Below are positions 1 to 64,000 of a DNA stretch of 64,000 nt, one piece after another. Positions within the stretch are counted from its first letter, which is position 1. The number at the start of each line of letters is the position of its first letter. The notes below the pieces were generated by a model. The model made no database searches, had not been told where the DNA came from, and worked only from the letters and a program-made list of their open reading frames with translations. This stretch comes from Escherichia phage vB_EcoM_ESCO47, in the sequence record OM386662.1. One strand, given 5' to 3'. The translations under genes were made by a program, and so were the position numbers.

Positions 1-1
1 T

Positions 2-364
2 AATCTTTGTTTTGATGTCGATGATTGCATCACGGAATGGAATAACACTCGTGATTACGTGAACTTCAAGCCAGACAGCGAAATGGTGTCTGCTATTAAT
101 GCCTTGTATGATGCAGGGCATACCATAACGCTTTACACTGCTCGCGGTATGAAGTCGGTAGGTCCTGGTCGTATAGCAATTGACATTCTCCCAAGTCTGA
201 TTCAGAACTTGGAAAACATTGGTTTGAAGTACCATAATTTGCTAACACATAAACCAGTATATGATTGGATTATCGACGACAAAGCTATGCGTCCTGACGA
301 ATTCAAAGCTCTTATGAATAAAGGCGAATTCGAAACATTTAAATCATATAAACCTAATCTATAA
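2..364 (+). CDS. HAD-superfamily phosphatase, small IIIA-like type; 5' end lies outside the window
   Basis: Frame is open from the window edge; FDVDDC nucleophile motif near the visible N-terminus and a later WIIDDK motif; the listed ORF start at 59 is an internal GTG. Confidence 0.6.
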   Translation, partial: NLCFDVDDCITEWNNTRDYVNFKPDSEMVSAINALYDAGHTITLYTARGMKSVGPGRIAIDILPSLIQNLENIGLKYHNLLTHKPVYDWIIDDKAMRPDEFKALMNKGEFETFKSYKPNL

Positions 365-421
365 TAATTTAAGTAAGACCTGCAAAAACCATCGCGTCAA
401 TTAACGTGAGATGCAAAAAAA

Positions 422-1582
422 ATGAATACTTTTAAAATCGGAACGAATTTTGATTTAGCTCTTCTTGATAAAATCGTAGAGCTCAATAAAACTTATCCTA
501 ATAGCTTAATAAACGAAGTATACGGCTCTACAAGAGAAATGGCTTTTGTAGCAGCCAGACCTGATTTTAGGCTTCCTGACGTTGACAAAAAGATGTTAGA
601 AGATTACGTTAAACGTTGTAACGAATTAGGTATTTGCTTTAACTATACACTCAACACGATAAATCCTGGTTCAAAAAGAGAACTAGTTGAGTGGAAGAAG
701 AAAGCTATTCAGGATTATGTTCAGTATCTTTGGTCAATAGGCGTATGGCGTATTACTATCGCTAACCCTGTTGTTATGGAAATTGTTCGTGAAGTCAATA
801 AAGACATTGAGATTGAAGTTTCAACAATTCTACATGTCGATGCTGTAACTCAAATCAAATACTTGCATGACCAATATAATATTAAAAAGGTCTGTTGCGG
901 AATTCATAAGAACCGTTCAGTTTCTTTCCTGAAGCGTGCAGCAGAGTTTTGCAATAAGAACAATATAATATTTGAAGTTCTTGTAAATGAGTTCTGTTCT
1001 AATGCTGGTAAAGGGTATACAACACATTGTAGTTATCGTGACTCTTGCTATATTTTCCATAGTACTGATGTTACAGTTGATGATGCTAAATCCTTAAACG
1101 GATATCCAATGCAACACTGCATTAAAGCTCGTGATACAGACCCATTTAACTGGTTGAGAACTCGTTTTGTTCGTCCTCAAGATTTGAAACTTTATAATGA
1201 TATTGGTATCACTCAATTCAAAGTTTCAGGACGTACAGGTAGCACAGACTACATTTTGAAAGTTCTTGAAGCATACGCTTCTGAAAAGTTTGAAGGTAAT
1301 TTGTTAGAACTGTGGAAGCCTTTAGAGACTATTTTCACTCTTGAAAATGAAACTGAGTTTTCACATACAGTAAATATTGAAACCTCTTTGTTAGATGGCT
1401 TTTTAGAAAAAAGGTGGTTCAGACATCCAGATTTCGATTGTGCTAATGAAATCTGCGGGACGACGTGTACATATTGTGAAAGATATTATAAACGTCAATT
1501 ATCTAAAAACGGGTTATCAGAAAATTCTATATCTATTATTGATATAACTAACTCTGATGACGCTTTGAGGTACCCGGAATGA
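422..1582 (+). CDS. U32-family-like TIM-barrel protein with Cys-rich C-terminus (putative Fe-S enzyme)
   Basis: 386 aa; NYTLNTIN, VSTILH and FEVLVNEFC...HCSYRDSC segments resemble the peptidase-U32 core; C-terminal CANEICGTTCTYC (CX4CX3CX2C). Confidence 0.45.
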   Translation: MNTFKIGTNFDLALLDKIVELNKTYPNSLINEVYGSTREMAFVAARPDFRLPDVDKKMLEDYVKRCNELGICFNYTLNTINPGSKRELVEWKKKAIQDYVQYLWSIGVWRITIANPVVMEIVREVNKDIEIEVSTILHVDAVTQIKYLHDQYNIKKVCCGIHKNRSVSFLKRAAEFCNKNNIIFEVLVNEFCSNAGKGYTTHCSYRDSCYIFHSTDVTVDDAKSLNGYPMQHCIKARDTDPFNWLRTRFVRPQDLKLYNDIGITQFKVSGRTGSTDYILKVLEAYASEKFEGNLLELWKPLETIFTLENETEFSHTVNIETSLLDGFLEKRWFRHPDFDCANEICGTTCTYCERYYKRQLSKNGLSENSISIIDITNSDDALRYPE

Positions 1583-1818
1583 TTTCTAGAAAAACTTTTA
1601 ACCACCAACTTAATGAAGAGATTTTGACTATGAAAATTAACAGCATCGAACAAATTCTTAAAAAGGCCCTTATGGGCCTGTTTGAAACTAAAGCGGCTAA
1701 AGTGATTAAAGAACCTGTTCAACTAGAATATTACGCTGATGCATTTCTTCATAGTGTTCTTGGAAGTATCGATGCTGAAGCTTTACGTTATATCAACATC
1801 GCTAAGAAATTCAAATAA
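1579..1818 (+). CDS. hypothetical protein (79 aa)
   Basis: ATGA stop/start overlap with upstream gene; no motif recognised. Confidence 0.4.
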   Translation: MISRKTFNHQLNEEILTMKINSIEQILKKALMGLFETKAAKVIKEPVQLEYYADAFLHSVLGSIDAEALRYINIAKKFK

Positions 1819-1860
1819 GCTTTATGAATTGAGTATATAATAAATTGTATTGAGGTAAAC

Positions 1861-2577
1861 ATGGGAAAACATAACACAATGAAATATATCAAAGCCGCAG
1901 ATTTTCAAGCCGCATTTAAAGCAGTCAATCGTGAAATTTTAGAAAACCCGGAATTCGTAACTGATTCTCGTATTGGTCGTTGTAATGAAATTGGGTCTAT
2001 GACAGTAGTTGTTGACACTCCATCATCATTCAAAATGACCGACCCACGTATTAACCGCATCTCTTATGAATATGCCGAAGACTTCTGGAAATTTATGATT
2101 TCTGGTGGTACTGATGCAGAAGAAGCATTTAAGGCATATCCTAACGTTGCTAAATTTATTTCTAAACCAAAATCAGATGCTTTGCCTGCGAACTTCAACA
2201 CTTTCTATGGTCCTCGCATTGCGGCCCAATTACCAACTCTTCTAAAAGAACTTAAAGAGAAGCCTAACTCTCGAAGAGTTGTGTTCCAAATTCTAGAAAG
2301 TTCTGATCAGGCTTTGCTTGATTCGGACGAAACACTTGAATATCCATGTACTGACTCGGTGACTTATTATATTCGCGATGGTAAGCTTTATACCCACTGT
2401 CATATGCGTTCTCAGAACTGTGCTGTTGTTATGCAGTTGGATTTTTATCTCCAAGGAAAATTACTTCATTATATCGCTAACGAATGTGGTGTAGAAGTTG
2501 GTGATTATACTCATACCATGGTAAGTGCCCATGTGTTTGAACGTGATTTTGATTATGTTAAAGGATTCCTTGACTAA
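1861..2577 (+). CDS. 42: deoxycytidylate hydroxymethylase-like enzyme (thymidylate synthase fold)
   Basis: NSRR, YPCTDSVTYYIRDGKL (Cys nucleophile) and RSQN motifs align with the TS family; Asp at the position of TS Asn177; sits where T4 has gene 42, upstream of uvsX. Confidence 0.75.
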   Translation: MGKHNTMKYIKAADFQAAFKAVNREILENPEFVTDSRIGRCNEIGSMTVVVDTPSSFKMTDPRINRISYEYAEDFWKFMISGGTDAEEAFKAYPNVAKFISKPKSDALPANFNTFYGPRIAAQLPTLLKELKEKPNSRRVVFQILESSDQALLDSDETLEYPCTDSVTYYIRDGKLYTHCHMRSQNCAVVMQLDFYLQGKLLHYIANECGVEVGDYTHTMVSAHVFERDFDYVKGFLD

Positions 2578-3476
2578 TGGCTATTTTCCGCGTACCTATC
2601 TTGAGTATGCGGTCTTATGAAACCGGACAGTATGCTATCCTTAAGGATGGCAACTTCCAACTTCATTTGCACCGTGCTAATCCAGGTGATGTGATTACAT
2701 ATCCACGTAATGCATCTGATATTAAAGAATGTGAACGTCTTTTCCCAGAATTTAAGTTTGTTCCATTATGGTATAAAGATAACGCGTATAACACTCGTAA
2801 ATATTTCTGGTCTGAAAATGAATTTGTGGTTGATTCATTAATTGCTTATTATGATTGTGATTTTCTAATCACAGATATCACTGGATATGATGGTGTTTTT
2901 GATGTAGAATTCAATTTCAATATCACTGCAGACCCTAATAAACCACGTTTTTATATTGACGAATTCTTAAAAACCGATATGTTGTCGGTTAATCGTTCAC
3001 TTCAAACTACTGTGTTGAATGAACGTCAAAAAGAAGTGCTGGTTAACGCAGGTGCAGATGGTAATAAGATTATCGTAACGCAGAAAGTTATACGTCCTTC
3101 CATCATGCAGCGTCTTGTAGGTGATTTGGCTCCTATTCATCTAGATGGTATTTTTCATCCATTTCGAATTAGTGACCCGTGCTATCGTTTTGAACAAGTG
3201 GTTGAATGTGCAATTCAATTAGGCCAACCACTTTATATAACCGATCCAAATAATAGCTTCGACAGAAATAAGTATCCTGAAGAAGCGCTGATTCGAATTT
3301 TTAAACCAACTAAAACTGAGTACTATCAAATTCTTAAAGGACGTCCGAAGATTCAATATTTCGAAAATCCTGAAGAAGTATTCCATCCAGGTCTTGGTGA
3401 GTTCATCTACTTTAACGCTTTAATTTCTTCGCCGTATAATATACCTAAATATGAAGATGTCGTAATCGAGGAATAA
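2577..3476 (+). CDS. hypothetical protein (299 aa) in the slot T4 uses for beta-glucosyltransferase
   Basis: TAATG stop/start overlap with gene 42; no resemblance to T4 Bgt as I recall it; no motif recognised. Confidence 0.55.
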   Translation: MAIFRVPILSMRSYETGQYAILKDGNFQLHLHRANPGDVITYPRNASDIKECERLFPEFKFVPLWYKDNAYNTRKYFWSENEFVVDSLIAYYDCDFLITDITGYDGVFDVEFNFNITADPNKPRFYIDEFLKTDMLSVNRSLQTTVLNERQKEVLVNAGADGNKIIVTQKVIRPSIMQRLVGDLAPIHLDGIFHPFRISDPCYRFEQVVECAIQLGQPLYITDPNNSFDRNKYPEEALIRIFKPTKTEYYQILKGRPKIQYFENPEEVFHPGLGEFIYFNALISSPYNIPKYEDVVIEE

Positions 3477-3477
3477 A

Positions 3478-4026
3478 ATGGCTAAAATTATTTTAGTAGA
3501 TGGCCCAGATAATGCTGGTAAAACAACTTTCATTAATGACATAATGGAAATTAGTGAAAGATATGTAAAGATTGATTTCCCTAAACGAACTGTAGATGGA
3601 CGCTTTGATGTTAAGTCTCGAAATGAAGTAGGCTGTTTCGAAACAATGCTAAATTATTTAGACCCTACTAAGATTTATCTGTTAGACCGTGGATATATTA
3701 GTAACTGGGTTTACGGACGTATTCGACAAGATGCGGACTCGGTTCTTGACGTTTATGAACAGGATTATGTTCGTCTTTGCCAAAACCATGATGTGTTCAC
3801 AATTATTTTAACACGTAACGAAATGACTGAAAGTTTTGAAGACGACCTTATCACGTTGTCTGCTCATGGCTTTAATTTTGTTATCTCACTTTTTGAAGAG
3901 TTTGCTGCTCATAATGGAATACAATCTTATCAGTTATTAAACCATGATGGTGCTAACAAAGTTATAGGATTTAATGTAAGTGAACGCAATGCATTGATTG
4001 CAGAAATTATCAAATGGGCTCGTTAA
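3478..4026 (+). CDS. P-loop nucleotide/nucleoside kinase (thymidylate-kinase / deoxynucleoside-kinase-like)
   Basis: Walker A ILVDGPDNAGKTT at N-terminus; LLDRGYIS (DR motif) as in Tmk/dNK kinases; 182 aa. Confidence 0.6.
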   Translation: MAKIILVDGPDNAGKTTFINDIMEISERYVKIDFPKRTVDGRFDVKSRNEVGCFETMLNYLDPTKIYLLDRGYISNWVYGRIRQDADSVLDVYEQDYVRLCQNHDVFTIILTRNEMTESFEDDLITLSAHGFNFVISLFEEFAAHNGIQSYQLLNHDGANKVIGFNVSERNALIAEIIKWAR

Positions 4027-4047
4027 GAGCCTATTTAAAGTTTAAAA

Positions 4048-4072
4048 TGCTGTATAACCTGTAGTATATAAT
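4048..4072 (+). promoter_or_regulatory. candidate MotA-dependent middle promoter upstream of uvsX
   Basis: MotA-box-like TGCTGTA 4048-4054, 12 bp, then -10 TATAAT 4067-4072. Confidence 0.35.
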
Positions 4073-4126
4073 CATCCTATCTTTTAAACGTGAGTAAAAT
4101 ATAATGACGCCTATGGAAAAAATACA

Positions 4127-5299
4127 ATGTCTGATTTAAAATCTCGTCTGATTAAAGCTTCTACTTCCAAAATGACCGCTGACTTGACTAAGTCTAAGCT
4201 CTTTAATAATCGTGATGAAGTCCCTACTCGTATTCCTATGTTGAATATTGCATTAGGTGGTGCATTGAATGCTGGTTTGCAGTCTGGTTTGACTATTTTT
4301 GCTGCCCCGTCTAAACACTTTAAAACATTGTTTGGGTTGACAATGGTTGCCGCATATATGAAGAAATACCCAGATGCGATCTGTTTGTTCTATGATTCAG
4401 AATTTGGTGCTTCAGAATCTTATTTCCGTTCAATGGGTGTTGATTTGGACCGCGTAGTTCACACTCCAATCCAATCAGTAGAACAACTTAAAGTTGATAT
4501 GACTAATCAGCTTGATGCAATCGAACGCGGTGAAAAGGTTATCATCTTTATTGACTCAATCGGTAACACAGCGTCTAAGAAAGAAACTGAAGATGCATTG
4601 AACGAAAAAGTTGTTGGTGATATGTCTCGTGCTAAGGCACTTAAATCTCTGTTCCGCATTGTGACCCCGTATCTGACTATTAAAGATATTCCGTGTGTTG
4701 CAATTAACCATACAGCAATGGAAATCGGCGGATTGTATCCTAAAGAGATTATGGGCGGCGGTACAGGTATTCTTTATTCTGCCAACACGGTATTTTTTAT
4801 CTCTAAACGTCAGGTTAAAGAAGGTACAGAATTGGCCGGTTATGACTTCACGTTGAAAGCAGAAAAATCTCGCACAGTTAAAGAGAAATCTACATTCCCG
4901 ATCACTGTTAATTTTGATGGTGGTATCGACCCATTCAGTGGCTTGTTAGAAATGGCAACTGAAATTGGTTTTGTAGTTAAGCCTAAAGCAGGTTGGTATG
5001 CTCGTGAATTCCTTGACGAAGAAACCGGTGAAATGGTTCGTGAAGAAAAATCCTGGCGAGCTAAAGCCACAGATTGCGTAGAATTCTGGGGACCTTTGTT
5101 TAAACACAAACCTTTCCGAGATGCAATTGAAACTAAATATAAACTAGGTGCTATCTCTTCTATTAAAGAAGTTGACGACGCAGTTAACGAATTAATCAAT
5201 GCTAAAACGTCTTCGAAAATTCCGGTAAAAGCTTCTGGTGCTCCATCTGCAGCTGATATCGAAAATGATTTAGACGATATGGAAGATTTTGATGAATAA
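4127..5299 (+). CDS. uvsX: UvsX recombinase (RecA-like)
   Basis: 390 aa; N-terminus MSDLKSRLIKASTSK and long stretches matching T4 UvsX as I recall it; RecA-type ATPase core. Confidence 0.96.
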   Translation: MSDLKSRLIKASTSKMTADLTKSKLFNNRDEVPTRIPMLNIALGGALNAGLQSGLTIFAAPSKHFKTLFGLTMVAAYMKKYPDAICLFYDSEFGASESYFRSMGVDLDRVVHTPIQSVEQLKVDMTNQLDAIERGEKVIIFIDSIGNTASKKETEDALNEKVVGDMSRAKALKSLFRIVTPYLTIKDIPCVAINHTAMEIGGLYPKEIMGGGTGILYSANTVFFISKRQVKEGTELAGYDFTLKAEKSRTVKEKSTFPITVNFDGGIDPFSGLLEMATEIGFVVKPKAGWYAREFLDEETGEMVREEKSWRAKATDCVEFWGPLFKHKPFRDAIETKYKLGAISSIKEVDDAVNELINAKTSSKIPVKASGAPSAADIENDLDDMEDFDE

Positions 5300-5633
5300 T
5301 CTTGATGATTTGAATCTAGAAATCGTTGATGAATCCCCTTCTTCGGAAGGGGAGGACATTCGCAAAGAACGTGTGTTTAATGAATCTCTTAAAGTTATCC
5401 AATCGGCAATGGAGAACGTCATTCAAGAGATTCTTATTACACTTGAAGATGGTTCTCATCATATAGTCTATATTACAAAATTAGACTGGGTTGATGGAAA
5501 AATCGTAATGGACTTTGCAGTTCTTGATCAGGACAGAAAAGCAGAACTTGTGCCGCATGTTGAAAAGTGTGTTACAATGCAAGTACAACAAGCTTTTAAT
5601 GAACGAACCAAGAAAAAATTTAAATTCTTTTAA
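5289..5633 (+). CDS. 40: gp40-like head vertex assembly protein
   Basis: 114 aa; overlaps uvsX stop and immediately precedes gene 41 as in the T4 uvsX-40-41 operon; assigned by synteny. Confidence 0.6.
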   Translation: MMNNLDDLNLEIVDESPSSEGEDIRKERVFNESLKVIQSAMENVIQEILITLEDGSHHIVYITKLDWVDGKIVMDFAVLDQDRKAELVPHVEKCVTMQVQQAFNERTKKKFKFF

Positions 5634-5642
5634 GGAGTTATC

Positions 5643-7085
5643 GTGGTAGAAATTATTTTGTCTCATCTTGTATATGACCAGACTTATTTTTCTAAAGTCT
5701 GGCCGTATATGGATTCTGAGTATTTTGAGCGTGGACCGGCAAAAAATGTCTTTAAAATTATAAAGAACCACGTTAACGAATACAGTGCTATGCCATCTAT
5801 TAACGCATTAAAGGTGGCTTTAGATAATAGTTCTTTAACCGAAAACGAGTATAAAGGAACTTCCGATTTAATCGATAAATTGGTCGATTCTCCTGAAGAC
5901 CCTGATTGGTTGGTTAAAGAAACCGAGAAATATGTCCAGCAAAAAGCAATGTATAATGCTACGTCTAAAATCATTGAGATTCAGACTAATGCTGAACTTC
6001 CACCTGAACAACGTAATAAGAAAATGCCTGACGTAGGAGCTATTCCAGACATTATGCGTCAAGCACTTTCAATCTCATTTGATAGTTATGTCGGTCATGA
6101 CTGGATGGATGACTATGAAGCTCGTTGGTTATCTTATCAGAATAAAGCACGTAAGGTCCCGTTCAAATTAAACATTTTGAATAAAATCACTAAAGGTGGT
6201 GCTGAAACCGGTACACTGAATGTTTTAATGGCTGGTGTTAACGTCGGTAAATCTTTAGGCCTTTGTTCACTTGCTGCAGATTATCTTCAAACAGGTCATA
6301 ATGTTCTTTATATTTCCATGGAAATGGCTGAAGAAGTTTGTGCTAAGCGTATAGATGCAAACATGCTTGACGTATCACTTGATGATATCGATGATGGTAA
6401 TGTATCTTATGCTGAATATAAAGCCAAGATGGAAAAATGGCGTTCAAAATCCACATTAGGACGTTTAGTAGTTAAACAGTATCCTACCGGCGGAGCTAAT
6501 GCTAATACATTCCGTGCATTACTTAACGAATTAAAACTCAAGAAGAACTTCGTTCCTTCTGTAATCATGATTGACTACTTGGGTATTTGTGGGTCTTGTC
6601 GTATCAGAGTTTACACTGAAAATAGCTACACATTAGTTAAAGCTATCGCAGAAGAACTTCGTGCTTTAGCGGTAGAATCTGAAACTGTTCTATGGACTGC
6701 AGCTCAGGTTGGTCGAGCAGCATGGGACGCTTCTGATATGAACATGAGTGATATCGCAGAATCAGCAGGTTTACCGGCGACAGCAGACTTCATGTTAGCA
6801 GTAATTGAGACCGAAGAACTTGCTCAAGCAGAACAGCAGCTCATTAAACAAATCAAATCACGGTATGGTGATAAGAACAAATGGAATAAATTCCTGATGG
6901 GTGTACGTAAAGGCAATCAGAAGTGGGTTGAAATTGAACAAGAAGGTATGAACACCACAAACACGGTAAATGAAAACGCAGGTGCTCAGATGCGTCACGC
7001 GGAAGCGAATCGTACGGAACGCGTAGGAAAAGCTAAAGCGACTAGAGCAGATTTAGACAATCTAGCCAATGAATTAAAATTTTAA
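5643..7085 (+). CDS. 41: replicative DNA helicase gp41 (DnaB-like)
   Basis: 480 aa; Walker A GVNVGKS; DnaB-family architecture; synteny with uvsX/40/61. Confidence 0.95.
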   Translation: MVEIILSHLVYDQTYFSKVWPYMDSEYFERGPAKNVFKIIKNHVNEYSAMPSINALKVALDNSSLTENEYKGTSDLIDKLVDSPEDPDWLVKETEKYVQQKAMYNATSKIIEIQTNAELPPEQRNKKMPDVGAIPDIMRQALSISFDSYVGHDWMDDYEARWLSYQNKARKVPFKLNILNKITKGGAETGTLNVLMAGVNVGKSLGLCSLAADYLQTGHNVLYISMEMAEEVCAKRIDANMLDVSLDDIDDGNVSYAEYKAKMEKWRSKSTLGRLVVKQYPTGGANANTFRALLNELKLKKNFVPSVIMIDYLGICGSCRIRVYTENSYTLVKAIAEELRALAVESETVLWTAAQVGRAAWDASDMNMSDIAESAGLPATADFMLAVIETEELAQAEQQLIKQIKSRYGDKNKWNKFLMGVRKGNQKWVEIEQEGMNTTNTVNENAGAQMRHAEANRTERVGKAKATRADLDNLANELKF

Positions 7086-7091
7086 TAAAAA

Positions 7092-7110
7092 GGAGACTTC
7101 GGTCTCCTTT
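7092..7110 (+). terminator. terminator-like hairpin after gene 41
   Basis: GGAGAC-TTCG-GTCTCC then TTT; short T tract. Confidence 0.4.
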
Positions 7111-7114
7111 CGGG

Positions 7115-7144
7115 GTTTACACCGCTCTTAAATCATGTTACTAT
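7115..7144 (+). promoter_or_regulatory. early promoter-like element
   Basis: -35 GTTTAC 7115-7120, 18-bp spacer, -10 TACTAT 7139-7144, then conserved AGACCTATCAA; ATG at 7171. Confidence 0.5.
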
Positions 7145-7170
7145 AGACCTATCAACTACTGGAGAACAAA

Positions 7171-7488
7171 ATGAAAACTATCGATTGCAAAGCAGAGTTT
7201 AAAGTTTTTTACCATGGCTCAAGCAGTGCAGCAAACATCGAAAACATGCTTTGTCCTCCTGAAGAAACAGGTGTACTGTCTGAAACCGGACGTAAGAAAA
7301 ACCTAAATCGAGTATTCTTTACTGAAGACATTGGTTTAGCAAAGATTTATGCAGGACGAGCAGCACGATCCTATGGAGGTGAACCACGTCTTTATCGAGT
7401 AATCACTCCGGTAGACGTAGTTCAAATGAATGATACTAAAGGTGCTACGGTATATCACGCCGAATGGGCCTTCTGTGAGGAAATATGA
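7171..7488 (+). CDS. hypothetical protein (105 aa)
   Basis: Preceded by an early promoter element; contains FYHGSS motif; function not recognised. Confidence 0.5.
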   Translation: MKTIDCKAEFKVFYHGSSSAANIENMLCPPEETGVLSETGRKKNLNRVFFTEDIGLAKIYAGRAARSYGGEPRLYRVITPVDVVQMNDTKGATVYHAEWAFCEEI

Positions 7489-7673
7489 GCAAATTAACTA
7501 AAGTTACTTTTATCGGTTGGTTTAAAAGCGGTGAGATGTTCACTAAAGATATCATGTTATCAGGTGATCGCGAAGAAATCGAGTGGGTTACGGTACAACT
7601 TGCTGAAGTGAACAACGCATTAGTTAAAGCATTTGTTAATGACGAGAAAGTTTTCGAAGCAGATTTTCGATAA
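7485..7673 (+). CDS. hypothetical protein (62 aa)
   Basis: Stop/start overlap with upstream ORF; no motif recognised. Confidence 0.4.
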   Translation: MSKLTKVTFIGWFKSGEMFTKDIMLSGDREEIEWVTVQLAEVNNALVKAFVNDEKVFEADFR

Positions 7674-7686
7674 TTTTAAAATAACT

Positions 7687-7716
7687 GTTTACAGGCCCCA
7701 CATACTGTGTTACTAT
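7687..7716 (+). promoter_or_regulatory. early promoter-like element
   Basis: -35 GTTTAC 7687-7692, -10 TACTAT 7711-7716, CTATCAA downstream; ATG at 7745. Confidence 0.5.
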
Positions 7717-7744
7717 CTTTCTATCAACTACAGAGGAAATTGAA

Positions 7745-8113
7745 ATGAAAAAATTAATCGCTTTAGCAATGGTATTTGGATTAACCGGATGTGGTGCCCA
7801 TGGCTTTATCCCTAATAACGTCGGCCAATTGATTTACAATCCGAATGTTAAACAGTATGACCAACCTAAAGTTGAAGTGGAAGACCCAGTTACTGTAGGT
7901 AATCGAATGATTCAAGCTGATGCTCATGCTCAACGTTATCGTGATTCTGATACTGTAGCTGTGTCAAAAGAACAGCGCGTTAAAGAACATTGCTTACAGG
8001 CTACTGAAATCGCATTCATTCGCTATGTTGAAACAACTGGTAAAGAGCCTTCCCAGAAACAAATCGCGAATAACTACGTCCAGTGTATTGAACGTTTAAA
8101 CAAATTTAATTAA
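7745..8113 (+). CDS. putative lipoprotein (122 aa)
   Basis: N-terminal signal peptide with lipobox-like LTGC; promoter element upstream. Confidence 0.55.
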   Translation: MKKLIALAMVFGLTGCGAHGFIPNNVGQLIYNPNVKQYDQPKVEVEDPVTVGNRMIQADAHAQRYRDSDTVAVSKEQRVKEHCLQATEIAFIRYVETTGKEPSQKQIANNYVQCIERLNKFN

Positions 8114-8116
8114 TTG

Positions 8117-8146
8117 GTTTACGCCAAAGTTAAAACAAGATACTAT
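8117..8146 (+). promoter_or_regulatory. early promoter-like element
   Basis: -35 GTTTAC 8117-8122, -10 TACTAT 8141-8146; ATG at 8175. Confidence 0.5.
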
Positions 8147-8174
8147 AAACATAACAAATCAAGAGGAAATTAAC

Positions 8175-8423
8175 ATGGAATTATTCGTAGCTAGTTCAGT
8201 AGCAGTTTTAATCGCAGGTATTGGTTCAATCATCATTTACATGTTGCCTTGGGTAATCGCACTTATTCGTGGCACAAAAAGCACAACAGCAATCTTCTTT
8301 GTATCTTTACTCTTTAACTGGACGATGGTTGGTTGGATTGGAACTTTAATTTGGTCTATCGTTGCCAAAAAGAAATCGGCTCAGCAGCCTCAACAAGTAA
8401 TTATTATTCGAGAAAAAGAATAA
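8175..8423 (+). CDS. imm: superinfection-immunity (Imm-family) membrane protein
   Basis: 82 aa, two predicted TM helices; LPWVIALIRG...FNWTMVGWIGTLIW matches the conserved core of the Imm superinfection-immunity family. Confidence 0.6.
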   Translation: MELFVASSVAVLIAGIGSIIIYMLPWVIALIRGTKSTTAIFFVSLLFNWTMVGWIGTLIWSIVAKKKSAQQPQQVIIIREKE

Positions 8424-8427
8424 ACTT

Positions 8428-8462
8428 GTTTACATTATAGATGGACTATAGTATAGTAGTCC
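8428..8462 (+). promoter_or_regulatory. early promoter-like element with inverted repeat around -10
   Basis: -35 GTTTAC 8428-8433, -10 TATAGT 8452-8457 inside GGACTA...TAGTCC repeat 8443-8462; ATG at 8487. Confidence 0.5.
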
Positions 8463-8486
8463 TATCAAATCAACTAAGGAGATAAA

Positions 8487-8780
8487 ATGAAAAAGTTATC
8501 ATTGGCAGCAATCTTACTTGCAGTATCATGCGCACCGGCTCCAGTTACGGCAGGTTATGATAAAGACCTCTGTGAGTGGTCAATGACTGCAAATCAAGAA
8601 GATGTTGAACAACAAATCTTCTCTGATATCATGAACATCACTAAACGAGACCGTCCTAATATGGTTAATAAAGTTGTTGAACAACTTAAGTCTGGCGGTA
8701 TCATGCAGTACAATTATGTTTTGTATTGTGACCCTAATTTTGATAACAAAGATATCGTAACCGAAATCACAGGTGAATAA
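8487..8780 (+). CDS. sp: spackle-like periplasmic protein (superinfection exclusion)
   Basis: 97 aa with signal peptide; GYDKDLCEWSMTA...QYNYVLYCD resembles T4 Sp as I recall it; adjacent to imm-like gene. Confidence 0.6.
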   Translation: MKKLSLAAILLAVSCAPAPVTAGYDKDLCEWSMTANQEDVEQQIFSDIMNITKRDRPNMVNKVVEQLKSGGIMQYNYVLYCDPNFDNKDIVTEITGE

Positions 8781-8781
8781 T

Positions 8782-9432
8782 ATGATTTATTATATGCACA
8801 AAAATGCGCCATTTAAATATGGTAAATTTCCTAATGCACAATGTTATAATATAACGCCGAATGAAAATAATAACGGATATCATCTCGGTGTAATTTTTGT
8901 AATTGTTAAAGATAACGAAATCGTCGCCTGGGCGGATTTTAAAGGTACAACATATGATGTTAATCCTGTGCCTTTCACATATTACAATATAACGGATTTG
9001 GCATATGATTATAATTGGTTTAATCATGACACGTTGGCTCATATTGAAGGTGTAGGATTTGACATCTCTTATTCTAGCTATTCATTATGTCCTATGAGCC
9101 GAGCTCACGGTAAAGATGCATCATATCTTTCAATTCGTAAACGTGTAAACTTCAAACGTAGTACAGATTATGTTGGTGGTCTCTTTGTTAAAGATAATAA
9201 AATAACCCGTATTAGTTATCCTTTAAGTGTAGGTCAAAAAGATGTTGATGTTGATTTAGACTTAACTGAAAATAACATTAATCGTATTGCTTCTGTATAT
9301 TTTGATATCGATGAAAAAATTGTAGTGTGTGGATACGAATTACCACCTGAAGAAAAGGCTGAAGCAATTGAAGTCGAATTAGAAATTTCTGTTGATGACC
9401 AAATATTTAATGCATTTATGAATCGAGGTTAA
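8782..9432 (+). CDS. hypothetical protein (216 aa)
   Basis: Listed ORF begins at GTG 8773; first ATG at 8782 follows GGTGA; no motif recognised. Confidence 0.5.
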   Translation: MIYYMHKNAPFKYGKFPNAQCYNITPNENNNGYHLGVIFVIVKDNEIVAWADFKGTTYDVNPVPFTYYNITDLAYDYNWFNHDTLAHIEGVGFDISYSSYSLCPMSRAHGKDASYLSIRKRVNFKRSTDYVGGLFVKDNKITRISYPLSVGQKDVDVDLDLTENNINRIASVYFDIDEKIVVCGYELPPEEKAEAIEVELEISVDDQIFNAFMNRG

Positions 9433-9433
9433 A

Positions 9434-9631
9434 ATGGCTACTGCAATTTGCACTGGTTCTAAAATTAGTGTTTTTACAAGTTTTGAAGATTATGAAGTTG
9501 TTTCAAAACACCAATGCCATATTAGCGTAAAAGCTAATGACGGTGTAATTTGGAATATTCCACAGTATGAAGGCACTACATATGAAGTCACAGATATAAA
9601 TGGTGACAAAGCAATCTTTGTAATTGATTAA
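9434..9631 (+). CDS. hypothetical protein (65 aa)
   Basis: Tightly packed after upstream ORF; no motif recognised. Confidence 0.4.
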   Translation: MATAICTGSKISVFTSFEDYEVVSKHQCHISVKANDGVIWNIPQYEGTTYEVTDINGDKAIFVID

Positions 9632-9650
9632 ATATACTCAGGAGGTACCT

Positions 9651-10118
9651 ATGGGTATTATTAACACCGCAATAGATTCTGTTTACGCATATAAGTTTAT
9701 TCGACTAATGCAAAAACCTTTTACCGAATGGAAAGCATACGAAGCCAAAATTATCGATGAACGTGGAAGTGTTCTTAAACGTCCTTCTACTCCCGAAGAA
9801 AAAGCGGCGTATACACCTTTTCATGCTTCAGTTCGTTCAATGAAGCGAATGATGAGCACTGTTCCGGGTCTTAATGGAATGGCCTCAATGATGTCTGCCT
9901 GGAGTGCTGTAGCTTCACGCTATAACATTACGGAAGAACAACAGAAAGAAATATTTAAAGAACTCCCTTTATTTGAGGATATGGTTGCTGGTGATTCAGG
10001 CGGCAGTCCTCAAGCTATTGCATCAGGAACAACTACAGGTGCAGTCGTAAATAAAGGTCCAGACCAAATTCCTTCCAAGAAAAGAAAGCGAATTAAAGTA
10101 AATATTAATAAGTTGTGA
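9651..10118 (+). CDS. hypothetical protein (155 aa)
   Basis: ATG at 9651 preceded by AGGAGG; listed ORF start 9624 is upstream in frame. Confidence 0.5.
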   Translation: MGIINTAIDSVYAYKFIRLMQKPFTEWKAYEAKIIDERGSVLKRPSTPEEKAAYTPFHASVRSMKRMMSTVPGLNGMASMMSAWSAVASRYNITEEQQKEIFKELPLFEDMVAGDSGGSPQAIASGTTTGAVVNKGPDQIPSKKRKRIKVNINKL

Positions 10119-10157
10119 TAAGATGGCCTTATTAATTTAAGGCCTCTGGAGAATACT

Positions 10158-11180
10158 ATGGCTGAATGGATAGATAATGAATTTGCTTATCGTGCGTTTT
10201 CTCACCTACCTCGTTTTAGACAAATCAATAATTCAAGCACATTTAAATTAACATTTCGTTGTCCAGTTTGTGGCGACTCCCAGACAGATGCAATGAAAGC
10301 CCGCGGTTGGTATTATGGCGGTACTCCTGGCAATGTACATTGTTATAACTGTCAATATCATAATACAATTTCTGGATACTTAAAAGAGTATGATGAAGAG
10401 CTTTATCGCGAATATCTAATGGAAGTTCGTAAAGAAAAAGCTAGAATGGAACCAAAGATTGAAAAGTTTCCTGAAGCTAAGCCGGAACCAGAGAAAAAGA
10501 CTATAAATTCTTTGCCGTCTTGTTCTCGTCTGGACAAGTTGCCTGAAGAGCATCCTATTGTGAAATATGTTAAGTCTCGATGCATTCCTAAAGAATCATG
10601 GAATAGACTATGGTTCACATTAGAATGGCCTAAATTGGTCAACAAGATTCAACCAGGGACATACAAGAAAGAGATTCCTGAACCACGTTTAGTGATTCCT
10701 ATTTTTAATAAAGATGGGAAGGCCGAGTCATTCCAAGGACGTGCACTTCGTAAAGATGCTCCTCAGAAATATATCACTATTAAAGCGTTTGAGACGGCAA
10801 CGAAAATATACGGTGTTGAACGTGTTAAGGAAGGAGATGTCTGGGTAATGGAAGGTCCTATTGATAGTTTATTCATACCCAATTCAATAGCTATTACAGG
10901 CGGCTCGATAGATTTAGATATGGTACCATTTAAAGAACGTCGGGTATGGGTAATGGATAATGAACCTAGGCATCCGGATACTATAGCTCGTATGAAACGT
11001 TTGGTAGATGCAGGCGAACGTGTCATGTTCTGGGATAAAGCTCCATGGAGATCAAAGGATGTGAATGATATGGTAATGAAAGAAAATGCAACACCAAATG
11101 AAATCCTTGAATATATGAAACAGAATATTTCAAGTGGGTTGCATGCTAAAATGAGATTATCTAAATATTCTAAAATTTAG
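10158..11180 (+). CDS. 61: DNA primase gp61
   Basis: 340 aa; zinc-ribbon CPVCGDS...CYNC and near-colinear match to T4 gp61 as I recall it. Confidence 0.95.
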   Translation: MAEWIDNEFAYRAFSHLPRFRQINNSSTFKLTFRCPVCGDSQTDAMKARGWYYGGTPGNVHCYNCQYHNTISGYLKEYDEELYREYLMEVRKEKARMEPKIEKFPEAKPEPEKKTINSLPSCSRLDKLPEEHPIVKYVKSRCIPKESWNRLWFTLEWPKLVNKIQPGTYKKEIPEPRLVIPIFNKDGKAESFQGRALRKDAPQKYITIKAFETATKIYGVERVKEGDVWVMEGPIDSLFIPNSIAITGGSIDLDMVPFKERRVWVMDNEPRHPDTIARMKRLVDAGERVMFWDKAPWRSKDVNDMVMKENATPNEILEYMKQNISSGLHAKMRLSKYSKI

Positions 11181-11374
11181 ACCAATCCTACTAGTGCAAA
11201 AGCAATATCAACTACTGTGTCAAGAGGCACAGAAGGAACGATAATACCGTTAGCAACTAGCAATGGAGCAATACCGAAATTCCAAGAAATGATTCCACCA
11301 ATAACAACAGCGGCTAAAATCGTTTTCTTTTTATGTCCTTTGATAGCGGCGATTAACAACGGTAACTTAAGCAT
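11177..11374 (-). CDS. small membrane protein (65 aa), antisense to the early-gene flow
   Basis: Hydrophobic; GGAG 9 nt upstream of ATG; paralogous to the adjacent minus-strand ORF. Confidence 0.5.
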   Translation of the reverse strand: MLKLPLLIAAIKGHKKKTILAAVVIGGIISWNFGIAPLLVANGIIVPSVPLDTVVDIAFALVGLV

Positions 11375-11570
11375 GCAAATTAACTCCGATTGCTTTGATT
11401 ATTGAAAGTATATGCTGTAACTCCACTTGTGGTAATATAATAGCTTGAGTTGCGGCCAATGGAACTATTACTAGATTCCATACTAAAACGTCCACAGCAA
11501 GAAAAAAGAATATCAACTTACGTGATTCTTTATTTGTTAACTTCCAGATTTGATAGAACACAGTTCCCAT
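11367..11570 (-). CDS. small membrane protein (67 aa), antisense to the early-gene flow
   Basis: AGGAGG 4 nt upstream of ATG; overlaps downstream ORF by 8 nt; shared WN(F/L)xI(A/V)PL core with its neighbour. Confidence 0.5.
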   Translation of the reverse strand: MGTVFYQIWKLTNKESRKLIFFFLAVDVLVWNLVIVPLAATQAIILPQVELQHILSIIKAIGVNLHA

Positions 11571-11598
11571 AAATCCTCCTACGTTATAGGTTTATTTA

Positions 11599-11623
11599 TG
11601 CTTTTTATCAGGTTTGGTATAAT
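11599..11623 (+). promoter_or_regulatory. candidate middle promoter upstream of gene 56
   Basis: TGCTTT 11599-11604 followed 13 bp later by -10 TATAAT 11618-11623. Confidence 0.4.
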
Positions 11624-11658
11624 TAACATCTCTTAAACATGAATTGAAAGGAAATAAA

Positions 11659-12180
11659 ATGGCGCACTTTAACGAATGTTCACAACTGATTGCTGGTGTT
11701 GATAAAGCTGAAGAAGCTTATTTTAATGCTCTTATTCACGAAGATAAAGACCCGTTGCAGGTAATGCTTGATATGCAGAAATCTTTACAGGTTCGTCTGG
11801 CAAATGACAAGCCTGAACATAACAAACATCCTGATGAATTGGCCACTGCTGGTGAAGTCGTTGATTGGCTACGCAATCAGAAAGATTATATTGACGATGA
11901 ATTCCGTGAACTTCTGACTTCTCTTGGTGGTATGAGCAATGGTGAAAAAGCCGCCAGCAGTGTATGGAAGCCGTGGAAGGCGCAACATGCTGAATATCGA
12001 AATCGTCGTATCGATGAACTGTCTCCTGAAGACCAGCTTGAAATCAAATTTGAAATGATTGATATTCTCCATTTCGTTCTGAATATGTTCCAAGGTCTTG
12101 GTCTTACTGCTGAAGAAATCTTTAAATTGTACTACCTGAAGAACAAACATAATTTTGAACGCCAGGATAATGGATATTAA
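11659..12180 (+). CDS. 56: dCTP pyrophosphatase gp56 (dCTPase/dUTPase-like)
   Basis: MAHFNEC...DPLQVMLDMQ...YYLKNK...RQDNGY matches T4 gp56 as I recall it; listed ORF starts at TTG 11644, ATG at 11659. Confidence 0.9.
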   Translation: MAHFNECSQLIAGVDKAEEAYFNALIHEDKDPLQVMLDMQKSLQVRLANDKPEHNKHPDELATAGEVVDWLRNQKDYIDDEFRELLTSLGGMSNGEKAASSVWKPWKAQHAEYRNRRIDELSPEDQLEIKFEMIDILHFVLNMFQGLGLTAEEIFKLYYLKNKHNFERQDNGY

Positions 12181-12182
12181 GA

Positions 12183-12190
12183 TATAAATA
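12183..12190 (+). promoter_or_regulatory. late promoter (TATAAATA) for soc
   Basis: Exact TATAAATA 29 nt upstream of the soc ATG. Confidence 0.7.
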
Positions 12191-12218
12191 CACCTGTAAT
12201 TAACTAAAGGAGTAAATT

Positions 12219-12470
12219 ATGGGTGGATATGTAAATATCAAAACGTTCGACCATGAAGTAGCAGGTGGTACAGTAGAAGGTACCGAGGTTTCTGTTGCAT
12301 TTGAAGTTTATTCTAATGCTCATCGAATCTCAGGTGCGCACTATCAGACTTTCCCGTCTGAAGAACCAGCCTATGATACTGTGGTTGACACCGCAGATGA
12401 TTGGGCAACAGCAAATGAAGCTATGTTTACCCCAGAACCTGCACCGGTTCCTCCAGGACCCGGTGCATAA
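12219..12470 (+). CDS. soc: small outer capsid protein Soc
   Basis: 83 aa; GYVNIKTF...VSVAF..Y...H.ISGAHYQTFPSE matches T4 Soc as I recall it; TATAAATA late promoter upstream. Confidence 0.85.
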   Translation: MGGYVNIKTFDHEVAGGTVEGTEVSVAFEVYSNAHRISGAHYQTFPSEEPAYDTVVDTADDWATANEAMFTPEPAPVPPGPGA

Positions 12471-12480
12471 GTTAATTATA

Positions 12481-12506
12481 AGGAATCCTTCGGGATTCCT
12501 TTTTTC
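12481..12506 (+). terminator. rho-independent terminator after soc
   Basis: AGGAATCC-TTCG-GGATTCCT then TTTTT. Confidence 0.7.
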
Positions 12507-12515
12507 GTTTCTACA

Positions 12516-12545
12516 GTTTACATCCTTGTAAAACAGTGTTATAGT
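12516..12545 (+). promoter_or_regulatory. early promoter-like element
   Basis: -35 GTTTAC 12516-12521, -10 TATAGT 12540-12545, then AGTCCTATCAA; ATG at 12574. Confidence 0.5.
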
Positions 12546-12573
12546 AGTCCTATCAAAACAAGAGGAGAACACT

Positions 12574-12789
12574 ATGTTAAATCGTTGGATTAAACCTAAT
12601 CAAACCTTAGATGAAGTTATTGCTCGTCAGGTTATACAGAAATATGATCTTCAACTATGGTATGCTGAAGTTGTTGTGCATTCATTCATGATGCATGCTG
12701 ATGGCTCAGTCGAATTTAATGCAGAAATCCGTAATGATTTTGAAGATGAAGGCCTGCCTAAAGTTGCATTTGTAAGAGGGTTCTTATAA
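12574..12789 (+). CDS. hypothetical protein (71 aa)
   Basis: Early promoter element and RBS upstream; no motif recognised. Confidence 0.45.
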   Translation: MLNRWIKPNQTLDEVIARQVIQKYDLQLWYAEVVVHSFMMHADGSVEFNAEIRNDFEDEGLPKVAFVRGFL

Positions 12790-13130
12790 TGTTTAAGTGG
12801 TTTAAAGAATTGTTTGCTTCCACCCCAGGACAAGGAATGGTTCCTATTGATACCCATGCACCTAAAAAAGAGTATATCTACGCGGGTGATGGTATGATGG
12901 AAGAAGTGGTTTGTCCGGCTGAAAAAGCAGATAATGTTGGACAGGTGGCATCTAGTTTAAACGCGTCAGAGTTAAAGTCTCAATTAGAAAAATTAAAAGA
13001 AGAACGTTCTCAAAGGCAAACATACATAGACGCTGCGGCAATAACGACAGTAGCTTCTGTAAGCTCATGGTCTGGGGATTCCTGTTCAAGTTCTTCTGAT
13101 TGTAGTTCAAGCTCTGGGAGCTGCGACTAA
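12789..13130 (+). CDS. hypothetical protein with Ser/Cys-rich C-terminal tail
   Basis: 113 aa; C-terminus SWSGDSCSSSSDCSSSSGSCD. Confidence 0.45.
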   Translation: MFKWFKELFASTPGQGMVPIDTHAPKKEYIYAGDGMMEEVVCPAEKADNVGQVASSLNASELKSQLEKLKEERSQRQTYIDAAAITTVASVSSWSGDSCSSSSDCSSSSGSCD

Positions 13131-13309
13131 TGAATAAAATTGTCAAGTGGTTTAAAAGTTGGAACGATGGTATTGAGCATAAAGACTGGCTTGATGTTCT
13201 TGATGAGAATTTATCTAAAGAGATTCAAGAACACGAAAAGAAGCAAGTTGAAGCCGAAGGTATCCGTCTTGTGAAACTTTATATGGGCGAACCTAGGAGA
13301 ACATTATGA
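13130..13309 (+). CDS. hypothetical small protein (59 aa)
   Basis: TAATG stop/start overlap with upstream ORF; below the ORF-track length cutoff. Confidence 0.3.
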
Positions 13310-13455
13310 CGTGTACCAAAGAAGCTGAAGCCAGAGCAAAGGAAGCTTTAGATTTGCTTCTCAAAATCGGTAGTAAAATGATGGAAGAGAACGAAAAATA
13401 CATCCAAGAAAATAAAACTCCGGATGGTCCATTAGTTGGTAAGAGGAAATCATAA
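13306..13455 (+). CDS. hypothetical small protein (49 aa)
   Basis: ATGA overlap with upstream ORF and ends exactly at the next ATG; below the ORF-track cutoff. Confidence 0.3.
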
Positions 13456-13853
13456 TGAAAGCTAATTTATACCACATACATATCGACGGTCAAAAATTCC
13501 CTATTGAAGTATTGATCCCTAGTGAGTGGTCAGCGTATAACACTGAAATGTACCGGCGCATTGAAGAACAGTTTTTAACGAGTATTTCTCCTAAAGGTTA
13601 CGAAGTAGAAATCCGACTGGCCGGTGAATTCCACTATGACCCATCTTCGCCATTTGACGTAAGTGAAATCATCATTAATAAAGGATTCGTTAGTCCTGGC
13701 AATAGTTCGTCTCTTTATGGTTACATAAACGATATCATTATCTGCGGAAATAAATTCAGTATATTCCATGAAGAAGACTTGAGAGAGTTCAAAAAGTTGG
13801 TATGGAACTACTTCGGTGAAACCGGGTTTAATTTTATTAAGGCGCCTAAATGA
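13455..13853 (+). CDS. hypothetical protein (132 aa), paralog of next gene
   Basis: Shares SSPFDVSEIIINKGFVSPGN-type block with the downstream ORF. Confidence 0.5.
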   Translation: MKANLYHIHIDGQKFPIEVLIPSEWSAYNTEMYRRIEEQFLTSISPKGYEVEIRLAGEFHYDPSSPFDVSEIIINKGFVSPGNSSSLYGYINDIIICGNKFSIFHEEDLREFKKLVWNYFGETGFNFIKAPK

Positions 13854-14332
13854 TGGCTAAAATACTCGAATTAGAATTTTATATTCGTGATAACCGTGGC
13901 CAAACTCGTCCTTATGATGACACAGTTTGCGTTATCTTAGTACCATCTGACACTAGTAACAGTTCATCTGAAAGCCTCGAAAAGGCTATTAATAGTATGG
14001 CTCTTCCTGAAAACGTTATGCTTAAAATAAAGCATAATAAAAATGTTGAGATGCAACCAGGTAGCCCATTTACAGTAGTAGAAGCATTGCTGATTAAAGG
14101 TTATAGTTATCCTAACAACAGATCAGAAGGCGAGAACTCTAAAGAAATTTTCTTTACAACTCCTGATAAAGACTGTCTCGAAGGACGAAGCTATCTTGTA
14201 GGAAGCACTTCTGACGTACTCGAAATCCAACGTCAGATCTGGACGCATTTTGATATCGGACTTCGCTTTACGTTAACAGAGTCAGCCCTTCTAGAACAAT
14301 CTCTTCGTCGACGCATGTACGGTGGTTTCTAA
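13850..14332 (+). CDS. hypothetical protein (160 aa), paralog of previous gene
   Basis: GSPFTVVEALLIKGYSYPNN block similar to the upstream ORF; ATGA overlap. Confidence 0.5.
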   Translation: MMAKILELEFYIRDNRGQTRPYDDTVCVILVPSDTSNSSSESLEKAINSMALPENVMLKIKHNKNVEMQPGSPFTVVEALLIKGYSYPNNRSEGENSKEIFFTTPDKDCLEGRSYLVGSTSDVLEIQRQIWTHFDIGLRFTLTESALLEQSLRRRMYGGF

Positions 14333-14511
14333 TGGATTTAATGAGCATGTTTGATGAGCCTGAAGTTGAGGCTCCTAAAGCACAACGTGGAGAACTCGTT
14401 GACGAACTGGACATTATTATACAGCGTCACGGGTTTAATCTTCCTATAGAAGTCCTGAAAGACCTAGCGTCTTACTACGATGATCCACCTCCTTGGGCCC
14501 CTTGGTCATAA
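14332..14511 (+). CDS. hypothetical small acidic protein (59 aa)
   Basis: TAATG overlap with upstream ORF; below the ORF-track cutoff. Confidence 0.3.
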   Translation: MDLMSMFDEPEVEAPKAQRGELVDELDIIIQRHGFNLPIEVLKDLASYYDDPPPWAPWS

Positions 14512-14596
14512 CAGTTATCCCTCCTTAACGACGTGGTATCCAACTATCACGTCGCCTCTTAGAGTATACATCACTCACAATTTAGCCGAATTTTTA

Positions 14597-14626
14597 GTGT
14601 ACATCCTTAAAGAACAGTGTTACTAT
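14597..14626 (+). promoter_or_regulatory. early promoter-like element
   Basis: -35 GTGTAC 14597-14602, -10 TACTAT 14621-14626; ATG at 14655. Confidence 0.45.
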
Positions 14627-14654
14627 TCTCCTATCAACTTCAGGAGAAATCAAA

Positions 14655-15266
14655 ATGTTTTTACCTTATAATGAATGTGAAATTGAAGAAATGGTTCGCC
14701 GAGCACAAGACCCTGTGTTCCAAGAAGACCTGCAATACAAAATTGATGAAGTGTTCAGTGATTCTGAGCAGAGCACTCTTTGGCAGTGCATGGAAAATAA
14801 ACCGGATTGCATTCAACAAGAGTTGGATTCAATCATTCGTAAAAATTGGTCATCTTCTGTGCCAACGGTCCTTTATCGTGGAATTTCTAAGAAAACTCTA
14901 AAAATGTTAGATTCTGTAGGATGTGTAGGAGCTACTATCAAGTTTGACCGAGTAATGAGCTTTAGTTCAGTATTTGGTGTAGCACGTAATTTTGCTTCAC
15001 ACAATTTTTATGGAACTAAACAAATATTCTGTGTTAAGAATGCTCCATTCGCTTTTAACTTCAGAGAAACAATGCTTGACATGATTTTGGCTGCGCCATC
15101 TTGCGAGTTCAGCGGAGCTTTCCCTGAAGCGACTAGACGGTCTAATGTTCGTTTAGTATCTGATGAGTGTGAATTTATGTTCCCGATCGGGACTACACTA
15201 CGTGTAGATTCTGTTACTGAAGAAGGAACTTATCGGATATGGAATCTGTCTATTATCGGTTACTGA
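14655..15266 (+). CDS. ADP-ribosyltransferase (ModA/ModB-like)
   Basis: R-S-ExE triad: YRG, FSS and ECEF motifs in correct order; position matches the T4 modA/modB locus between 56 and dda. Confidence 0.7.
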   Translation: MFLPYNECEIEEMVRRAQDPVFQEDLQYKIDEVFSDSEQSTLWQCMENKPDCIQQELDSIIRKNWSSSVPTVLYRGISKKTLKMLDSVGCVGATIKFDRVMSFSSVFGVARNFASHNFYGTKQIFCVKNAPFAFNFRETMLDMILAAPSCEFSGAFPEATRRSNVRLVSDECEFMFPIGTTLRVDSVTEEGTYRIWNLSIIGY

Positions 15267-15417
15267 CCGGATTGGAATAACCGGAAGGAACTCAGAACCA
15301 TTATAATACATAAATTTTTAAAGCATTTTACGAAAAAGAGTGTACAATACCTGAGAACATGATACTACAGACTTATCAGCTAAATGCCCCAACGTCCGTA
15401 AGACGGAAGAAAATATT

Positions 15418-16170
15418 ATGAAATTATCAAACATCCAAATCAAGAAAATCGAACGTCGTTTAGATCACACCAGAGCTTCTGCAAAGAGGCGCTCTAAGGA
15501 TTTTAACTTAGACTTTAATTACCTTAAAAACATTCTTGATCAAAAGGTCTGCGCTTACTCAGGTGAAACCTTTGATAACAAGGTTGAAGGTGAGAAATTA
15601 TCCTTAGAACGTTTTAATAACGATATCGGTTACATTAAAGGTAACGTTATTCCTGTCAAGAAAAAATATAACGCAGCACGTTCAGATTTTACTTTAGCCG
15701 AACTCATCGAGAAACGTGAAATAATCGCTGGACGTATCGCTACTCCTAGCGCAAAGAAAGTTGAAAAGCTTAATCTCGATGAAAAGAAATGGGCTGAAAT
15801 CAAACACACTTATACACAAATTAAAAATATCCAAAACAAACGTAAGAGCCGTATCGATCATATTGAAAAAATGACTAAAGGTAAAAGCACCTTATCTAAA
15901 GAAGACCAATTAAAAGTTGTCGGATTAAAAGCCCGCATCGATGGTTCCAGAGTTGCCGAAGGACGTGAAGTAACAAAGTTAAATGTTCTTCTTAAAGGTT
16001 CTGATTGGAAAACTAAAACCAAGTTATCCGACGCAGAAACGCTTTTTGATACATATGATAAAGTTATCCAAGGATTACAACGTTTCGAAAAGATTGGTTT
16101 CATCGGTAAATTAAAATTGAAACGTGGTTTACCACTTAACACTTCTATCTTTAAATTGATTAAAGGTTGA
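15418..16170 (+). CDS. hypothetical protein (250 aa), Srd-like by position
   Basis: Lys-rich; lies between the mod-like gene and dda where T4 has srd; no diagnostic motif. Confidence 0.4.
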   Translation: MKLSNIQIKKIERRLDHTRASAKRRSKDFNLDFNYLKNILDQKVCAYSGETFDNKVEGEKLSLERFNNDIGYIKGNVIPVKKKYNAARSDFTLAELIEKREIIAGRIATPSAKKVEKLNLDEKKWAEIKHTYTQIKNIQNKRKSRIDHIEKMTKGKSTLSKEDQLKVVGLKARIDGSRVAEGREVTKLNVLLKGSDWKTKTKLSDAETLFDTYDKVIQGLQRFEKIGFIGKLKLKRGLPLNTSIFKLIKG

Positions 16171-16171
16171 T

Positions 16172-16483
16172 ATGATGTATTATGCTTATTCAATAGCTTA
16201 TCGGGATTTCGAAGGATTCGTCCAACCGGTTCAGCTAGACTCTGAAAAACCGGCAATATTTTTTAAAAAGGAAGTTGCTGACAAAGTTTTCGATTATATT
16301 AAAAAGGAATACAAACAGGCTTTACGCATGGGAAGAATGAAAATGGTGGTTACACCTCGTAAGTTTTGGTTTGATAAAGTCGAAATGAAACATATAAAAT
16401 TAGATGAGGAGACTGAAAAATTATACCGACGAATTCTTGAAACAGGACGAGTCATTCGTGTACAGGTGGCAGGATTATTATGA
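16172..16483 (+). CDS. hypothetical protein (103 aa), dda.1 position
   Basis: Immediately upstream of dda with overlap; assigned by position only. Confidence 0.45.
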   Translation: MMYYAYSIAYRDFEGFVQPVQLDSEKPAIFFKKEVADKVFDYIKKEYKQALRMGRMKMVVTPRKFWFDKVEMKHIKLDEETEKLYRRILETGRVIRVQVAGLL

Positions 16484-17793
16484 AATTTGATGATTTGACG
16501 GACGGCCAGAAAAACGCCTTTAATGTTGTTATGAAGGCAATCAAAGAAAAGAAACACCATGTAACTATTAATGGTCCGGCTGGTACAGGTAAAACAACAC
16601 TCACACGGTTTATTGTTGAAGCTCTTATTTCAGCAGGTGAATCAGGTGTTATCTTAGCAGCCCCGACTCACGCCGCCAAAAAGGTTCTAAGTAAATTGGC
16701 CGGACAAGAAGCATCTACTATCCATAGTATTCTTAAAATCAACCCAACAACATACGAAGAAAACGTGTTATTTGAACAGAAACAGGCTCCTGATCTGGCA
16801 CTATGTCGAGTATTAGTGTTTGATGAAGCATCGATGTGTGATCGAAAACTTTTCCAGATTATGTTGGCAAGTATTCCAAAATGGTGTACAGTAATTGGCG
16901 TAGGTGACAGATGTCAGATTCGTCCTGTTGACCCAGGTGAAACAACAGCATATTTGAGCCCATTCTTTACGCATAAAGATTTTGTCCAATGTGACCTTAC
17001 AGAAGTCAAACGTAGTAATGCACCAATTATTGATGTTGCTACCGATATTCGTAATGGTAAATGGATTTATGATAAAATTGTTGACGGACATGGCGTTCAT
17101 GGCTACACTGATTTAAAATCATATATGATGAACTATTTTAATATCGTCAAAACGCCGGAAGACCTTTTCGAAAATCGAATGATGGCCTTCACAAATAAAT
17201 CTGTGGATAAATTAAATTCTGTTATTCGACGTAAGCTTTATCAAACAGAAGCTCCATTTATTAAAGATGAAGTTATTGTCCTTCAAGAACCTGTCACCAA
17301 GTCGTATAAACTCGATGGCAAAAATATGACTGAAATGCTTTTCAATAATGGCCAATTCGTTCGTATTAGAGACGCAGTTGAAACGTCCACATTTGTTAAA
17401 GCAAAGGGTGTTCCAGGCGAATATATGATACGATACTGGAATCTTAGTATTGAAACCTACGGTGATGATGAAGAATATAACAGAGAAGATATAAAGGTTA
17501 TTTCTTCGGATGAAGAGCTTTACAAATTTAATCTATTTTTAGCAAAAACAGCTGAAACGTATAAGTTCTGGAATAAAGGCGGTAAAGCTCCTTGGAATGA
17601 TTTCTGGGATGCTAAGCGAATGTTCACAAAGGTTAAAGCCCTTCCGGTATCAACCTTCCATAAAGCACAAGGTATGTCTGTTGATACGGCCTTTGTTTAT
17701 ACACCGTGTATCCATTACGCTGATTCTGAATTAGCAAAACAACTTCTGTACGTCGGTGCCACTCGTGGACGATTTGACGTCCATTATATTTGA
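16480..17793 (+). CDS. dda: Dda DNA helicase (SF1)
   Basis: 437 aa; Walker A GPAGTGKTT; near-colinear match to T4 Dda as I recall it. Confidence 0.95.
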   Translation: MKFDDLTDGQKNAFNVVMKAIKEKKHHVTINGPAGTGKTTLTRFIVEALISAGESGVILAAPTHAAKKVLSKLAGQEASTIHSILKINPTTYEENVLFEQKQAPDLALCRVLVFDEASMCDRKLFQIMLASIPKWCTVIGVGDRCQIRPVDPGETTAYLSPFFTHKDFVQCDLTEVKRSNAPIIDVATDIRNGKWIYDKIVDGHGVHGYTDLKSYMMNYFNIVKTPEDLFENRMMAFTNKSVDKLNSVIRRKLYQTEAPFIKDEVIVLQEPVTKSYKLDGKNMTEMLFNNGQFVRIRDAVETSTFVKAKGVPGEYMIRYWNLSIETYGDDEEYNREDIKVISSDEELYKFNLFLAKTAETYKFWNKGGKAPWNDFWDAKRMFTKVKALPVSTFHKAQGMSVDTAFVYTPCIHYADSELAKQLLYVGATRGRFDVHYI

Positions 17794-18482
17794 TTGAGGA
17801 AATTATGAATAATGATGTTATTATAGACTTTGAAACATTCGGTAATACGTCTAAAGCTGCGGTTATTGACCTTGCAGTTATTGCGTATAATTCCAACCCT
17901 GAAGTCGTAGAGACGTTTGAAGAACTCGTTCAACGTGGTAAACGAATTAAATTTAATCTTGCTTCACAGAAAGGAAAACGTGTTTTTGCTAAGACTACTA
18001 TGAAATGGTGGAAAGAGCAGTCAGATGAAGCTCGCAAAAACTTGGCACCAACTGAAGACGATGTTACCACTTTAGAGGGTATTAAAATCTTTTTGGACTA
18101 TTGCCGAGATAATAAAGTGGACCAATGGAAATCACAGATGTGGTGTCGTGGTATGAGCTTTGACTTTCCGATTCTGGTTGATTTAATTCGAGATCTTTAT
18201 CGTGACGAAGGTGTCCCAGAAGCAGAAATCGATACTGATAAACTTGAACCGGTTAAATTCTGGGCTCAACGTGACATCCGTACTGCAATTGAAGCTTACT
18301 CGTTGACGCGTGGATTAAGTATGTGTCCATTGCCAATGGGTACATTAAAAGGATTCGTTGCCCACGACAGTATTCATGATTGTGCTAAAGATATTTTGAT
18401 GTTAAAATATGCTCAACGTTATGCACTTGGACTTGAAGATGTGCCCGAGAATCCAGACCCATTAAGTGTAAAACAACGATAA
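17790..18482 (+). CDS. dexA: exonuclease A (DEDD 3'-5' exonuclease)
   Basis: IIDFETFG exo motif I near N-terminus; follows dda as in T4. Confidence 0.75.
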   Translation: MIEEIMNNDVIIDFETFGNTSKAAVIDLAVIAYNSNPEVVETFEELVQRGKRIKFNLASQKGKRVFAKTTMKWWKEQSDEARKNLAPTEDDVTTLEGIKIFLDYCRDNKVDQWKSQMWCRGMSFDFPILVDLIRDLYRDEGVPEAEIDTDKLEPVKFWAQRDIRTAIEAYSLTRGLSMCPLPMGTLKGFVAHDSIHDCAKDILMLKYAQRYALGLEDVPENPDPLSVKQR

Positions 18483-18486
18483 AACA

Positions 18487-18536
18487 GTTTACATCCTCTG
18501 TAGATATGTTATAATTCGTTCTATCAACTACAGAGG
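18487..18536 (+). promoter_or_regulatory. early promoter-like element with inverted repeat
   Basis: -35 GTTTAC 18487-18492, -10 TATAAT 18510-18515; arms CCTCTGTAG 18495-18503 and CTACAGAGG 18528-18536. Confidence 0.5.
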
Positions 18537-18556
18537 TAAGTAATACGATTACTGAT

Positions 18557-19048
18557 ATGGATCTAGCAAGTATGTACGGCACTCTTATTAAACCATTAAA
18601 AATTAAGGAACCAAAAATGGCTATCAAAATCGGCAAAACCTACAAACTGGTTGAACCTGAAATTAAAACTCCTGTACTGGTCGCTTCATATCATACTTTA
18701 AGCCTCCTTTTAGGTGATGAAGATTTCGAAATCGTATCTTTTAAAAGACATGTTTGGTTTGAAGGTTATGAAATAACGACTCGTCATCGTTCTTCAGGCC
18801 GAGTGGAAAATATTACTGTTTATACACACGAACTCGAGTTGTTTGAAGAATTGGTTCAAAAAGTTGTTGAAGACCCCACCGATCTTCTGTGTAAAGCAGT
18901 AAGCATTCGTCGTCCATTTGATAATCGTCGGATTTGTGGATGGGTAACTGATCAGTGGATTGAAGATGGTGTTGAGCTCTTGAACGTGGTCCATGATGGT
19001 GATTTTACTGTATGTCCACGTAGTGCAGTGGTTAATGTATTGAATTAA
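18557..19048 (+). CDS. hypothetical protein
   Basis: Alternative start ATG 18617 has AAGGAA RBS (143 aa); promoter element upstream. Confidence 0.45.
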   Translation: MDLASMYGTLIKPLKIKEPKMAIKIGKTYKLVEPEIKTPVLVASYHTLSLLLGDEDFEIVSFKRHVWFEGYEITTRHRSSGRVENITVYTHELELFEELVQKVVEDPTDLLCKAVSIRRPFDNRRICGWVTDQWIEDGVELLNVVHDGDFTVCPRSAVVNVLN

Positions 19049-19051
19049 TAG

Positions 19052-19099
19052 TTTTACTTCTCCTCTAGACATGATACTATAAACTTATCAACTAGAGGA
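19052..19099 (+). promoter_or_regulatory. early promoter-like element with inverted repeat
   Basis: -35 TTTTAC 19052-19057, -10 TACTAT 19075-19080; arms TCCTCTAG 19061-19068 and CTAGAGGA 19092-19099; ATG at 19107. Confidence 0.45.
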
Positions 19100-19106
19100 G
19101 AATAAT

Positions 19107-19634
19107 ATGTTAGTTTATCGAGTAGAACGTAGTTTTTGTACCCAAAGAGAATATTTGCCTTCAGTCGGATACGAAAACGGTGAAATGGTTCGTACCTGGG
19201 AGATATCCTGGAATAAAGAACCACGCTCACCTTACGGATGGTCTGGCACCGACAACTCTGAAGAAACCTGGGAATTCCTTGATAAACACGGGATATTGTC
19301 AGGCAACTTCTATCATAACGACGGCAATATAAACGCCCCTAATCGTCCTACAATCAAAAATGATCACCTCTTATCAAAAAATATTTTAAAACAAAATAAC
19401 CTTGATTTCATAGACCAAATAGCTGATTGGTTAGAGACAGGTGAATTTTACTTTGCGTTTGATACGGTCGACACGGTGTACCGATGGTTTGATAACTCCG
19501 ATGACATAGAACTCTTGAAGGCTAAAGGTTACTACATCGCGGTCTATGATGCTCCTGACGTCATTTTAGGCGACTCTCAACTTTTGTTCAAACGTTCTTC
19601 GGCAGAACAAGTTGATTTTATTTTAATAAAATGA
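19107..19634 (+). CDS. hypothetical protein (175 aa)
   Basis: Promoter element and GAGGAG RBS upstream; no motif recognised. Confidence 0.5.
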   Translation: MLVYRVERSFCTQREYLPSVGYENGEMVRTWEISWNKEPRSPYGWSGTDNSEETWEFLDKHGILSGNFYHNDGNINAPNRPTIKNDHLLSKNILKQNNLDFIDQIADWLETGEFYFAFDTVDTVYRWFDNSDDIELLKAKGYYIAVYDAPDVILGDSQLLFKRSSAEQVDFILIK

Positions 19635-19663
19635 TGTACAAACTGATAGTATTTTGTTACTAT
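19635..19663 (+). promoter_or_regulatory. early promoter-like element
   Basis: -35 TGTACA 19635-19640, -10 TACTAT 19658-19663, then AGACCTATCAA; ATG at 19692. Confidence 0.45.
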
Positions 19664-19691
19664 AGACCTATCAAAACAAGAGGAGAACATT

Positions 19692-19886
19692 ATGAAAACT
19701 TTATTAACTCAAGATCAATTTGAAGATATCCTTTTCGACCCAGAATTAGTTGTTGTTCAAAAAGAAATTACTAGTGGTCTTGAACACCATTCTTACGTAT
19801 ACGTTTATGAAAATGACAAACCAGTTATGGTTGCAGTACGTCACATCACAGGCGAAGGCACAACTTACTGGAAGGAAGCAATCTAA
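19692..19886 (+). CDS. hypothetical protein (64 aa)
   Basis: Promoter element and AGGAG RBS upstream. Confidence 0.45.
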
Positions 19887-20308
19887 TGGCTATTAAATTT
19901 GAAGTTAACAAATGGTACCAATTTAAAGATAAACGTGCCCAAGAAGAGTTTATTAAAGACCACACTGATAATGGGATTTATGCACGACGTCTTGGCATGG
20001 AACCATTTAAAGTATTAGATGTTGACCATCTTGGTCGTCCTACTAAAATTGTGACATCTACTGGCATGGTTGGATACGCAACAGGCGGTGATATCCTTGA
20101 TGAAAACTTTATCTGGCTCTCCACGAATGAAGCAGAGTTCTTTGTCGAAGTTGGAAATCCATACCAGGCAGCTGAAGAACAAGAACATGAAGAGCAAGAA
20201 CCAATGCCAGAATTGACTGAGTTCCCTTTACTGAAAGTTACTATTGAAAATAATGAACAAGCATGGTCTTTGTATCAAATGTTGAAAGCTCACTTTAAGG
20301 AACAATAA
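19886..20308 (+). CDS. hypothetical protein (140 aa)
   Basis: Stop/start overlap with upstream ORF; acidic C-terminal half. Confidence 0.5.
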
Positions 20309-20487
20309 TGCCGTTATACGACTATAAATGCCAATCTGAAGATTGTGGTCATGAATATGAAAAAATTAAAAGAATTTCTGAACGAGAAAACGATGTTTGC
20401 CCTGAATGTCATCGTCTGTCTACTCGTCGGGTTTCTGCTCCTAAACATGTGAACGGTGGTTTTTACGACTTACTTAAGAAGGATTGA
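20308..20487 (+). CDS. zinc-ribbon protein (FmdB-like, 59 aa)
   Basis: [18 protein letters not shown]...CPECHRLS: two CxxC pairs typical of FmdB-family Zn ribbons; below the ORF-track cutoff. Confidence 0.45.
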   Translation: MPLYDYKCQSEDCGHEYEKIKRISERENDVCPECHRLSTRRVSAPKHVNGGFYDLLKKD

Positions 20488-20489
20488 TT

Positions 20490-20915
20490 ATGGCTTTTAA
20501 AGGTTTTGAAGTTGGTAAGAAATATCGTATTATCAAAGGACAGGAAGATAATTTCTTGAGAATTCTTAATACGACTGGTAAACGTCTTAATACTAATCTG
20601 CATACTACTTTATTGTCCAAAGATTTTATTGTGGAAGAGATGATTGGTTATGGTGTTTCGATTATTGCTGTAGAAGCTGTAGGCGATTACGGCCGAACTA
20701 TTCATAGTATGCAAGGTGATATTCTGCTTTATGGTGCAGAATTTAAATTCTTTGAAGAAGTTCCGGAACCAGATACAGCTGTCGATTTCAAAAAAGGCTC
20801 TATAGAATTTGTTGATGGTTCGGTGATCGTATCAGGCGATGTGGTCATTACAGTTAAAAGTGAACAAGGGCGTTTGGCTGCAATTGATGCACTTCAGAAA
20901 ATTAAATTTAAATAA
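20490..20915 (+). CDS. hypothetical protein (141 aa)
   Basis: ATG 20490 preceded by AAGGA; listed ORF begins at TTG 20484; terminator follows. Confidence 0.5.
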   Translation: MAFKGFEVGKKYRIIKGQEDNFLRILNTTGKRLNTNLHTTLLSKDFIVEEMIGYGVSIIAVEAVGDYGRTIHSMQGDILLYGAEFKFFEEVPEPDTAVDFKKGSIEFVDGSVIVSGDVVITVKSEQGRLAAIDALQKIKFK

Positions 20916-20933
20916 GGGCTTCGGCCCTTTTTG
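20914..20933 (+). terminator. rho-independent terminator
   Basis: AAGGGC-TTCG-GCCCTT then TTT directly after stop at 20915. Confidence 0.6.
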
Positions 20934-20956
20934 CTTTAGATTTCGGATGATAGAAT
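20932..20956 (+). promoter_or_regulatory. candidate MotA-dependent middle promoter upstream of gene 39
   Basis: MotA box core TGCTTTA 20932-20938, 12-bp spacer, -10 TAGAAT 20951-20956. Confidence 0.5.
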
Positions 20957-20978
20957 ACCTTCATAACGAGGAGACAAC

Positions 20979-22796
20979 ATGATTAAAAATGAAATTAAAG
21001 TATTATCAGACGTAGAACATATTAAGAAACGTAGTGGTATGTATATTGGTTCTTCGGCTAAAGAAGCACATGAGCGTTTTTTGTTTGGTAAATATCAACA
21101 AGTTGAATATGTTCCTGGTCTGGTTAAATTAATCGATGAGATTATTGACAACTCGGTTGATGAAGCTATTCGTACATCATTTAAGTTCGCAAATAAAATT
21201 GATGTGCAAATTAAAAATAATCAAGTTTCGGTGGAAGATAACGGACGTGGTATTCCTCAAGGTTTAGTTACCGACCAAACAGGTGAACAAATTCCTGGGC
21301 CTGTAGCAGCCTGGACTATTCCAAAGGCCGGCGGTAACTTTGGCGATGACTCTGAACGCAAGACCGGTGGTATGAACGGCGTCGGGAGTAGTTTAACTAA
21401 TATCTTCTCTACGTTGTTTACAGGCATCACGTCAGATGGCGAAAATGAAATCACTGTTAATTGTTCAAACGGAATGGAAAACAAATCATGGTCTTCTAAG
21501 AAATCTAAAGGTAAAGGAACTAAAGTAATCTTCACTCCTGATTTCTCTTCATTTGAAGAGCATAATTTATCTCAAATTTATTTAGATATTACTTTAGACC
21601 GACTTCAAACATTGGCAGTCGTTTATCCTGATATCAAGTTCACATTTAATGGTAAAAAGGTTGATGGTAATTTTAAACGATTTGCTAAACAATTTGGCGA
21701 AGATAACATCATTCAAGAAAACGATAAAGTGTCAATCGCATTCACAACATCGCCTGACGGTTTTCGACATTTGACGTATGTGAACAACATTCATACTAAA
21801 AATGGTGGACATCATGTTGAATGTGTAATGGATGATATCTGCGAACATCTTTTGCCCGGTATTAAAAAGAAATATAAGGGTATTGAGGTAACTAAAGCTC
21901 GTGTTAAAGAATGTCTCACGATGCTGATGTTTATTCGTGATATGAGCAACATGCGTTTTGATTCTCAGACTAAAGAACGTTTAACGTCAACGTATGGTGA
22001 TATTCGTAATCATATCCAATTAGATGCTAAGAAAATTGCTCAGTCACTTCTTAAAAATGAAGCTCTGATTATGCCTATTGTTGAAGCAGCATTAGCTCGT
22101 AAATTAGCAGCAGAAAAGGCCGCCGAAACTAAAGCAGCTAAAAAGGCCACTAAAGCAAAAGTTCATAAGCATATTAAAGCTAATCAATGTGGTAAAGATG
22201 CAGATACGACATTGTTCTTAACAGAAGGTGATTCGGCAATTGGTTATCTCATTGATGTTCGTGACCGTGAACTACACGGCGGATTCCCATTACGTGGTAA
22301 GGTGATGAATAGCTGGGGTATGTCATATGCTGATATGATGAAGAACAAAGAGCTCTTTGATATCTGTGCTATCACAGGTCTTATTCTCGGTGAAAAGGCA
22401 GAGAACACGAACTATCGTAATATCGCAATTATGACCGATGCCGATCATGACGGTCTTGGAAGTATCTATCCGGCTTTGCTTGCTTTCTTTAGTAATTGGC
22501 CTGAATTGTTTGAACAAGGACGTATTCGCTTTGTTAAAACTCCGGTAATTATTGCACAAATTGGCAAAACACAAAAATGGTTTTATACTGTAGCTGAGTA
22601 TGAAGAAGCTAAAGAATCATTACCAAAACACGGTATTCGATATATTAAAGGACTTGGTTCACTTGAAAAATCCGAATACCGTGAAATGATTCAGAATCCA
22701 GTTTATGACGTAGTTAAATTGCCTGAAAACTGGAAAGAGTTGTTTGAAATGTTGATGGGTAATGACCCGGATCTTCGTAAAGAATGGATGTCCTAA
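20979..22796 (+). CDS. 39: DNA topoisomerase II large (ATPase) subunit, fused gp39+gp60 equivalent
   Basis: 605 aa GyrB-like; continuous frame with no bypass gap or inserted element. Confidence 0.92.
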   Translation: MIKNEIKVLSDVEHIKKRSGMYIGSSAKEAHERFLFGKYQQVEYVPGLVKLIDEIIDNSVDEAIRTSFKFANKIDVQIKNNQVSVEDNGRGIPQGLVTDQTGEQIPGPVAAWTIPKAGGNFGDDSERKTGGMNGVGSSLTNIFSTLFTGITSDGENEITVNCSNGMENKSWSSKKSKGKGTKVIFTPDFSSFEEHNLSQIYLDITLDRLQTLAVVYPDIKFTFNGKKVDGNFKRFAKQFGEDNIIQENDKVSIAFTTSPDGFRHLTYVNNIHTKNGGHHVECVMDDICEHLLPGIKKKYKGIEVTKARVKECLTMLMFIRDMSNMRFDSQTKERLTSTYGDIRNHIQLDAKKIAQSLLKNEALIMPIVEAALARKLAAEKAAETKAAKKATKAKVHKHIKANQCGKDADTTLFLTEGDSAIGYLIDVRDRELHGGFPLRGKVMNSWGMSYADMMKNKELFDICAITGLILGEKAENTNYRNIAIMTDADHDGLGSIYPALLAFFSNWPELFEQGRIRFVKTPVIIAQIGKTQKWFYTVAEYEEAKESLPKHGIRYIKGLGSLEKSEYREMIQNPVYDVVKLPENWKELFEMLMGNDPDLRKEWMS

Positions 22797-22818
22797 GCTC
22801 CTTCGGGAGCTTTATTTT
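22796..22818 (+). terminator. rho-independent terminator after gene 39
   Basis: AGCTCC-TTCG-GGAGCT then TTTATTTT. Confidence 0.6.
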
Positions 22819-22838
22819 AATTTTAATAAGGCTTAATT

Positions 22839-23939
22839 ATGAAAGTTATGTTTATCCCATCTCGTGCAGTCCCATTTAATCCTGACCGTGTACAAGGTGG
22901 TCTTGAAGCGGTACATTTAAATGTGTTGAAATATTTAGTTTCTATCGGTGCCGATATTGATTATATCGGTTTTGATAACGACACATTTGGTGATTGGAAA
23001 GTTACACACCATCCTGTTGGCCATCTTACTAAATTCAGTCTAGGTATGAGTTATACTATGGCTCGTAAGATTGTTGAACTGGCCGGCATCCATGAATACG
23101 ATTTTGTTGTTACTATGGAACCGACTAAACTAACCGTTCAGGCAATTAAAGACGCAGGTCTCTCTAAAGTTCATAAGAATTTTATGGCAACACCATTTGA
23201 ACCTGTATCTCGTGGCATTGTTCAAATTTGGGACCAGACTATTCAAATTCATAAGAACGGTGGTAAGAGTTATGCTCCTACTAAAGCCTTCCGTGAATTT
23301 GAACGCAAATATTGTCATATGACTTCAGGTCTGACAGACAAAATTGATTATGATTATTGGCGAGCAAATCCGTTGTTTGAAGCCGAAGATTATCCGGTTA
23401 TTTGTTTGAATGAGAAACCTGAAGTTCTTCCAGCAACTGATCTGATTATTAGTGCACAACGTTATGACACTAAAATGCGTCGTACTGATGTTGCTCTTGA
23501 AGCGATTAAAGCGCTCGGCGAAAATGGTGCAGGATACTGTCCTAGTAAATGGGCACCACCGGCTAAGTATCCAGTAACTATTGATGCTCCACATAGTGAA
23601 ATCATGGAACGCCTTAAAACAGCTAAAGCACTTATCAATACGTGTCCTGACACCGGCACGGTAGAGAATAGTTCTATTGAAGCTATTTCTAAAGGTGTAC
23701 CTGTGATTCAGCTAGTCTTTAAAGATTATCCACATGCTACGTTTGAATATGACCCTGACACGGTACGTGTAGAGATTGATGCTTCCACCCCTAAGAAAGA
23801 AGTAGTTATGCTTTACACAAAAGCTGTATTAGAATTCACTGACACATACGAATCACGAGTCAAACGTGCAGAATATGTATGGCAAAAGTATAATCGGGAT
23901 GCAGTTGTAGCGATGTGGGATAAAATCTTCACAGCGTAA
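22839..23939 (+). CDS. GT-B fold glycosyltransferase (candidate DNA hmC glycosyltransferase)
   Basis: 366 aa; C-terminal TGTVENSSIEAISKGVPVIQ resembles the nucleotide-sugar binding motif of GT-B enzymes; T4 has no such gene between 39 and rIIA. Confidence 0.55.
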   Translation: MKVMFIPSRAVPFNPDRVQGGLEAVHLNVLKYLVSIGADIDYIGFDNDTFGDWKVTHHPVGHLTKFSLGMSYTMARKIVELAGIHEYDFVVTMEPTKLTVQAIKDAGLSKVHKNFMATPFEPVSRGIVQIWDQTIQIHKNGGKSYAPTKAFREFERKYCHMTSGLTDKIDYDYWRANPLFEAEDYPVICLNEKPEVLPATDLIISAQRYDTKMRRTDVALEAIKALGENGAGYCPSKWAPPAKYPVTIDAPHSEIMERLKTAKALINTCPDTGTVENSSIEAISKGVPVIQLVFKDYPHATFEYDPDTVRVEIDASTPKKEVVMLYTKAVLEFTDTYESRVKRAEYVWQKYNRDAVVAMWDKIFTA

Positions 23940-24031
23940 ATCCTGAATAGCCTGAGGCACTATTACACATAAGATGATAAATTATATGGTCTTTGGTAAT
24001 AGTGTCATAGGAATCTACTGAAGAGAATATT

Positions 24032-24232
24032 ATGAGAACATATAACGTGGACTTGGAACTTTTTGATAAAGCGGTGCTCCGGGAATTCCGGCTTATCCAA
24101 AGATTTTTTGATATCGAGTCAGCAGAGTCCTTTAAAGAACGCTTTAAAGAAATTCGATATAAAATACAAACCGATACAGCTACTAAAGAAGAACTTCTTG
24201 AAGTAGCAGAAATTTTTAAACGTAACTTGTGA
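24032..24232 (+). CDS. hypothetical protein (66 aa)
   Basis: Immediately upstream of rIIA; no motif recognised. Confidence 0.45.
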   Translation: MRTYNVDLELFDKAVLREFRLIQRFFDIESAESFKERFKEIRYKIQTDTATKEELLEVAEIFKRNL

Positions 24233-24244
24233 CGAGAGAAAAAT

Positions 24245-26458
24245 ATGATTATTGAAACGGCTAAAGAAACGATTATTGGTTCAGGCGGTAAGAGCACAGC
24301 ATTCACTATTCAAGCAAACAGTAAAGTGTATAAGATTCTTTCTAACGATCTTTACACAAACAAAGAACGAGCTTGTGTACGTGAATTAATCACAAACTGT
24401 ATTGATGGGCAAATTCTTAATGGCTGCACTGATAAGTTTATTGTTCAGGCACCAGGTCGTTTAGACCCACGTTTTGTAGTTCGAGACTTTGGTCCTGGTA
24501 TGAGTGATTTCACCATTCGAGGTAATGACGAAGAGCCAGGAATTTATAACTCATATTTTGCTTCAACTAAAACATCGAGTAACGATTTCATTGGTGGATT
24601 CGGACTCGGTTCTAAAGCTCCATTAGCATATACTGATACGTTTAACATTACTTCTTATCATAATGGTGAAGTTCGTGGTTATGTAATTTATCAAGATGAC
24701 AGTGGTCCACAGATTAAGCCAACCTTCGTAGATAAGATGGGTCCTGATGACCGGACCGGTGTTGAAGTAGTTGTGCCTGTTAACCCAGAAGATTTTGAAA
24801 AGTTCGCATCCGAAATTGCTTATGTTATGCGTCCTCTCGGCGATATTGCAGAAGTTCGTGGTGTTAAAGATATCAAATACTTCCCTGATTTCGACGACGT
24901 TTATCTGGCCAAGGATGCTCCATGGGGTGAACGTGGTAACATCATGGCTGTTTATGGTGGTATTGTATATCCTATCAGTGACGCTATTAAAGAACAAACA
25001 TGGATGATGACGCGATGCACTACAGCTTATATTAAATTCCCCATGGGTGAACTAGATGTAGCCCCGTCTCGTGAAGCATTGTCATTTGATAAACGTACAG
25101 TAGCAAATATCCATAAACGTGTTGCAGAAATTGATGCAAAATTATTTGCTGAAGATTCTAAGAAATGGATTGATTGTGAATATCCACGTCATGTATTCCG
25201 TGAAATCGATTCTCTTGGTTACTCTGCTCGTAAATACATGGAAAAAGCTGGTTCTAATATTGAATCACTGAAATATTCTAAAGAACAGCTAACTTATTCT
25301 GAGTTGTACAAACGTTTTAAAATGGGTCCTGAATGGTGCAACCTTGGTGTTGTATACGATATCGTTTCAGACCCACGTCTTCGTCGTATTCGTGAAAGCG
25401 GAAGCTCGTCTGCAACTATTTCAATTAATAGCCTGCTAGGTATTAGCCGTAAGCATATTGATATTGTTATTGACGATGTGAAAGGCCGCGTACCAATGAT
25501 GCGTGCTCTGAACGATGCTTTGACTTCCACTGATGCATCAACACTCGTTGATAAGGTTCCTTCCGGATGGGGTAGTAGCGTATTATTCATTAACCCGGAA
25601 GATGAAGTTGCAATGAAACTTCTAGAACGATTAAAGGTTATTTTCGCTGGGGATAGCCTTAAATTTTATAAGACATCTGAAATTCTTGCATTAGTTAAAC
25701 CGTGGATTGAAGTTAAAGAACGTTCATCGCAGCCTCGTCCTAAATCCCCAAGTGCTCATCGGTTCTTTAAGAATGAAAACGATGTTTGGGTATCAGAAGA
25801 TCTCTTTATTCCAGCGAGTGAAGCTGATGAAATCCAAGGTTATGCTATAGTTCGTAATCGTTCTAATGCTGAATGTCTTGACGCAGATAAAGGTTGGTTG
25901 AACTATGACTCCAATTTCTTGACCCGTATTGCTGATTTGTCAGGTATTAAAGAGTTCACTGTAGTCCGTCCACAGATTGCTAAGAAAGTTCGTAAACTTG
26001 GTGAAGTAGAATGCTTGTTCGAAAAATCAATTAATGACTATATTACGCTAATTGATAAAGTGGATTATGATGAGTATGTATCACCAAGTCGTAGAGCACA
26101 GCCTTATTTGAATCATATTACTCGTAATGAAGAGCTTAACTTCCTTAGTAAGTATTTTAGCTCTAAGAACAAAGAAATCAGTAAAGATTTTGCAAAACTT
26201 TCAACAGTAAATAATCGTTGGGGATGGAATCGATTCTCAGGTGTTACTAACAGAGAACTGAATAAGAAGTTGGAATTGTGTGCTAAAATTTTCGATAAGC
26301 TTAAAGATAATGCTTACGATAATGATGATAAAATGGTTATTGAATTCGAAACCAATTATCATATTGTGTCAGACTACATGGGACGACGTGGTACTCTTTC
26401 CAAAGAACAGGTCGCTCAAATCGTTAAATTCATGAAGGCCGTGGAAGCGGCCAAATAA
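24245..26458 (+). CDS. rIIA: rIIA membrane-associated protein (GHKL ATPase-like N-domain)
   Basis: 737 aa; Bergerat-fold motifs ELITNCIDG, DFGPGM, GGFGLGSKA; followed by rIIB. Confidence 0.9.
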   Translation: MIIETAKETIIGSGGKSTAFTIQANSKVYKILSNDLYTNKERACVRELITNCIDGQILNGCTDKFIVQAPGRLDPRFVVRDFGPGMSDFTIRGNDEEPGIYNSYFASTKTSSNDFIGGFGLGSKAPLAYTDTFNITSYHNGEVRGYVIYQDDSGPQIKPTFVDKMGPDDRTGVEVVVPVNPEDFEKFASEIAYVMRPLGDIAEVRGVKDIKYFPDFDDVYLAKDAPWGERGNIMAVYGGIVYPISDAIKEQTWMMTRCTTAYIKFPMGELDVAPSREALSFDKRTVANIHKRVAEIDAKLFAEDSKKWIDCEYPRHVFREIDSLGYSARKYMEKAGSNIESLKYSKEQLTYSELYKRFKMGPEWCNLGVVYDIVSDPRLRRIRESGSSSATISINSLLGISRKHIDIVIDDVKGRVPMMRALNDALTSTDASTLVDKVPSGWGSSVLFINPEDEVAMKLLERLKVIFAGDSLKFYKTSEILALVKPWIEVKERSSQPRPKSPSAHRFFKNENDVWVSEDLFIPASEADEIQGYAIVRNRSNAECLDADKGWLNYDSNFLTRIADLSGIKEFTVVRPQIAKKVRKLGEVECLFEKSINDYITLIDKVDYDEYVSPSRRAQPYLNHITRNEELNFLSKYFSSKNKEISKDFAKLSTVNNRWGWNRFSGVTNRELNKKLELCAKIFDKLKDNAYDNDDKMVIEFETNYHIVSDYMGRRGTLSKEQVAQIVKFMKAVEAAK

Positions 26459-26467
26459 GGAAACATT

Positions 26468-27403
26468 ATGTACAATATCAAATGCTTGTCCCAAGAAGAA
26501 CAGTTAGAAGCTTACGGCCTGGTTGAATCAGGCAAATGGACCCGTAAAGAAATTGCCGATTACTTTGACATTTCAACAGATACTCTTCGTAAGATTGTTA
26601 AGAATTTTAAAGCTGAAGAGAAAGCCTCTGAATTTGAAGACGAAGAACAGGTCCCAGAAAATAATGAACCTATTATTACAGGTCATCGTCCAGAAATCGT
26701 ATGGAACGCGTCGTCTAAATTTATTTCAATTATTGAAGGACGCGATTCATATAATGCGACACCAACAAGCCATGCGAATTTTGAAGAAATTAAAGCTAAT
26801 TTGGTCGCAGGAAACTTTGCTAAAGCTATCGAACTTATTAACCTCAAGAAAGCTATTACTAAGTATGTTGATGGTAATATTATTATTGAAGGTGGTCGCC
26901 TATTTTATCAAGGAATAGAAATTCGTTCAGGACTTGTCGATCGTATTATCGACTCTATGGAAAAAGGCGAAGACTTTAAATTTTATCTGCCATTCCTTGA
27001 AAACTTGTTAGAAAACCCAAGTGAAAAAGCAGTTCAACGCTTATTCGACTTCTTGGTTGCAAACGATATTGAAATCACTGAAGACGGTCATTTCTACGCA
27101 TGGAAAGTAGTTCGTAAAGACTATTTAGATTGCTATAGTGGCACATTTGATAACTCGCCTGGTAAAGTTGTTTCAATGCCTCGTACTCGTGTTAACGATG
27201 ATGATACTCAAACTTGTTCCAGTGGTCTACATGTTTGTGCTAAATCATATATTCGTTACTTTGGTTCTAGCTCAGATAAAGTTGTTAAGGTTAAAGTTCA
27301 TCCACGTGATGTTGTATCCATCCCAGTTGACTACGGTGATGCTAAGATGCGTACTTGTCGTTATGAAGTAATTTCAGACGTTACTGAATTATTTGCAGAA
27401 TAA
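26468..27403 (+). CDS. rIIB: rIIB protein
   Basis: 311 aa; MYNIKCL... and C-terminal half closely match T4 rIIB as I recall it. Confidence 0.93.
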   Translation: MYNIKCLSQEEQLEAYGLVESGKWTRKEIADYFDISTDTLRKIVKNFKAEEKASEFEDEEQVPENNEPIITGHRPEIVWNASSKFISIIEGRDSYNATPTSHANFEEIKANLVAGNFAKAIELINLKKAITKYVDGNIIIEGGRLFYQGIEIRSGLVDRIIDSMEKGEDFKFYLPFLENLLENPSEKAVQRLFDFLVANDIEITEDGHFYAWKVVRKDYLDCYSGTFDNSPGKVVSMPRTRVNDDDTQTCSSGLHVCAKSYIRYFGSSSDKVVKVKVHPRDVVSIPVDYGDAKMRTCRYEVISDVTELFAE

Positions 27404-27408
27404 TAATT

Positions 27409-27431
27409 GGGGACTTCGGTCCCCTTTTTTC
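27409..27431 (+). terminator. rho-independent terminator after rIIB
   Basis: GGGGAC-TTCG-GTCCCC then TTTTTT. Confidence 0.75.
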
Positions 27432-27444
27432 TTTAGGGGTAATT

Positions 27445-27732
27445 ATGATTCATCCATTTGACGTATCAGAATCCAAAATTGCTAATCTTCGCGGTCATCA
27501 TAAGTGTAAATCAGTTTATTGTGCTAAATTGGTAAAACATCCTGGCGATGCACACTACGGCTGGTTAGAATGTGACGAAGTTGTTATTGAAATCCCTCCT
27601 GTGGATGCAGAATACCTTGAAGAAGGTGATCGCATTTATTTAGGTGAACTACATATTAGAGGTATCTATGGTAAAGACGAACTTGGGACTACTGAGACTG
27701 AAGAGTCTTCCGACATTTATCCTGTCGAATGA
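27445..27732 (+). CDS. hypothetical protein (95 aa)
   Basis: Follows rIIB terminator; Cys/His-containing N-terminal half. Confidence 0.5.
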   Translation: MIHPFDVSESKIANLRGHHKCKSVYCAKLVKHPGDAHYGWLECDEVVIEIPPVDAEYLEEGDRIYLGELHIRGIYGKDELGTTETEESSDIYPVE

Positions 27733-27748
27733 GTTTCTGACTAGCGAA

Positions 27749-28225
27749 ATGAAGGTAAAGATCGCGGATACAGCCAAGTATTCTCTTAGTCAAGACCCTG
27801 ATCAAATCAAAGAAGACGTAGTTCGTCGTTGTAAGGTTGCAGTCTTTGCCGAGTATGTAGTCGCTAATTGGTTAGATGGATATGTTAATAAAGGCATTGA
27901 AGATGTTGAAGACCCTTACACGTATGCATGGGATGTTCTAGCTCATCCTAAATACTGTGGATTGCGTGTAGAAGTCAAGACTCATCAGATGGACTCACGT
28001 TGGATTTCAGTCACTACAGGATATAGTGGCGATTATCCGGGTGGTAATGGAATCAATATAGGGCCCTTCTTGAATCATCGAGTCGCAGATTGCATTATTA
28101 TATTAAATGCCAAAGAAACCTCACCTGACGTCTTCTCTTATTCTATAAAGTTCGCGGGAGACCATGAAGACCTAAAGAAAATCGTCCGCAAGAGCAACTA
28201 CAACGGGTGGTATCTTCATCTTTAA
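27749..28225 (+). CDS. putative PD-(D/E)xK-type nuclease (DenB position)
   Basis: D...EVK-like motif WDVLAHPKYCGLRVEVKT; start ambiguous (GTG 27644, ATG 27668 with AGAGG, or ATG 27749). Confidence 0.4.
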   Translation: MKVKIADTAKYSLSQDPDQIKEDVVRRCKVAVFAEYVVANWLDGYVNKGIEDVEDPYTYAWDVLAHPKYCGLRVEVKTHQMDSRWISVTTGYSGDYPGGNGINIGPFLNHRVADCIIILNAKETSPDVFSYSIKFAGDHEDLKKIVRKSNYNGWYLHL

Positions 28226-28237
28226 TTTCATAAAAGT

Positions 28238-28273
28238 GTTTACAGCTAAGTAGGACTATGATATAGTAGTCCT
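28238..28273 (+). promoter_or_regulatory. early promoter-like element with inverted repeat
   Basis: -35 GTTTAC 28238-28243, -10 TATAGT 28262-28267; arms AGGACTA 28252-28258 and TAGTCCT 28267-28273; ATG at 28294. Confidence 0.5.
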
Positions 28274-28293
28274 ATCTAAAGGAGGATAACATC

Positions 28294-28557
28294 ATGAAAT
28301 TTAAATTTTTCTACGCAAAACATAAAGTGACCGGTGAGTTTGTTTCAATGTACAACACCGCAGATGACGAAGGGATGATTTATACCCATTTGGGTCTATC
28401 TCATTGGGATTCAGACGTGCCTTATATGTCATCTGAAGCCGAAATAACTCGTCTGGTTAATGGACATATGAACGACCATTTTGGTGTTATTCTTTCTAAA
28501 GACCTTAAAGAGGTTATCAACAAAGGATATATGGAACTCGCGGAAGTTGAGATATGA
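28294..28557 (+). CDS. hypothetical protein (87 aa)
   Basis: Promoter element and GGAGGA RBS upstream. Confidence 0.5.
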   Translation: MKFKFFYAKHKVTGEFVSMYNTADDEGMIYTHLGLSHWDSDVPYMSSEAEITRLVNGHMNDHFGVILSKDLKEVINKGYMELAEVEI

Positions 28558-28640
28558 GCTCTAAAATGTGGATAGGAATATGGTTGCTTAGTATCCCAAT
28601 GATTTGTATAATATTTTCAATTGCATTGAGGTACTTATGA
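28554..28640 (+). CDS. hydrophobic micro-protein (28 aa)
   Basis: ATGA-coupled to upstream ORF; single predicted TM segment. Confidence 0.25.
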   Translation: MSSKMWIGIWLLSIPMICIIFSIALRYL

Positions 28641-28747
28641 AAAATGCACTTCTTATTGTACTAAGAACAATTTGTGATACGGGTTTTTACATTGCATGTT
28701 CGTTCACTGGAACATGGTTGGCTTTAACATATTTTAATGTAATTTAA
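28637..28747 (+). CDS. hydrophobic micro-protein (36 aa)
   Basis: ATGA-coupled to preceding micro-ORF; hydrophobic. Confidence 0.25.
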   Translation: MKNALLIVLRTICDTGFYIACSFTGTWLALTYFNVI

Positions 28748-28749
28748 TT

Positions 28750-28779
28750 GTTTACATCAAGGTAGGATTATGGTATAGT
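28750..28779 (+). promoter_or_regulatory. early promoter-like element
   Basis: -35 GTTTAC 28750-28755, -10 TATAGT 28774-28779, then AGTCCTATCAA; ATG at 28808. Confidence 0.5.
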
Positions 28780-28807
28780 AGTCCTATCAAAATATGAGGA
28801 ACACAAA

Positions 28808-29008
28808 ATGACTAAGCTTTTTAAAGATGTTGAAATTGGTGAAAAATTTGTCCTGAATAATGGTCAGCAGCTTATTCGTGTAGCTTCTATAGCCGGACAA
28901 ACTCATAACTGCATCGCCCCGACGTATTGGACCCGATTCTTTATTGAGGATGACACCGAATGTTTAACTGTTGAAGAGCTTTTTGAACGTTCTGATATAA
29001 CCGAATAA
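28808..29008 (+). CDS. hypothetical protein (66 aa)
   Basis: Promoter element and GAGGAA RBS upstream. Confidence 0.45.
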   Translation: MTKLFKDVEIGEKFVLNNGQQLIRVASIAGQTHNCIAPTYWTRFFIEDDTECLTVEELFERSDITE

Positions 29009-29010
29009 AA

Positions 29011-29046
29011 TTGTACAAACTCCTGAGAGCAGAGTATAATGCTCTC
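29011..29046 (+). promoter_or_regulatory. promoter-like element (TTGTAC type) with inverted repeat
   Basis: TTGTAC 29011-29016, -10 TATAAT 29035-29040; arms GAGAGCA 29025-29031 and TGCTCTC 29040-29046; near-identical copy at 56780; ATG at 29085. Confidence 0.5.
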
Positions 29047-29084
29047 ATGGATTACAAAACATCAACTTACTTGAGGAAATTTAT

Positions 29085-29534
29085 ATGAACAATTACATGA
29101 CTCGTCGCGATATCCTGGCAGCTGGTGGTACTACGGTTGCTTACGTTCAGAATGGTAAATACCAGTCAGGTGAACCATCTAAAGCGGTTGCAGCACAACC
29201 TGGATTCTACTTCTTTGTTAAAGGTTTTAGTAACTCTCGTGTAGTAGCTGCCCGGTTTTATGTAGGTAATCAACGTTCTAAACAGGGACTTGATGGTATT
29301 GTAGCTAATATCCGTAAACAACGTTCTCAAGCTGCTCGCACCATGGCCACCAACAACGTAATTTACGAAGTGTTATACGTCCCAGCATCTAAGATGAAAC
29401 CTCTGACAACCGGCATTGGTAAAAGACAGTTAGTGATGGCTTTCACTCGCAATCACAGTTCAGATCTACAGACACTGGAAGAAATGAACCGAATTCTGGC
29501 CGACAACTTTAAATTCATCTTACAGAGTTACTAA
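29085..29534 (+). CDS. ndd: nucleoid disruption protein Ndd-like
   Basis: 149 aa; [13 protein letters not shown]...[12 protein letters not shown]...TLEEMNR.LADNFKF matches T4 Ndd as I recall it; position between rIIB and 52. Confidence 0.6.
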
Positions 29535-29576
29535 TCCGGTAATAAAACGGCGTCTTAGGACGCCACTGGGGAAATT

Positions 29577-29741
29577 ATGCAACCGATTTTAACTTTTATC
29601 TGGTTAGTGACTGTTATTGTGTTGGTAACCCTTTTTGCAGCAGGTGTATGGGTTCCAGGTCCTTTTGTTGTTGGATTTATTTGTGTGTGGTTCATACTAG
29701 ACGCAATCGTTAAATTTTTAGTAACGGTATTTAACCGATGA
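29577..29741 (+). CDS. small membrane protein (54 aa)
   Basis: Hydrophobic; between ndd and 52 where T4 carries small peptides (stp/ac region). Confidence 0.4.
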   Translation: MQPILTFIWLVTVIVLVTLFAAGVWVPGPFVVGFICVWFILDAIVKFLVTVFNR

Positions 29742-29878
29742 TTAAACAAATCTTTGGCTACTCGATAGCCCTTGCTGCTTTATTAGTGGCATTATATTAT
29801 GGTGTTATGTTCGGGCTAATCCAAGTCGTGCTTTTCATTTCTGATGTTATTATGGCACTACATTCACTAGTATGGTAA
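29738..29878 (+). CDS. small membrane protein (46 aa)
   Basis: ATGA-coupled to upstream ORF; hydrophobic. Confidence 0.35.
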   Translation: MIKQIFGYSIALAALLVALYYGVMFGLIQVVLFISDVIMALHSLVW

Positions 29879-29882
29879 ATTT

Positions 29883-31208
29883 ATGCAACTGAATAATCGT
29901 GATTTAAAAAGTATTATTGATAATGAAGCACTAGCGTATGCAATGTATACGGTTGAAAACCGTGCAATCCCAAACATGATTGATGGGTTTAAACCGGTTC
30001 AACGATTTGTTATTCATCGTGCATTGGACTTGGCTCGTGGAAACAAAGAAAAATTCCATAAACTGGCTTCAATCGCTGGTGGTGTAGCTGATCTCGGTTA
30101 TCACCACGGTGAATCTTCAGCACAAGATGCCGGTGCTCTGATGGCTAACACATGGAATAACAACTATCCATTATTAGATGGACAAGGCAACTTTGGTTCA
30201 CGAACGGTTCAAAAGGCTGCAGCATCTCGTTATATTTTTGCTCGTATCAGTAAAAATTTCTATAACGTCTATAAAGATTCTGAGTATGCTCCAGAACATG
30301 AAGATAAAGAACACGTTCCACCAAAATTCTATCTTCCAATTATCCCGACGGTTCTATTGAACGGTGTTTCTGGTATCGCAACCGGGTATGCAACAAGCAT
30401 TCTGCCTCATAGTTTTAAATCTGTTAAGAAGGCTGTATTACAAGCTCTTCAAGGTAAAAATATCACTAAGCCTAAAGTTGAATTCCCAGAGTTTCGCGGC
30501 GAAGTGCATGAAGTTGAAGACCGATATGAAATTCACGGCACATATAAATTCACATCTCGGACTCAAATGCAAATCACCGAGATTCCATATAAATTTGATC
30601 GTGAAACGTATGTGAGTAAAGTTCTCGACCCGTTAGAAGATAAAGGGTTGATTACATGGGAAGATGACTGCGGTGAACATGGTTTCGGATTTAAGGTGAA
30701 GTTCCGTAAAGAGTATTCGCTTCCGGACGATGAAGCTCTTCGTCATGAGAAAATCATGAAAGACTTTAGTCTTATTGAACGTCGTTCCCAGAACATTACT
30801 GTTATCAATGAAAAAGGCAAGTTGGCTGTATATGATAACGTTGTTGATTTGATTAAAGATTTTGTTGAAGTCCGTAAGACTTACGTTCAAAAACGTATTG
30901 ACAACAAAATCGTTGAATCAGAAAAAGCTTTTAAACTAGCTTTTGCCAAGGCGCATTTTATCAAGAAAGTTATTGCCGGTGAAATCGTGATTCAAGGCAA
31001 GACTCGTAAAGCTTTGACCGAAGAGTTATCACAAGTGGAAATGTATAAAGAACATGTAGACAAGTTAGTAGGTCTTAACATCTTCCATATCACATCAGAT
31101 GAAGCACGTAAACTAGCAGAAGAAGCTAAAGCTAAGAAAGAAGAAAATGAGTACTGGAAATCTACAGATGTCGTAGCAGAGTACACTAAAGACCTGGAGT
31201 CTCTATGA
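29883..31208 (+). CDS. 52: DNA topoisomerase II medium subunit gp52 (GyrA-like)
   Basis: 441 aa; MIDGFKPVQRFV motif. Confidence 0.93.
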   Translation: MQLNNRDLKSIIDNEALAYAMYTVENRAIPNMIDGFKPVQRFVIHRALDLARGNKEKFHKLASIAGGVADLGYHHGESSAQDAGALMANTWNNNYPLLDGQGNFGSRTVQKAAASRYIFARISKNFYNVYKDSEYAPEHEDKEHVPPKFYLPIIPTVLLNGVSGIATGYATSILPHSFKSVKKAVLQALQGKNITKPKVEFPEFRGEVHEVEDRYEIHGTYKFTSRTQMQITEIPYKFDRETYVSKVLDPLEDKGLITWEDDCGEHGFGFKVKFRKEYSLPDDEALRHEKIMKDFSLIERRSQNITVINEKGKLAVYDNVVDLIKDFVEVRKTYVQKRIDNKIVESEKAFKLAFAKAHFIKKVIAGEIVIQGKTRKALTEELSQVEMYKEHVDKLVGLNIFHITSDEARKLAEEAKAKKEENEYWKSTDVVAEYTKDLESL

Positions 31209-31288
31209 GCTTCACAGGCCTAGCCCTCGGGTTCTTGGTCACAGTCACATTGTTAGTCATCTTACTTCTATGGTTAGACCGTGAATGA
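31205..31288 (+). CDS. hydrophobic micro-protein (27 aa)
   Basis: ATGA-coupled to gene 52 stop; ends at the terminator hairpin. Confidence 0.25.
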   Translation: MSFTGLALGFLVTVTLLVILLLWLDRE

Positions 31289-31310
31289 GGAGCCTTCGGG
31301 CTCCTTTTTG
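31288..31310 (+). terminator. rho-independent terminator after gene 52 region
   Basis: GGAGCC-TTCG-GGCTCC then TTTTT. Confidence 0.7.
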
Positions 31311-31329
31311 TGCATTTTTACACAAAACA

Positions 31330-31358
31330 GTTTACATGCGCGTCAAGCATGATATTAT
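31330..31358 (+). promoter_or_regulatory. early promoter-like element upstream of motA
   Basis: -35 GTTTAC 31330-31335, -10 TATTAT 31353-31358; CATGC...GCATG repeat in spacer; ATG at 31397. Confidence 0.5.
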
Positions 31359-31396
31359 AGACCTATCAAAACAAAACAACCATTTGGAGAAATAAA

Positions 31397-32029
31397 ATGT
31401 CTAAAGTTACTTACATCATCAAAGCTTCTGAAAACGTCCTGAATGAAAAAACCGCTGCGATAATGGTTTATATCATTAAGAACAACTTCTGCACCGCTGC
31501 TGATGTCCGTGAAGCCCTGGAAGCAGAATACAATGCATCAATTGTTAACTCTAACATTGGTGTACTGATTAAGAAAGGTTTAATCGAAAAATCAGGTGAT
31601 GGACTTGTAGCAACTGGTGAAGCAATGGATATAGTCCAGAAAGCAGCTGATCTGTTTGCTCAAGAAAATGCACCGGAACTTCTGCGGAAACGTAACACTC
31701 GTAAAGCTCGCGGAGTTACTCCTGAGATGCAAGTTCTTGCAGATTTTGTTTTCGAAAATATTAAAGACAAAGTTGAAGTTAAAGAAATTGGTGAAAACCG
31801 TAGTAACTTAGAAGTTCGATTCGCAAAACGAGTTTTAGGTATTCGTCAAATTGAAATTCGTCGAGATGGATGTCTTCGTATCTTTGCATACAACATGACA
31901 GAAACCGAGTCAAAACTGTTTACTTCTCTTGAAAACGGTGTTAAGATAAAAGTCGGTGGTAAATATACCTACATTGATTTCCCTAATGTAACAAAAGAAA
32001 TCATTACTCTTGTAACTAACGTACTGTGA
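31397..32029 (+). CDS. motA: middle-transcription activator MotA
   Basis: 210 aa; MSKVTYIIKAS...NSNIGVLIKKGL.EKSGDGL matches T4 MotA as I recall it. Confidence 0.9.
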   Translation: MSKVTYIIKASENVLNEKTAAIMVYIIKNNFCTAADVREALEAEYNASIVNSNIGVLIKKGLIEKSGDGLVATGEAMDIVQKAADLFAQENAPELLRKRNTRKARGVTPEMQVLADFVFENIKDKVEVKEIGENRSNLEVRFAKRVLGIRQIEIRRDGCLRIFAYNMTETESKLFTSLENGVKIKVGGKYTYIDFPNVTKEIITLVTNVL

Positions 32030-32039
32030 GGAATACACG

Positions 32040-32369
32040 ATGAATAAGTTGAATATTGTTAATGAACTTCGTAAATGTGCAGAACCTACTCAGGAAGGAT
32101 GGGATATTTGGTACCACGGTGCTTATCTTGGAACTATTGTAAAGATTAAAGCTGGTAAATATATGATTCTTCGTGAAGATAAGGATGCTCCAGTAGGTAT
32201 TCGCAATAACTTCATGGCTGCAATTGGTTCATTCGTTGATGCTGCATACGAAGTGTATAAAGAAGATTACAAAGAACTTATGGAATCACAACCAGTTATT
32301 CGTTCGATTGGCGTTAACAAAGTTCAACAGAAAAGCCTATGGCAACGTGTTAAAGGATGGTTCAAATGA
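32040..32369 (+). CDS. hypothetical protein (109 aa)
   Basis: Directly downstream of motA. Confidence 0.5.
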
Positions 32370-32827
32370 AAACCTTTGAAGAACGTTTAGCTTTGTTAGA
32401 TAAAGCCCTATCACGTGAGACCCCTGAAAGTCTGGCTGCTAAATTACAGTCATATGGATACGAATATACGAAACAAGATGTTTTAGATGAAGTTCCTGAA
32501 ATTTGTTGGGAAATTGGTCATTGGTGTAATGACCAGAAATTCCAACGACGAATTGTCTGTGCAGCCAACCGATTTAAATTAAAGGATGGTGGAACACTTG
32601 TTATTCCAGGTGCTCGTCATTATTCTAAAGATATGGCTGCGGTATTAGATGCAGTTGAAGATAAGGTTGTTTCATGTCAGGTTTGTGGCGACGACCAAGG
32701 CTTTATCGACCAGTATAGCAATTATTGGACTCGTAAAGAAGCAATGATTATTGCTACTTATGCCGGTCAGGTACGTATTGAACGCGGTGGTCGTGAAGAC
32801 GAACTTTATTCAGAGGACCTTTACTAG
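32366..32827 (+). CDS. hypothetical protein (153 aa)
   Basis: ATGA coupling at 32366; listed ORF starts at 32357; Cys pairs CWEIGHWC and CQVC. Confidence 0.5.
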
Positions 32828-33105
32828 TGAATCTTAAACAAATGCAGATTGATGATATTGAAACCCATATTAATCATATCAACCGCGGGAATGCCATGGT
32901 GGAAGATAATTGGGGAACTTATGTTAACCAACCTGCATGGGACGCTTTAGATCACGAATATATAAACAATATTTCTCCTATTGACATTCACAAAAATATG
33001 AACGGTTTAAAACCATTTTTACGTGATATGTATATTGCTACAAACAAAGAAATTATTAGTTCGTTGGAATATCAATTAAGGAAACTAAAAGATGAGGACT
33101 CTTGA
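32827..33105 (+). CDS. hypothetical protein (92 aa), Arn position
   Basis: Between motA and asiA where T4 has arn; by position only. Confidence 0.45.
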   Translation: MNLKQMQIDDIETHINHINRGNAMVEDNWGTYVNQPAWDALDHEYINNISPIDIHKNMNGLKPFLRDMYIATNKEIISSLEYQLRKLKDEDS

Positions 33106-33301
33106 TTCAAAGTCGGAATATTTTAATTCTTTAAATGACAAAACCAAAGCTTTAATACGTCATTTTATAGTTGAAATGGGCTATACCAACTCAAGCGACC
33201 TTAGAGAACATATAATTGAATGTGGTGTAGCCAAGAAATTCTCATTCACTGGAAAATGTTTAAACGTGGTAATTGCCCATTATGAACAATCTTGTAGCTA
33301 A
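33092..33301 (+). CDS. hypothetical protein (69 aa)
   Basis: Overlaps upstream ORF end. Confidence 0.45.
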   Translation: MRTLDSKSEYFNSLNDKTKALIRHFIVEMGYTNSSDLREHIIECGVAKKFSFTGKCLNVVIAHYEQSCS

Positions 33302-33390
33302 GCACAACTTCAATAAGGCTTCCGTCCACAAAGACAAGAAGAAAAACTTTAAAGAGTCTAACCGTAAGCAGAAACATAAAGGGAAAGGCT

Positions 33391-33678
33391 ATGATTACTA
33401 AGATCAAAGAACTACCGGCAACTGAACTTGTTCTGCACTGCGAATTGTTAGCCGAGTTATATTCCGTCAATAAAAATGTCTACCGTAGTGTCATTGTTGA
33501 TATGGAAGATGAAGTGTGTTCTCGCGTCAGGTTTCCTGTCGAGTTTAGTTACCATCCACCAGGTAACATTACGGTTGTTTTTGGTTCTGATTTTACCGAA
33601 GAAGAGGTCTTAGCAAAGCTCAAAGAAGAAATTGAAGCCTTTGAATTGCAAGATTATATTGACGACTATAGAGGGTAA
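33391..33678 (+). CDS. hypothetical protein (95 aa)
   Basis: No motif recognised. Confidence 0.5.
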   Translation: MITKIKELPATELVLHCELLAELYSVNKNVYRSVIVDMEDEVCSRVRFPVEFSYHPPGNITVVFGSDFTEEEVLAKLKEEIEAFELQDYIDDYRG

Positions 33679-33681
33679 AGT

Positions 33682-33840
33682 ATGAGCCATAACTTAGAGA
33701 ACGTAGTAGATGCCGAACGTGAAAGGGAAGCCTTAGTCTATAATGAACTATTATCTCATCTTACTACCTTACACTCGTATGAGCAGGAAGACTATACAAA
33801 ATATGTAGAAAGTGTAGAAAAATATGTTTACAATCCGTAA
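33682..33840 (+). CDS. hypothetical small protein (52 aa)
   Basis: GAGGG RBS 5 nt upstream of ATG; below the ORF-track cutoff. Confidence 0.35.
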   Translation: MSHNLENVVDAEREREALVYNELLSHLTTLHSYEQEDYTKYVESVEKYVYNP

Positions 33841-33854
33841 GGATATGTTAATAT
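33826..33854 (+). promoter_or_regulatory. early promoter-like element upstream of asiA
   Basis: -35 GTTTAC 33826-33831, 17-bp spacer, -10 TAATAT 33849-33854, CCTATCAA downstream; ATG at 33889. Confidence 0.45.
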
Positions 33855-33888
33855 ACACCTATCAACTAAATGGAATGAATAAAACATT

Positions 33889-34164
33889 ATGACTACCAAA
33901 AATATTGAAATCGTCCGTGAAATTATTACTGTTGCTTCTATTCTGATGAAATTTTCAAGGGAAGACATTGTTGAGGATCGTCAAACATTTATCGAATTCT
34001 TGAATGAGATAGGAATTAGAAATGATGGCCGACAGTTAAATCAAAACTCATTTAAAAAGCTAGTTTCGAATTTAACTGTCGAAGAAAAGAAAACACTGAT
34101 CAGTGAATTCAATGAGGGTTACGAAAATATTTATCGTCATTTAGTGATGCATTCTAACAATTGA
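33889..34164 (+). CDS. asiA: anti-sigma70 factor AsiA
   Basis: 91 aa; IEIVREIITVASILMKFSREDIV...LNEIG matches T4 AsiA as I recall it. Confidence 0.9.
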   Translation: MTTKNIEIVREIITVASILMKFSREDIVEDRQTFIEFLNEIGIRNDGRQLNQNSFKKLVSNLTVEEKKTLISEFNEGYENIYRHLVMHSNN

Positions 34165-34169
34165 TTCAA

Positions 34170-34829
34170 TTATTTAGCCCTTCCTAAAATCCTGGCCGCT
34201 TGGTTACAAATAGAAGCTAAGCGGTCTTCTCCTATTATTTTAGTCCCCTTATACCAATACATTGAAACAGCCCCAGCATATACGTTGTCCAAATTAAAAT
34301 AAGGGCAACTATACATGTAGTTTAGTTCCTCAGTTTTAGACTTTGTTGGCAGAAATGCGAACTCTGTTTTAGAATCAAAGTGCCTTCCACTTAAATGAAT
34401 TAAATATTCATTCATAGTCTTATCCACCGGAAATCCACCTAAAGACTTCTCGGAAATGGTAGTAGGTAGTTTACCCTCATATGCAATAAGGTCCACAAAA
34501 TAATTTAAATTTTTAGGGCGGAAAGAATACACTGCACTAAAATCTGCACCGGAAGAGATATGAACTATCTGTAATTGTTCTAAAGCCGCAGATTCAAAAC
34601 GTTGGTCTCTTTCCTTTTGTATAACTTCTGTGTATGTGTCATATTTGGCTCTCACATAATAGTCGAGGAATATAGTTCCTTTATACCATATCAAAGCCAT
34701 AATGAATAAAAGAACAACAACGGCCACACGAGAAACAAGAACTTTCCCGGTGGCATTATCTTTGAAAATACGATCTAACAACCCAAATAGAATATCACTA
34801 GGAGAGAATGATACTCTAGGCGCTGCCAT
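34170..34829 (-). CDS. t: holin T
   Basis: 219 aa; MAAPRVSFSPSDILFG...single TM...C-terminal periplasmic domain matching T4 T as I recall it. Confidence 0.93.
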   Translation of the reverse strand: MAAPRVSFSPSDILFGLLDRIFKDNATGKVLVSRVAVVVLLFIMALIWYKGTIFLDYYVRAKYDTYTEVIQKERDQRFESAALEQLQIVHISSGADFSAVYSFRPKNLNYFVDLIAYEGKLPTTISEKSLGGFPVDKTMNEYLIHLSGRHFDSKTEFAFLPTKSKTEELNYMYSCPYFNLDNVYAGAVSMYWYKGTKIIGEDRLASICNQAARILGRAK

Positions 34830-34839
34830 AATACCTCCT

Positions 34840-35391
34840 TTATCTGAAGATATTTATCACTCTTTTAAAAAATGATTTTCGTTCTTTTTCTGGCCATGCC
34901 GGGAATTCGCCACCTAAATGCTCATGCTTTTCATAAAGAGCAAAGAAACGTTTAAGATTCTGGTAATAGAATTTCTCGTCTTTATTTGCAACAGAAGCTT
35001 CAACCAAATTAGACAAGACTTGGTACTCTTTAAAAAGTTGATCAAGTTTTCTATTTCTAAGAGTCAAACGTTTATAACACTCATCCTCTTTCCAGCCGCC
35101 ATCTATCCAAAGATCAAACTCGCCAGGCTCATCAAATGTTGCACCCTGTAAGCTTCCTATACTATCAATTTTAACGGGTTGTTTATCGAAGGTCCAAGCT
35201 AGTTTACCGCGATGATCTTCTTCGTAAATCCAATCTTGAATGCGTTCGTCAAAAACAATCGCATATCCTTCTTTATGATCAAGTGGTTTTTTAGTTGTAG
35301 AATGCGCCGGGAGCCCAATGCCTTTAACAGGTTTATATGTTTCTTCTTTATAAAATTCTTTAGTGTCAAAATAGTAGTGGTAAATTTTCAT
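34840..35391 (-). CDS. 38: tail fibre assembly protein gp38 (T4-type)
   Basis: 183 aa; MKIYHYYFDTKEFYKEE...HLGGEFP matches T4 gp38 as I recall it. Confidence 0.9.
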   Translation of the reverse strand: MKIYHYYFDTKEFYKEETYKPVKGIGLPAHSTTKKPLDHKEGYAIVFDERIQDWIYEEDHRGKLAWTFDKQPVKIDSIGSLQGATFDEPGEFDLWIDGGWKEDECYKRLTLRNRKLDQLFKEYQVLSNLVEASVANKDEKFYYQNLKRFFALYEKHEHLGGEFPAWPEKERKSFFKRVINIFR

Positions 35392-35399
35392 TATTATAA

Positions 35400-35415
35400 A
35401 GGGCCCGAAGGCCCT
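35400..35415 (-). terminator. hairpin between genes 37 and 38 (minus strand)
   Basis: Minus-strand AGGGCC-TTCG-GGCCCT with weak U tract; likely attenuator or stability element. Confidence 0.35.
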
Positions 35416-35419
35416 CTCC

Positions 35420-38400
35420 TTAAGCTAAACGAACGATATAGTTAAACGCAACGTTTTTAACAGTGTTCTCTGTATTACCTGTTGCGTTAACTGTTATTGT
35501 GTGACTATGTGAGCCTAATGCAACGGTGTGTGTATGAGCACCAATACCTACAGTATGCGTATGAGCACCAACGGCCACGTTATGTGTATGTGCTCCAGCC
35601 GAAGCAGCAGTACCAGATAAAGAGTGACTGTGGTTGCCCTGACTGTCTGTTTTCGCACAATAACCAGCTCCCTGCTGGTTGGTTCCTTTAACCGTGGATA
35701 CACTTGCCGGAATGGTTACTGTTCCGTATTGGCTCCAACCACTACTGCTCATCCTTAAACCATCTGTGTGAGCATGGGCGCCGGTTGAGTTTGTGGAACC
35801 GCTCAGACTATGTGTATGCGCACCAGCTGAAGCAGCAGATTTGGTACCGTAGTCAAAACTCGAACTTGTCTTAGTACCGTAGTCAAAACTTGACGACGTT
35901 TTTGTACCTAGATCAACCGAGTTAGAAGAAGCACTATGGGTATGAGATTTAACACCATCTGCTTCTGTACTCAACACTGCACGACCACTCGGTTTACCTT
36001 TAATAGTTTGTCCACGCATATCAGGAATAGTTCCTGAAGTATATACTGCACCTAATTTAGGATACGCCGCTTTGTCAAAAGTCTGGCCTTCCATAATAGC
36101 ATAACCCACAGGAGGTGTATCAGTTGGCCATGGAATCGGAGCACCAATCGGATAACTAGAGATGATATCCGTCTTAAGACTATTTATCGTCGTATTTAGG
36201 TTAGCAAAGTTACCAGTACCACCTGTGATATTACCATCAGTACCAATTATAACGGTATTAATTTCAATTTTATTAGGTGAACGGAACGAGCCATCACGTC
36301 TAAATTGCCATGCTAAATCCGCCTTTTGTGGACCTGTTGAATCATTATCACCGCCTTCATGATAGTGAATTCTAAAATCACCCGTACTAATTAATGTACC
36401 CAAAGAATAACAACTATCGCCCTGGACATATCGTTGTTTCAAAATAGGAACGTAAGTACTTGTATCTGTACGATTAATATTCATGTAGAATGGGGCACGA
36501 ACATTTTCATTATTTTGCGAGACAAATGAACCAGCCCCTGCTGGTTTAACAATATCAGTACATTCAGCATCAATATATGTCGACTGCCCTAATTGCATAC
36601 GGAAATTAGGACTTATACGCGAATTAGTGGTCAACACAACGAGTTTTGTATCATTGTCTACGGTGACCATATTACCGCCGGCACCATCATCACCTAATGT
36701 AACGGTATGACGCATTTGTACCATGCCATTATTAAGACTAATACTTAATGGGCGGAGATTACTTATTCCACCGCTTTCACCAGCATCTTTGGGAGTTGGA
36801 ATAATATGCAATGCTGCTTCAGAGCGGCGGAAAATAGCACCGTATTCGGCATTCCAAATTCTTAATGCATCATTAGTTCCACCAATTTTAACTTGACCAC
36901 TAATAGAAGAACCGCCTGTTAAACTAAGTCCATTGCTCATGGTAACTGCACCATTTAAAGTGCTCAAACCATCAACTTTAAGACTTCCTGCAGTGTTAAT
37001 AGAGCCGTTAGCATTAACTTGTCCATTGAACTGGGATACAACAGGCCCAGTAGTTTCAGAGCCACTTGGAGCCATACGCTGTGAATAAAAATAATATCCT
37101 TGTCCATCAGAAACTTCGAATACTGTTTCGCGCGCTTTGTCACCGGTAGCATTAAAACTATTACCCCAAGCTTTAACAGTCACATAACTTTTATTCTGTC
37201 CTGCTCTAGAACCAGCTTCCCACAAGATTTGTTTTGTGCCGTCTACCCCTGTAGGAGCTTTAAATGTTAAAGCCGACGTATTATCGTCACCTGCAAAATA
37301 CATGCCGGATCGTATAGAAATACGTTGGGTTGAATAGATGGTACCATCAGCCCTAAGATTTAATTCATTATTACCGGTTTTGATGTTTAATATGCCAGGT
37401 TCAACAATAAGACCCTCGGACATAGATACTGCCATACGTCCTGTGCCACGGAAATAATGATAAAACTTACCATTACTATTATACCCAAGATGAGTTTGTC
37501 CATCACCGTTAGCATTACCATCAGGAGTTGTTTGAATTGTTAAAACAGAAGCGTTATTTCCAGGCATTACCCAGGTGGCACCAGAGTCATCTGAGCGACC
37601 GACAGTCAAACGTTTCGTACTTAAAAATACCCCATTTGTTAAAGTCGCAGTAGAAGTACCTTGTGCAACAAAATCAATTTTACCTGAAGCGATAGATTTG
37701 AATCCAGTAGATGGGTCCCCTAGAACTATATAACATTCGCCCATAGCGCCAGTTGAACCATAGTTATTAATGTTTTCATCTGCGGTAATTGTGCCAATTG
37801 CGAGAGAACGACGTAATACTAAAGATCCATCATTACGAAGACCCATCCGTTTATTAATCGCGGTGTCACCTGTCCACCAAGAAATCTCTTCGCTTTTACC
37901 AGTTTGTGAAGAAACTAATTCATGATAAATCGTGCCGCCGGATTTTGCGCGGAATTTACGAAGATAGTTAATACCGTTTTCTTCACCTGTGCCAGGATAA
38001 ACATACTGAACTAATGATTGCGAATCGTATTGTCCAAATGCTTTTGTGTCTAAAACAATGGTTTTCGTATTAACTTGTGGAGCAGAAACTATACCAGTAG
38101 CGGAGTTAATATTGCCTGACGCAGAAATATTACCTGTTGCAACAACCAAGCTACCAGAATCAACCGTAAATCCACCATCGCGTCGGAAAGTCCAATATTT
38201 CGAAGTGCCTGTTTCATCAATATAATGCATCTTCATTGAGCCTTCATTAACTAAGGTCCCTAATGAGAAAGTACCATCTTTATAACGTTGCTTAATTAAC
38301 GGGTTATATTCTGAAGTAGCGGTTGATGCGGAAATATCCATGAAAATAGGGGCTTTTGCCGTGTGTTGACCGGCCCAAGAACCAACTCCGGTGCCCTTAT

Positions 38401-38674
38401 AAGCAAATTCGATATATCCACCTGATGCAACATTTTGTGAGCCTATTAAATTAAATGTACCTGTCTGAGTATAGTTACCTACATGAGTTACATTACCATT
38501 AATATCCCCACCTTTAGCGAACCCAAGGTTAATAATATTGCCTAAATCATCTTTTGTAAAAATAGTACGATCTTTTAAGTTTATAGCCAATTCACCTTCG
38601 GCTAATTGCGCAGCTGTTGGATTAACACCAGCTACTTTGCTTCTTTTAAATTGTATTTGCTTAATAGTAGCCAT
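35420..38674 (-). CDS. 37: long tail fibre distal subunit gp37
   Basis: 1084 aa; C-terminal His boxes GAHTHN/GAHTHT/GAHTHT/GSHSHT and terminal [11 protein letters not shown]. Confidence 0.9.
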
Positions 38675-38688
38675 AAGTCCTCTTTAAC

Positions 38689-39351
38689 TTAATAATAGCC
38701 GAAATCTTGTACAGAATCTTTAATAACAATTTGGTCAAAACGAGGAACGTGTGAAGGATCTGACGCAGGGTTCTGGGAGAAAAAGTTTGGAGCTGTTAAT
38801 GCACCAATCATAGTATCGCCTGAACGAAGTACACGGCTGTTTGCGTTATTATTAACTGTATTTATTTGCCCATCAACATAATCTTTACGAGTAAGGTCAT
38901 TAGCCGCGATAGGAGCAACTGCATTACTTCTTATTTGACCTACTGCTGTCACAACGCCTTTTGTACTAATATCACCATTACGTGCATTAATTACAACAGT
39001 TCGGTCTGCTGAACCTTGTGATGATTTAAAACCAATACCATTCCACGAAACGATGTCGATATTTGCCATATCAAAAGTAGCTGAATCACCGTTACCTGGA
39101 TAAACACCACACTGTTGACTACTACCTACGGTAGGAACATGTACGCCTCCATTAAATCGAACAGTTGCAGCGTAAGTACCACCATTAGCTTTAGAAACGA
39201 AATCGTTATCAGCCGCTTGTGGTTTGTTATATTCAGAATATAATTTAAACGTTTTGTATAAGATGTCGTCGCCAGCTGGCATTAAAGGGAAATTACCTTG
39301 GTGCCAAATGACCGAACCACCTGTTGTTGAACCTGCTTTTAAATCTGCCAT
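38689..39351 (-). CDS. 36: long tail fibre protein gp36
   Basis: 220 aa; size and position between 35 and 37. Confidence 0.85.
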   Translation of the reverse strand: MADLKAGSTTGGSVIWHQGNFPLMPAGDDILYKTFKLYSEYNKPQAADNDFVSKANGGTYAATVRFNGGVHVPTVGSSQQCGVYPGNGDSATFDMANIDIVSWNGIGFKSSQGSADRTVVINARNGDISTKGVVTAVGQIRSNAVAPIAANDLTRKDYVDGQINTVNNNANSRVLRSGDTMIGALTAPNFFSQNPASDPSHVPRFDQIVIKDSVQDFGYY

Positions 39352-39377
39352 TATTTGGCCTCCTTATAAGTATACCG

Positions 39378-39385
39378 TATTTATA
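39378..39385 (-). promoter_or_regulatory. late promoter (TATAAATA) for gene 36
   Basis: Plus strand TATTTATA = minus TATAAATA, about 27 nt upstream of the gene 36 start codon at 39351. Confidence 0.7.
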
Positions 39386-39410
39386 CAAAAATGGGAGACC
39401 GAAGTCTCCC
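39386..39410 (-). terminator. rho-independent terminator after gene 35 (minus strand)
   Basis: Minus-strand GGGAGAC-TTCG-GTCTCCC then ATTTTTG; immediately precedes the gene 36 late promoter. Confidence 0.6.
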
Positions 39411-39414
39411 TAAA

Positions 39415-40542
39415 TTATTCCGATGCTTCTCTAAATTCTTGACCAAATACTTTACCCGTATCAGTTGAAGATTGGGTAGGGAACGTCATAATATCTGGAG
39501 GACTTAAAGATTCTGAAACATAATTTACACGAATACCATTTACACCAAATTCTGCGGCCTTCGGTATACTTCCATTACACGAAACTTCAGTGAATATAAT
39601 ATTTCGTAATCCACCTTGACCGGCTGCCGCAGTTCGATAACAATAAATTGTGAACCCGTCAGCATCAGCAGGAATTTTAGTATACTCTTCAAATATCTTC
39701 CATTGTCCTGCTGTTCCATCAAAGTTTAAATCTTTAAATGAAATAGGAGACGTTGAAGGAGATTTAAAGAAACGTATAGAAAGTCTTGTGGTTCCTTGAG
39801 CTAACAAATCAGCGTCAGCCATCATCTGGAATTTCGTATAAAGAAAATCACCAGGCTTTAAATTGTAGTTAGCAAGAGGAGTCACTAGTGATGTTGTAGG
39901 CATCCTTTTAACTTCATTATTAGTTCCACCAACGGTAGATAAAAATGTATCCGTCGATTCAAATGTGCGAACAGGGAAACCGGTAGCACCTATATCATCA
40001 ATTGTATCATAAACGACTTCTAACGGAGTGCTATAATCAGCACGAGACTTTTTATTTCCATATTTTATATGCTCTAAAGCAATAGCGTTCTTTCCTGACA
40101 CATAAAACGCGGAATATGAAATGTCCACGATATTTAACACCGGTTGAGCCATAGGAATAACTGAACTACCTGCTTTAGTGAACCAAGTTAAAACTTCAGG
40201 CGGGAAGTTAGTCTTATTATTTGTCACAAAAGCAAATATGAATCCGGGAGCGTAAGAGTTCATAAATGCAACAAAAGCATTTGAAGTTGCGTCGTTTACA
40301 GTAGAAAAATTATAAACTTTACTTTCTACTATGGCACCTGACGACGGATTTATAATGCGAACATTTAATCCAACTGCGAAAACTTGACCACCGAGCGGAC
40401 TATCCTGAAAATTTATATACGGGTTTGTAGTTGAAAGCGGGCATGAACCCGCTATACTTAATTTAAATCTTACTGAATTGCTTTCCGATAAAAATGGCGT
40501 TTGGACGTATCCTTGTCCAAACTTAGCCATAAATTTTTCCAT
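39415..40542 (-). CDS. 35: long tail fibre hinge protein gp35
   Basis: 375 aa; size and position between 34 and 36. Confidence 0.85.
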   Translation of the reverse strand: MEKFMAKFGQGYVQTPFLSESNSVRFKLSIAGSCPLSTTNPYINFQDSPLGGQVFAVGLNVRIINPSSGAIVESKVYNFSTVNDATSNAFVAFMNSYAPGFIFAFVTNNKTNFPPEVLTWFTKAGSSVIPMAQPVLNIVDISYSAFYVSGKNAIALEHIKYGNKKSRADYSTPLEVVYDTIDDIGATGFPVRTFESTDTFLSTVGGTNNEVKRMPTTSLVTPLANYNLKPGDFLYTKFQMMADADLLAQGTTRLSIRFFKSPSTSPISFKDLNFDGTAGQWKIFEEYTKIPADADGFTIYCYRTAAAGQGGLRNIIFTEVSCNGSIPKAAEFGVNGIRVNYVSESLSPPDIMTFPTQSSTDTGKVFGQEFREASE

Positions 40543-40550
40543 AATACCTC

Positions 40551-43500
40551 TTATTCAATCCATTCGAATTTAACGGTTTTATTAATTGGATCTGGAACAA
40601 TTCTAACATTACCTATACGCAAGAAGTCACGAATAGTAAGGTTACCAATTACCGCGTTATCTGAAGGCAGAGCACCGACATCTGACGGTGAAGGTGGGTT
40701 ACCACTATCAAACACCATAGCAAAAGACGTCCAAGCATCTTTATTTCTCTGCCAGGTTCTAGTGTAACGTATACTACCGCCATTAGCTCCTGTCGGATAA
40801 CAAATCCAATCTTGATAAAGAGAATTTAAACTATTACCGAATTGGGTTAATGTGCCTGGATATTTAATTTCTTGAACACGATTACCTGCAGCATCCCTAG
40901 TCCAATAACCTGGGAACTGAGTATATGTCGCTTCATCATTAATATCGATAGACCAGAATCCAACCGTGCCTTCGGTAGGTTTACGAGTATAAAGATCAGC
41001 CGTTTTAGAGCCACTAGAAATGATTCGACTGTTTACAGTTAAACCACCTGAAGTAATAGTAGCACCATTTGTTATCTGTACACCGTTATCTAATCTAACC
41101 AGACCTGTAGCATTATTGATAGTCAATGGGCGTAATGAGTTAAATGTCCCAGACTGATTACCAGAATCGGTTAAAACGAAATATGAACTATTTCCGGCGT
41201 TATGAATCATAAAGCCGTAGTTACCATTAATCGCTCTAAATGCTATAGGAGATCGAGAAACAATTTCACCATTAGACGAAATAGAACCGGTAGAAGTGGT
41301 CGTACCTGTCACAGTCAAATTACCTGTTGCATTAAGGTTTACGGATGTCAATCCACCATTAACGTTCATCTGGATATTGCCAAGATTATTTCTCTGAGTA
41401 TAGAAATGATGGCTTGTTTCATCACTAACTTCAAATACTGTAGCTCGTGTTTTATCAGCACCGCTGCCAAACGTATTACCAAAAACTCGAATAGAAACGT
41501 TTTCTGTTGAACTTGTGGCGTACTGATTTCCCTTTTCGAAAATTAGACGCGGAGCAGTATCGGTATTAGCAATAGTTAATGTACTATTTGCGGATACTGA
41601 ACCACCAAAGAATCCGGTGCTTGTAGATACTAAAGGAGCACTCAGGTTCAATTGTTTAGTCAGACTTAAAGAACCATTAACTGTCTGGTCGATATCTCTA
41701 CGGATAAACTGAAGAGAATCCAGGCCATCTAACAACTCAGTATCAGCGGCTTTTGCTTTCAATGGTAAATAGTTAGCAAGCACACGGTTAAATTCATAAG
41801 GAGAAATAGCATAACTATTTTTCTCGTATAAGTTTAGATCCTGAGTATTGCCTTGTGTATCATTACCAACAAAAGTGATAGAACCGGATGAAGTTTTAAC
41901 GAATCCGCGAATCGCCGTAGTAGCAGCCCATGTTGGTTCATTCTGGACAATCCATTTTAAATTCTTAGGAGATACAGCGGTATTAGCTGAAGTACCAGTA
42001 ACTGTTTCTGCTTGGGTGGCGACTTTAATTACACCTTCAGAAGTTTCAGTGGACTTAGTCCCTAAAAGCTTTTTAGGAGTAATAAGAACATCATCTAAAG
42101 TTCCTGCATTAGATTCTGCCTGGGTCGCTACGCGAAGTGTACCACGTTGTGTTTCATTTGCTTTAGAAATATCGAGAGTATAATGGTTCCACAAGGTTCC
42201 TTCTTCAATAAGTCCGGAATCAGAATTAACACCAGTACGGTCAGAAGAATCAAAATGAGTTTTAACTTTCAAGGGAGTTGAAATTCGAGTATCATCAGTC
42301 CCAGCATCAAATTCAACTTGAGTTGCAATCTCTGCAATACCACTTAAAGCTTCTGTAGCTTTCCTGTCATTTAACGTTTTAGGCGTTACCGCACGAGTAT
42401 AATCAGTCCCAGCATCAGTCTCTGCTTGCGTAGCAATTTCAATTAAACCAATACGTCCGTCTGTAGAAGTTTTCTTATGCAGAGTTTCGGGGGTGACAAC
42501 AGCATGAGAATAACCAGCTTGAGATTGACCTGCAATTACTTCACTTTCAAGAGCCAGAATAGTAGCACCCTGTTGAGTAGAAGTCGCTTTATACTGATCG
42601 AGAGCTTTAGGCGAAATAGTTAACGTAGTTGTGTCTTTATTATAAACGTTAGTGCCTGCAGTCCCACGAGTAGCAGCAGGAGTAGCTGAAGCAGTCGATA
42701 CATATTTAACTATACCTGATAGAGTTTCTGAACCCTGACGTGCCTGTAATTTCTTAGGAGTGATAATAGTTGTATCATCGGTCCCAGCATCAGTCTCTGC
42801 TTGAGTAGCTATTTCTGCTAAACCGCGACGAGTTTCAGTCGCTGTACGCTCATTTAATTTCTTAGGTGTAACAATTGTATCATCAACAAATGTTGCAGTA
42901 GAATCCTGATTAACTTGAGCGGTAGTAGCAGTTTTTGCAATACCACGTCGAGTTTCAGTCGCTGTACGATTAGCTAATGTCTCTGGGGTAATTGCAACTT
43001 CTTTAGCCGGAGAATTTTCTAAATCAACATTTGCTTGTGCTTGGTTAGCCAAAGCAATAACACCTACACGAGCACGAGTAGTATCATTTAATGAATCAAC
43101 ACGTTCTACAGTCGGTATGTTTTGTTGAACAATCCAATAGTTGTTTCTACCGGCTTCTTCGATATAAGCTAATTCAATTACAGGAACATAAGAAGTAGTC
43201 CCATTAAATTCTAACTCTGTAACGGAAACCCAATCGGCATCAGGTGGATATTCTGAACGTTTAGGGAACTGAAGAAGTTCTACACTACTATAAATTGTAT
43301 CGGTACTTGCGGCTTTAATTTTAACCGTTTGACCTTTACGCATATAGTTTAATGAAATTTTAACAGTGTCTCCACTCAAAATTCCGGTAGGAAGAGTAAG
43401 ATTCACAGTTGATACTGAAGCATTGTTAGCACCAAACACGAGAATTTCTTCGTTAGGGCTAATTACGGTGTCAGTTCGTACAATGCGCAGTCGTGATTTC

Positions 43501-44396
43501 TGGTCACCTTCCCATACTCTCCACAAACTAGATGCTGCATCAAAAATAAAAAGAGCATCAGCAAAATTACGACCTTCAGCGATATGTGTCCCAACTTCAC
43601 GGATAGAAGTCGTATCATCAAATGTTTTAACAATTGTATGATACAAAGGGTTTAATTTATCCAAATCGACGAGATTAATTACGTCACCGTTATTAGCGTT
43701 GCGTGGCAATGTAATATTAATAGGAGCTGCACTGGTAAAACGACGAATAATAAAATCATTAGCTTGCGCCTGATAAGGTGCCGCTGGAGTTACTATAGTA
43801 GATTTGTTACCATAATCAACAAGATACATGTGCCATAAACGATTGCTGAAAACTAAAACAATCTGAGATTTAGGGTGAGTCATTAAAACCGAACGAACCT
43901 GTTCGCCTTTAAAGTTCACAATACTCTGAACTGAAGCGTTGATTTGCACTTTAACTGTGCCTGGTTTGCCACCAATATCCGCTAAAACGATTGTATCACC
44001 ATCAACAGGAGAGCTAGGCAAAGTGAAGTCCATGTCATTCCCGGCGGCTGTATTAACAGAAATCGATTCACCTGATGCTAATTGATATGACCCAGTAGAA
44101 ACGGTTATCCACTGTGCATCTGTACGAACTGCACGCCACAGACCTAAATTGAAATTACCTGCCGGAGAAGGAATATCATTAATTGCTTGATATAAGCGGT
44201 TATCATAAAGAACAACAAACCCGCGCACGTATCCGCGTGTATTACTATAATTCTGTACGGTGTTTTCTTGTACCAGGAAGTCAACGTTTACGCCATCAGT
44301 ACCAACTGTACGGTCGGCTAATGCTACGTTAACAATCTTGTCGCCACCGGCGTCCAGTCCGTCTTCGGCTCTGAACTTACGTTTGATGTCGGCCAT
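40551..44396 (-). CDS. 34: long tail fibre proximal subunit gp34
   Basis: 1281 aa; internal repeats of roughly 30 aa (ATQAETDAGTDDT...TPKKL type). Confidence 0.9.
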   Translation of the reverse strand: MADIKRKFRAEDGLDAGGDKIVNVALADRTVGTDGVNVDFLVQENTVQNYSNTRGYVRGFVVLYDNRLYQAINDIPSPAGNFNLGLWRAVRTDAQWITVSTGSYQLASGESISVNTAAGNDMDFTLPSSPVDGDTIVLADIGGKPGTVKVQINASVQSIVNFKGEQVRSVLMTHPKSQIVLVFSNRLWHMYLVDYGNKSTIVTPAAPYQAQANDFIIRRFTSAAPINITLPRNANNGDVINLVDLDKLNPLYHTIVKTFDDTTSIREVGTHIAEGRNFADALFIFDAASSLWRVWEGDQKSRLRIVRTDTVISPNEEILVFGANNASVSTVNLTLPTGILSGDTVKISLNYMRKGQTVKIKAASTDTIYSSVELLQFPKRSEYPPDADWVSVTELEFNGTTSYVPVIELAYIEEAGRNNYWIVQQNIPTVERVDSLNDTTRARVGVIALANQAQANVDLENSPAKEVAITPETLANRTATETRRGIAKTATTAQVNQDSTATFVDDTIVTPKKLNERTATETRRGLAEIATQAETDAGTDDTTIITPKKLQARQGSETLSGIVKYVSTASATPAATRGTAGTNVYNKDTTTLTISPKALDQYKATSTQQGATILALESEVIAGQSQAGYSHAVVTPETLHKKTSTDGRIGLIEIATQAETDAGTDYTRAVTPKTLNDRKATEALSGIAEIATQVEFDAGTDDTRISTPLKVKTHFDSSDRTGVNSDSGLIEEGTLWNHYTLDISKANETQRGTLRVATQAESNAGTLDDVLITPKKLLGTKSTETSEGVIKVATQAETVTGTSANTAVSPKNLKWIVQNEPTWAATTAIRGFVKTSSGSITFVGNDTQGNTQDLNLYEKNSYAISPYEFNRVLANYLPLKAKAADTELLDGLDSLQFIRRDIDQTVNGSLSLTKQLNLSAPLVSTSTGFFGGSVSANSTLTIANTDTAPRLIFEKGNQYATSSTENVSIRVFGNTFGSGADKTRATVFEVSDETSHHFYTQRNNLGNIQMNVNGGLTSVNLNATGNLTVTGTTTSTGSISSNGEIVSRSPIAFRAINGNYGFMIHNAGNSSYFVLTDSGNQSGTFNSLRPLTINNATGLVRLDNGVQITNGATITSGGLTVNSRIISSGSKTADLYTRKPTEGTVGFWSIDINDEATYTQFPGYWTRDAAGNRVQEIKYPGTLTQFGNSLNSLYQDWICYPTGANGGSIRYTRTWQRNKDAWTSFAMVFDSGNPPSPSDVGALPSDNAVIGNLTIRDFLRIGNVRIVPDPINKTVKFEWIE

Positions 44397-44426
44397 TCGT
44401 TTTTCCTTTATTGTTTCAATAATACT

Positions 44427-44434
44427 TATTTATA
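44427..44434 (-). promoter_or_regulatory. late promoter (TATAAATA) for gene 34
   Basis: Plus strand TATTTATA = minus TATAAATA, about 30 nt upstream of the gene 34 start codon at 44396. Confidence 0.7.
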
Positions 44435-44437
44435 CCA

Positions 44438-44467
44438 GTTTACGCTTTCAAACGGTTATGTTACTAT
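44438..44467 (+). promoter_or_regulatory. early promoter-like element upstream of rnh
   Basis: -35 GTTTAC 44438-44443, -10 TACTAT 44462-44467; ATG at 44500. Confidence 0.5.
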
Positions 44468-44499
44468 AGACAAGTTGACTAACTGAACAAGAGGTTCAT

Positions 44500-45417
44500 A
44501 TGGATTTAGAAATGATGTTGGATGAAGATTATAAAGAAGGTGTTGTGCTTGCAGACTTTAGTAACATCGCGTTAGCTGCAGCATTAAACAACTTTGAAGA
44601 CGGTGATAAGATCACAGTACCTATGGTTCGCCATGTAATCTTGAATTCTATTCGTAAAAACGTTGTGATGTTTCGTAAACAAGGTTATTCAAAATTTGTT
44701 CTATGTATGGATAACGCTACTTCGGGTTACTGGCGACGTGACTTTGCATACTACTACAAGAAAAACCGTAAAACTGATCGCGAAGCTTCAAAATGGGATT
44801 GGGAAGGTTATTTCACTGCTCTCCGTCAAGTTGTTGATGAGCTAAAGAAATATATGCCTTATGTTGTAATGGACATTGACAAATATGAAGCGGATGACCA
44901 TATTGGTGTTCTTTCTAAACACTTATCCCTTTTAGGATATAAAGTTCTCATCGCTGCATCTGATGGTGACTTTACACAATTGCACAAATATCCTAACGTA
45001 AAACAATGGTCTCCACCACAGAAAAAATGGGTTAAAACTAAGAATGGTTCTGCTGAAATCGATTGCATGACCAAAATTCTTAAAGGTGACCGTAAGGATG
45101 GTGTCGCATCGGTTCGAGTTCGTGGTGATTTCTGGTTCACACGTCTTGAAGGTGAACGAACTCCAAGCATGAAAACAAGCATTATTGAAGCTATTGCTAA
45201 TGATCGTAGTCAAGCCGAAGTGCTTCTTAGCGCTGAAGAATATAAACGTTATCAAGAAAACTTGGTTTTAATTGATTTCGATTATATTCCTGACAATATT
45301 GCTTCAAACATTATAGAGTATTATAACTCTTACAAACCACAACCTAAAGGCAAGATTTATTCATATTTCGTTAAATCAGGTCTTTCTAAATTAACAAGCG
45401 TAATTAATGAATTCTGA
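44500..45417 (+). CDS. rnh: RNase H (5'-3' exonuclease, FEN family)
   Basis: 305 aa; MDLEMMLDEDYKEG... near-colinear with T4 RNase H as I recall it. Confidence 0.93.
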   Translation: MDLEMMLDEDYKEGVVLADFSNIALAAALNNFEDGDKITVPMVRHVILNSIRKNVVMFRKQGYSKFVLCMDNATSGYWRRDFAYYYKKNRKTDREASKWDWEGYFTALRQVVDELKKYMPYVVMDIDKYEADDHIGVLSKHLSLLGYKVLIAASDGDFTQLHKYPNVKQWSPPQKKWVKTKNGSAEIDCMTKILKGDRKDGVASVRVRGDFWFTRLEGERTPSMKTSIIEAIANDRSQAEVLLSAEEYKRYQENLVLIDFDYIPDNIASNIIEYYNSYKPQPKGKIYSYFVKSGLSKLTSVINEF

Positions 45418-45424
45418 GGTAAAC

Positions 45425-45694
45425 ATGGCTAAGAAAGAAGCAGTCGAATTTAATCAAGATGTACACGGTGAAGAACTGGCGAAACTGGTCAAGGAAGCTT
45501 CCGATAATAAACTTAAAATTTCTGGGTATAACGAACTGATTAAAGACATTCGTATTCGTGCTAAAGACGAACTTGGCGTCGATGGTAAAATGTTTAATCG
45601 TTTGCTGGCTCTTTATCATAAAGATGCTCGCGATCAATTTGAAGCCGAAACCGAAGAAGTGGTGGAATTATATGACACTGTTTTCACTAAGTGA
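45425..45694 (+). CDS. dsbA: double-stranded DNA-binding protein DsbA
   Basis: 89 aa from ATG 45425 (GAGG RBS); listed ORF begins at 45407. Confidence 0.8.
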   Translation: MAKKEAVEFNQDVHGEELAKLVKEASDNKLKISGYNELIKDIRIRAKDELGVDGKMFNRLLALYHKDARDQFEAETEEVVELYDTVFTK

Positions 45695-46010
45695 TATTAA
45701 ACCGGTCGATGAGGCCGGTCTCTCCGAAAAAGAGTTAGCGGTAAAACAAGACAAAGATGATATTGCTAAACTCCTTGATCGCCAAGAAAATGGCTTCTTA
45801 ATCGAGTCTATGGTAAATCAGTACGGTATGACTTATTTAGAAGCAACGACTGCTTTTCTGGAAGAGAACTCTATTCCTGAAACCCAGTTTGCTAAATTTA
45901 TTCCATCAGGAATTATTGAAAAAATTACAAGCGAAGCCGTTGATGAGAATATGCTTCGCCCTTCAATTGCTCGCGGTGAAAAAACTAATACGTTAGATTT
46001 CTTATTATGA
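45672..46010 (+). CDS. 33: late transcription co-activator gp33
   Basis: 112 aa from ATG 45672; ...LDRQENGF...EATTAFLEENSIPETQFAKFIPSGIIEKI matches T4 gp33 as I recall it. Confidence 0.8.
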   Translation: MTLFSLSDIKPVDEAGLSEKELAVKQDKDDIAKLLDRQENGFLIESMVNQYGMTYLEATTAFLEENSIPETQFAKFIPSGIIEKITSEAVDENMLRPSIARGEKTNTLDFLL

Positions 46011-46660
46011 TTAAAATACGCATGCCTCCTGATGGAGAACGTTATATTAATGGAAAATCGGTATACAAACTATACTTGATGTGCAAACAACATTTCAACG
46101 GTCGGTATGACGTAATCAAATATAACTGGTGCATGCGTGTTTCGGATAATGCATATCAAAAACGCCGAGATAAATATTTCTTTGAGAAACTAGCAGAGAA
46201 ATATAAGTTAAAGGAACTCACTCTGATATTCATTAGTAACTTAGTTGCTAACCAAGATGCTTGGATTGGTGAGATATCAGACGCTGATGCATTAGTTTTT
46301 TATAGGGAATATATTGGACGTCTTAAACAAGCCAAGGAGTCGTTCGCTGAAGACGTACGTAACATCTACTATTTCAGTAAGAAAGTGGAAGTTAACGCGC
46401 TTCAAGAAATATTTGATTATAATAATAAAGTTCAGTCGAGCTACATATTCAAACTACTACAAAGTAGTATAATTTCATTTGAGACCTTCTTGTTGTTGGA
46501 CTCATTCCTGAATATTATAGATAAGCATGACGAACTAACCGATAATTTAGTCTGGCAAAACTATTCTACCAAATTAAAGGCATATCGAAAAATACTTCAA
46601 ATCGATAGTAATGCCGCTAAGAAATTGTTCATAGAAACAATCAAATCTTGTAAATATTAA
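46007..46660 (+). CDS. 59: helicase loader gp59
   Basis: 217 aa; near-colinear with T4 gp59 as I recall it. Confidence 0.93.
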   Translation: MIKIRMPPDGERYINGKSVYKLYLMCKQHFNGRYDVIKYNWCMRVSDNAYQKRRDKYFFEKLAEKYKLKELTLIFISNLVANQDAWIGEISDADALVFYREYIGRLKQAKESFAEDVRNIYYFSKKVEVNALQEIFDYNNKVQSSYIFKLLQSSIISFETFLLLDSFLNIIDKHDELTDNLVWQNYSTKLKAYRKILQIDSNAAKKLFIETIKSCKY

Positions 46661-46690
46661 GCTTTATGCTTTGTGTGATAAAATTTATCG

Positions 46691-46698
46691 TATAAATA
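46691..46698 (+). promoter_or_regulatory. late promoter (TATAAATA) upstream of gene 32
   Basis: Exact TATAAATA in the gene 32 leader. Confidence 0.6.
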
Positions 46699-46708
46699 AA
46701 ACATACCA

Positions 46709-46734
46709 GCTACGAGGTGTAGTGTCGTAGCACC
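46709..46734 (+). promoter_or_regulatory. candidate gene 32 leader pseudoknot (translational operator)
   Basis: Stem GCTACG 46709-46714 / CGTAGC 46726-46731; loop GGTG 46716-46719 can pair with CACC 46731-46734; followed by A/U-rich leader to the RBS. Confidence 0.4.
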
Positions 46735-46769
46735 AACTGTAAAATTTAATAATCTAAAAGGTAAATATA

Positions 46770-47678
46770 ATGTTTAAACGTAAATCTACTGCTGACCTCG
46801 CTGCTCAAATGGCTAAACTGAATGGTAATAAAGGTTTCTCTTCAGAAGATAAAGGCGAATGGAAGCTGAAGCTAGATGCATCAGGTAATGGTCAGGCGGT
46901 AATTCGTTTCTTGCCAGCAAAAACTGATGATGCACTACCATTTGCAATTCTTGTTAACCACGGTTTCAAGAAAAATGGTAAATGGTATATTGAAAATTGC
47001 TCTTCTACACATGGTGATTACGACTCTTGTCCTGTATGTCAGTACATTAGTAAAAATGACCTGTACAATACCAACAAAACCGAATATTCTCAACTGAAAC
47101 GTAAAACTTCTTATTGGGCTAATATTCTGGTTGTTAAAGACCCTCAAGCTCCAGATAACGAAGGTAAAGTATTTAAATATCGTTTCGGTAAAAAGATTTG
47201 GGACAAAATCAATGCAATGATTGCTGTTGATACCGAAATGGGTGAAACTCCGGTTGATGTTACTTGTCCTTGGGAAGGTGCTAACTTTGTTCTTAAAGCC
47301 AAGCAGGTTTCTGGTTTCAGTAACTACGATGAATCTAAATTCTTGGGTCAATCTGAAATTCCTCGTATTAACGACGAATCTTTCCAGAAAGAATTGTTTG
47401 ACCAGATGGAAGACCTGTCTGAAATGACTGCTAAAGACAAGTTCAAGTCCTTTGAAAAATTGACTGAATCTTTTGTTAAGGTTCTTGGTACTGCAGCAAT
47501 GGGTGGTGCAGCAGCTGCCGCAGCTAGTGTTGCAGATAAAGTTGCTTCTGATCTTGATGATTTTGATAAAGACATGGAAGCATTCAATACAACATCCACC
47601 AAATCCGCTGATGATTTCATGAGTTCTAGCACATCTTCTGATGATGGCGACCTCGATGACCTGTTAGCTGGTCTATAA
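46770..47678 (+). CDS. 32: single-stranded DNA-binding protein gp32
   Basis: 302 aa; zinc-site CxxC...C region and acidic C-terminal tail. Confidence 0.95.
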
Positions 47679-47684
47679 TAAATC

Positions 47685-47706
47685 GGGAGACTTCGGTCTC
47701 CCTTTT
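47685..47706 (+). terminator. rho-independent terminator after gene 32
   Basis: GGGAGAC-TTCG-GTCTCCC then TTTT. Confidence 0.75.
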
Positions 47707-47732
47707 GAGTATCTGTAAATTGCCGAAAAGTT

Positions 47733-47761
47733 GTTTACTTCTTCCCTGGATGTGTTAGTAT
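47733..47761 (+). promoter_or_regulatory. early promoter-like element
   Basis: -35 GTTTAC 47733-47738, -10 TAGTAT 47756-47761, then AGACCTATCAA; ATG at 47791. Confidence 0.5.
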
Positions 47762-47790
47762 AGACCTATCAACAACATGAGGAAATCAAA

Positions 47791-48183
47791 ATGGAAATCG
47801 GAAAATCTTATATCATTAACCCTTTATTTAAAGACGACTTTGTTCAAGAAGCACCGCACAATAACGCTAAGATGTTAAAATTGATTGAACTCCATGGGCC
47901 CAGTTTTGTTGTAAACGGAATGGAACCTGATTATGATAGCGATACGCTAAACGTAGTAAGTGTAACTATGGAAGACGGTACTGTATGTTCTGCCGGCGGT
48001 GAAATTGAAACTTATTTTGAGATTTATTACGATGAGTTCAAATACTTTACTGAGGTAGATTTAGTAAAGCCTCAACCTACTAACAAAGGTATAGCTTTAG
48101 GTGTAACAAAAATCCATTGTATCGTAGATGAAACCAATGTCGACGAAGTCATCGAACTTTTGCAAAAAACTTTTAAAAAGTAG
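47791..48183 (+). CDS. hypothetical protein (130 aa)
   Basis: Promoter element upstream; no motif recognised. Confidence 0.5.
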   Translation: MEIGKSYIINPLFKDDFVQEAPHNNAKMLKLIELHGPSFVVNGMEPDYDSDTLNVVSVTMEDGTVCSAGGEIETYFEIYYDEFKYFTEVDLVKPQPTNKGIALGVTKIHCIVDETNVDEVIELLQKTFKK

Positions 48184-48222
48184 TTTATAACAAGATAGGG
48201 CTATGTTATAGTAGCCCTATCT
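48183..48222 (+). promoter_or_regulatory. early promoter-like element with long inverted repeat
   Basis: -35 GTTTAT 48183-48188, -10 TATAGT 48207-48212; 11-bp arms AGATAGGGCTA 48193-48203 and TAGCCCTATCT 48212-48222; ATG at 48247. Confidence 0.5.
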
Positions 48223-48246
48223 AATAAAAGTGAAGAGGAGAATAAA

Positions 48247-49926
<1,680 letters not shown>

Positions 49927-50181
49927 ATGATTTTACGTTTTATTAATTCATATGGCACCACAATTTTTGAAATAAAAAATCCTACCGAACTAGATATCCC
50001 TTCACCGAATAGTGAAATCACAGTTAAAGGTGAACGATTCATTTGTTATTCACACGAACGAATTTATGAATATCGCGAATTTTGTGGTGGTTACGGTATG
50101 GAAAAAGAACCATTGGTTTATTTCGATATCACGGTCTTGACACCTAAAGAATACAAAGAAATTATTGCTGAGGATAATTAA
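49927..50181 (+). CDS. hypothetical protein (84 aa)
   Basis: Between td and nrdA. Confidence 0.5.
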   Translation: MILRFINSYGTTIFEIKNPTELDIPSPNSEITVKGERFICYSHERIYEYREFCGGYGMEKEPLVYFDITVLTPKEYKEIIAEDN

Positions 50182-50268
50182 CGCTTCAGTTTAAAAGTGT
50201 ATAATAAATTAACGGGATAAATACTATCCCGTTTGGAGTAATGATTACCAACCTATGCTGAGGAATAT

Positions 50269-52524
50269 ATGCAAGTAACTAAGAGCAGTGGTGTATCCCA
50301 AAATTTTGATGCACAGAAAATTATTCAAGTCTTAACTTGGCAATGTGAAGGAACACAAATTGACCCATATGAATTGTACGAAGAAATTAAGACCCATCTT
50401 GTCGACGGGATGAGCACCAAAGATATCCAGAAGATTTGTATTAAAGTTGCAGCTAACTCGATTTCTGTCGAAGAACCTGATTATCAGTATGTCGCTGCCA
50501 AAGGGCTAATGTTTGCACTTCGTAAAGATGTATATGGGCAGTTTGAACCGCCTGCTTTTATCGACCATATTTCTTATTGTGTTAATGAAGGCAAATATGA
50601 TCCTGAGTTGTTGTCTAGATATTCTGCAGAAGAAATCATTTATCTTGATTCTCGGATTAAACATGAGCGAGATTTTGATCTGACTTATGCTGGTGCTATG
50701 CAGCTTAAAGAAAAATACCTGGTTAAAGATAAAACAACTGGTAAGATTTATGAAACTCCACAGTTTGCTATCATGGCTATCGGTATGGCCTTACATCAAG
50801 ACGAAACTCATGACCGTTTGAAACATATTATTCGTTTTTATGATGCCGTTTCTACTCATCAAGTTTCATTGCCTACTCCAATTATGGCAGGTGCTCGTAC
50901 TCCGACTAGACAGTTTTCCAGCTGTGTAGTTATTGAATCCGGTGATTCGTTGAAGTCTATTAACAAAACGTCAGCATCAATTATCGAATATATTTCCAAA
51001 CGAGCTGGTATTGGTATTAACGTTGGTATGCTTCGCGCTGAAGGTTCTAAAATTGGCATGGGTGAAGTGCGTCATACAGGTGTTATTCCGTTCTGGAAAC
51101 ATTTCCAAACAGCAGTAAAATCTTGTTCTCAAGGTGGTATTCGTGGTGGTGCTGCAACCGCATATTATCCGATGTGGCATTTGGAAGTAGAGAACCTGTT
51201 AGTTCTTAAAAATAACAAAGGTGTTGACGAAAACCGTATCCGTCATATGGACTATGGAATTCAGATTAATGACCTTATGATGGAACGCCTTGGTAAAAAT
51301 GATTATATTACTTTATTTAGCCCTCACGAAATGTCCGGCGAATTGTATTACTCGTTCTTTGAAGACCAAGATAAGTTCCGTGAGCTTTATGAAAAAGCAG
51401 AAAAAGACCCGGCAATCAGAAAGAAACGAATCAAAGCATTAGAACTTTTTGAATTGTTTATGACTGAACGTTCAGGTACTGCTCGAATTTATCCACAGTT
51501 TGTTGATAACACGAATAACTACACTCCGTTTATTCGTGAAAAAGCTCCAATTCGTCAGAGTAACTTATGTTGTGAAATCGCTATTCCGACTAATGATGTT
51601 AACAGTCCTGACGCTGAAATTGGTTTATGCACGTTATCTGCTTTTGTATTAGATAAATTTGATTGGCAAGACCAAGATAAAATTAATGAACTTGCTGAAG
51701 TACAAGTACGTGCACTTGATAACCTGTTAGACTATCAAGATTATCCGGTTCCAGAAGCTTTAAAAGCTAAAAAGCGTCGAAATCTCGGTGTCGGTGTTAC
51801 TAACTATGCAGCTTGGTTAGCTTCTAACTTTGCCTCATATGAAGATGCTAACGATTTGACCCACGAATTATTTGAGAGATTACAGTATGGACTCATTAAA
51901 GCTTCAATCAAGTTGGCCAAAGAAAAAGGACCTTGCGAGTATTATTCAGACACTAAATGGTCTCGAGGCGAATTACCTATCGACTGGTACAATAAAAAGA
52001 TTGACCAAATCGCAGCTCCAAAATACGTTTGTGACTGGTCGGGGCTACGTGAAGACCTTAAGCTCTTTGGCATTCGCAACAGCACATTATCAGCTCTTAT
52101 GCCATGTGAATCAAGCAGCCAGGTTTCCAACTCTACAAACGGTATCGAGCCTCCACGTGGTCCGGTAAGTATTAAAGAATCTAAAGAAGGTAATTTCCGC
52201 CAGGTAGTTCCTAATATCGAACACAACATTGGTCTTTATGACTACGCCTGGAAACTTGCTAAGAAAGGTAATAAACCTTATTTGACTCAAGTTGCTATTA
52301 TGTTGAAATGGGTATGTCAATCGGCTTCAGCCAATACGTACTACGACCCAGAGAATTACGAGAAAGGTAAAGTGCCAATGTCTGTAATGCTTGACGATTT
52401 GCTTTACTTCTGGTACTTCGGCGGTAAAAACCTCTACTATCATAATACTCGCGATGGTTCTGGTACTGACGACTATGAACTAGAAACTCCAAAAGTTGAT
52501 GATTGTTCAGCTTGTAAGCTTTAA
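50269..52524 (+). CDS. nrdA: ribonucleotide reductase class Ia large subunit
   Basis: 751 aa; N-terminal ATP-cone; catalytic core. Confidence 0.95.
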   Translation: MQVTKSSGVSQNFDAQKIIQVLTWQCEGTQIDPYELYEEIKTHLVDGMSTKDIQKICIKVAANSISVEEPDYQYVAAKGLMFALRKDVYGQFEPPAFIDHISYCVNEGKYDPELLSRYSAEEIIYLDSRIKHERDFDLTYAGAMQLKEKYLVKDKTTGKIYETPQFAIMAIGMALHQDETHDRLKHIIRFYDAVSTHQVSLPTPIMAGARTPTRQFSSCVVIESGDSLKSINKTSASIIEYISKRAGIGINVGMLRAEGSKIGMGEVRHTGVIPFWKHFQTAVKSCSQGGIRGGAATAYYPMWHLEVENLLVLKNNKGVDENRIRHMDYGIQINDLMMERLGKNDYITLFSPHEMSGELYYSFFEDQDKFRELYEKAEKDPAIRKKRIKALELFELFMTERSGTARIYPQFVDNTNNYTPFIREKAPIRQSNLCCEIAIPTNDVNSPDAEIGLCTLSAFVLDKFDWQDQDKINELAEVQVRALDNLLDYQDYPVPEALKAKKRRNLGVGVTNYAAWLASNFASYEDANDLTHELFERLQYGLIKASIKLAKEKGPCEYYSDTKWSRGELPIDWYNKKIDQIAAPKYVCDWSGLREDLKLFGIRNSTLSALMPCESSSQVSNSTNGIEPPRGPVSIKESKEGNFRQVVPNIEHNIGLYDYAWKLAKKGNKPYLTQVAIMLKWVCQSASANTYYDPENYEKGKVPMSVMLDDLLYFWYFGGKNLYYHNTRDGSGTDDYELETPKVDDCSACKL

Positions 52525-52575
52525 GAATTTTAATTATAATTGACTCATGGATGAGTCACTATTGAGAGAATATAA

Positions 52576-53754
52576 ATGAGTACAGTTTTTAATACACAAC
52601 AAGTTGATGTTTTGAACGAACCTATGTTCTTCGGTTCAGGTCTCGGTCTTGCACGTTACGATATTCAACGACATAAAGTTTTTGAAGAGCTTATCGAAAA
52701 GCAGCTCTCGTTCTTTTGGCGTCCCGAGGAAGTAAACTTGATGTTGGATTCAGCCCAGTTTAATAAGCTTCCACAGTTCCAACAGGACATCTTTACCAAC
52801 AACCTTAAGTATCAATCATTATTAGATTCTATCCAAGGCAGAGCACCATCTGCGGTACTTATGTCATTGCTTTCAGACCCTTCATTAGATACATGGGTCG
52901 CTACATGGACTTTCAGTGAAACTATTCACTCTCGTTCATATACTCATATTATGCGAAATCTTTATACAGATCCATCGAAAGTATTTGATGAGATTGTATT
53001 AGATGACGCAATTATGAAGCGTGCCGAATCTATCGGACGATATTATGATGATGTTCTGGTTAAAACTCGAGCTTGGGAAAATTCTAAAGAATTTGTAGAA
53101 CAAGCTAAAGAATCTCCTGATGCCGACCTTCGTTTAAACCAAGCTATTAAACAAGAGTCTGAAGCTAAACGAGACCTAATGAAATCTCTTTATCTTTGTT
53201 TGCATGTCATCAATGCATTGGAAGCTATTCGTTTTTACGTGTCTTTTGCTTGTACTTTCAACTTCCATAAGAATATGGAAATTATGGAAGGCAATGCGAA
53301 GATTATGAAGTTCATTGCTCGTGATGAACAGCTCCACCTCAAGGGCACTCAATATATTATTCGTGCTTTACAAGACGGTGAAGACGGTGATGAATGGGTC
53401 AAAATTGCTCAAGAGTGTGAACAAGAAGCAGTTGATATTTTCATGGAAGTTAACGCTCAAGAAAAAGAATGGGCTGAACACTTGTTTAAAGATGGTGCTC
53501 TTCCAGGCCTAAATGTTAAAATCCTAAGTGAATTTGTAGATTATCTAACCGTGTCTCGTATGCGTAGTTGCGGTCTACCATGTCCTCTTAAAGACATATC
53601 AACTCGTCATCCTATTCCATGGATTCGTGAGTATTTGAACTCTGATTTGGTTCAAGCTGCACCACAAGAAGTTGAGATCAGTTCTTATCTTGTCGCTCAA
53701 ATTGATAATGACGTCAACCAAGATGTAATAAATTCATACAAAAAATATTTCTAA
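52576..53754 (+). CDS. nrdB: ribonucleotide reductase class Ia small subunit (uninterrupted)
   Basis: 392 aa continuous; di-iron/tyrosyl radical protein pattern. Confidence 0.95.
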   Translation: MSTVFNTQQVDVLNEPMFFGSGLGLARYDIQRHKVFEELIEKQLSFFWRPEEVNLMLDSAQFNKLPQFQQDIFTNNLKYQSLLDSIQGRAPSAVLMSLLSDPSLDTWVATWTFSETIHSRSYTHIMRNLYTDPSKVFDEIVLDDAIMKRAESIGRYYDDVLVKTRAWENSKEFVEQAKESPDADLRLNQAIKQESEAKRDLMKSLYLCLHVINALEAIRFYVSFACTFNFHKNMEIMEGNAKIMKFIARDEQLHLKGTQYIIRALQDGEDGDEWVKIAQECEQEAVDIFMEVNAQEKEWAEHLFKDGALPGLNVKILSEFVDYLTVSRMRSCGLPCPLKDISTRHPIPWIREYLNSDLVQAAPQEVEISSYLVAQIDNDVNQDVINSYKKYF

Positions 53755-53757
53755 GGA

Positions 53758-53773
53758 AGGGACTTAGGTCCCT
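53758..53773 (+). terminator. hairpin between nrdB and denA
   Basis: AGGGAC-TTAG-GTCCCT; weak T tract. Confidence 0.3.
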
Positions 53774-53781
53774 CTTATATT

Positions 53782-54192
53782 ATGAAAGATATCGCCGCAG
53801 AATATTCTTTTATTAAATATACAGAGTTAGAATTATTGGAAGACGCGACAATTAAAACGGTTGAAGTCCCTAATAAGAAAAACGTTATCTATGCGATTGT
53901 AATAGATGATGAACTCATGTATATTGGTAAAACTAAGAATCTAAAGAAACGCATTAACTATTATCGAACTGCTATAAATCGAAAAGACCAGACTTCAGAC
54001 TCTAGAAAATCTTTAATGATTTTAGACGCGTTAATGCAAGGTCTAAAGGTCGAATTCTGGGCCCGCCAATGTTTCGACCTATCGGTCACCAACGAACTCG
54101 GTTCTATGACCATCGCAACGATGGACCTTGAAGAGCCACTGTTTATTAAGAAGTTCAACCCGCCTTGGAATATCCAATACAAGAAAAAGTAG
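53782..54192 (+). CDS. denA: endonuclease II (GIY-YIG family)
   Basis: 136 aa; YAIVIDDELMYIGKTKNLKKRINYY GIY-YIG-like motif; position after nrdB. Confidence 0.8.
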   Translation: MKDIAAEYSFIKYTELELLEDATIKTVEVPNKKNVIYAIVIDDELMYIGKTKNLKKRINYYRTAINRKDQTSDSRKSLMILDALMQGLKVEFWARQCFDLSVTNELGSMTIATMDLEEPLFIKKFNPPWNIQYKKK

Positions 54193-54221
54193 TTTACATA
54201 CCACATGGACTGTGGTATAAT
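54192..54221 (+). promoter_or_regulatory. early promoter-like element upstream of rnlA
   Basis: -35 GTTTAC 54192-54197, -10 TATAAT 54216-54221; CCACA...TGTGG repeat in spacer; ATG at 54248. Confidence 0.5.
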
Positions 54222-54238
54222 TTTTAAAAATCAAATGA

Positions 54239-55372
<1,134 letters not shown>

Positions 55373-55374
55373 TG

Positions 55375-55404
55375 GTTTACAAACGCCAAGGATGGTGTTA
55401 CTAT
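55375..55404 (+). promoter_or_regulatory. early promoter-like element upstream of alc
   Basis: -35 GTTTAC 55375-55380, -10 TACTAT 55399-55404; ATG at 55433. Confidence 0.5.
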
Positions 55405-55432
55405 GGACATATCAATTACCTAGGAGAACATT

Positions 55433-55933
55433 ATGAACATGCAATTGATTACTAATGATATGGTTGTAGCAGCATTTGGGGATTCAACCGACGGCATCCA
55501 AGTCTTTAAGAAAGGACGTGCAGTTGGTTACCTCACTGATCTTCGTACTACCCTGGCTAAAAATGCTAAAAAGAAGGTGAAGCAAAAGGAATACTCTACA
55601 CGATATGTTGAAGAAAAACGCGAAGCAATGCCGGAAGCAGTAAACGCAATGGTAGAGTTCCTTCAAAACAATCTGTCTAAATATGACGCTAATGTGTTCA
55701 TTAATATTAGTCAACCTAATGTTCATATTGCTGATAACAAATTTTATATCATTTGCGATCCTTTGTCTGATAAATTCAATCGTCTCGGAATTTCAAGCCC
55801 TTATCATACAGCAGAAGAGTTGTGTGTACTGTTTGAGACTTATAAAATCCAATGTGATGGTCCTAAGACAGTCTTGATTAATGGTTTGTCCCGAGACGAA
55901 ATCATTGAGATTATTGAAAAATGCTTAAAGTAA
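55433..55933 (+). CDS. alc: Alc-like transcription termination protein (by position)
   Basis: 166 aa; between rnlA and pseT as in T4; no diagnostic motif. Confidence 0.6.
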   Translation: MNMQLITNDMVVAAFGDSTDGIQVFKKGRAVGYLTDLRTTLAKNAKKKVKQKEYSTRYVEEKREAMPEAVNAMVEFLQNNLSKYDANVFINISQPNVHIADNKFYIICDPLSDKFNRLGISSPYHTAEELCVLFETYKIQCDGPKTVLINGLSRDEIIEIIEKCLK

Positions 55934-56277
55934 ATCCGATTTATGCTGTCATCGGAGCATTTGCTCTGGTTTCAGTGGTTACAATAGTTTTCTTAAATCA
56001 TAAAGTTGACTCGTTAACAACCGAATTGACCACAGTTAAACAGGTCGCTAAAAACAACGCTGAAGCGTTAGATTCATTCAAGATTCAATATGAGTCCATT
56101 AAAACCATGACTTATAAGAATCAGGCATTAGTTGAGCAAATTAAGGCTGAAAATGAAAAACTCCGGAAGGATGCGAAGAAGAGCAGCGTGGTGGCAAAGA
56201 AACCAGGACTCGTCGAGAACCAAATCAACAAGTCCTTTAACGCCTATGCAGAAGACCTCAGGAAGCTTTCAGAATGA
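55921..56277 (+). CDS. inner-membrane spanin-like protein
   Basis: N-terminal TM anchor followed by coiled-coil-type sequence; precedes lipoprotein gene. Confidence 0.55.
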   Translation: MLKVNPIYAVIGAFALVSVVTIVFLNHKVDSLTTELTTVKQVAKNNAEALDSFKIQYESIKTMTYKNQALVEQIKAENEKLRKDAKKSSVVAKKPGLVENQINKSFNAYAEDLRKLSE

Positions 56278-56564
56278 TTAAATTATCTGTACTTGTATTA
56301 TCTATTGGTCTTTTGGTTGGATGTGCTCAGGACATTCCTGTAAGCCCTAAAGAGACTTTACACCCATCATGGCCTAGTCCTATTGCAGAGTATAACCAAA
56401 AATGGCAAGTTAAAGTCATTGACGGTATTCCATGGGTAGGTATGCCTTTTGAAGACTCTCAAGAATTCCGAATCTGGATGAATGACGTAAAAAGATATGT
56501 ACATGACCAGAAAACTATGATATGTTATTATCGTAGTGGTTTAAAAGAGGACAAATGCAAATGA
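56274..56564 (+). CDS. outer-membrane spanin-like lipoprotein
   Basis: Signal peptide with lipobox LLVGC; ATGA coupling to the upstream i-spanin-like gene. Confidence 0.55.
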   Translation: MIKLSVLVLSIGLLVGCAQDIPVSPKETLHPSWPSPIAEYNQKWQVKVIDGIPWVGMPFEDSQEFRIWMNDVKRYVHDQKTMICYYRSGLKEDKCK

Positions 56565-56779
56565 CACCTACTCAACTAGAACATCTTAAAGGGTTGATCT
56601 ATGAGTCTGAAATGGCCGCAATGATTTACGGACGGCAGATTCAACGTTTAGAATCTTTACCTCCTTCAGGTGACCCACTGATAGTTCAGTCTAGAGCTAA
56701 TCTTAAAAATGAGTACCAAAACAAGTGGGGCAAAGCGGCCAATGCACTTCATGAGTACATTCAAACTCTAGTAAAATAG
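56555..56779 (+). CDS. hypothetical protein (74 aa)
   Basis: Immediately upstream of pseT. Confidence 0.45.
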   Translation: MQMTPTQLEHLKGLIYESEMAAMIYGRQIQRLESLPPSGDPLIVQSRANLKNEYQNKWGKAANALHEYIQTLVK

Positions 56780-56814
56780 TTGTACAAACTCTTGGGAGCA
56801 GAGTATAATGCTCC
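56780..56814 (+). promoter_or_regulatory. promoter-like element (TTGTAC type) with inverted repeat, upstream of pseT
   Basis: TTGTAC 56780-56785, -10 TATAAT 56804-56809; arms GGAGCA 56795-56800 and TGCTCC 56809-56814; near-identical to element at 29011. Confidence 0.5.
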
Positions 56815-56826
56815 TATGGACAATAA

Positions 56827-57743
<917 letters not shown>

Positions 57744-57744
<1 letters not shown>

Positions 57745-57935
57745 TGAAACTATTATATGAAGTGATTGAGGCCATCGAACAGCATAAAGAATATTTGTTT
57801 GTAGCCTGGCCTTTAGTAAATGGACAGTTCGGTATTGATGTGCTGGACTATGAGCATGAAGAACGTTTGGACGGTGGTATATTTGATAACGTCGACCAGG
57901 CAATTGAATGGTTAAATGAAAACTATGTACGATAA
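57744..57935 (+). CDS. hypothetical protein (63 aa)
   Basis: Overlaps pseT stop. Confidence 0.4.
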
Positions 57936-58140
57936 ACATCATGAAATCGAAGATGAAGCATACAAAATGCTTCGTAAACTAGTGGGACTTAATATGAGTC
58001 CTACATTAATCAACAAACTCGCAGGAATTCGTAATGATCTGAATACTCGTTACAAAGGCGAATATCATGTAGAGTTTGTTCCTGTAGGTGAACCGACCGA
58101 GCGATTTGTTGTTCGAGTTAAAGTAAATACTGTACACTGA
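57916..58140 (+). CDS. hypothetical protein (74 aa)
   Basis: Overlaps upstream ORF. Confidence 0.4.
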   Translation: MKTMYDKHHEIEDEAYKMLRKLVGLNMSPTLINKLAGIRNDLNTRYKGEYHVEFVPVGEPTERFVVRVKVNTVH

Positions 58141-58147
58141 GGTAATT

Positions 58148-58423
58148 ATGTTCCCAACTTATTCTGAAATTGTAAAGGTAGTCTTCAGTCAGATTATTGC
58201 TAATAATATGTTTGAAGTGCTTGATAATGCAGCCGAACTCAGAGTTCATGCTCAACTAACTCATGTACTCAATGCTTTGCTCCCGGACCAAGTAGATTCT
58301 ATTGCTATTACTCTTCTCCCTGGGTCTGCACACGTCATAGTGGTATTTGATCTTGACGGCGATTTAGTTATCCAATGTGATATCAATTTCGGTACACAAA
58401 AAATTGAATGCAAAGCAATTTAA
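58148..58423 (+). CDS. hypothetical protein (91 aa)
   Basis: No motif recognised. Confidence 0.45.
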   Translation: MFPTYSEIVKVVFSQIIANNMFEVLDNAAELRVHAQLTHVLNALLPDQVDSIAITLLPGSAHVIVVFDLDGDLVIQCDINFGTQKIECKAI

Positions 58424-58425
58424 TG

Positions 58426-58455
58426 GTTTACAACATGGTGGAGTTGTGATACTAT
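58426..58455 (+). promoter_or_regulatory. early promoter-like element
   Basis: -35 GTTTAC 58426-58431, -10 TACTAT 58450-58455; ATG at 58484. Confidence 0.5.
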
Positions 58456-58483
58456 AACTCTACCAACAAATGAGGAAATAGAA

Positions 58484-58720
58484 ATGCTAAGTGAAAACCC
58501 AATTACAGTACACGAATTTCAGATTAAAGTAAAAGAATTTGCTCAAGCACTCATCAATAAAGTGTCTGAACGTTTCCAAGATGCAACATTACGAGTTATT
58601 CAAGAATCTCCACGTTCTTTTCTCATAATCGTTAATCCTAAAGACGGTGACCAAATTACTAATCTTAAATTAGGCAGTGATGGTCTTGTTGAAGCAACTC
58701 GAGTATATGGAACACTATAA
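58484..58720 (+). CDS. hypothetical protein (78 aa)
   Basis: Promoter element and GAGGAA RBS upstream. Confidence 0.45.
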   Translation: MLSENPITVHEFQIKVKEFAQALINKVSERFQDATLRVIQESPRSFLIIVNPKDGDQITNLKLGSDGLVEATRVYGTL

Positions 58721-58828
58721 TGAGAGCTATCTCATTACTATCGAGAATGGTCATAAATCTGAGCACTACCAACTTAGCCTGTCTAATCCGGTTAAAGGTA
58801 TTGTTGTTTATATCTCCTAAGGATTGTT

Positions 58829-59821
58829 ATGTTACCTGTCATCAGAAAACTTATTTCTCCAAAAGAACTGGCTGAGATTATTCCTTTGTCGGAAGCTTAC
58901 GCATCACAAGTGGCTTCTCATCGCGAACAAGTTAATTCGATTATGAACGGTGAAGACCCACGCAAACTTATTGTTGTAGGTCCTTGTTCAATTCATGACC
59001 CTATTGCTGCTGTTGAATACGGCAAACGTCTGGCTGAACTTCAAACTCGTCTTCCTAATGTTCTGTTAGTGATGCGCGTTTATTTTGAAAAGCCTCGAAC
59101 TACCGTAGGTTGGAAAGGTCTTGTAAATGATCCATATCTTGACGGAAGTTTTGATATGAACCACGGTCTTATAGTTGCACGAACATTGTGTCGTAAACTT
59201 CTGCGTATGGGACTTCCATTAGCAACTGAAGTATTAGACCCATTCACGATTAAGTATCTTTCTGGTATTTTCTCATGGGTTGCTATTGGCGCCCGTACGA
59301 CTGAAAGTCAGACACATCGTGAAATTGCTTCAGGTCTACCGATGTGCGTAGGCTTCAAGAACGCAACCAATGGTTCTATTAAAGTAGCTACAGACGCGAT
59401 GTATAGTGCCGCCCAGCCTCATCGGTATATGGGTATGGACGTCGATGGTACTGTAGGCATTGTTGAAGCTGAAGGTAATCAGAATACGCATATCGTATTG
59501 CGTGGTGGGACTAACGGTCCGAACTATCATTCTTCTGATATTCAAGAAGCTTCTAACAAAGCAAGTGCGGTAGGTCTGAATCATTATGTAATGGTTGACT
59601 GTAGCCATGCAAACGCTGGTGGGTATTATAGCAATCAAATTGATATTGGTAAAAATTTAGCAGCTAATGATTTGGTCAAAGGAATTATGATAGAATCATT
59701 CCTACATGAAGGAAATCAAAAAATTTCTGATAATATGTCCTATGGCGTTTCCATTACCGATGCGTGCATCAGTTGGGAACAAACTAAAGAGCTGTTAACT
59801 TATATTAATAAGGTTCAATAA
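58829..59821 (+). CDS. 3-deoxy-D-arabino-heptulosonate-7-phosphate (DAHP) synthase, class I AroG/AroF/AroH-like
   Basis: 330 aa; hallmark motifs GPCSIHD, RVYFEKPRTTVGWKGL, GARTTESQ, GFKN and ESFLHEGNQ; AAGGA RBS. Confidence 0.85.
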   Translation: MLPVIRKLISPKELAEIIPLSEAYASQVASHREQVNSIMNGEDPRKLIVVGPCSIHDPIAAVEYGKRLAELQTRLPNVLLVMRVYFEKPRTTVGWKGLVNDPYLDGSFDMNHGLIVARTLCRKLLRMGLPLATEVLDPFTIKYLSGIFSWVAIGARTTESQTHREIASGLPMCVGFKNATNGSIKVATDAMYSAAQPHRYMGMDVDGTVGIVEAEGNQNTHIVLRGGTNGPNYHSSDIQEASNKASAVGLNHYVMVDCSHANAGGYYSNQIDIGKNLAANDLVKGIMIESFLHEGNQKISDNMSYGVSITDACISWEQTKELLTYINKVQ

Positions 59822-60402
59822 TGAAAGCTAGCACATATCTTCAAATTGCTTATTTGATTTCTCAAGAATCAAAATGTTGTTCATGGAAAGTTGGTGCCGT
59901 CATTGAAAAAGATGGACGCATTATCTCTACTGGATATAATGGTTCACCTGCAGGTGGCGTTAACTGTTGCGAACAGGCATCCGAAAATGGTTGGTTGAAG
60001 AATAAACCGAGTCCGGTCATCGTTGCTGGACATAAAGAAGGCACTACGGCATTTGGACGGGCAGATAATTTTGTTTTGGCTAAAGAACATCGAGCGGCTC
60101 ATAGTGCATGGTCTGCTAATAATGAAATCCATGCTGAACTGAATGCAATTTTATTTGCAGCTCGTAAAGGTAATTCTATTGAAGGTGCTACGTTGTATAC
60201 GACGCTTTCTCCGTGTCCTGATTGCACTAAAGCTATTACACAGTCGGGTATTAAAAAGGTTGTATACGCAGAATTATATGACAGATCTCCTGAAAATTGG
60301 GCAGACATTCTTAAACAAGCTGGTATTGAAGTAATTCAGTACTCTCGTAATAATCTTCGTTCTCTGAATTGGGAACAAATCCGAAACTTTTGTGGTGAAT
60401 AA
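59821..60402 (+). CDS. cd: dCMP deaminase
   Basis: 193 aa; zinc-binding HAELNAI and SPCPDCT motifs. Confidence 0.9.
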   Translation: MKASTYLQIAYLISQESKCCSWKVGAVIEKDGRIISTGYNGSPAGGVNCCEQASENGWLKNKPSPVIVAGHKEGTTAFGRADNFVLAKEHRAAHSAWSANNEIHAELNAILFAARKGNSIEGATLYTTLSPCPDCTKAITQSGIKKVVYAELYDRSPENWADILKQAGIEVIQYSRNNLRSLNWEQIRNFCGE

Positions 60403-60403
60403 T

Positions 60404-60700
60404 ATGATTTTAACTGAACAAGAAACTACGGTTCTTCGTGAACGTATTAAAACTATTCTGTCTGTAGGCGTTCATTGTGTTGTATTTGAAAAGGCTAATG
60501 GTGATGTTCGTACGATGTTTGCCTCCCGCGATGAACTTGAAGTCAAATATGAAAATAGAAATCCGGCAACAGAAGTTCGTTCTGAACCTCGTGAATCAGT
60601 TCGAGCATTCGATACCAAGTTAGGTCAGTGGCGTTCTTTTCGCCTTGATAAAGTAATTTCGGTTGATGGTACTCCGGTAGAACGTTTGCTTCTTCTGTAA
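60404..60700 (+). CDS. hypothetical protein (98 aa)
   Basis: ATG 60404 just after cd stop; listed ORF begins at GTG 60392. Confidence 0.5.
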   Translation: MILTEQETTVLRERIKTILSVGVHCVVFEKANGDVRTMFASRDELEVKYENRNPATEVRSEPRESVRAFDTKLGQWRSFRLDKVISVDGTPVERLLLL

Positions 60701-60702
60701 TT

Positions 60703-60727
60703 TGCTTTACGTTTAATATGTTATTAT
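60703..60727 (+). promoter_or_regulatory. candidate MotA-dependent middle promoter upstream of gene 31
   Basis: MotA box core TGCTTTA 60703-60709, 12-bp spacer, -10 TATTAT 60722-60727. Confidence 0.45.
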
Positions 60728-60757
60728 TAATCTATCGTTAAACAAAAAGGAAATAAG

Positions 60758-61090
60758 ATGTCTGAAGTACAACTCCCAATTCGTGCTGTTGGTGAATATG
60801 TTATTCTGGTTTCTGAACCCGCTCAAGCAGGTGATGAAGAAGTTACCGAATCAGGACTTGTGATTGGTAAACGTGTTCAAGGTGAAGTTCCTGAACTATG
60901 TGTAGTTCATTCTGTAGGTCCTGATGTTCCTGAAGGTTTCTGTGAAGTTGGTGATTTGACTCCACTACCAGTTGGACAAATTCGAAATGTTCCACATCCA
61001 TTTGTGGCTTTAGGACTTAAACAACCTAAAGAAATTAAACAGAAATTTGTCACTTGTCATTACAAAGCAATCCCGTGTCTTTATAAGTGA
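60758..61090 (+). CDS. 31: co-chaperonin gp31 (GroES-like)
   Basis: 110 aa; matches T4 gp31 as I recall it. Confidence 0.9.
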
Positions 61091-61098
61091 TATAAATA
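61091..61098 (+). promoter_or_regulatory. late promoter motif (TATAAATA) downstream of gene 31
   Basis: Exact TATAAATA immediately after the gene 31 stop, upstream of the rIII-like gene. Confidence 0.5.
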
Positions 61099-61216
61099 AT
61101 AATATGAATTGAGTTCCAATTCTATGAGGTAGTCTACAACTGAGAGATCTGTCGAAAGAAGATGAAATTCAGAAGAACGTGACTACCAAGTTTTAATCTC
61201 TAACGAGAATTTTTAA

Positions 61217-61465
61217 ATGATTAAACAATTACAACACGCTCTCGAACTGCAACGCTCTGCATGGAACAACGGTCACGAAAACTACGGTGCATCAATTGAT
61301 GTTGAAGCCGAAGCACTGGAAATCCTGCAGTATTTCAAACATCTGAATCCTGTCCAAGCTGATCTTCGTGATGTTCTGGCTCAGAAAGATGAACTGAAAT
61401 ATGCTAAGCCTCTGGCTTCTGCCGCACGTAAAGCAGTTCGTCATTTTGTTATTACTTTGAAATAA
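61217..61465 (+). CDS. rIII: rIII-like lysis inhibition accessory protein
   Basis: 82 aa; position after gene 31; MIKQLQHALELQR... resembles T4 rIII as I recall it. Confidence 0.65.
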   Translation: MIKQLQHALELQRSAWNNGHENYGASIDVEAEALEILQYFKHLNPVQADLRDVLAQKDELKYAKPLASAARKAVRHFVITLK

Positions 61466-61628
61466 TTGCTATCATGCGTCAGCAAAAGGTTAGCTGTGTA
61501 AGTCATGGTAGGTATGATGACAGGTTTATGGTTATCCTGTCGGTAAATATACAAAACCTATGTTCCCCTCGAGGGCTTACGCAGGCAATGTCAATAAGTC
61601 CTGCATTTTCATTTAAAGAGAATTTATA

Positions 61629-61808
61629 ATGGCAAAACAAGCTAAAGCAAAGAAAGCAGTTGAAAAGAAAGTTGATGGTACCTCTAAACGCGCTGGATAC
61701 AAGCGTGGGTCGAACTCTCGTATTAATCAAACCGTTGAGAAGATCATGCGCAGAGCACGTGCAGTTCTTCGAGATGATGCTTCTCGTTTTGGAAAGGTTG
61801 TTGCATAA
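61629..61808 (+). CDS. small basic protein (59 aa)
   Basis: Lys/Arg-rich; followed by a strong terminator; weak RBS; below the ORF-track cutoff. Confidence 0.4.
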   Translation: MAKQAKAKKAVEKKVDGTSKRAGYKRGSNSRINQTVEKIMRRARAVLRDDASRFGKVVA

Positions 61809-61813
61809 TTTTA

Positions 61814-61836
61814 GGGAGACTTCGGTCTCCCTTTTG
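61814..61836 (+). terminator. rho-independent terminator
   Basis: GGGAGAC-TTCG-GTCTCCC then TTTT; same hairpin sequence as at 47685. Confidence 0.75.
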
Positions 61837-61872
61837 TGCGTTTAGGGCAGAAAAAGTTTAAAAAAAAAAGAT

Positions 61873-61902
61873 GTTTACTCTCCTGTAGGATGTGTTACTA
61901 TA
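61873..61902 (+). promoter_or_regulatory. early promoter-like element
   Basis: -35 GTTTAC 61873-61878, -10 TACTAT 61897-61902; ATG at 61943. Confidence 0.5.
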
Positions 61903-61942
61903 GACTTGTACCACCTAATCAATAAAACAACCGGAGAATAAA

Positions 61943-62314
61943 ATGAACACTATCAATTTAAATGCTACAATTAAATGCCGTGACCATGATGGATATAAAT
62001 CTCAAGTTGTTAACGAGTTACAGTGGATGGTTCGTTCAGTTCAAGGTGATGTGGTTTATTGTACAACTCCTGATGGCCCTTCAGACGATTTTTGTTATCA
62101 TATCGAAATCGAAAACTTTTTCACTGGTGAAATTTACCGTCTGAATTCTACAGTTTATGGCTGTATTCGTTCTAAAACTTACGAAGATGAAGAAACTGGT
62201 TACTCTGAAGATGTTGTATGGTACGAAAACGCCAGAAATCGCGCAGAGACATTAATCGAGAAGATTAAAGCAAAAGGTGTTATTGATTCAGCTAAGTGGA
62301 CAAAAATCAAATAA
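61943..62314 (+). CDS. hypothetical protein (123 aa)
   Basis: Promoter element and GGAG RBS upstream. Confidence 0.5.
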   Translation: MNTINLNATIKCRDHDGYKSQVVNELQWMVRSVQGDVVYCTTPDGPSDDFCYHIEIENFFTGEIYRLNSTVYGCIRSKTYEDEETGYSEDVVWYENARNRAETLIEKIKAKGVIDSAKWTKIK

Positions 62315-62318
62315 AAAT

Positions 62319-62358
62319 GTTTACTTTGGTACAGGATATGTTATTATATACCTGTACC
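62319..62358 (+). promoter_or_regulatory. early promoter-like element with inverted repeat
   Basis: -35 GTTTAC 62319-62324, -10 TATTAT 62342-62347; arms GGTACAGG 62328-62335 and CCTGTACC 62351-62358; ATG at 62389. Confidence 0.5.
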
Positions 62359-62388
62359 AACAAACAACTTAAACATCTGGAGAATAAA

Positions 62389-62754
62389 ATGAACTACACC
62401 AACTTCGAACGCAAATATGTTTCTAACGGTATCGCTGGTTCTATTGATACGATTTGCTTATGGAAACATAACAATGGTTCAGTATGTGAAATTGAGCAGT
62501 ATATGACACCTAATTATGTTTATATGCGATTTGAAAATGGTATCACCCTTTCAATTACAATGGAAGGTTCCAACTTCAAAATCGCTCTGGATGATGACTT
62601 CCGTCAACGTGATTTAGGTACTCATCCTTGTTGGAATGGTGATAATCGTAAGCTTCTGGTTAAAACTTGGATTCGCCATATTCTGAGTAATAGAGCTAAA
62701 CCTGAACATCTTGAAGCAATCTTTGATGTAGTTCTTAACGAATTCGATATTTGA
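62389..62754 (+). CDS. hypothetical protein (121 aa)
   Basis: ATG 62389 with GGAG RBS and promoter element upstream; listed ORF start 62296 lies inside that promoter element. Confidence 0.5.
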   Translation: MNYTNFERKYVSNGIAGSIDTICLWKHNNGSVCEIEQYMTPNYVYMRFENGITLSITMEGSNFKIALDDDFRQRDLGTHPCWNGDNRKLLVKTWIRHILSNRAKPEHLEAIFDVVLNEFDI

Positions 62755-62764
62755 TCTAACAAAC

Positions 62765-62780
62765 AGGGGCTTCGGCCCCT
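62765..62780 (+). terminator. terminator-like hairpin
   Basis: AGGGGC-TTCG-GCCCCT; weak T tract. Confidence 0.35.
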
Positions 62781-62795
62781 ATTGAGGAAATTAAA

Positions 62796-62990
62796 ATGAA
62801 TTTATTTGTATCGCAAACTGTCCGGTTAAAAGGCGATGGAATTCCCGGAATGATTTCTAAAGTGTTACCTGCATTTAAATTGGGAGATATTCAGATCAAA
62901 GAAACCTATGTGGTCTTATGGGTAGACGGTACTGAAGATGTTCGTATGGGTTCTGAATTAGCAGTAATCAAATGTTTAAAGCGAGGATAA
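62796..62990 (+). CDS. hypothetical protein (64 aa)
   Basis: GAGGAA RBS upstream. Confidence 0.45.
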   Translation: MNLFVSQTVRLKGDGIPGMISKVLPAFKLGDIQIKETYVVLWVDGTEDVRMGSELAVIKCLKRG

Positions 62991-63115
62991 TATGATTAAG
63001 AAGCTAATCCAAAAATTGCTTGGCACTGAAATAGTTGAAGTTACTTATCGTGTGACTGACGTAAGCCCACGGACCCGAAATATTGGACCGTACTAAAACA
63101 ATTGAGAGATTCATT

Positions 63116-63952
63116 ATGAAACCCGTGATTTTAACCGATATTGATGGAGTATGTTTGAGCTGGCAGTCAGGTCTTCCATATTTTGCACAAAAATATAATC
63201 TGCCTTTAGAACATATCCTTAAAATGATTCAAGACGAAAAGTTTATTGCTCCTGGTAAACTTTTCAATACTGACGATAATCTTGGTAAACAATTAATCGA
63301 AAAATATAATTGTTCTGATTTTATTCGTTATTTAGCTCCATATACTGACGCTTTGCGTGTAATCAATAAGCTCAAATCCGACTACAATTTTGTAGCTGTA
63401 ACGGCTCTAGGTGATTCAATTGATGCCCGTTTGAATAGACAATTTAATCTAAACGCATTGTTCCCTGGCGCTTTCTCAGAAGTTATGATGTGCGGTCATG
63501 ATTCTTCAAAGGAACAATTGTTTAAAAAGGCTAAAGAGAAATATAATATTGTATGTTATGTCGATGATTTGGCTCACCACTGTGACCATGCATCAGAAAT
63601 TCTTAATGTGCCGGTATACTGGTTAGCTCGTGGTGAACGTGATGCAATTCCACGTACTGCACAACGTGTTTATACGTGGGACGATATTGAGCATCGTTTG
63701 GTTCCACCCGAGCATAATTCAGATTCAGATCGTGAAGACCTTTTAAAACGATTGGCGGATTTGCTTAAAGAATCCGGTGCAACAAGTCCAGGTGCGTGGC
63801 CTAATCAAATTGGCGCTCCGTCGAATCCGTATACCTGGCGAACCCCAGGACCAACCGATATGCAGCCTCATTGGCGATACACTAATGTAGGCGAACATCC
63901 TGTTCCTCCGTATTGGGCAGTTCCACAAGGTTACGGCACAACTAAGGGTTAA
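63116..63952 (+). CDS. HAD-family 5'(3')-deoxyribonucleotidase-like protein with Pro/Trp-rich C-terminal extension
   Basis: ATG 63116; VILTDIDGV nucleophile motif; C-terminal 80 aa Pro-rich (PGPTDMQPHWRY...PPYWAVPQGYG). Confidence 0.55.
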   Translation: MKPVILTDIDGVCLSWQSGLPYFAQKYNLPLEHILKMIQDEKFIAPGKLFNTDDNLGKQLIEKYNCSDFIRYLAPYTDALRVINKLKSDYNFVAVTALGDSIDARLNRQFNLNALFPGAFSEVMMCGHDSSKEQLFKKAKEKYNIVCYVDDLAHHCDHASEILNVPVYWLARGERDAIPRTAQRVYTWDDIEHRLVPPEHNSDSDREDLLKRLADLLKESGATSPGAWPNQIGAPSNPYTWRTPGPTDMQPHWRYTNVGEHPVPPYWAVPQGYGTTKG

Positions 63953-64000
63953 TTATGTTTGTAGTTCATGATATTACAGACGGCAAAAACACAACGCGTG

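What the first reader, a model, noticed from the sequence alone, without database searches (positions are those of the whole stretch)
12183..12470. soc sits on the early-gene strand with its own late promoter
A perfect TATAAATA precedes soc, and a strong terminator follows. Unlike T4, where soc is on the opposite strand to its early neighbours, here it is co-oriented with genes 56 and the mod-like gene. This may permit read-through early transcription into a capsid-decoration gene.
Basis: partly seen in the sequence, partly recalled or inferred. Interest (0 to 1): 0.3.

Follow-up and report, generated by a model that had tools for sequence, protein, structure and literature searches.

The report
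Standard T4-type soc gene cassette
This is an ordinary T4-family capsid-decoration gene (soc) with its usual late promoter, start-codon-masking hairpin and terminator, arranged as in phage T4 itself, so the claimed difference from T4 does not exist.

Summary
The sequence features are real. ORF 12219-12470 (+) is Soc (Pfam PF16855 E 3e-23; RB69 Soc structure 3ig9 E 3e-28). A perfect TATAAATA lies at 12183-12190, a UUCG-loop intrinsic terminator at 12480-12505, and soc shares a strand with gene 56 upstream and the mrh, mod and srd genes downstream.

The premise "unlike T4" is wrong. In the T4 reference record, soc, segF, 56, mrh and modA/B are all on one strand. The same holds in all 23 related loci I fetched (T2, RB69, VR7, SP18, NC-G, Klebsiella, Erwinia, Enterobacter and Salmonella phages, and IMG/VR contigs).

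Two reviews state that T4 soc translation is repressed on long polycistronic early/middle transcripts by an RNA helix that sequesters the ribosome-binding site. They cite Macdonald, Kutter and Mosig 1984.

The window has that device. Hairpin 12191-12225 (-13.5 kcal/mol, z -4.9 to -5.3) pairs the bases just after the late box with the AUG. A late transcript starting near 12196 loses the base of the stem (-3.0 kcal/mol).

Box, hairpin and terminator recur as one module across the subfamily. Verdict: already known, low interest.

The parts
11599..11623 (+). Putative MotA-type middle promoter for gene 56: TGCTT 11599-11603, 12-bp spacer after the 9-mer box, TGgTATAAT 11615-11623. Likely source of transcripts that read through into soc.
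   Evidence: Read directly from the sequence. This is a consensus match only and the assignment is inferred. T4 has oriA and the gene 56 transcript start at the equivalent place (annotation).
11659..12180 (+). Gene 56 dCTP/dUTP pyrophosphatase, 173 aa. Its stop codon TAA (12178-12180) is 2 nt before the soc late box.
   Evidence: PHROG 173 E 8e-46. Pfam dUTPase_2. 99% identical to the phage NC-G dCTP pyrophosphatase.
12183..12190 (+). T4-type late promoter box TATAAATA (positions -13 to -6). Predicted late transcription start near 12196.
   Evidence: Positionally conserved in the window and all 23 soc loci. Promoter definition from PMC2988020.
12191..12225 (+). RNA hairpin. The 5' arm CACCUGUAAUU (12191-12201) pairs with AAUUAUGGGUG (12215-12225), which contains the AUG. 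An inner 3-bp helix involves part of the Shine-Dalgarno sequence. The full hairpin exists only on transcripts started upstream of the late promoter.
   Evidence: -13.5 kcal/mol, z -4.9, 0 of 200 shuffles as stable. z -5.3. Late form -3.0 kcal/mol. AUG unpaired probability 0.01 on the long form against 0.23 on the late form. Equivalent hairpins in relatives.
12207..12212 (+). Shine-Dalgarno sequence AAGGAG, 6 nt before the ATG.
   Evidence: Sequence. Conserved column block in alignment A2.
12219..12470 (+). soc, small outer capsid (head decoration) protein, 83 aa.
   Evidence: Pfam PF16855 E 3.2e-23, 82 bits against a cutoff of 27. PDB 3ig9 RB69 Soc E 2.8e-28 and T4 Soc 5vf3 E 1.5e-20. PHROG 1715 E 5e-36.
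12480..12505 (+). Intrinsic terminator: AAGGAAUCC-UUCG-GGAUUCCUU followed by a U-run.
   Evidence: -12.7 kcal/mol, z -3.8. The same UUCG-tetraloop terminator follows soc in T4, RB69 and the other loci, with compensatory stem changes such as GGACUCC/GGAGUCC against GGAAUCC/GGAUUCC.
12517..12545 (+). Sigma-70 early-type promoter (TTTACA, 17 bp, TG-TATAGT) that restarts early transcription for the mrh.2-like gene at 12574-12789.
   Evidence: Promoter scan, 10 of 12 matches with an extended -10. The same arrangement is present in T4. ORF 12574-12789 hits PHROG 1873; T4 mrh.2 and this ORF both begin MLNRWIKP.

Best explanation
The region is the conserved T-even soc expression cassette. It sits in a phage closest to NC-G, a Dhakavirus (95.8% identity over 83% of the 1.7-kb query).

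soc lies inside a block of early/middle genes (61, 56, soc, mrh, mod, srd), all transcribed in one direction.

Proposed mechanism:
1. Before replication, transcripts started upstream, probably at the gene 56 middle-type promoter, run through gene 56 into soc, because no terminator intervenes.
2. On these long RNAs the 11 nt just downstream of the late box (12191-12201) pair with 12215-12225. This buries the AUG and part of the Shine-Dalgarno region, so Soc is not translated.
3. Late in infection, gp55/gp33-RNA polymerase starts at the TATAAATA box, about 12196.
4. That RNA lacks the G+C-rich base of the stem (CACCU). The remaining helix is weak, the ribosome-binding site opens and Soc is made.
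5. The UUCG-loop terminator at 12480-12505 ends both transcript classes, and a fresh early promoter at 12517-12545 serves the downstream genes.

Shown here: gene identities, motifs, predicted structures and their conservation.

Inferred: the transcription start point, which promoter supplies the read-through, and the translational effect. The translational effect rests on the T4 precedent.
For: - Soc identity.
- Same strand and order (56 then soc, then mrh and mod) in T4, NC-G, VR7, a Klebsiella phage, SP18, Erwinia phage COW86c, Enterobacter phage myPSH1140, T2, RB69, pSs-1, a Salmonella phage and a second Klebsiella phage. tblastn places gene 56 upstream on the same strand in all 23 loci.
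- Late box at a conserved distance in the window and all 23 loci.
- No terminator-like site on the + strand between 11659 and 12219.
- Window hairpin: -13.5 kcal/mol, z -4.9 to -5.3. The late form is -3.0 kcal/mol.
- Across 20 distinct homologous leaders, 15 have z below -2.
- Mean unpaired probability of the AUG is 0.08 on the long form and 0.38 on the late form.
- Within the RB69/window group, 10 of the 11 helix positions are paired in 9-10 of 10 sequences, with AT-to-GC compensatory changes at two positions. Within the T4 group, 11 of 12 positions are paired in 4-5 of 5 sequences.
- Four other TATAAATA sites in the window show no promoter-straddling hairpin.
- Literature: the Shine-Dalgarno sequence and/or AUG of T4 soc are sequestered in a helix (PMC3014915). 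soc is translationally repressed on long polycistronic early/middle messages (PMC2988022). All early and middle transcripts share one polarity, while late transcripts have either polarity (PMC2988020).
Against: - No transcript or translation data exist for this phage. The late start site is assumed from the T4 rule that the box occupies -13 to -6.
- The 6 nt after the box (CACCTG) are less A+T-rich than is typical for T4 late promoters (PMC2988020).
- A single-register covariation test over all 20 leaders is not significant: 65.9% of cells paired against 64.0% in shuffles, and RNAalifold gives no consensus. The T4-group helix is shifted by two columns relative to the RB69/window group.
- Three leaders (L017, L011, L023) show no significant hairpin.
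- In the T4 group the truncated late leader is still predicted to pair the AUG weakly.
- The sequences are related, so the statistics are not independent.
- The primary 1984 paper was not in the held library.
Confidence: 0.85

Rival explanations
1. One reading: this phage differs from T4 by having soc on the early strand, a new arrangement that lets early read-through produce Soc prematurely.
For: Co-orientation and the absence of an intervening terminator are real.
Against: T4 has the same orientation, as do all 23 relatives examined. A strong hairpin masking the AUG is present on the read-through form. This is the known T4 answer to the read-through problem.
Confidence: 0.02
2. The TATAAATA is a chance A+T-rich octamer. 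soc is expressed only from upstream promoters, and the hairpin is incidental.
For: The octamer is not enriched in the window: 5 found against 7 expected. The segment just after the box is not A+T-rich.
Against: The box is kept at 27-34 nt from the ATG in the window and all 23 loci, even where the upstream neighbour is segF or another ORF instead of gene 56. Alignment columns 2-8 are invariant. The only variant seen is A(-13), the commonest natural late-promoter variant.
Confidence: 0.03
3. The hairpin is present on both transcript classes, because the late start lies at or before 12191. It would then act mainly as a 5' stabiliser or processing signal and not as a temporal translational switch.
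For: - The exact start is unmapped here.
- soc mRNA is a known substrate in decay studies (RNase LS/Dmd; PMC3014915).
- T4-group late leaders are still predicted to pair the AUG.
Against: - A box at -13 to -6 puts +1 inside the 5' arm in every homologue.
- In 17 of 20 distinct leaders, removing 5 nt costs 4-11 kcal/mol.
- Reviews attribute translational repression to this structure in T4.
Confidence: 0.1

Closest known systems
Phage T4 soc locus (56, segF, soc, mrh.2): late gene in an early region (Macdonald, Kutter and Mosig 1984, Genetics 106:17, as cited in PMC2988022 and PMC3014915)
   Same: - Same strand as the flanking early/middle genes.
- TATAAATA 29 nt before the ATG in T4, 28 nt here.
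- A hairpin that starts just after the box and pairs with the AUG.
- A UUCG-loop terminator, then a new early promoter and the mrh.2 homologue.
   Different: - T4 carries the segF homing endonuclease between 56 and soc. Here 56 abuts the soc promoter.
- The helix register differs. T4 pairs CAUG with CAUG. The window pairs CACCUG with UAUGGGUG through G-U pairs.
- The window hairpin is more stable (-13.5 against -8.6 kcal/mol).
- The Soc proteins are 54% identical, and the window protein has a Pro-rich C-terminal tail.
Phage NC-G (MK310184, Dhakavirus) and RB69 (NC_004928) soc loci
   Same: NC-G is 95.8% identical in DNA over 83% of the 1.7-kb query. Its leader is identical and its Soc is 98% identical. 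RB69 has the same hairpin register and the same terminator stem.
   Different: NC-G annotates soc only as "capsid and scaffold protein". RB69 has extra sequence between 56 and soc, and its loop is 3 nt longer.
Other T4 late genes masked on early read-through transcripts: e (lysozyme), 49, I-TevI and other homing endonucleases
   Same: The same logic applies. A late promoter sits inside or next to the 5' arm of a helix that sequesters the Shine-Dalgarno sequence or AUG on longer early/middle RNAs (PMC3014915, PMC2988022).
   Different: These are different genes with unrelated sequences. No homology is implied.

Membership tests
Soc small outer capsid protein (Pfam PF16855) | Sequence match to the family profile above the curated threshold | tested here: met
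   82.4 bits against a cutoff of 27, E 3.2e-23, covering profile positions 1-71 of 74. PHROG 1715 E 5e-36.
Soc small outer capsid protein (Pfam PF16855) | Homology to experimentally solved Soc proteins | tested here: met
   RB69 Soc 3ig9 E 2.8e-28 over residues 1-75. T4 Soc in capsid structures 5vf3 and 7vs5, E 1.5e-20.
Soc small outer capsid protein (Pfam PF16855) | Binds as trimers at the interfaces between gp23 hexamers and stabilises the capsid | not testable with these tools
   Requires virion biochemistry or cryo-EM.
T4-type late promoter (gp55/gp33-dependent) | 8-bp TATAAATA box about one helical turn upstream of the start site | tested here: met
   Exact match at 12183-12190. Conserved in position in the window and all 23 loci. 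Definition from PMC2988020.
T4-type late promoter (gp55/gp33-dependent) | A+T-rich segment immediately downstream of the box | tested here: inconclusive
   The window has CACCTG (2 of 6 A/T) followed by TAATTAA. T4 soc has ATCATG.
T4-type late promoter (gp55/gp33-dependent) | Replication-coupled, gp55-dependent initiation in vivo | not testable with these tools
   Needs 5'-end mapping in wild-type and gene 55 mutant infections.
T4 soc/e-type masked late gene (ribosome-binding site sequestered on read-through RNA) | Late gene co-oriented with upstream early/middle genes, with no terminator between them | tested here: met
   56 and soc are on the same strand, 38 nt apart, and no terminator-like site lies on the + strand between 11659 and 12219.
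T4 soc/e-type masked late gene (ribosome-binding site sequestered on read-through RNA) | A stable helix that includes the Shine-Dalgarno sequence and/or AUG on the long transcript | tested here: met
   Prediction only. -13.5 kcal/mol, z about -5. AUG unpaired probability 0.01.
T4 soc/e-type masked late gene (ribosome-binding site sequestered on read-through RNA) | The late transcript starts inside the 5' arm, so the helix cannot form | tested here: inconclusive
   With +1 at box + 6 (12196) the stem drops to -3.0 kcal/mol. The start site is assumed, not mapped.
T4 soc/e-type masked late gene (ribosome-binding site sequestered on read-through RNA) | No translation from the early/long RNA, translation from the late RNA | not testable with these tools
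   Stated for T4 in reviews. Not measured for this phage.
Intrinsic (Rho-independent) terminator | G+C-rich stem-loop followed by a U-run | tested here: met
   9-bp stem, UUCG loop, 6 T; -12.7 kcal/mol, z -3.8. Conserved after soc in relatives.

The most novel reading that the evidence does not exclude
The masking hairpin of soc may be kept by selection on structure and not on sequence, with different pairing solutions across Tevenvirinae:
- CAUG pairs with CAUG in the T4 group.
- CACCUG pairs with UAUGGGUG in the RB69/Dhakavirus group, a helix shifted by 2 nt.
- An anti-Shine-Dalgarno CUCCU pairs with AGGAG in a Klebsiella phage.

A few phages (Erwinia COW86c, L011) appear to have lost it. 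This would be a small comparative case of a translational timing device being repeatedly rebuilt. It adds nothing new about this window itself.
Probability: 0.55. Interest if true: 0.15.

Novelty: already known. Interest (0 to 1): 0.07.

Why it matters
It matters little beyond correct annotation. The locus should be annotated as soc with a late promoter, a leader hairpin and a terminator; the nearest record, NC-G, calls the protein only "capsid and scaffold protein".

The comparison shows that the T4 paradigm extends as a conserved module across at least seven genera of T-even phages. In that paradigm a late gene is embedded in an early transcription unit and silenced on read-through RNA by a hairpin straddling the late promoter. 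This is useful for people who engineer Soc display fusions or predict gene timing from sequence.

Tried and rejected
- **Motif enrichment.** TATAAATA is not over-represented in the window, so the argument rests on positional conservation instead.
- **Single-structure covariation.** The count of structure pairs and RNAalifold on all 20 leaders gave no significant signal and no consensus. The T4-group helix is offset by two columns. Group-wise counts and per-sequence shuffles were used instead.
- **Rfam.** A scan of 11400-12700 found no family.
- **Primary literature.** Macdonald et al. 1984 (PMC1202244), Miller et al. 2003 (PMC150520) and Kai and Yonesaki 2002 (PMC1461945) are not in the held library. 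Statements about T4 regulation rest on two reviews and the T4 GenBank annotation.
- **T4 time-resolved omics paper.** PMC9697503 does not mention soc in its main text.
- **Pfam for the Mod-like ORF.** No hit. PHROGs identified it.
- **Expensive searches not used.** Structure prediction and the large protein database searches were unnecessary, because identity was unambiguous.

Full report
**What is there**

The ORF at 12219-12470 (+) encodes an 83-aa protein.
- It matches Pfam Soc (PF16855) at 82 bits, E 3e-23.
- It matches the solved RB69 Soc (3ig9, E 3e-28) and T4 Soc in capsid structures (5vf3 and 7vs5, E 1.5e-20).
- It matches PHROG 1715, a virion structural protein family, at E 5e-36.
- It is 54% identical to T4 Soc and 98% identical to the protein of phage NC-G.

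The other features read as follows.
- An exact TATAAATA lies at 12183-12190, 2 nt after the gene 56 stop codon and 28 nt before the soc ATG.
- After the soc stop there is a stem-loop, AAGGAAUCC-UUCG-GGAUUCCUU, plus a T-run at 12480-12505. It folds at -12.7 kcal/mol with z -3.8.
- A good sigma-70 promoter follows at 12517-12545.

**Neighbours**

All of these are on the + strand.
- Upstream: gene 61 primase (10158-11180) and gene 56 dCTPase (11659-12180).
- Downstream: homologues of mrh.2 and mrh.1, two Mrh-like proteins, an RNA polymerase ADP-ribosylase (Mod, 14655-15266; PHROG 832 E 3e-39) and Srd (15418-16170).

The nearest public genome is phage NC-G, a Dhakavirus, at 95.8% identity over 83% of the 1.7-kb query.

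**Is it more than chance?**

TATAAATA alone is not enriched in this A+T-rich window: 5 sites against 7.0 +/- 3.0 expected. Position is what counts.

I compared the window with 23 related loci. These were NC-G, T4, T2, RB69, VR7, SP18, pSs-1, two Klebsiella phages, Erwinia phage COW86c, Enterobacter phage myPSH1140, a Salmonella phage and 11 IMG/VR contigs.
- In every one, TATAAATA (20 of 24) or AATAAATA (4 of 24) lies 27-34 nt before the soc start.
- This holds even though the DNA 5' of the box is unrelated between loci. It is the end of gene 56, the end of segF, or other small ORFs.
- AATAAATA is the A(-13) variant, the commonest natural late-promoter variant in T4 (PMC2988020).

**The comparison with T4 is wrong**

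In the T4 reference record, soc (15331-15573), segF, 56, dam and 61 on one side, and mrh.2, mrh.1, mrh, srh, modB, modA and srd on the other, are all on the minus strand.
- The same co-orientation is annotated in all eleven other annotated records fetched.
- tblastn puts gene 56 upstream of soc on the same strand in all 23 loci.
- The late-transcription review says that all early and middle T4 transcripts share one polarity, while late transcripts have either polarity.

The window shows the ancestral, universal arrangement and not a departure from it.

**How it most likely works**

Two reviews describe the T4 case.
- soc is one of the late genes carried on long polycistronic early/middle transcripts that are translationally repressed by sequestration of the ribosome-binding site. 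The review cites Macdonald, Kutter and Mosig 1984 (PMC2988022).

The window carries the same device.
- Bases 12191-12201 (CACCUGUAAUU) lie immediately after the late box. They pair with 12215-12225 (AAUUAUGGGUG), which contains the start codon.
- An inner 3-bp helix touches the Shine-Dalgarno sequence.
- The fold is -13.5 kcal/mol with z -4.9, and no shuffle out of 200 was as stable. A second shuffle test gave z -5.3.
- If the box occupies -13 to -6, the late RNA starts at about 12196 and lacks CACCU. The residual structure is only -3.0 kcal/mol.
- The predicted unpaired probability of the AUG rises from 0.01 on the long form to 0.23 on the late form.

No terminator-like site lies between gene 56 and soc. 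A MotA-box plus extended -10 match at 11599-11623 is the likely source of read-through RNA, but this is a consensus match only and is inferred.

**Comparative support**

- Among 20 distinct leaders, 15 have hairpin z-scores below -2.
- The mean unpaired probability of the AUG is 0.08 on long forms and 0.38 on late forms.
- In the RB69/Dhakavirus-type group (10 sequences), 10 of the 11 helix positions are paired in 9-10 of 10 sequences. There are AT-to-GC double changes at two positions.
- In the T4-type group (5 sequences), the helix is offset by two columns and pairs CAUG with CAUG. It is similarly intact.
- A Klebsiella phage instead pairs CUCCU with the Shine-Dalgarno AGGAG.

Because of these different registers, a one-structure covariation test is not significant and RNAalifold returns nothing. 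Three leaders (L017, L011, L023) show no significant hairpin. The sequences are related, so all of these numbers are descriptive.

As an internal control, the four other TATAAATA sites in the window show no structure that depends on bases upstream of the late start. Two of these precede tail-fibre genes on the minus strand and one precedes gene 32.

The UUCG-loop terminator is also conserved after soc in every locus that has a single soc, with compensatory stem changes.

**Comparison with what is known, and novelty**

This is the T4 soc cassette. The differences from T4 are minor.
- There is no segF homing endonuclease between 56 and soc, which is also the state in NC-G, RB69, SP18 and pSs-1.
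- There is no dam gene between 61 and 56.
- The helix register differs and the masking hairpin is somewhat stronger.
- Soc has a Pro-rich C-terminal tail.

No Rfam family covers the leader, but the mechanism is described in the literature. I rate the finding as already known, with low interest.

**Limits**

- No expression data exist for this phage.
- The late start site and the translational effect are inferred from the T4 precedent and from structure prediction.
- The primary 1984 paper and the 2003 T4 genome review were not available in the held library.

Noticed in passing
window 11177-11374 (-) and 11367-11570 (-): Two tandem small hydrophobic ORFs (65 and 67 aa) lie on the strand opposite to 61, 56 and soc. 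They are weak paralogues: 35% identity over 31 aa, E 6e-6. The first is PHROG 2024, of unknown function, and resembles RB69ORF029w and VR7ORF033w. A near-consensus late box, CATAAATA, at 11600-11593 (-) sits 22 nt before the ATG at 11570. It overlaps the putative gene 56 middle promoter on the other strand. NC-G annotates only one of the two ORFs.
   Followed up: partly
window 11181-11658 and 12181-12218: The dam methyltransferase, present between 61 and 56 in T4 and T2, is absent here. So is the segF homing endonuclease, present between 56 and soc in T4 and VR7.
   Followed up: partly
L003-L005 about 3332-3548; L016 2501-2966: Three IMG/VR T4-like contigs and Shigella phage SP18 carry two tandem soc paralogues. 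In the IMG/VR loci the second copy follows the soc terminator and has its own AATAAATA-like box.
   Followed up: no
window 46691-46698 (+), 39378-39385 (-), 44427-44434 (-), 61091-61098 (+): These are the other perfect late-promoter boxes in the window. 46691 (+) precedes a gene 32-like start (MFKRK...) on the early strand. The two minus-strand boxes precede tail-fibre-like genes. The target of 61091 (+) was not identified.
   Followed up: partly
window 12426-12467: Soc here, and in NC-G, ends in a Pro-rich tail (TPEPAPVPPGPGA) that T4 Soc lacks. RB69 Soc aligns only as far as residue 75.
   Followed up: no

What the first reader, a model, noticed from the sequence alone, without database searches (positions are those of the whole stretch)
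12789..13130. Protein ending in a 21-residue Ser/Cys-rich tail
The 113-aa product ends in SWSGDSCSSSSDCSSSSGSCD after an ordinary helical-looking region. Ser/Cys/Gly-rich C-terminal cores are typical of precursors of ribosomally made, post-translationally modified peptides (microcin B17-like) and of some metal-binding tails. No cyclodehydratase-like enzyme is apparent among the small ORFs that follow.
Basis: inference. Interest (0 to 1): 0.4.

Follow-up and report, generated by a model that had tools for sequence, protein, structure and literature searches.

The report
T4 Mrh.1 orthologue, conserved Cys-Asp tail
The ORF is this T4-like phage's copy of the uncharacterised early gene mrh.1, and its Ser/Cys tail is a strongly conserved C-terminal motif (two cysteines, the last always next to the final residue) that also ends membrane-anchored proteins of unrelated phages, so it is probably a working thiol site and not an antibiotic-peptide precursor.

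Summary
ORF 12789-13130 (+) encodes 113 aa ending SWSGDSCSSSSDCSSSSGSCD, by far the most Ser/Cys-rich stretch in the window (16 of 21 residues; next best 8).

It is the orthologue of phage T4 early gene mrh.1 (Pfam DUF7206, 94.9 bits against a 25.6 cut-off). It sits in the T4 gene order 56 - soc - mrh.2 - mrh.1 - srh - mrh paralogues, and its start overlaps the mrh.2 stop.

The tail is the family hallmark. All 117 full-length members end [S/G/T]-C-[D/N/E]. 103 have exactly two Cys in the whole protein, both in the tail. Synonymous codons vary freely while the residues are kept.

The RiPP reading is not supported. None of the 37 ORFs scanned is a cyclodehydratase, lanthipeptide or radical-SAM enzyme. 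The protein also has conserved N-terminal motifs.

New here: the same tail ends non-DUF7206 phage proteins, three of them with N-terminal transmembrane anchors and a cytoplasmic tail (Klebsiella jumbo phages and two uncultured contigs).

Best guess, inferred only: a flexible dithiol/carboxylate metal or redox site held at the inner face of the membrane. Function is unknown; T4 mrh.1 is only "Semi-Fit" in a published knock-down screen.

The parts
12480..12501 (+). Terminator-like hairpin followed by a T-run, just after soc. It marks the upstream edge of the small-gene block.
   Evidence: Consensus scan, 9-bp stem. A pattern match only.
12517..12545 (+). Sigma-70-type promoter-like site (TTTACA-17-TATAGT with an upstream TG), 29 nt before mrh.2. 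Candidate early promoter of the mrh.2-mrh.1-srh... block.
   Evidence: Best match in the region, 10 of 12. The total number of such sites equals the shuffled expectation, so the evidence is weak. T4 mrh.1 RNA is classed 'early' (PMC9697503 supplement).
12574..12789 (+). mrh.2 orthologue (71 aa). Its stop overlaps the mrh.1 start (TAATG).
   Evidence: phrog_1873, E 1.9e-31. 68% identical to T4 and JS98 Mrh.2. The overlap is also present in T4, JS98, Karamvirus KaAlpha and L012.
12789..13130 (+). mrh.1 orthologue (113 aa), DUF7206 family: the ORF of the finding.
   Evidence: PF23836, E 5.8e-27, 94.9 bits against a 25.6 cut-off, profile positions 1-107 of 107. phrog_2031. 100% identical to hypothetical protein ESCO47_00135 of Escherichia phage vB_EcoM_ESCO47. 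Same position as T4 and JS98 mrh.1.
12789..12818 (+). Residues 1-10 (MFKWFKELFA): conserved N-terminal amphipathic helix, a candidate membrane or partner docking element.
   Evidence: M1, K6 and F9 are kept in at least 90% of members. AlphaFold2 helix 2-8. Hydrophobic moment 0.57, 94.5th percentile of window 10-mers. The motif is shared with the Srh family (hhalign E 7e-5, probability 63%).
12825..12848 (+). Residues 13-20 (PGQGMVPI): conserved Pro/Gly motif.
   Evidence: P13 is kept in at least 90% of members in alignment A3. P13, G14, G16, V18, P19 and I20 are invariant among the closer relatives.
12864..12914 (+). Residues 26-42 (KEYIYAGDGMMEEVVCP): beta-hairpin with a GDG turn, the most conserved core of the family.
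   Evidence: Y31, G33, G35 and E38 are invariant in 32 representatives. AlphaFold2 strands 26-31 and 37-42, with the best local pLDDT of 66-79.
12963..13055 (+). Residues 59-89: variable helical spacer ending in a short aliphatic stretch (IDAAAITTVASV).
   Evidence: AlphaFold2 helix 59-89. This region is poorly conserved in length and sequence. It is JS98-like at the DNA level, whereas the 5' end of the gene is NC-G-like.
13065..13127 (+). Residues 93-113 (SWSGDSCSSSSDCSSSSGSCD): the C-terminal Ser/Asp/Gly tail carrying the Cys pair. C105 and C112 are the family-wide pair, C99 is an extra Cys, and D113 is the terminal Asp.
   Evidence: C112 is invariant; C105, D106 and D113 are kept in at least 90% of members. 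117 of 117 full-length members end [SGT]-C-[DNE]. Predicted disordered. Between orthologues with tails in register there are 5 synonymous and 0 non-synonymous changes in the last 10 codons.
13130..13309 (+). srh-like ORF (59 aa). Its start overlaps the mrh.1 stop (TAATG).
   Evidence: phrog_10443, E 9.5e-31. Weak BLASTP match to T4 Srh, E 0.002. Same position as JS98 and NC-G srh.
13455..14332 (+). Two tandem Mrh-family paralogues (13455-13853 and 13850-14332), chained to the preceding genes by 1- to 4-nt overlaps.
   Evidence: PF24070 T4_MRH, E 2.4e-17 and 1.9e-33. phrog_1234.

Best explanation
SHOWN. ORF 12789-13130 is the orthologue of bacteriophage T4 early gene mrh.1 (family DUF7206), in a T4-type phage identical at this protein to Escherichia phage vB_EcoM_ESCO47. 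It is a small, largely non-globular protein built from short conserved elements. These are an N-terminal amphipathic helix, a PGxGxVPI motif, a beta-hairpin (EYxYxGDGxxEEV), a variable spacer, and a C-terminal module. The module is an aromatic anchor, then Ser/Tyr/Asp/Gly-rich sequence, then two cysteines 6-8 residues apart. Each Cys is usually followed by Asp, and the second Cys is the penultimate residue. The gene is translationally coupled to mrh.2 and belongs to a chain of overlapping small early genes. The same C-terminal module ends non-homologous phage proteins, three of which carry N-terminal transmembrane anchors that leave the tail in the cytoplasm. INFERRED. The tail works unmodified as a flexible two-thiol (plus carboxylate) ligand site. 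It either chelates a soft or borderline metal ion (Zn, Fe or Cu type), possibly on a host metalloprotein, or acts as a redox-active dithiol. It is held at the inner face of the cytoplasmic membrane by the N-terminal helix, where it acts on a host component early in infection. It is not a RiPP precursor. Confidence in the identity (Mrh.1 orthologue with a conserved functional tail) is about 0.95. Confidence in the thiol/metal-at-the-membrane mechanism is about 0.35-0.4.
For: Identity: Pfam DUF7206 at 94.9 bits and phrog_2031. The gene lies in the same place as in T4, JS98 and NC-G. T4 Mrh.1 ends ...GDSCGSSCDSSCSSTSCD. Tail conservation: in 32 representatives at 50% identity, the only invariant residue of the C-terminal half is the penultimate Cys. 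In 117 full-length members the ending is [SGT]-C-D in 114, C-N in 2 and C-E in 1. 103 members have exactly two Cys in the whole protein, and 114 have exactly two in the last 25 residues. The spacing between the two Cys is 6-8 residues in 102 of 117. In the 32 representatives, the last 30 residues contain no Glu and a single Lys/Arg. Protein-level selection: in-register orthologue pairs differ by 5 synonymous and 0-1 non-synonymous changes over the last 10 codons. Flexibility: AlphaFold2 gives no compact fold (pTM 0.25) and a low-confidence tail. Modularity and location: exact DNA pattern scans found the same tail on L020 (130 aa, one TM), L060 (about 103 aa, one TM), Klebsiella phage Muenster gp172 / RaK2 (223 aa; the depositor notes 2 TMDs, N-in, C-in) and L067 (57 aa). 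hhalign of the DUF7206 profile against Muenster gp172 aligns only the tail, with probability 95.7% and E 1e-8. The single-TM proteins have 0 Lys/Arg before and 6 after the TM segment, which places the tail in the cytoplasm. The Mrh.1 N-terminus is an amphipathic helix. Biology: T4 mrh.1 RNA is early, and its knock-down is 'Semi-Fit' (fold change 0.79, P 0.069) in CRISPRi-ART (PMC11879866). An analogous flexible C-terminal Cys-pair arm in the same window is the NrdA end ...DDCSACKL. That the RNR pair is redox-active is established knowledge, not tested here.
Against: There is no direct evidence for metal binding or redox activity. Two thiols alone are fewer than in usual structural Zn or Fe-S sites, so dimerisation or a partner would be needed. 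No His is conserved. The internal Cys-Asp order is not strict: the window has S-D-C-S, and a few members lack Asp there. The amphipathic helix is only at the 94.5th percentile, and no membrane association has been shown. The helix motif is also shared with Srh, which could mean a protein partner rather than the membrane. Conservation of the very last residues fits a C-terminal docking motif equally well. The fitness effect in T4 is weak and could be polar on mrh. The non-DUF7206 tail proteins number only four architectures, three of them known from a single uncultured contig each.
Confidence: 0.4

Rival explanations
1. C-terminal docking, pseudo-substrate or degron motif. The free ...S-C-D-COOH end and the Ser/Tyr/Asp-rich stretch are read directly by a host protein such as a protease, chaperone, kinase or phosphatase. 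The cysteines serve as recognition side chains, with no metal or redox chemistry.
For: Strict conservation of the last two or three residues and of the distance to the C-terminus is typical of C-terminal recognition motifs. The neighbouring genes mrh and srh are linked to the heat-shock sigma factor: one search gives the record annotation, and PMC8076793 states that Mrh modulates sigma-32 phosphorylation. A Ser/Thr phosphatase gene follows the tail protein in phage Muenster. A J-domain-like protein lies two genes upstream in L060 (read from the sequence, not tested with a profile).
Against: A simple docking motif does not explain why exactly two Cys are kept at 6-8 residue spacing while nearly everything between them is free to be Ser or Gly. 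It also does not explain why Cys is otherwise avoided in the protein. Tyr is absent from the tail in this window and in T4. No cytoplasmic E. coli reader of a ...CD-COOH end is known to me (own knowledge).
Confidence: 0.22
2. Covalent carrier or acceptor. The cysteines, or the Ser/Asp residues around them, are modified enzymatically and transiently (persulfide, acyl thioester, ADP-ribose or RNA from the nearby ModA/ModB-type enzymes, or phosphate), and the modified tail is the active species.
For: A flexible arm with a penultimate thiol resembles swinging-arm carriers (inference). An ADP-ribosyltransferase-position gene lies 1.5 kb downstream at 14655-15266, judged by its position relative to JS98 modB/modA. 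T4 Mrh.1 protein was not classified in a time-resolved proteome although its RNA was, which is compatible with modified or hard-to-detect peptides.
Against: The T4 Mod enzymes are known as Arg-specific (own knowledge). ORF 14655-15266 has no Pfam hit. The tail occurs in phages whose neighbourhoods show no such enzyme. Absence from proteomics is expected anyway for a protein whose tail has no Lys or Arg.
Confidence: 0.1
3. RiPP precursor. The tail is a core peptide converted into azoles, lanthionines or Cys-Asp thioethers by a host or unrecognised phage enzyme, and then released.
For: The Ser/Cys/Gly-rich C-terminal composition resembles that of a core peptide. Cys is usually preceded by Ser. 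Cys-Asp thioether RiPPs exist (ranthipeptides such as freyrasin; own knowledge, a lead only).
Against: None of the 37 ORFs scanned against Pfam is a YcaO, E1-like, dehydrogenase, LanB/C/M or radical-SAM/SPASM protein, and these include nearly all ORFs of 250 aa or more. No such gene appears next to the orthologues in T4, JS98, NC-G, KaAlpha, L012 or L015. The family infects several genera with no shared RiPP machinery. The N-terminal half is the best conserved part and looks like a folded or binding element rather than a leader. There are no export or immunity genes. In the TM-anchored tail proteins the tail stays tethered in the cytoplasm.
Confidence: 0.05
4. Functionless low-complexity extension, such as slippage-generated Ser-rich sequence or a spacer.
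For: The composition is of low complexity and the length varies between members.
Against: The tail shows position-specific conservation across 117 proteins and several phage genera, heterogeneous Ser codons, and an excess of synonymous over non-synonymous change. It also recurs on unrelated proteins.
Confidence: 0.02

Closest known systems
Bacteriophage T4 Mrh.1 (T4p027, UniProt P20706) / Pfam DUF7206 (PF23836) / phrog_2031
   Same: A full-length profile match. The gene has the same position between mrh.2 and srh/mrh, the same N-terminal helix, PGxG motif and GDG hairpin, and the same C-terminal ...SCD end. T4 ends ...GDSCGSSCDSSCSSTSCD.
   Different: The window's copy has three tail Cys (most members have two, T4 has four). 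Its internal dyad is inverted (S-D-C-S instead of S-C-D-S). The usual Tyr is replaced by Cys, and the first Met of YMGDG by Ala. The gene is mosaic: NC-G-like at the 5' end, JS98-like in the middle, with tail codons of its own. No function is known for any member.
Tail-bearing membrane proteins of other phages (Klebsiella phage Muenster gp172 / RaK2-like Alcyoneusvirus; uncultured contigs L020, L060, L067)
   Same: The same C-terminal module (...SSSYDSGSCDSSSSSSCD...DYSSYSSCDS...SCD...SWVGSSDSSYTSDYSSCDS...SCD) after a spacer. hhalign against Muenster gp172 gives E 1e-8 for the tail. In Muenster gp172 the module is preceded by an aliphatic stretch like that of Mrh.1.
   Different: These proteins have no DUF7206 core (no GDG hairpin, no PGxG motif). 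Three of the four have one or two real transmembrane helices at the N-terminus in place of an amphipathic helix. Some carry extra Cys.
Microcin B17 precursor McbA and other linear azol(in)e-containing peptide precursors
   Same: A Gly/Ser/Cys-rich C-terminal region in a small protein.
   Different: No McbBCD-type synthetase (YcaO cyclodehydratase, E1-like partner, dehydrogenase) and no export or immunity genes nearby. Most members have only two Cys. Conservation centres on a penultimate Cys-Asp. The N-terminal region is conserved and structured.
Flexible C-terminal Cys-pair arms of redox and metal enzymes (class Ia ribonucleotide reductase R1 tail, MerA C-terminal Cys pair, SlyD metal-binding tail). 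Own knowledge except for the NrdA sequence.
   Same: Two cysteines near the C-terminus on a disordered arm. The window's own NrdA ends ...DDCSACKL.
   Different: In those proteins the arm belongs to a large enzyme and the Cys spacing is shorter (CxxC, Cx4C or CC). Here the arm is the main feature of a ~110-aa protein, the spacing is 6-8, each Cys is followed by Asp, and the flanks are Ser-rich.
FeoB-associated Cys-rich membrane protein (PF12669)
   Same: The architecture of a small protein with a membrane anchor and a short Cys/Gly/Ser-rich C-terminal tail is analogous to the TM-anchored tail proteins.
   Different: There is no significant sequence match. Only the T4 tail gives E 2.4, and the window's tail gives nothing.

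Membership tests
DUF7206 / T4 Mrh.1 | Match to the Pfam PF23836 profile above the gathering score | tested here: met
   94.9 bits against a 25.6 cut-off, E 5.8e-27, covering profile positions 1-107 of 107. phrog_2031 at E 1.2e-23.
DUF7206 / T4 Mrh.1 | Position in the T4-type early region, directly after mrh.2 with start/stop overlap and before srh/mrh | tested here: met
   The window order is dCTPase 11644, soc 12219, mrh.2 12574, this ORF 12789, srh-like 13130, then Mrh paralogues. T4, JS98, NC-G and KaAlpha have the same order.
DUF7206 / T4 Mrh.1 | Family motifs: N-terminal M-x-x-W/F-h-K-x-h-F, the Y-x-G-D-G-x-x-E hairpin, and a C-terminal ...C-D end | tested here: met
   All are present. 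Y31, G33, G35, E38 and C112 are the invariant columns of the 32-sequence alignment.
Linear azol(in)e peptide (microcin B17-like) precursor | Adjacent or co-encoded cyclodehydratase (YcaO with an E1-like partner) and dehydrogenase | tested here: not met
   Pfam and PHROG scans of the flanking ORFs, and Pfam scans of 37 ORFs across the 64-kb window, found only T4 replication, nucleotide-metabolism and Mrh/Soc families. The orthologue neighbourhoods show none either. The rest of the ESCO47 genome was not available.
Linear azol(in)e peptide (microcin B17-like) precursor | A disposable leader plus a core whose Cys/Ser/Thr are the conserved modification sites, with export or immunity genes | tested here: not met
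   The N-terminal half is the most conserved part. Most members have only two Cys. No transporter or immunity gene lies nearby.
Linear azol(in)e peptide (microcin B17-like) precursor | Heterocycles (-20 Da per azole) on the mature product | not testable with these tools
   This needs mass spectrometry of the protein from infected cells.
Lanthipeptide or radical-SAM thioether (ranthipeptide) precursor | LanB/LanC, LanM, LanKC/LanL or a radical-SAM/SPASM maturase encoded with the precursor | tested here: not met
   No such Pfam family was found in any scanned ORF of the window.
Metallothionein-like or classical metal-binding tails | Dense CxC/CxxC or His/Cys clusters, and metal binding shown | tested here: not met
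   The sequence criterion is not met: the typical member has two Cys, 6-8 residues apart, and no His. Metal binding itself cannot be tested here. Failing this test does not exclude a two-thiol metal site.
FeoB-associated Cys-rich membrane protein (PF12669) | Profile match plus an N-terminal TM helix | tested here: not met
   The window tail gives no hit and the T4 tail gives E 2.4. Mrh.1 has no TM segment: the maximum 19-residue Kyte-Doolittle mean is 0.69.

The most novel reading that the evidence does not exclude
The Ser-rich tail with two Cys-Asp dyads, the last at the extreme C-terminus, is a portable effector module used by several unrelated phage lineages: T4-like, RaK2-like jumbo, and Pseudomonas-phage-like contigs. 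It is always presented at the cytoplasmic face of the inner membrane, by an amphipathic helix or by transmembrane anchors. It would act by a mechanism not yet described for phage proteins. One example is a thiol-carboxylate 'plug' or metal-stripping arm aimed at a membrane-associated host metalloprotein such as the Zn protease FtsH or a metal transporter. Another is a membrane-tethered redox or metal sensor.
Probability: 0.25. Interest if true: 0.7.

Novelty: new member of a known kind. Interest (0 to 1): 0.42.

Why it matters
mrh.1 is one of the many T4 early genes that remain without a function, and T4 is the best-studied phage. A genome-wide knock-down screen flagged mrh.1 as one of only five "Semi-Fit" T4 genes of purely unknown function.

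This analysis gives a concrete handle for experiments. The protein's defining feature is a two-cysteine, Asp-flanked C-terminal motif that is essentially invariant. The motif also recurs on membrane-anchored proteins of unrelated phages. Simple tests follow directly: point mutants of two residues, metal analysis, intact-mass measurement and localisation.

The work also removes a tempting but unsupported annotation, RiPP or bacteriocin precursor, from T4-like genomes.

Tried and rejected
- **Sigma-32 mimicry by the N-terminal helix.** The neighbour Srh is annotated as a sigma-32 decoy. hhalign of the family against E. coli RpoH found nothing (probability 0.2%). Srh itself matches RpoH residues 201-225 only weakly.
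- **Structure-based annotation.** Two AlphaFold2 runs gave pLDDT 54 and 61 and pTM 0.22-0.25. Foldseek against the PDB gave only noise, best E 2.2. PDB sequence searches with the Mrh.1 profile, an Mrh paralogue and Mrh.2 found nothing meaningful.
- **Literature.** No paper in the library mentions mrh.1, DUF7206 or P20706 in its main text. The 'Y00G' protein that co-purified with an E. coli protein in PMC8076793 is a different, 80-aa ORF, not Mrh.1.
- **Tail-only profile searches.** Pfam and NCBIfam return only DUF7206, below threshold. The large protein search refuses queries under 40 aa.
- **Domain fusions.** None was found. All 112 hits of the profile search are 53-201 aa and carry only PF23836.
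- **DNA pattern scans.** My first scan had one N too many, so it was out of frame, and its single hit was noise. It was repeated correctly.
- **Tail in bacterial genomes and metagenomes.** The same pattern in 185,579 bacterial and archaeal genomes gave 34 hits, all short-frame noise. In JGI metagenomes it gave 71 hits, of which only one was real, a RaK2-like gene. I therefore found no host protein with this tail. The pattern fixes the TGT, TCN and TAA codons and the spacing, so this negative result is narrow.
- **Met-rich hairpin (GDGMMEE) as a Cu(I) site.** Dropped, because T4 has GDGTVEA at this position.
- **Relatives of L060 and L020.** No relatives exist among isolated phages, and L020's protein is a singleton.
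Full report
**1. Observation.** The ORF exists exactly as described: 12789-13130 (+), ATG start, 113 aa, ending SWSGDSCSSSSDCSSSSGSCD. A Shine-Dalgarno-like AAGAGGG precedes it. Its ATG overlaps the stop codon of the upstream ORF (TAATG), and its own stop overlaps the next ATG in the same way.

The tail is unique in the window. 16 of 21 residues are Ser or Cys, against at most 8 of 21 in any of the other 97 likely proteins. Given the window's Ser+Cys frequency of 7.6%, the binomial P is about 5e-13 per stretch. The Ser codons are heterogeneous (TCA, TCT, TCC, AGT, AGC, TCG in relatives), so this is not a nucleotide repeat.

**2. What it is.** The protein is 100% identical to hypothetical protein ESCO47_00135 of Escherichia phage vB_EcoM_ESCO47, on a 162-kb contig. 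The surrounding genes are those of a T4-type phage: primase gp61, dCTPase gp56, Soc, Dda, DexA, UvsX, gp41, topoisomerase, RNase H, gp32, Td, NrdAB, Pnk and MotA. The nearest isolate at this locus is the Dhakavirus NC-G.

The ORF matches Pfam DUF7206 over the whole profile (94.9 bits against a 25.6 cut-off) and phrog_2031. It occupies the position of mrh.1 in T4 and JS98, between mrh.2 and srh/mrh. The upstream 71-aa ORF is Mrh.2 (phrog_1873; 68% identity to T4 and JS98). The downstream ORFs are an Srh-like protein and two Mrh-family paralogues.

From 12574 to 14511, seven ORFs are chained by 1- or 4-nt overlaps. The chain follows a terminator-like hairpin after soc and a promoter-like site at 12517-12545 (pattern matches only). 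The mrh.2/mrh.1 overlap is kept in T4, JS98, the Karamvirus KaAlpha and an uncultured contig. In a more distant metagenomic phage the DUF7206 gene again overlaps a small upstream ORF, although homology of that ORF to Mrh.2 could not be shown.

**3. The tail is the family hallmark.** T4 Mrh.1 ends ...HVWAGDSCGSSCDSSCSSTSCD. JS98 ends ...SSWTGDSSYSDSGSCDSSSSSCD. An exhaustive HMMER search of 1.84 billion representative proteins found only 32 representatives, all 54-144 aa.

In their alignment the invariant residues are Y31, G33, G35 and E38 (a beta-hairpin with a GDG turn) and C112, the penultimate residue. M1, K6, F9, P13, E28, D34, V40, D101, S102, S104, C105, D106, S107 and D113 are kept in at least 90% of members.

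I pooled 125 family proteins:
- 117 are full length, and all of them end [S/G/T]-C-[D/N/E]: D in 114, N in 2, and E once (RB69).
- 103 have exactly two Cys in the whole protein, and 114 have exactly two in the last 25 residues.
- The two Cys are 6-8 residues apart in 102 of 117.
- The remaining eight proteins are truncated or frameshifted fragments.

In the 32 representatives, the linker between the two Cys is 55% Ser, 22% Gly and 13% Asp. The last 30 residues contain no Glu at all and a single Lys/Arg. In orthologues whose tails are in register, the last ten codons differ by 5 synonymous and 0-1 non-synonymous changes.

The window's copy is slightly atypical. It has three tail Cys, the internal dyad reads S-D-C-S rather than S-C-D-S, and the usual Tyr is replaced by Cys. 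The gene is also mosaic: its first ~120 nt resemble NC-G and VR5, its middle resembles JS98, and its tail codons are its own.

**4. Structure.** AlphaFold2 with 6 and then 32 sequences gives no compact fold (pLDDT 54 and 61; pTM 0.22 and 0.25). It does consistently predict a short N-terminal helix (2-8), a beta-hairpin (26-31/37-42, the best-scoring part), a long helix (59-89) and a low-confidence, unstructured tail. Fold and PDB searches are uninformative.

The N-terminal ten residues form an amphipathic helix with Lys on the polar face. The hydrophobic moment is 0.57 for the window's copy and 0.59 as the family median, which is the 94.5th percentile of window 10-mers. There is no transmembrane segment. 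The same N-terminal motif (W-h-K-x-W/L-F/L-x-x-P) occurs in the Srh family (hhalign E 7e-5, probability 63%). It is not derived from sigma-32.

**5. The RiPP reading.** I scanned 37 ORFs of the window against Pfam, including nearly all ORFs of 250 aa or more, all neighbours of the gene, and every large ORF that was not obviously a T4 protein. None is a YcaO, E1-like, LanB/C/M or radical-SAM/SPASM protein. The neighbourhoods of orthologues in six other phages show none either.

The tail occurs in T4 itself, for which no such enzyme is known (own knowledge). The conserved N-terminal half does not look like a leader peptide. Most members have only two Cys. I rate this reading at about 0.05. It can only be settled by mass spectrometry.

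**6. New finding: the tail is a module.** Exact DNA pattern scans for C-D-[S/T]-x(3-4)-S-C-D-stop in 2.9 million viral contigs returned DUF7206 genes, obvious noise, and four unrelated proteins whose sequence upstream of the pattern is also family-like:

| Protein | Contig | Length | N-terminus | C-terminal sequence |
|---|---|---|---|---|
| L020 6009-6401 (-) | 249 kb | 130 aa | one TM helix | ...DYSSYSSCDSCSDSSSPSCDSGGCSCD |
| L060 4634-4945 (+) | 73 kb | about 103 aa | one TM helix | ...SWVGSSDSSYTSDYSSCDSSSSSSSCDSSPSCSCD |
| L063 (Klebsiella jumbo phage RaK2) | 346 kb | frameshifted | see below | see below |
| L067 4783-4956 (-) | 140 kb | 57 aa | none | ...YDYTDYSGNDNSSCDSSSPSSCD |

- The RaK2 reading frame is broken. 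It is intact as gp172 of phage Muenster: 223 aa, annotated by the depositors as '2 TMDs; N-in, C-in', ending ...DSIDSTSIVPGVAAAVITTQILTESSSVDSSSSYDSGSCDSSSSSSCD.
- The L067 contig is distantly related to Pseudomonas phages.
- hhalign of the DUF7206 profile against Muenster gp172 aligns only the tail, with probability 95.7% and E 1e-8. L020 aligns over its last ten residues. Neither has the DUF7206 core.
- The single-TM proteins have no Lys/Arg before the TM helix and six in the 15 residues after it, so by the positive-inside rule the tail is cytoplasmic.
- The same pattern found nothing real in 185,579 bacterial and archaeal genomes. In JGI metagenomes it found only one RaK2-like copy. This negative is narrow because the pattern fixes the codons.

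**7. Mechanism.** The following is shown: an early, conserved, translationally coupled small protein whose one invariant C-terminal feature is a penultimate Cys, paired with a second Cys on a flexible Ser/Gly/Asp arm. The same arm is attached in other phages to membrane anchors facing the cytoplasm.

The following is inferred. The two thiols act together, probably with the adjacent carboxylates and the free C-terminus. They would work either as a bidentate ligand for a metal ion, their own or that of a host metalloprotein, or as a redox-active dithiol. They would be held at the inner face of the membrane by the N-terminal amphipathic helix. I give this about 0.35-0.4.

The main rival, at about 0.22, is a C-terminal docking or pseudo-substrate motif with no metal or redox chemistry. 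Several associations are suggestive but unproven. The neighbours are sigma-32-related (mrh, srh). A Ser/Thr phosphatase gene follows the tail protein in Muenster. A J-domain-like protein lies near it in L060. A covalent-carrier role gets about 0.1, a RiPP core about 0.05, and a meaningless low-complexity tail about 0.02.

**8. What is known.** I found no published function. In T4, mrh.1 RNA is early and the protein was not classified in a time-resolved proteome (PMC9697503 supplement). In the CRISPRi-ART screen mrh.1 scored 'Semi-Fit' (fold change 0.79, P 0.069). It was named among five semi-fit T4 genes of purely unknown function, while mrh.2, mrh and srh were 'Not Fit' (PMC11879866 supplement). 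A polar effect on mrh cannot be excluded.

**9. Verdict.** The feature is real and is an ordinary member of a catalogued family of unknown function, T4 Mrh.1/DUF7206. The RiPP interpretation is not supported. Three results add interest: the near-absolute conservation of a two-Cys, C-terminal Cys-Asp motif; its recurrence as a module on membrane-anchored proteins of unrelated phages; and a measurable, if weak, fitness role in T4. I rate interest at 0.42 and novelty as a new member of a known kind.

Noticed in passing
window 12795-12806 and 13145-13156: The 12-mer AAGTGGTTTAAA (encoding K-W-F-K) occurs at the start of both mrh.1 and the next gene (srh-like). Profile comparison shows that the Mrh.1 and Srh families share their N-terminal ~12 residues (hhalign E 7e-5, probability 63%). 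One Mrh.1-family member (P0033, MKMNPLPWIKSWFETKP) has nearly the N-terminus of an Srh-like ORF in L012 (MKLNPLPWIKNWLSEP). This may be a shared docking helix.
   Followed up: partly
window 12789-13130 compared with L002 (NC-G), L001 (JS98) and L005 (VR5): mrh.1 is mosaic. The megablast match to NC-G (96%) stops at about window 12907, inside the gene just after the GDG hairpin. The middle of the gene resembles JS98. NC-G and JS98 share an identical 3' end despite having different 5' ends. This suggests recombination breakpoints inside this small gene.
   Followed up: partly
L063 2028-2703 (Klebsiella phage RaK2, record about 293.4-294.1 kb) compared with L071 1579-2250 (phage Muenster gp172): The RaK2 sequence splits the tail-bearing membrane protein into two reading frames: a 98-aa TM ORF, then a frame with no start codon. 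The gene is intact (223 aa) in phage Muenster. This is either a frameshift or a sequencing error in RaK2.
   Followed up: partly
L009 about 3009-3240; proteins P0022, P0027, P0029, P0106, P0116: A few natural mrh.1 copies are frameshifted or truncated and lack the tail. Examples are P0027, which continues out of frame, P0022, which has a different 73-aa end, and L009, which is split across two frames. They may be pseudogenes or assembly errors.
   Followed up: no
window 422-4026: There is a block that I do not recall from T4 (own knowledge). It holds a Peptidase_U32-family protein (422-1582, E 6e-11), a thymidylate-synthase-fold protein that is probably dCMP-hydroxymethylase-like (1861-2577), a 299-aa ORF with no Pfam hit (2577-3476), and a 182-aa ORF beginning MAKIILVDGPDNAGKTT, a P-loop-like sequence (3478-4026). 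This may be nucleotide or DNA-modification chemistry.
   Followed up: no
window 58829-59821: A DAHP_synth_1 family protein (KdsA/DAHP-synthase-like, E 1.2e-75) is encoded in a T4-type phage. A 366-aa ORF with no Pfam hit also lies at 22839-23939, next to the topoisomerase gene. Either could relate to sugar metabolism for DNA hypermodification.
   Followed up: no
window 8773-9432: This ORF is a full-length match to AdfA, the anti-DarT factor A (PF23813, E 3.4e-118), a known anti-defence gene.
   Followed up: no
window 11177-11374 and 11367-11570 (- strand): Two adjacent small hydrophobic ORFs (65 and 67 aa) lie on the opposite strand between primase and dCTPase. They have similar sequences (...IAPLLVANGIIVPSVPLD... 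and ...VIVPLAATQAIILPQVELQ...). They look like a tandem pair of small membrane proteins. NC-G annotates one such minus-strand ORF here.
   Followed up: no
window 50269-52524 and 46770-47678: NrdA ends ...DDCSACKL, the classical flexible C-terminal Cys pair of class Ia ribonucleotide reductases. gp32 ends with a Ser/Asp-rich acidic tail (...[18 protein letters not shown]). These are two other functional low-complexity C-terminal tails in the same window.
   Followed up: no
L071 2313-3059; L067 2978-3856; L060 2974-3579: The genes near the non-DUF7206 tail proteins include an annotated Ser/Thr phosphatase (Muenster), an ORF with metallophosphoesterase-like motifs (L067) and an ORF with a J-domain-like HPD motif (L060). 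The last two were read from the sequence only and were not profile-tested. The association may be coincidental.
   Followed up: no

What the first reader, a model, noticed from the sequence alone, without database searches (positions are those of the whole stretch)
13455..14332. Tandem duplicated genes in the soc-mod interval
Adjacent 132-aa and 160-aa proteins share a conserved block (PFDVSEIIINKGFVSPGN versus PFTVVEALLIKGYSYPNN), indicating a local duplication followed by divergence.
Basis: seen in the sequence. Interest (0 to 1): 0.3.

Follow-up and report, generated by a model that had tools for sequence, protein, structure and literature searches.

The report
Adjacent Mrh/ModA.3-family early gene pair
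Two neighbouring early genes of this T4-like coliphage are real but very old relatives from the known Mrh/ModA.3 family of small host-takeover proteins; the pair arrived as a ready-made cassette and was not duplicated on the spot, so the finding is ordinary apart from one rare gene copy.

Summary
The 132-aa (A, 13455-13853) and 160-aa (B, 13850-14332) proteins are homologous: BLASTP E=5e-7, Smith-Waterman z=12.7 with 0 of 2000 shuffles reaching the score, and hhalign probability 97%. Both pass Pfam PF24070 (T4_MRH), which also contains T4 Mrh and T4 ModA.3.

The interpretation "local duplication followed by divergence" is only partly right. B is the ModA.3 orthologue: about 50% identical to Gaprivervirus/Dhakavirus ModA.3, with 99.7% bootstrap, against 22% to A. 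A belongs to a rare third clade. Its only close relative among 1.8 billion cluster representatives (47% identity) lies on a metagenomic T4-like contig that carries the same A-B tandem.

The window is Mosigvirus vB_EcoM_ESCO47. Compared with other Mosigviruses, a 1,024-bp cassette (modA.4 + A + B) replaces the resident single Mrh-clade gene exactly at gene boundaries. Most relatives carry one family gene directly upstream of modA.2, and Tequatroviruses carry two, 320 bp apart. Directly adjacent tandems were seen only here and on that contig.

AlphaFold models are confident, share one alpha/beta topology, and have no PDB analogue. No catalytic residues are conserved. The likely function is inferred only from T4 Mrh genetics: early, non-enzymatic proteins that bind and modulate host transcription or heat-shock machinery. 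This is a known family, and interest is low.

The parts
13455..13853 (+). Gene A, 132 aa: a divergent, C-terminally short member of the Mrh/ModA.3 family (PF24070), belonging to a rare third clade.
   Evidence: Pfam 2.4e-17. The exact sequence occurs only in phage vB_EcoM_ESCO47. The only close relative is P0003 at 47%. AF2 pLDDT 89.5, pTM 0.83. BFVD fold matches are to family members only, TM 0.59-0.84 for the nine with E<=0.001.
13850..14332 (+). Gene B, 160 aa: the ModA.3 orthologue, sitting in the conserved slot directly upstream of modA.2.
   Evidence: Pfam 1.9e-33. 50-53% identical to VR7/Bp7 ModA.3 and 29% to T4 ModA.3. NJ bootstrap 99.7%. AF2 pLDDT 79.7.
13308..14331 (+). Imported cassette (modA.4 + A + B) that replaces the single 154-aa Mrh-clade gene of other Mosigviruses.
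   Evidence: In blastn against the Mosigvirus locus L003, the flanks 13065-13307 and 14332-14505 match at 76-82%. The interior has no match and stands in place of L003 2226-2690.
13306..13455 (+). modA.4 homologue, 49 aa, with a TAATG stop/start overlap with gene A.
   Evidence: 89% aa identity to T4 ModA.4, E=2e-28. 83-87% nt identity to T4, VR7 and L009. phrog_2681 4e-32.
14332..14511 (+). modA.2 (Y01E) homologue, 59 aa, whose start overlaps the stop of B. It is the conserved downstream partner of the family's slot gene.
   Evidence: phrog_1647 1.3e-26. Alignment A5 shows an invariant C-terminal PPPW.PW. A family gene lies just upstream of it in 34 of 36 IMG/VR loci.
13130..13309 (+). Srh-like 59-aa gene, Mosigvirus-type; it forms the left flank of the cassette.
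   Evidence: phrog_10443 9.5e-31. Weak similarity to T4 Srh, E=0.002. 76% nt identity to L003.
12574..13130 (+). mrh.2 (71 aa) and mrh.1/DUF7206 (113 aa) homologues, the first genes of the same overlapping early operon.
   Evidence: phrog_1873 1.9e-31; PF23836 5.8e-27. Successive ORFs overlap stop to start.
12480..12545 (+). Terminator hairpin after soc (12480-12501), followed by an early-promoter-like site (TTTACA-17-TATAGT with upstream TG, 12517-12545). This is the probable start of the transcription unit that contains A and B.
   Evidence: Consensus scan and sequence. It occupies the position of the T4 early promoter Pe15.0 (PMC6024815). It is one copy of the 64-nt repeat D1.
14596..14659 (+). 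Second copy of the 64-nt promoter/RBS repeat, immediately upstream of mod. It marks the downstream end of the unit.
   Evidence: Direct repeat D1, 70% identity to 12515-12578; sequence.

Best explanation
A and B are two anciently diverged paralogues of the T4 Mrh/ModA.3 family (Pfam PF24070). This family of small proteins (about 130-170 aa) was found here only in T4-like phages. B is the ModA.3 orthologue and occupies the conserved slot directly upstream of modA.2. A belongs to a rare third clade and lacks the C-terminal helix that B has. The pair was not made in this genome. A pre-existing cassette (modA.4-A-B) was recombined into a Mosigvirus backbone, where it replaced the resident single Mrh-clade gene at gene boundaries. 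Both genes lie in a tightly overlapping, presumably translationally coupled unit (mrh.2 to modA.2) that begins at an early-promoter-like site just after the soc terminator. They are therefore most likely made in the first minutes of infection. The mechanism is inferred, not shown. Each protein folds into a compact alpha/beta domain (beta-beta-alpha-beta-alpha-beta-alpha). The family-wide conserved positions are a Pro, aromatic residues and Gly, with no conserved catalytic residues. This suggests a non-enzymatic, possibly oligomeric, binder that modulates host transcription or heat-shock (sigma-32/chaperone) machinery, as T4 Mrh genetics suggests. The two paralogues probably act on different targets or conditions, because distinct clades are retained side by side in T4 and here. 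My estimates: family identity and ancient paralogy about 0.95; cassette import about 0.8; early expression about 0.7; sigma-32/transcription-related binding mechanism about 0.3.
For: Homology of A and B. T4 Mrh and T4 ModA.3 both belong to PF24070 (1e-41 and 2.8e-38), and the T4 gene order is. Clade structure: BLAST matrix and NJ bootstraps (A+A' 100%; B+VR7/Bp7 99.7%; T4 Mrh + Mosigvirus 100%). The same tandem occurs on metagenomic contigs L009/L010. Cassette boundaries against Mosigvirus. Copy-number survey: 28 loci with a single copy, 6 T4-type loci with two copies 320 bp apart, and no adjacent tandem among 36 IMG/VR loci; only two family genes in the whole 64-kb window. Operon architecture: overlapping stop/start codons; terminator plus promoter-like site. 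In T4 the corresponding genes lie downstream of early promoter Pe15.0 (PMC6024815). Structure: confident models with the same order of secondary-structure elements. Fold matches are only to T4-like phage family members, with none in the PDB. Conserved columns are P, W, G and F, plus one near-invariant Asp. Function lead: T4 mrh and srh affect late transcription at 42 C and in rpoH mutants (PMC6070864). T4 Mrh purifies as a megadalton assembly (PMC8076793).
Against: No experiment exists on A, B or T4 ModA.3, and a literature search for modA.3 found nothing relevant. The sigma-32 link rests on T4 Mrh genetics alone, and A and B are only about 20-25% identical to T4 Mrh. The deep placement of A in the tree is unresolved (4-13% bootstrap), so the data cannot separate an ancient duplication from a later juxtaposition of diverged alleles. 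The promoter and terminator calls are consensus matches only; the promoter count in the region does not exceed the shuffles (15 found against 14.7 expected). The AF2 alignments were shallow (18 sequences, about 7 clusters at 70% identity).
Confidence: 0.72

Rival explanations
1. One reading: a recent local tandem duplication of one gene in this phage lineage, followed by rapid divergence of one copy.
For: The genes are directly adjacent, on the same strand, with overlapping stop and start codons. They are significantly similar.
Against: B is 50% identical to ModA.3 of other genera but 22% to A. B clusters with them at 99.7% bootstrap. The tandem already exists on a contig whose copies are only 46% and 40% identical to A and B. 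No DNA-level repeat links the two genes. The whole segment is foreign to the Mosigvirus backbone.
Confidence: 0.04
2. The pair never arose by duplication within one genome. The slot upstream of modA.2 holds diverged 'alleles' of one gene in different T4-like genera. Recombination between two co-infecting phages placed a foreign slot allele (A-type) next to the resident ModA.3-type allele, which would make the two genes pseudo-paralogues.
For: Different clades fill the same slot in different genera: the Mrh clade in Mosigvirus, the ModA.3 clade in T4/VR7, and another clade in Jiaodavirus/EcS1. The best hits of win_A outside its own clade are single-copy slot proteins of Klebsiella-phage/EcS1 type, at 27-41% identity. 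Highly conserved short neighbours could serve as recombination anchors: modA.4 has 83-87% nt identity across genera, and modA.2 is also conserved. Promoter-terminator cassettes that drive modular shuffling are documented in T4-like phages (PMC2839356, PMC4122927).
Against: L009_A shows no such preference; its best hit outside its own clade is win_B. The deep nodes are unresolved. No donor lineage is known that carries A as its single slot gene.
Confidence: 0.3
3. Rival on function: the family has nothing specific to do with sigma-32. A and B are counter-defence or other host-takeover binders, diversifying in an arms race, which would explain the clade turnover and copy-number changes.
For: The genes lie in a dispensable, hyperplastic early region (PMC6070864). 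The family diverges extremely fast (20-30% identity between genera) while its neighbour modA.4 stays at 89%. Clades are swapped and RB69 carries a split copy. The fold has no known analogue.
Against: No hit in PADLOC or NCBIfam, although those libraries do not cover anti-defence proteins. The only genetic phenotype in the family, that of T4 mrh, concerns late transcription in rpoH mutants.
Confidence: 0.3
4. One of the two copies, most likely the short and divergent A, is a decaying, non-functional remnant.
For: A lacks the C-terminal helix present in B, and its N-terminal 28 residues fall outside the Pfam match. Decay does occur in this family: the RB69 copy is split into two ORFs.
Against: A is an intact ORF with a Shine-Dalgarno-like GAGGAA upstream and a coupled start. 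Its length and 60 of about 132 residues are conserved in P0003 at 46-47% identity. AF2 gives its most confident model for A (pLDDT 89.5).
Confidence: 0.04

Closest known systems
T4 ModA.3 (18.3-kDa protein between modA.4 and modA.2) and its orthologues in VR7, Bp7 and IME08
   Same: B shares the family (PF24070), the length, and the conserved C-terminal helix and tail. It occupies the same position directly upstream of modA.2 and downstream of modA.4. Identity is 50-53% to VR7/Bp7 and 29% to T4, and B falls in the same NJ clade.
   Different: In this phage an extra paralogue (A) is wedged between modA.4 and B. The function of ModA.3 is unknown, and no literature on it was found.
T4 Mrh ('modifier of rpoH'; Frazier & Mosig 1990, cited in PMC6070864 and PMC8076793)
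   Same: Same Pfam family and signature motif. It is a small acidic early protein in the soc-mod region, and T4 likewise carries it alongside ModA.3 as a second family copy.
   Different: Neither A nor B belongs to the Mrh clade proper (T4 Mrh plus the 154-aa Mosigvirus proteins, 100% bootstrap). BLAST scores of A to T4 Mrh are only 24-29 bits. In T4, mrh lies upstream of srh and modA.4, 320 bp from modA.3, and is not adjacent to it.
Single-copy slot proteins of Jiaodavirus (Klebsiella phage Mineola), Kagamiyamavirus (EcS1) and metagenomic P0004
   Same: These are the best non-self matches of win_A, at 27-41% identity over 60-75% of its length. They belong to the same family and lie between a modA.4-like gene and modA.2.
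   Different: They are the only family copy in their genomes, they are longer (151-169 aa, with a C-terminal extension), and they do not group robustly with A.
Modular shuffling in hyperplastic regions of T4-like phages through promoter-early/stem-loop (PeSL) cassettes (PMC2839356, PMC4122927)
   Same: The mrh.2 to modA.2 unit is bracketed by a terminator hairpin plus early-promoter-like element and by a 70%-identical 64-nt promoter/RBS repeat. The gene content inside varies between close relatives.
   Different: The actual replacement junctions (13307/13308 and 14331/14332) lie at gene boundaries inside the unit, next to conserved small genes, and not at the PeSL-like elements.

Membership tests
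Pfam PF24070 T4_MRH (Mrh/ModA.3 family; phrog_1234) | Match to the family HMM above the curated gathering score (24.4 bits) | tested here: met
   A scores 63.6 bits (2.4e-17) and B 115.7 bits (1.9e-33). phrog_1234 gives 3e-15 and 1.3e-35. T4 Mrh and T4 ModA.3 score 142.6 and 131.4 bits.
Pfam PF24070 T4_MRH (Mrh/ModA.3 family; phrog_1234) | Signature residues: the SPF motif before helix 2 followed by G(Y/F), and the Trp of the (I/V)W..F helix | tested here: met
   P66 and W117 (A numbering) are invariant in 14 diverse members. G77, G98 and G124 are invariant and F67, F88 and F120 nearly invariant in the 18-sequence alignment.
Pfam PF24070 T4_MRH (Mrh/ModA.3 family; phrog_1234) | Shared predicted fold (beta-beta-alpha-beta-alpha-beta-alpha) | tested here: met
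   The A and B models show the same order of elements. Model A matches BFVD models of family members from Klebsiella, Salmonella, Citrobacter, Yersinia and Escherichia (ModA.3) phages at TMq 0.73-0.84, E 3e-10 to 4e-6. Model B was searched only against the PDB.
Pfam PF24070 T4_MRH (Mrh/ModA.3 family; phrog_1234) | Genomic context: the early soc-to-mod region of a T4-like phage, next to modA.2/modA.4/srh-type genes | tested here: met
   The same context is seen in 10 annotated or metagenomic loci and 34 IMG/VR loci.
Pfam PF24070 T4_MRH (Mrh/ModA.3 family; phrog_1234) | Functional phenotype of the founding member: blocks T4 late gene expression in rpoH mutants or at 42 C | not testable with these tools
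   This is known only for T4 mrh, from genetics (PMC6070864 and PMC8076793).
ModA.3 orthologous group | Closest similarity and tree placement with ModA.3 of other genera, and position immediately upstream of modA.2 | tested here: met
   Met for B: 159-169 bits to VR7/Bp7-type ModA.3 and 67 bits to T4 ModA.3, against 29 bits to T4 Mrh; bootstraps of 99.7/85/84.7%; stop overlaps the modA.2 start. Not met for A: 20-27 bits to ModA.3 proteins, and A falls outside the clade.
Mrh proper (T4 mrh orthologues, including the 154-aa Mosigvirus proteins) | Clustering with T4 Mrh and the Mosigvirus Mrh-clade proteins | tested here: not met
   The T4 Mrh + VIPECOMC06 clade has 100% bootstrap and excludes A and B. 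The grouping of A with that clade has 4% support. BLAST scores are 24-39 bits.

The most novel reading that the evidence does not exclude
A is a neo-functionalised 'minimal' Mrh-family protein. It would either form a hetero-oligomer with B (and perhaps with the conserved, translationally coupled ModA.2, which carries an invariant PPPW.PW tail) or target a different host factor. Under this reading the tandem is a two-component host-takeover or counter-defence module, and the fold is new to structural biology.
Probability: 0.12. Interest if true: 0.45.

Novelty: new member of a known kind. Interest (0 to 1): 0.15.

Why it matters
This matters mainly for annotation and evolution. It shows that 'Mrh' and 'ModA.3' are one family with at least three or four deep clades. 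These clades replace one another in a fixed slot of the T4-like early region, and occasionally two co-occur. It also documents a clean cassette swap at gene boundaries in a therapeutic-candidate coliphage (ESCO47). The family has a confident predicted fold with no solved analogue and only one old genetic phenotype, so any functional study of Mrh should include ModA.3 and the A clade. Nothing here changes current understanding of T4 biology.

Tried and rejected
- Word-indexed protein searches with A and with B each returned only the query itself. An exhaustive phmmer search with A returned only 3 relatives.
- Pattern scans for A-clade genes in IMG/VR and in JGI metagenomes found nothing.
- Alignments A1 and A2 were too diverse for the search for related loci, so modA.2 was used as the anchor instead.
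- PDB sequence searches with A, B and T4 Mrh gave only noise, E>=0.12. The 3.3-A Mrh cryo-EM structure mentioned as 'data not shown' in PMC8076793 did not turn up in those searches.
- Foldseek against the PDB: best E 1.4 for A and 0.24 for B, with TM<0.3, so those hits were rejected.
- PADLOC and NCBIfam: no hits.
- Rfam on the whole window: nothing.
- Literature: no relevant paper on modA.3; no follow-up Mrh structure paper; the Miller 2003 T4 genome review is not held.
- The 136-aa ORF upstream of the family gene in phage Moon was considered as a possible second copy and rejected: no HMM hit, 16 bits by BLAST.
- A recent duplication was rejected on the grounds given under the rival explanations.

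Full report
**What is there.** The finding's coordinates cover exactly two + strand ORFs: A (13455-13853, 132 aa) and B (13850-14332, 160 aa). They are joined by an ATGA stop/start overlap. Both sit in a run of seven ORFs from 12574 to 14511 in which every stop codon overlaps or abuts the next start. The run lies between soc (12219-12470; PF16855, 3.2e-23) and a Mod ADP-ribosyltransferase gene (14655-15266; phrog_832, 3.3e-39). Srd, Dda.1 and Dda follow. Exact protein matches identify the window as Escherichia phage vB_EcoM_ESCO47. This is a Mosigvirus from horse dung, accession OM386662 (PMC10269720). It is about 91% identical in nucleotides to RB69-type phages over the first 25 kb of the window.

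**Is the similarity real?** Yes.
- BLASTP of A against B gives E=5e-7, 22% identity over 98 residues.
- The Smith-Waterman score is 88 against 28.1 +/- 4.7 for 2000 shuffles of B (z=12.7), and no shuffle reaches it.
- A profile of the A clade aligned to a profile of the ModA.3 clade gives hhalign probability 97.4%, E=8.9e-12.
- Both proteins pass the gathering threshold of one Pfam family, PF24070 'T4 MRH-like' (63.6 and 115.7 bits, cut-off 24.4). Both also match phrog_1234.
The Pro of 'SPF' and a Trp in the last shared helix are invariant across 14 diverse members.
- AlphaFold2 models are confident: A has pLDDT 89.5 and pTM 0.83; B has 79.7 and 0.69. Both show the same order of elements, beta-beta-alpha-beta-alpha-beta-alpha. 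B has an extra C-terminal helix and a disordered acidic loop.
- Model A matches BFVD models of family members at TMq 0.73-0.84, including a T4-type ModA.3.

**What the two genes are.** T4 itself has two members of this family, mrh and modA.3 (1e-41 and 2.8e-38 against PF24070). In T4 they are separated by srh and modA.4.
- B is the ModA.3 orthologue. It is 50-53% identical to ModA.3 of VR7/Bp7-type phages and 29% to T4 ModA.3. It lies, like them, directly upstream of modA.2.
- In an NJ tree with 300 bootstraps, B groups with VR7/Bp7 at 99.7%. Adding the metagenomic B' gives 85%, and adding T4 ModA.3 gives 84.7%.
- T4 Mrh groups at 100% with the 154-aa protein that other Mosigviruses carry.
- A belongs to neither clade. 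It forms a 100%-supported pair with one metagenomic protein, P0003. Its deeper position is unresolved (4-13% support).
- A is rare. An exhaustive phmmer search of 1.84 billion cluster representatives found only P0003 (47%) and two weak hits at 35% and 27%. Scans of IMG/VR and JGI metagenomes found no A-type gene.

**Where the pair came from.** P0003 is encoded on a Logan metagenome contig, L009, with a second fragment, L010. The gene order there is the same: soc, mrh.2, mrh.1, a 64-aa gene, modA.4, A' (133 aa), B' (145 aa), modA.2, and two mod genes. That contig is at best about 70% identical in DNA to any cultured phage. A/A' and B/B' are 46% and 40% identical. The tandem is therefore much older than ESCO47.

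Against a typical Mosigvirus (vB_VIPECOMC06, L003), the window matches at 76-82% up to 13307 (end of the srh-like gene) and again from 14332 (start of modA.2). The 1,024 bp in between (modA.4 + A + B) stand in place of the single 465-bp Mrh-clade gene. This is a cassette replacement with junctions at gene boundaries. The modA.4 part is strikingly conserved: 89% aa identity to T4 and 83-87% nt identity to T4, VR7 and L009. A and B, in contrast, have almost no DNA-level match anywhere.

The data cannot decide how the original pair arose. It could be a true ancient duplication, or two diverged 'alleles' of the slot gene could have been placed side by side. I rate the second possibility at about 0.3.

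**Copy number in relatives.** I built a family HMM and scanned all ORFs of the window and of every fetched locus.
- The window has exactly two family genes.
- VR7, S16, EcS1, Moon, Mineola, VIPECOMC06 and the P0004 contig each have one, always just upstream of modA.2.
- RB69 has one, split into two overlapping-frame ORFs.
- Of 36 IMG/VR loci anchored on modA.2, 28 have one copy, 6 have the T4 arrangement (two copies 320 bp apart), and 2 have none detected.
- Directly adjacent tandems occur only in the window and in L009/L010.

**Expression context.** A strong hairpin with a T-run follows soc (12480-12501). It is followed by TTTACA-17-TATAGT with an upstream TG (12517-12545). This is the position of the T4 early promoter Pe15.0, whose downstream genes include mrh and srh (PMC6024815). 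A 64-nt segment covering this promoter, the RBS and the ATG is repeated at 70% identity just upstream of mod (14596-14659). This resembles the promoter-terminator cassettes (PeSLs) reported to drive modular shuffling in T4-like phages (PMC2839356, PMC4122927). These are consensus-level inferences only. Promoter-like sites are not enriched over shuffles in this region.

**How it probably works.** Shown:
- The proteins are small (15.4 and 18.3 kDa) and acidic (pI 5.3).
- They are predicted to fold into a compact alpha/beta domain.
- That fold has no analogue among solved structures (best Foldseek E 1.4 and 0.24), and PDB sequence searches found no credible match.
- The conserved columns are Pro, Gly and aromatic residues plus one near-invariant Asp, which is not a catalytic constellation.

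Known from the literature, for T4 Mrh only:
- Recombinant Mrh behaves as a megadalton assembly (PMC8076793).

Inferred: A and B are early, dispensable, non-enzymatic binders that tune host transcription or heat-shock machinery. Keeping two deep clades side by side, as T4 also does, suggests non-redundant targets. I give this specific mechanism about 0.3. A counter-defence or other takeover role is about equally likely. Nothing here discriminates between the two, and PADLOC and NCBIfam gave no hits.

**Verdict.** The genes are real paralogues, but the paralogy is ancient, is already captured by a Pfam family, and is mirrored by T4's own mrh/modA.3 pair. It was brought into this Mosigvirus as a cassette. 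The only mildly new elements are the rare A clade and the directly adjacent arrangement. Interest is low.

Noticed in passing
L002 (RB69, NC_004928) 13795-14275; annotated RB69p023 and RB69p022: The RB69 Mrh-clade gene is split into two overlapping-frame ORFs of 69 and 61 aa. Each scores 119 bits against one half of the intact 154-aa protein of another Mosigvirus. This is an apparent frameshift pseudogene or a sequencing error in the reference genome.
   Followed up: partly
Many phage records hit by B, e.g. H98, H101, H106, P0024, P0046, P0100: ModA.3 orthologues are widely annotated as 'molybdenum ABC transporter, periplasmic molybdenum-binding protein ModA'. This looks like a propagated error from the gene-name collision with bacterial modA. 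These are 156-160-aa PF24070 proteins.
   Followed up: partly
window 13306-13455 (modA.4 homologue): The 49-aa ModA.4 is 89% identical to T4 ModA.4 and 83-87% identical in DNA to T4, VR7 and L009, while its neighbours A and B are only 20-30% identical to their T4 counterparts. Either the small protein is under unusually strong constraint, or the segment acts as a recombination anchor for cassette exchange.
   Followed up: partly
window 14332-14511 (modA.2) and loci L001-L047: A PF24070 gene lies just upstream of modA.2 (Pfam Y01E) in 34 of 36 IMG/VR loci and in all annotated loci examined. In at least 17 of the IMG/VR loci, the Mrh-family reading frame runs right up to the start of the modA.2 match, so its stop codon would overlap the modA.2 start. 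ModA.2 ends in an invariant PPPW(A/S)PW motif. This looks like a conserved, translationally coupled gene pair and a possible protein complex.
   Followed up: partly
window 12515-12578 and 14596-14659: A 64-nt direct repeat (70% identity) covers an early-promoter-like element, the RBS and the ATG of mrh.2 and of mod. The first copy follows a strong terminator hairpin (12480-12501). It resembles the PeSL promoter-terminator cassettes described for T4-like hyperplastic regions.
   Followed up: partly
window 14655-15266: This phage has a single Mod ADP-ribosyltransferase gene (203 aa), which aligns from the start of RB69 modA. RB69, T4, VR7 and L009 have two (modB + modA). A 54-aa modA.4-like gene (phrog_5790), present between modA.2 and mod in the Mosigvirus VIPECOMC06, is also absent here.
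   Followed up: partly
PMC10269720 (description of ESCO47); 'phages' collection: The source paper's table lists ESCO47 as a Mosigvirus, but one sentence of the text calls it 'Dhakavirus ESCO47'. No match above 99% identity to the first 25 kb of the window appeared in the phage collection searched, so the ESCO47 record seems not to be in it, although ESCO10 from the same study is.
   Followed up: no
L009 (Logan SRR23924977 contig, 11.9 kb) and L010 (SRR23924981): The only other carrier of the A-B tandem is a T4-like contig that is at most about 70% identical in DNA to any phage in the collection. It probably represents an uncultured genus-level lineage of Tevenvirinae.
   Followed up: partly
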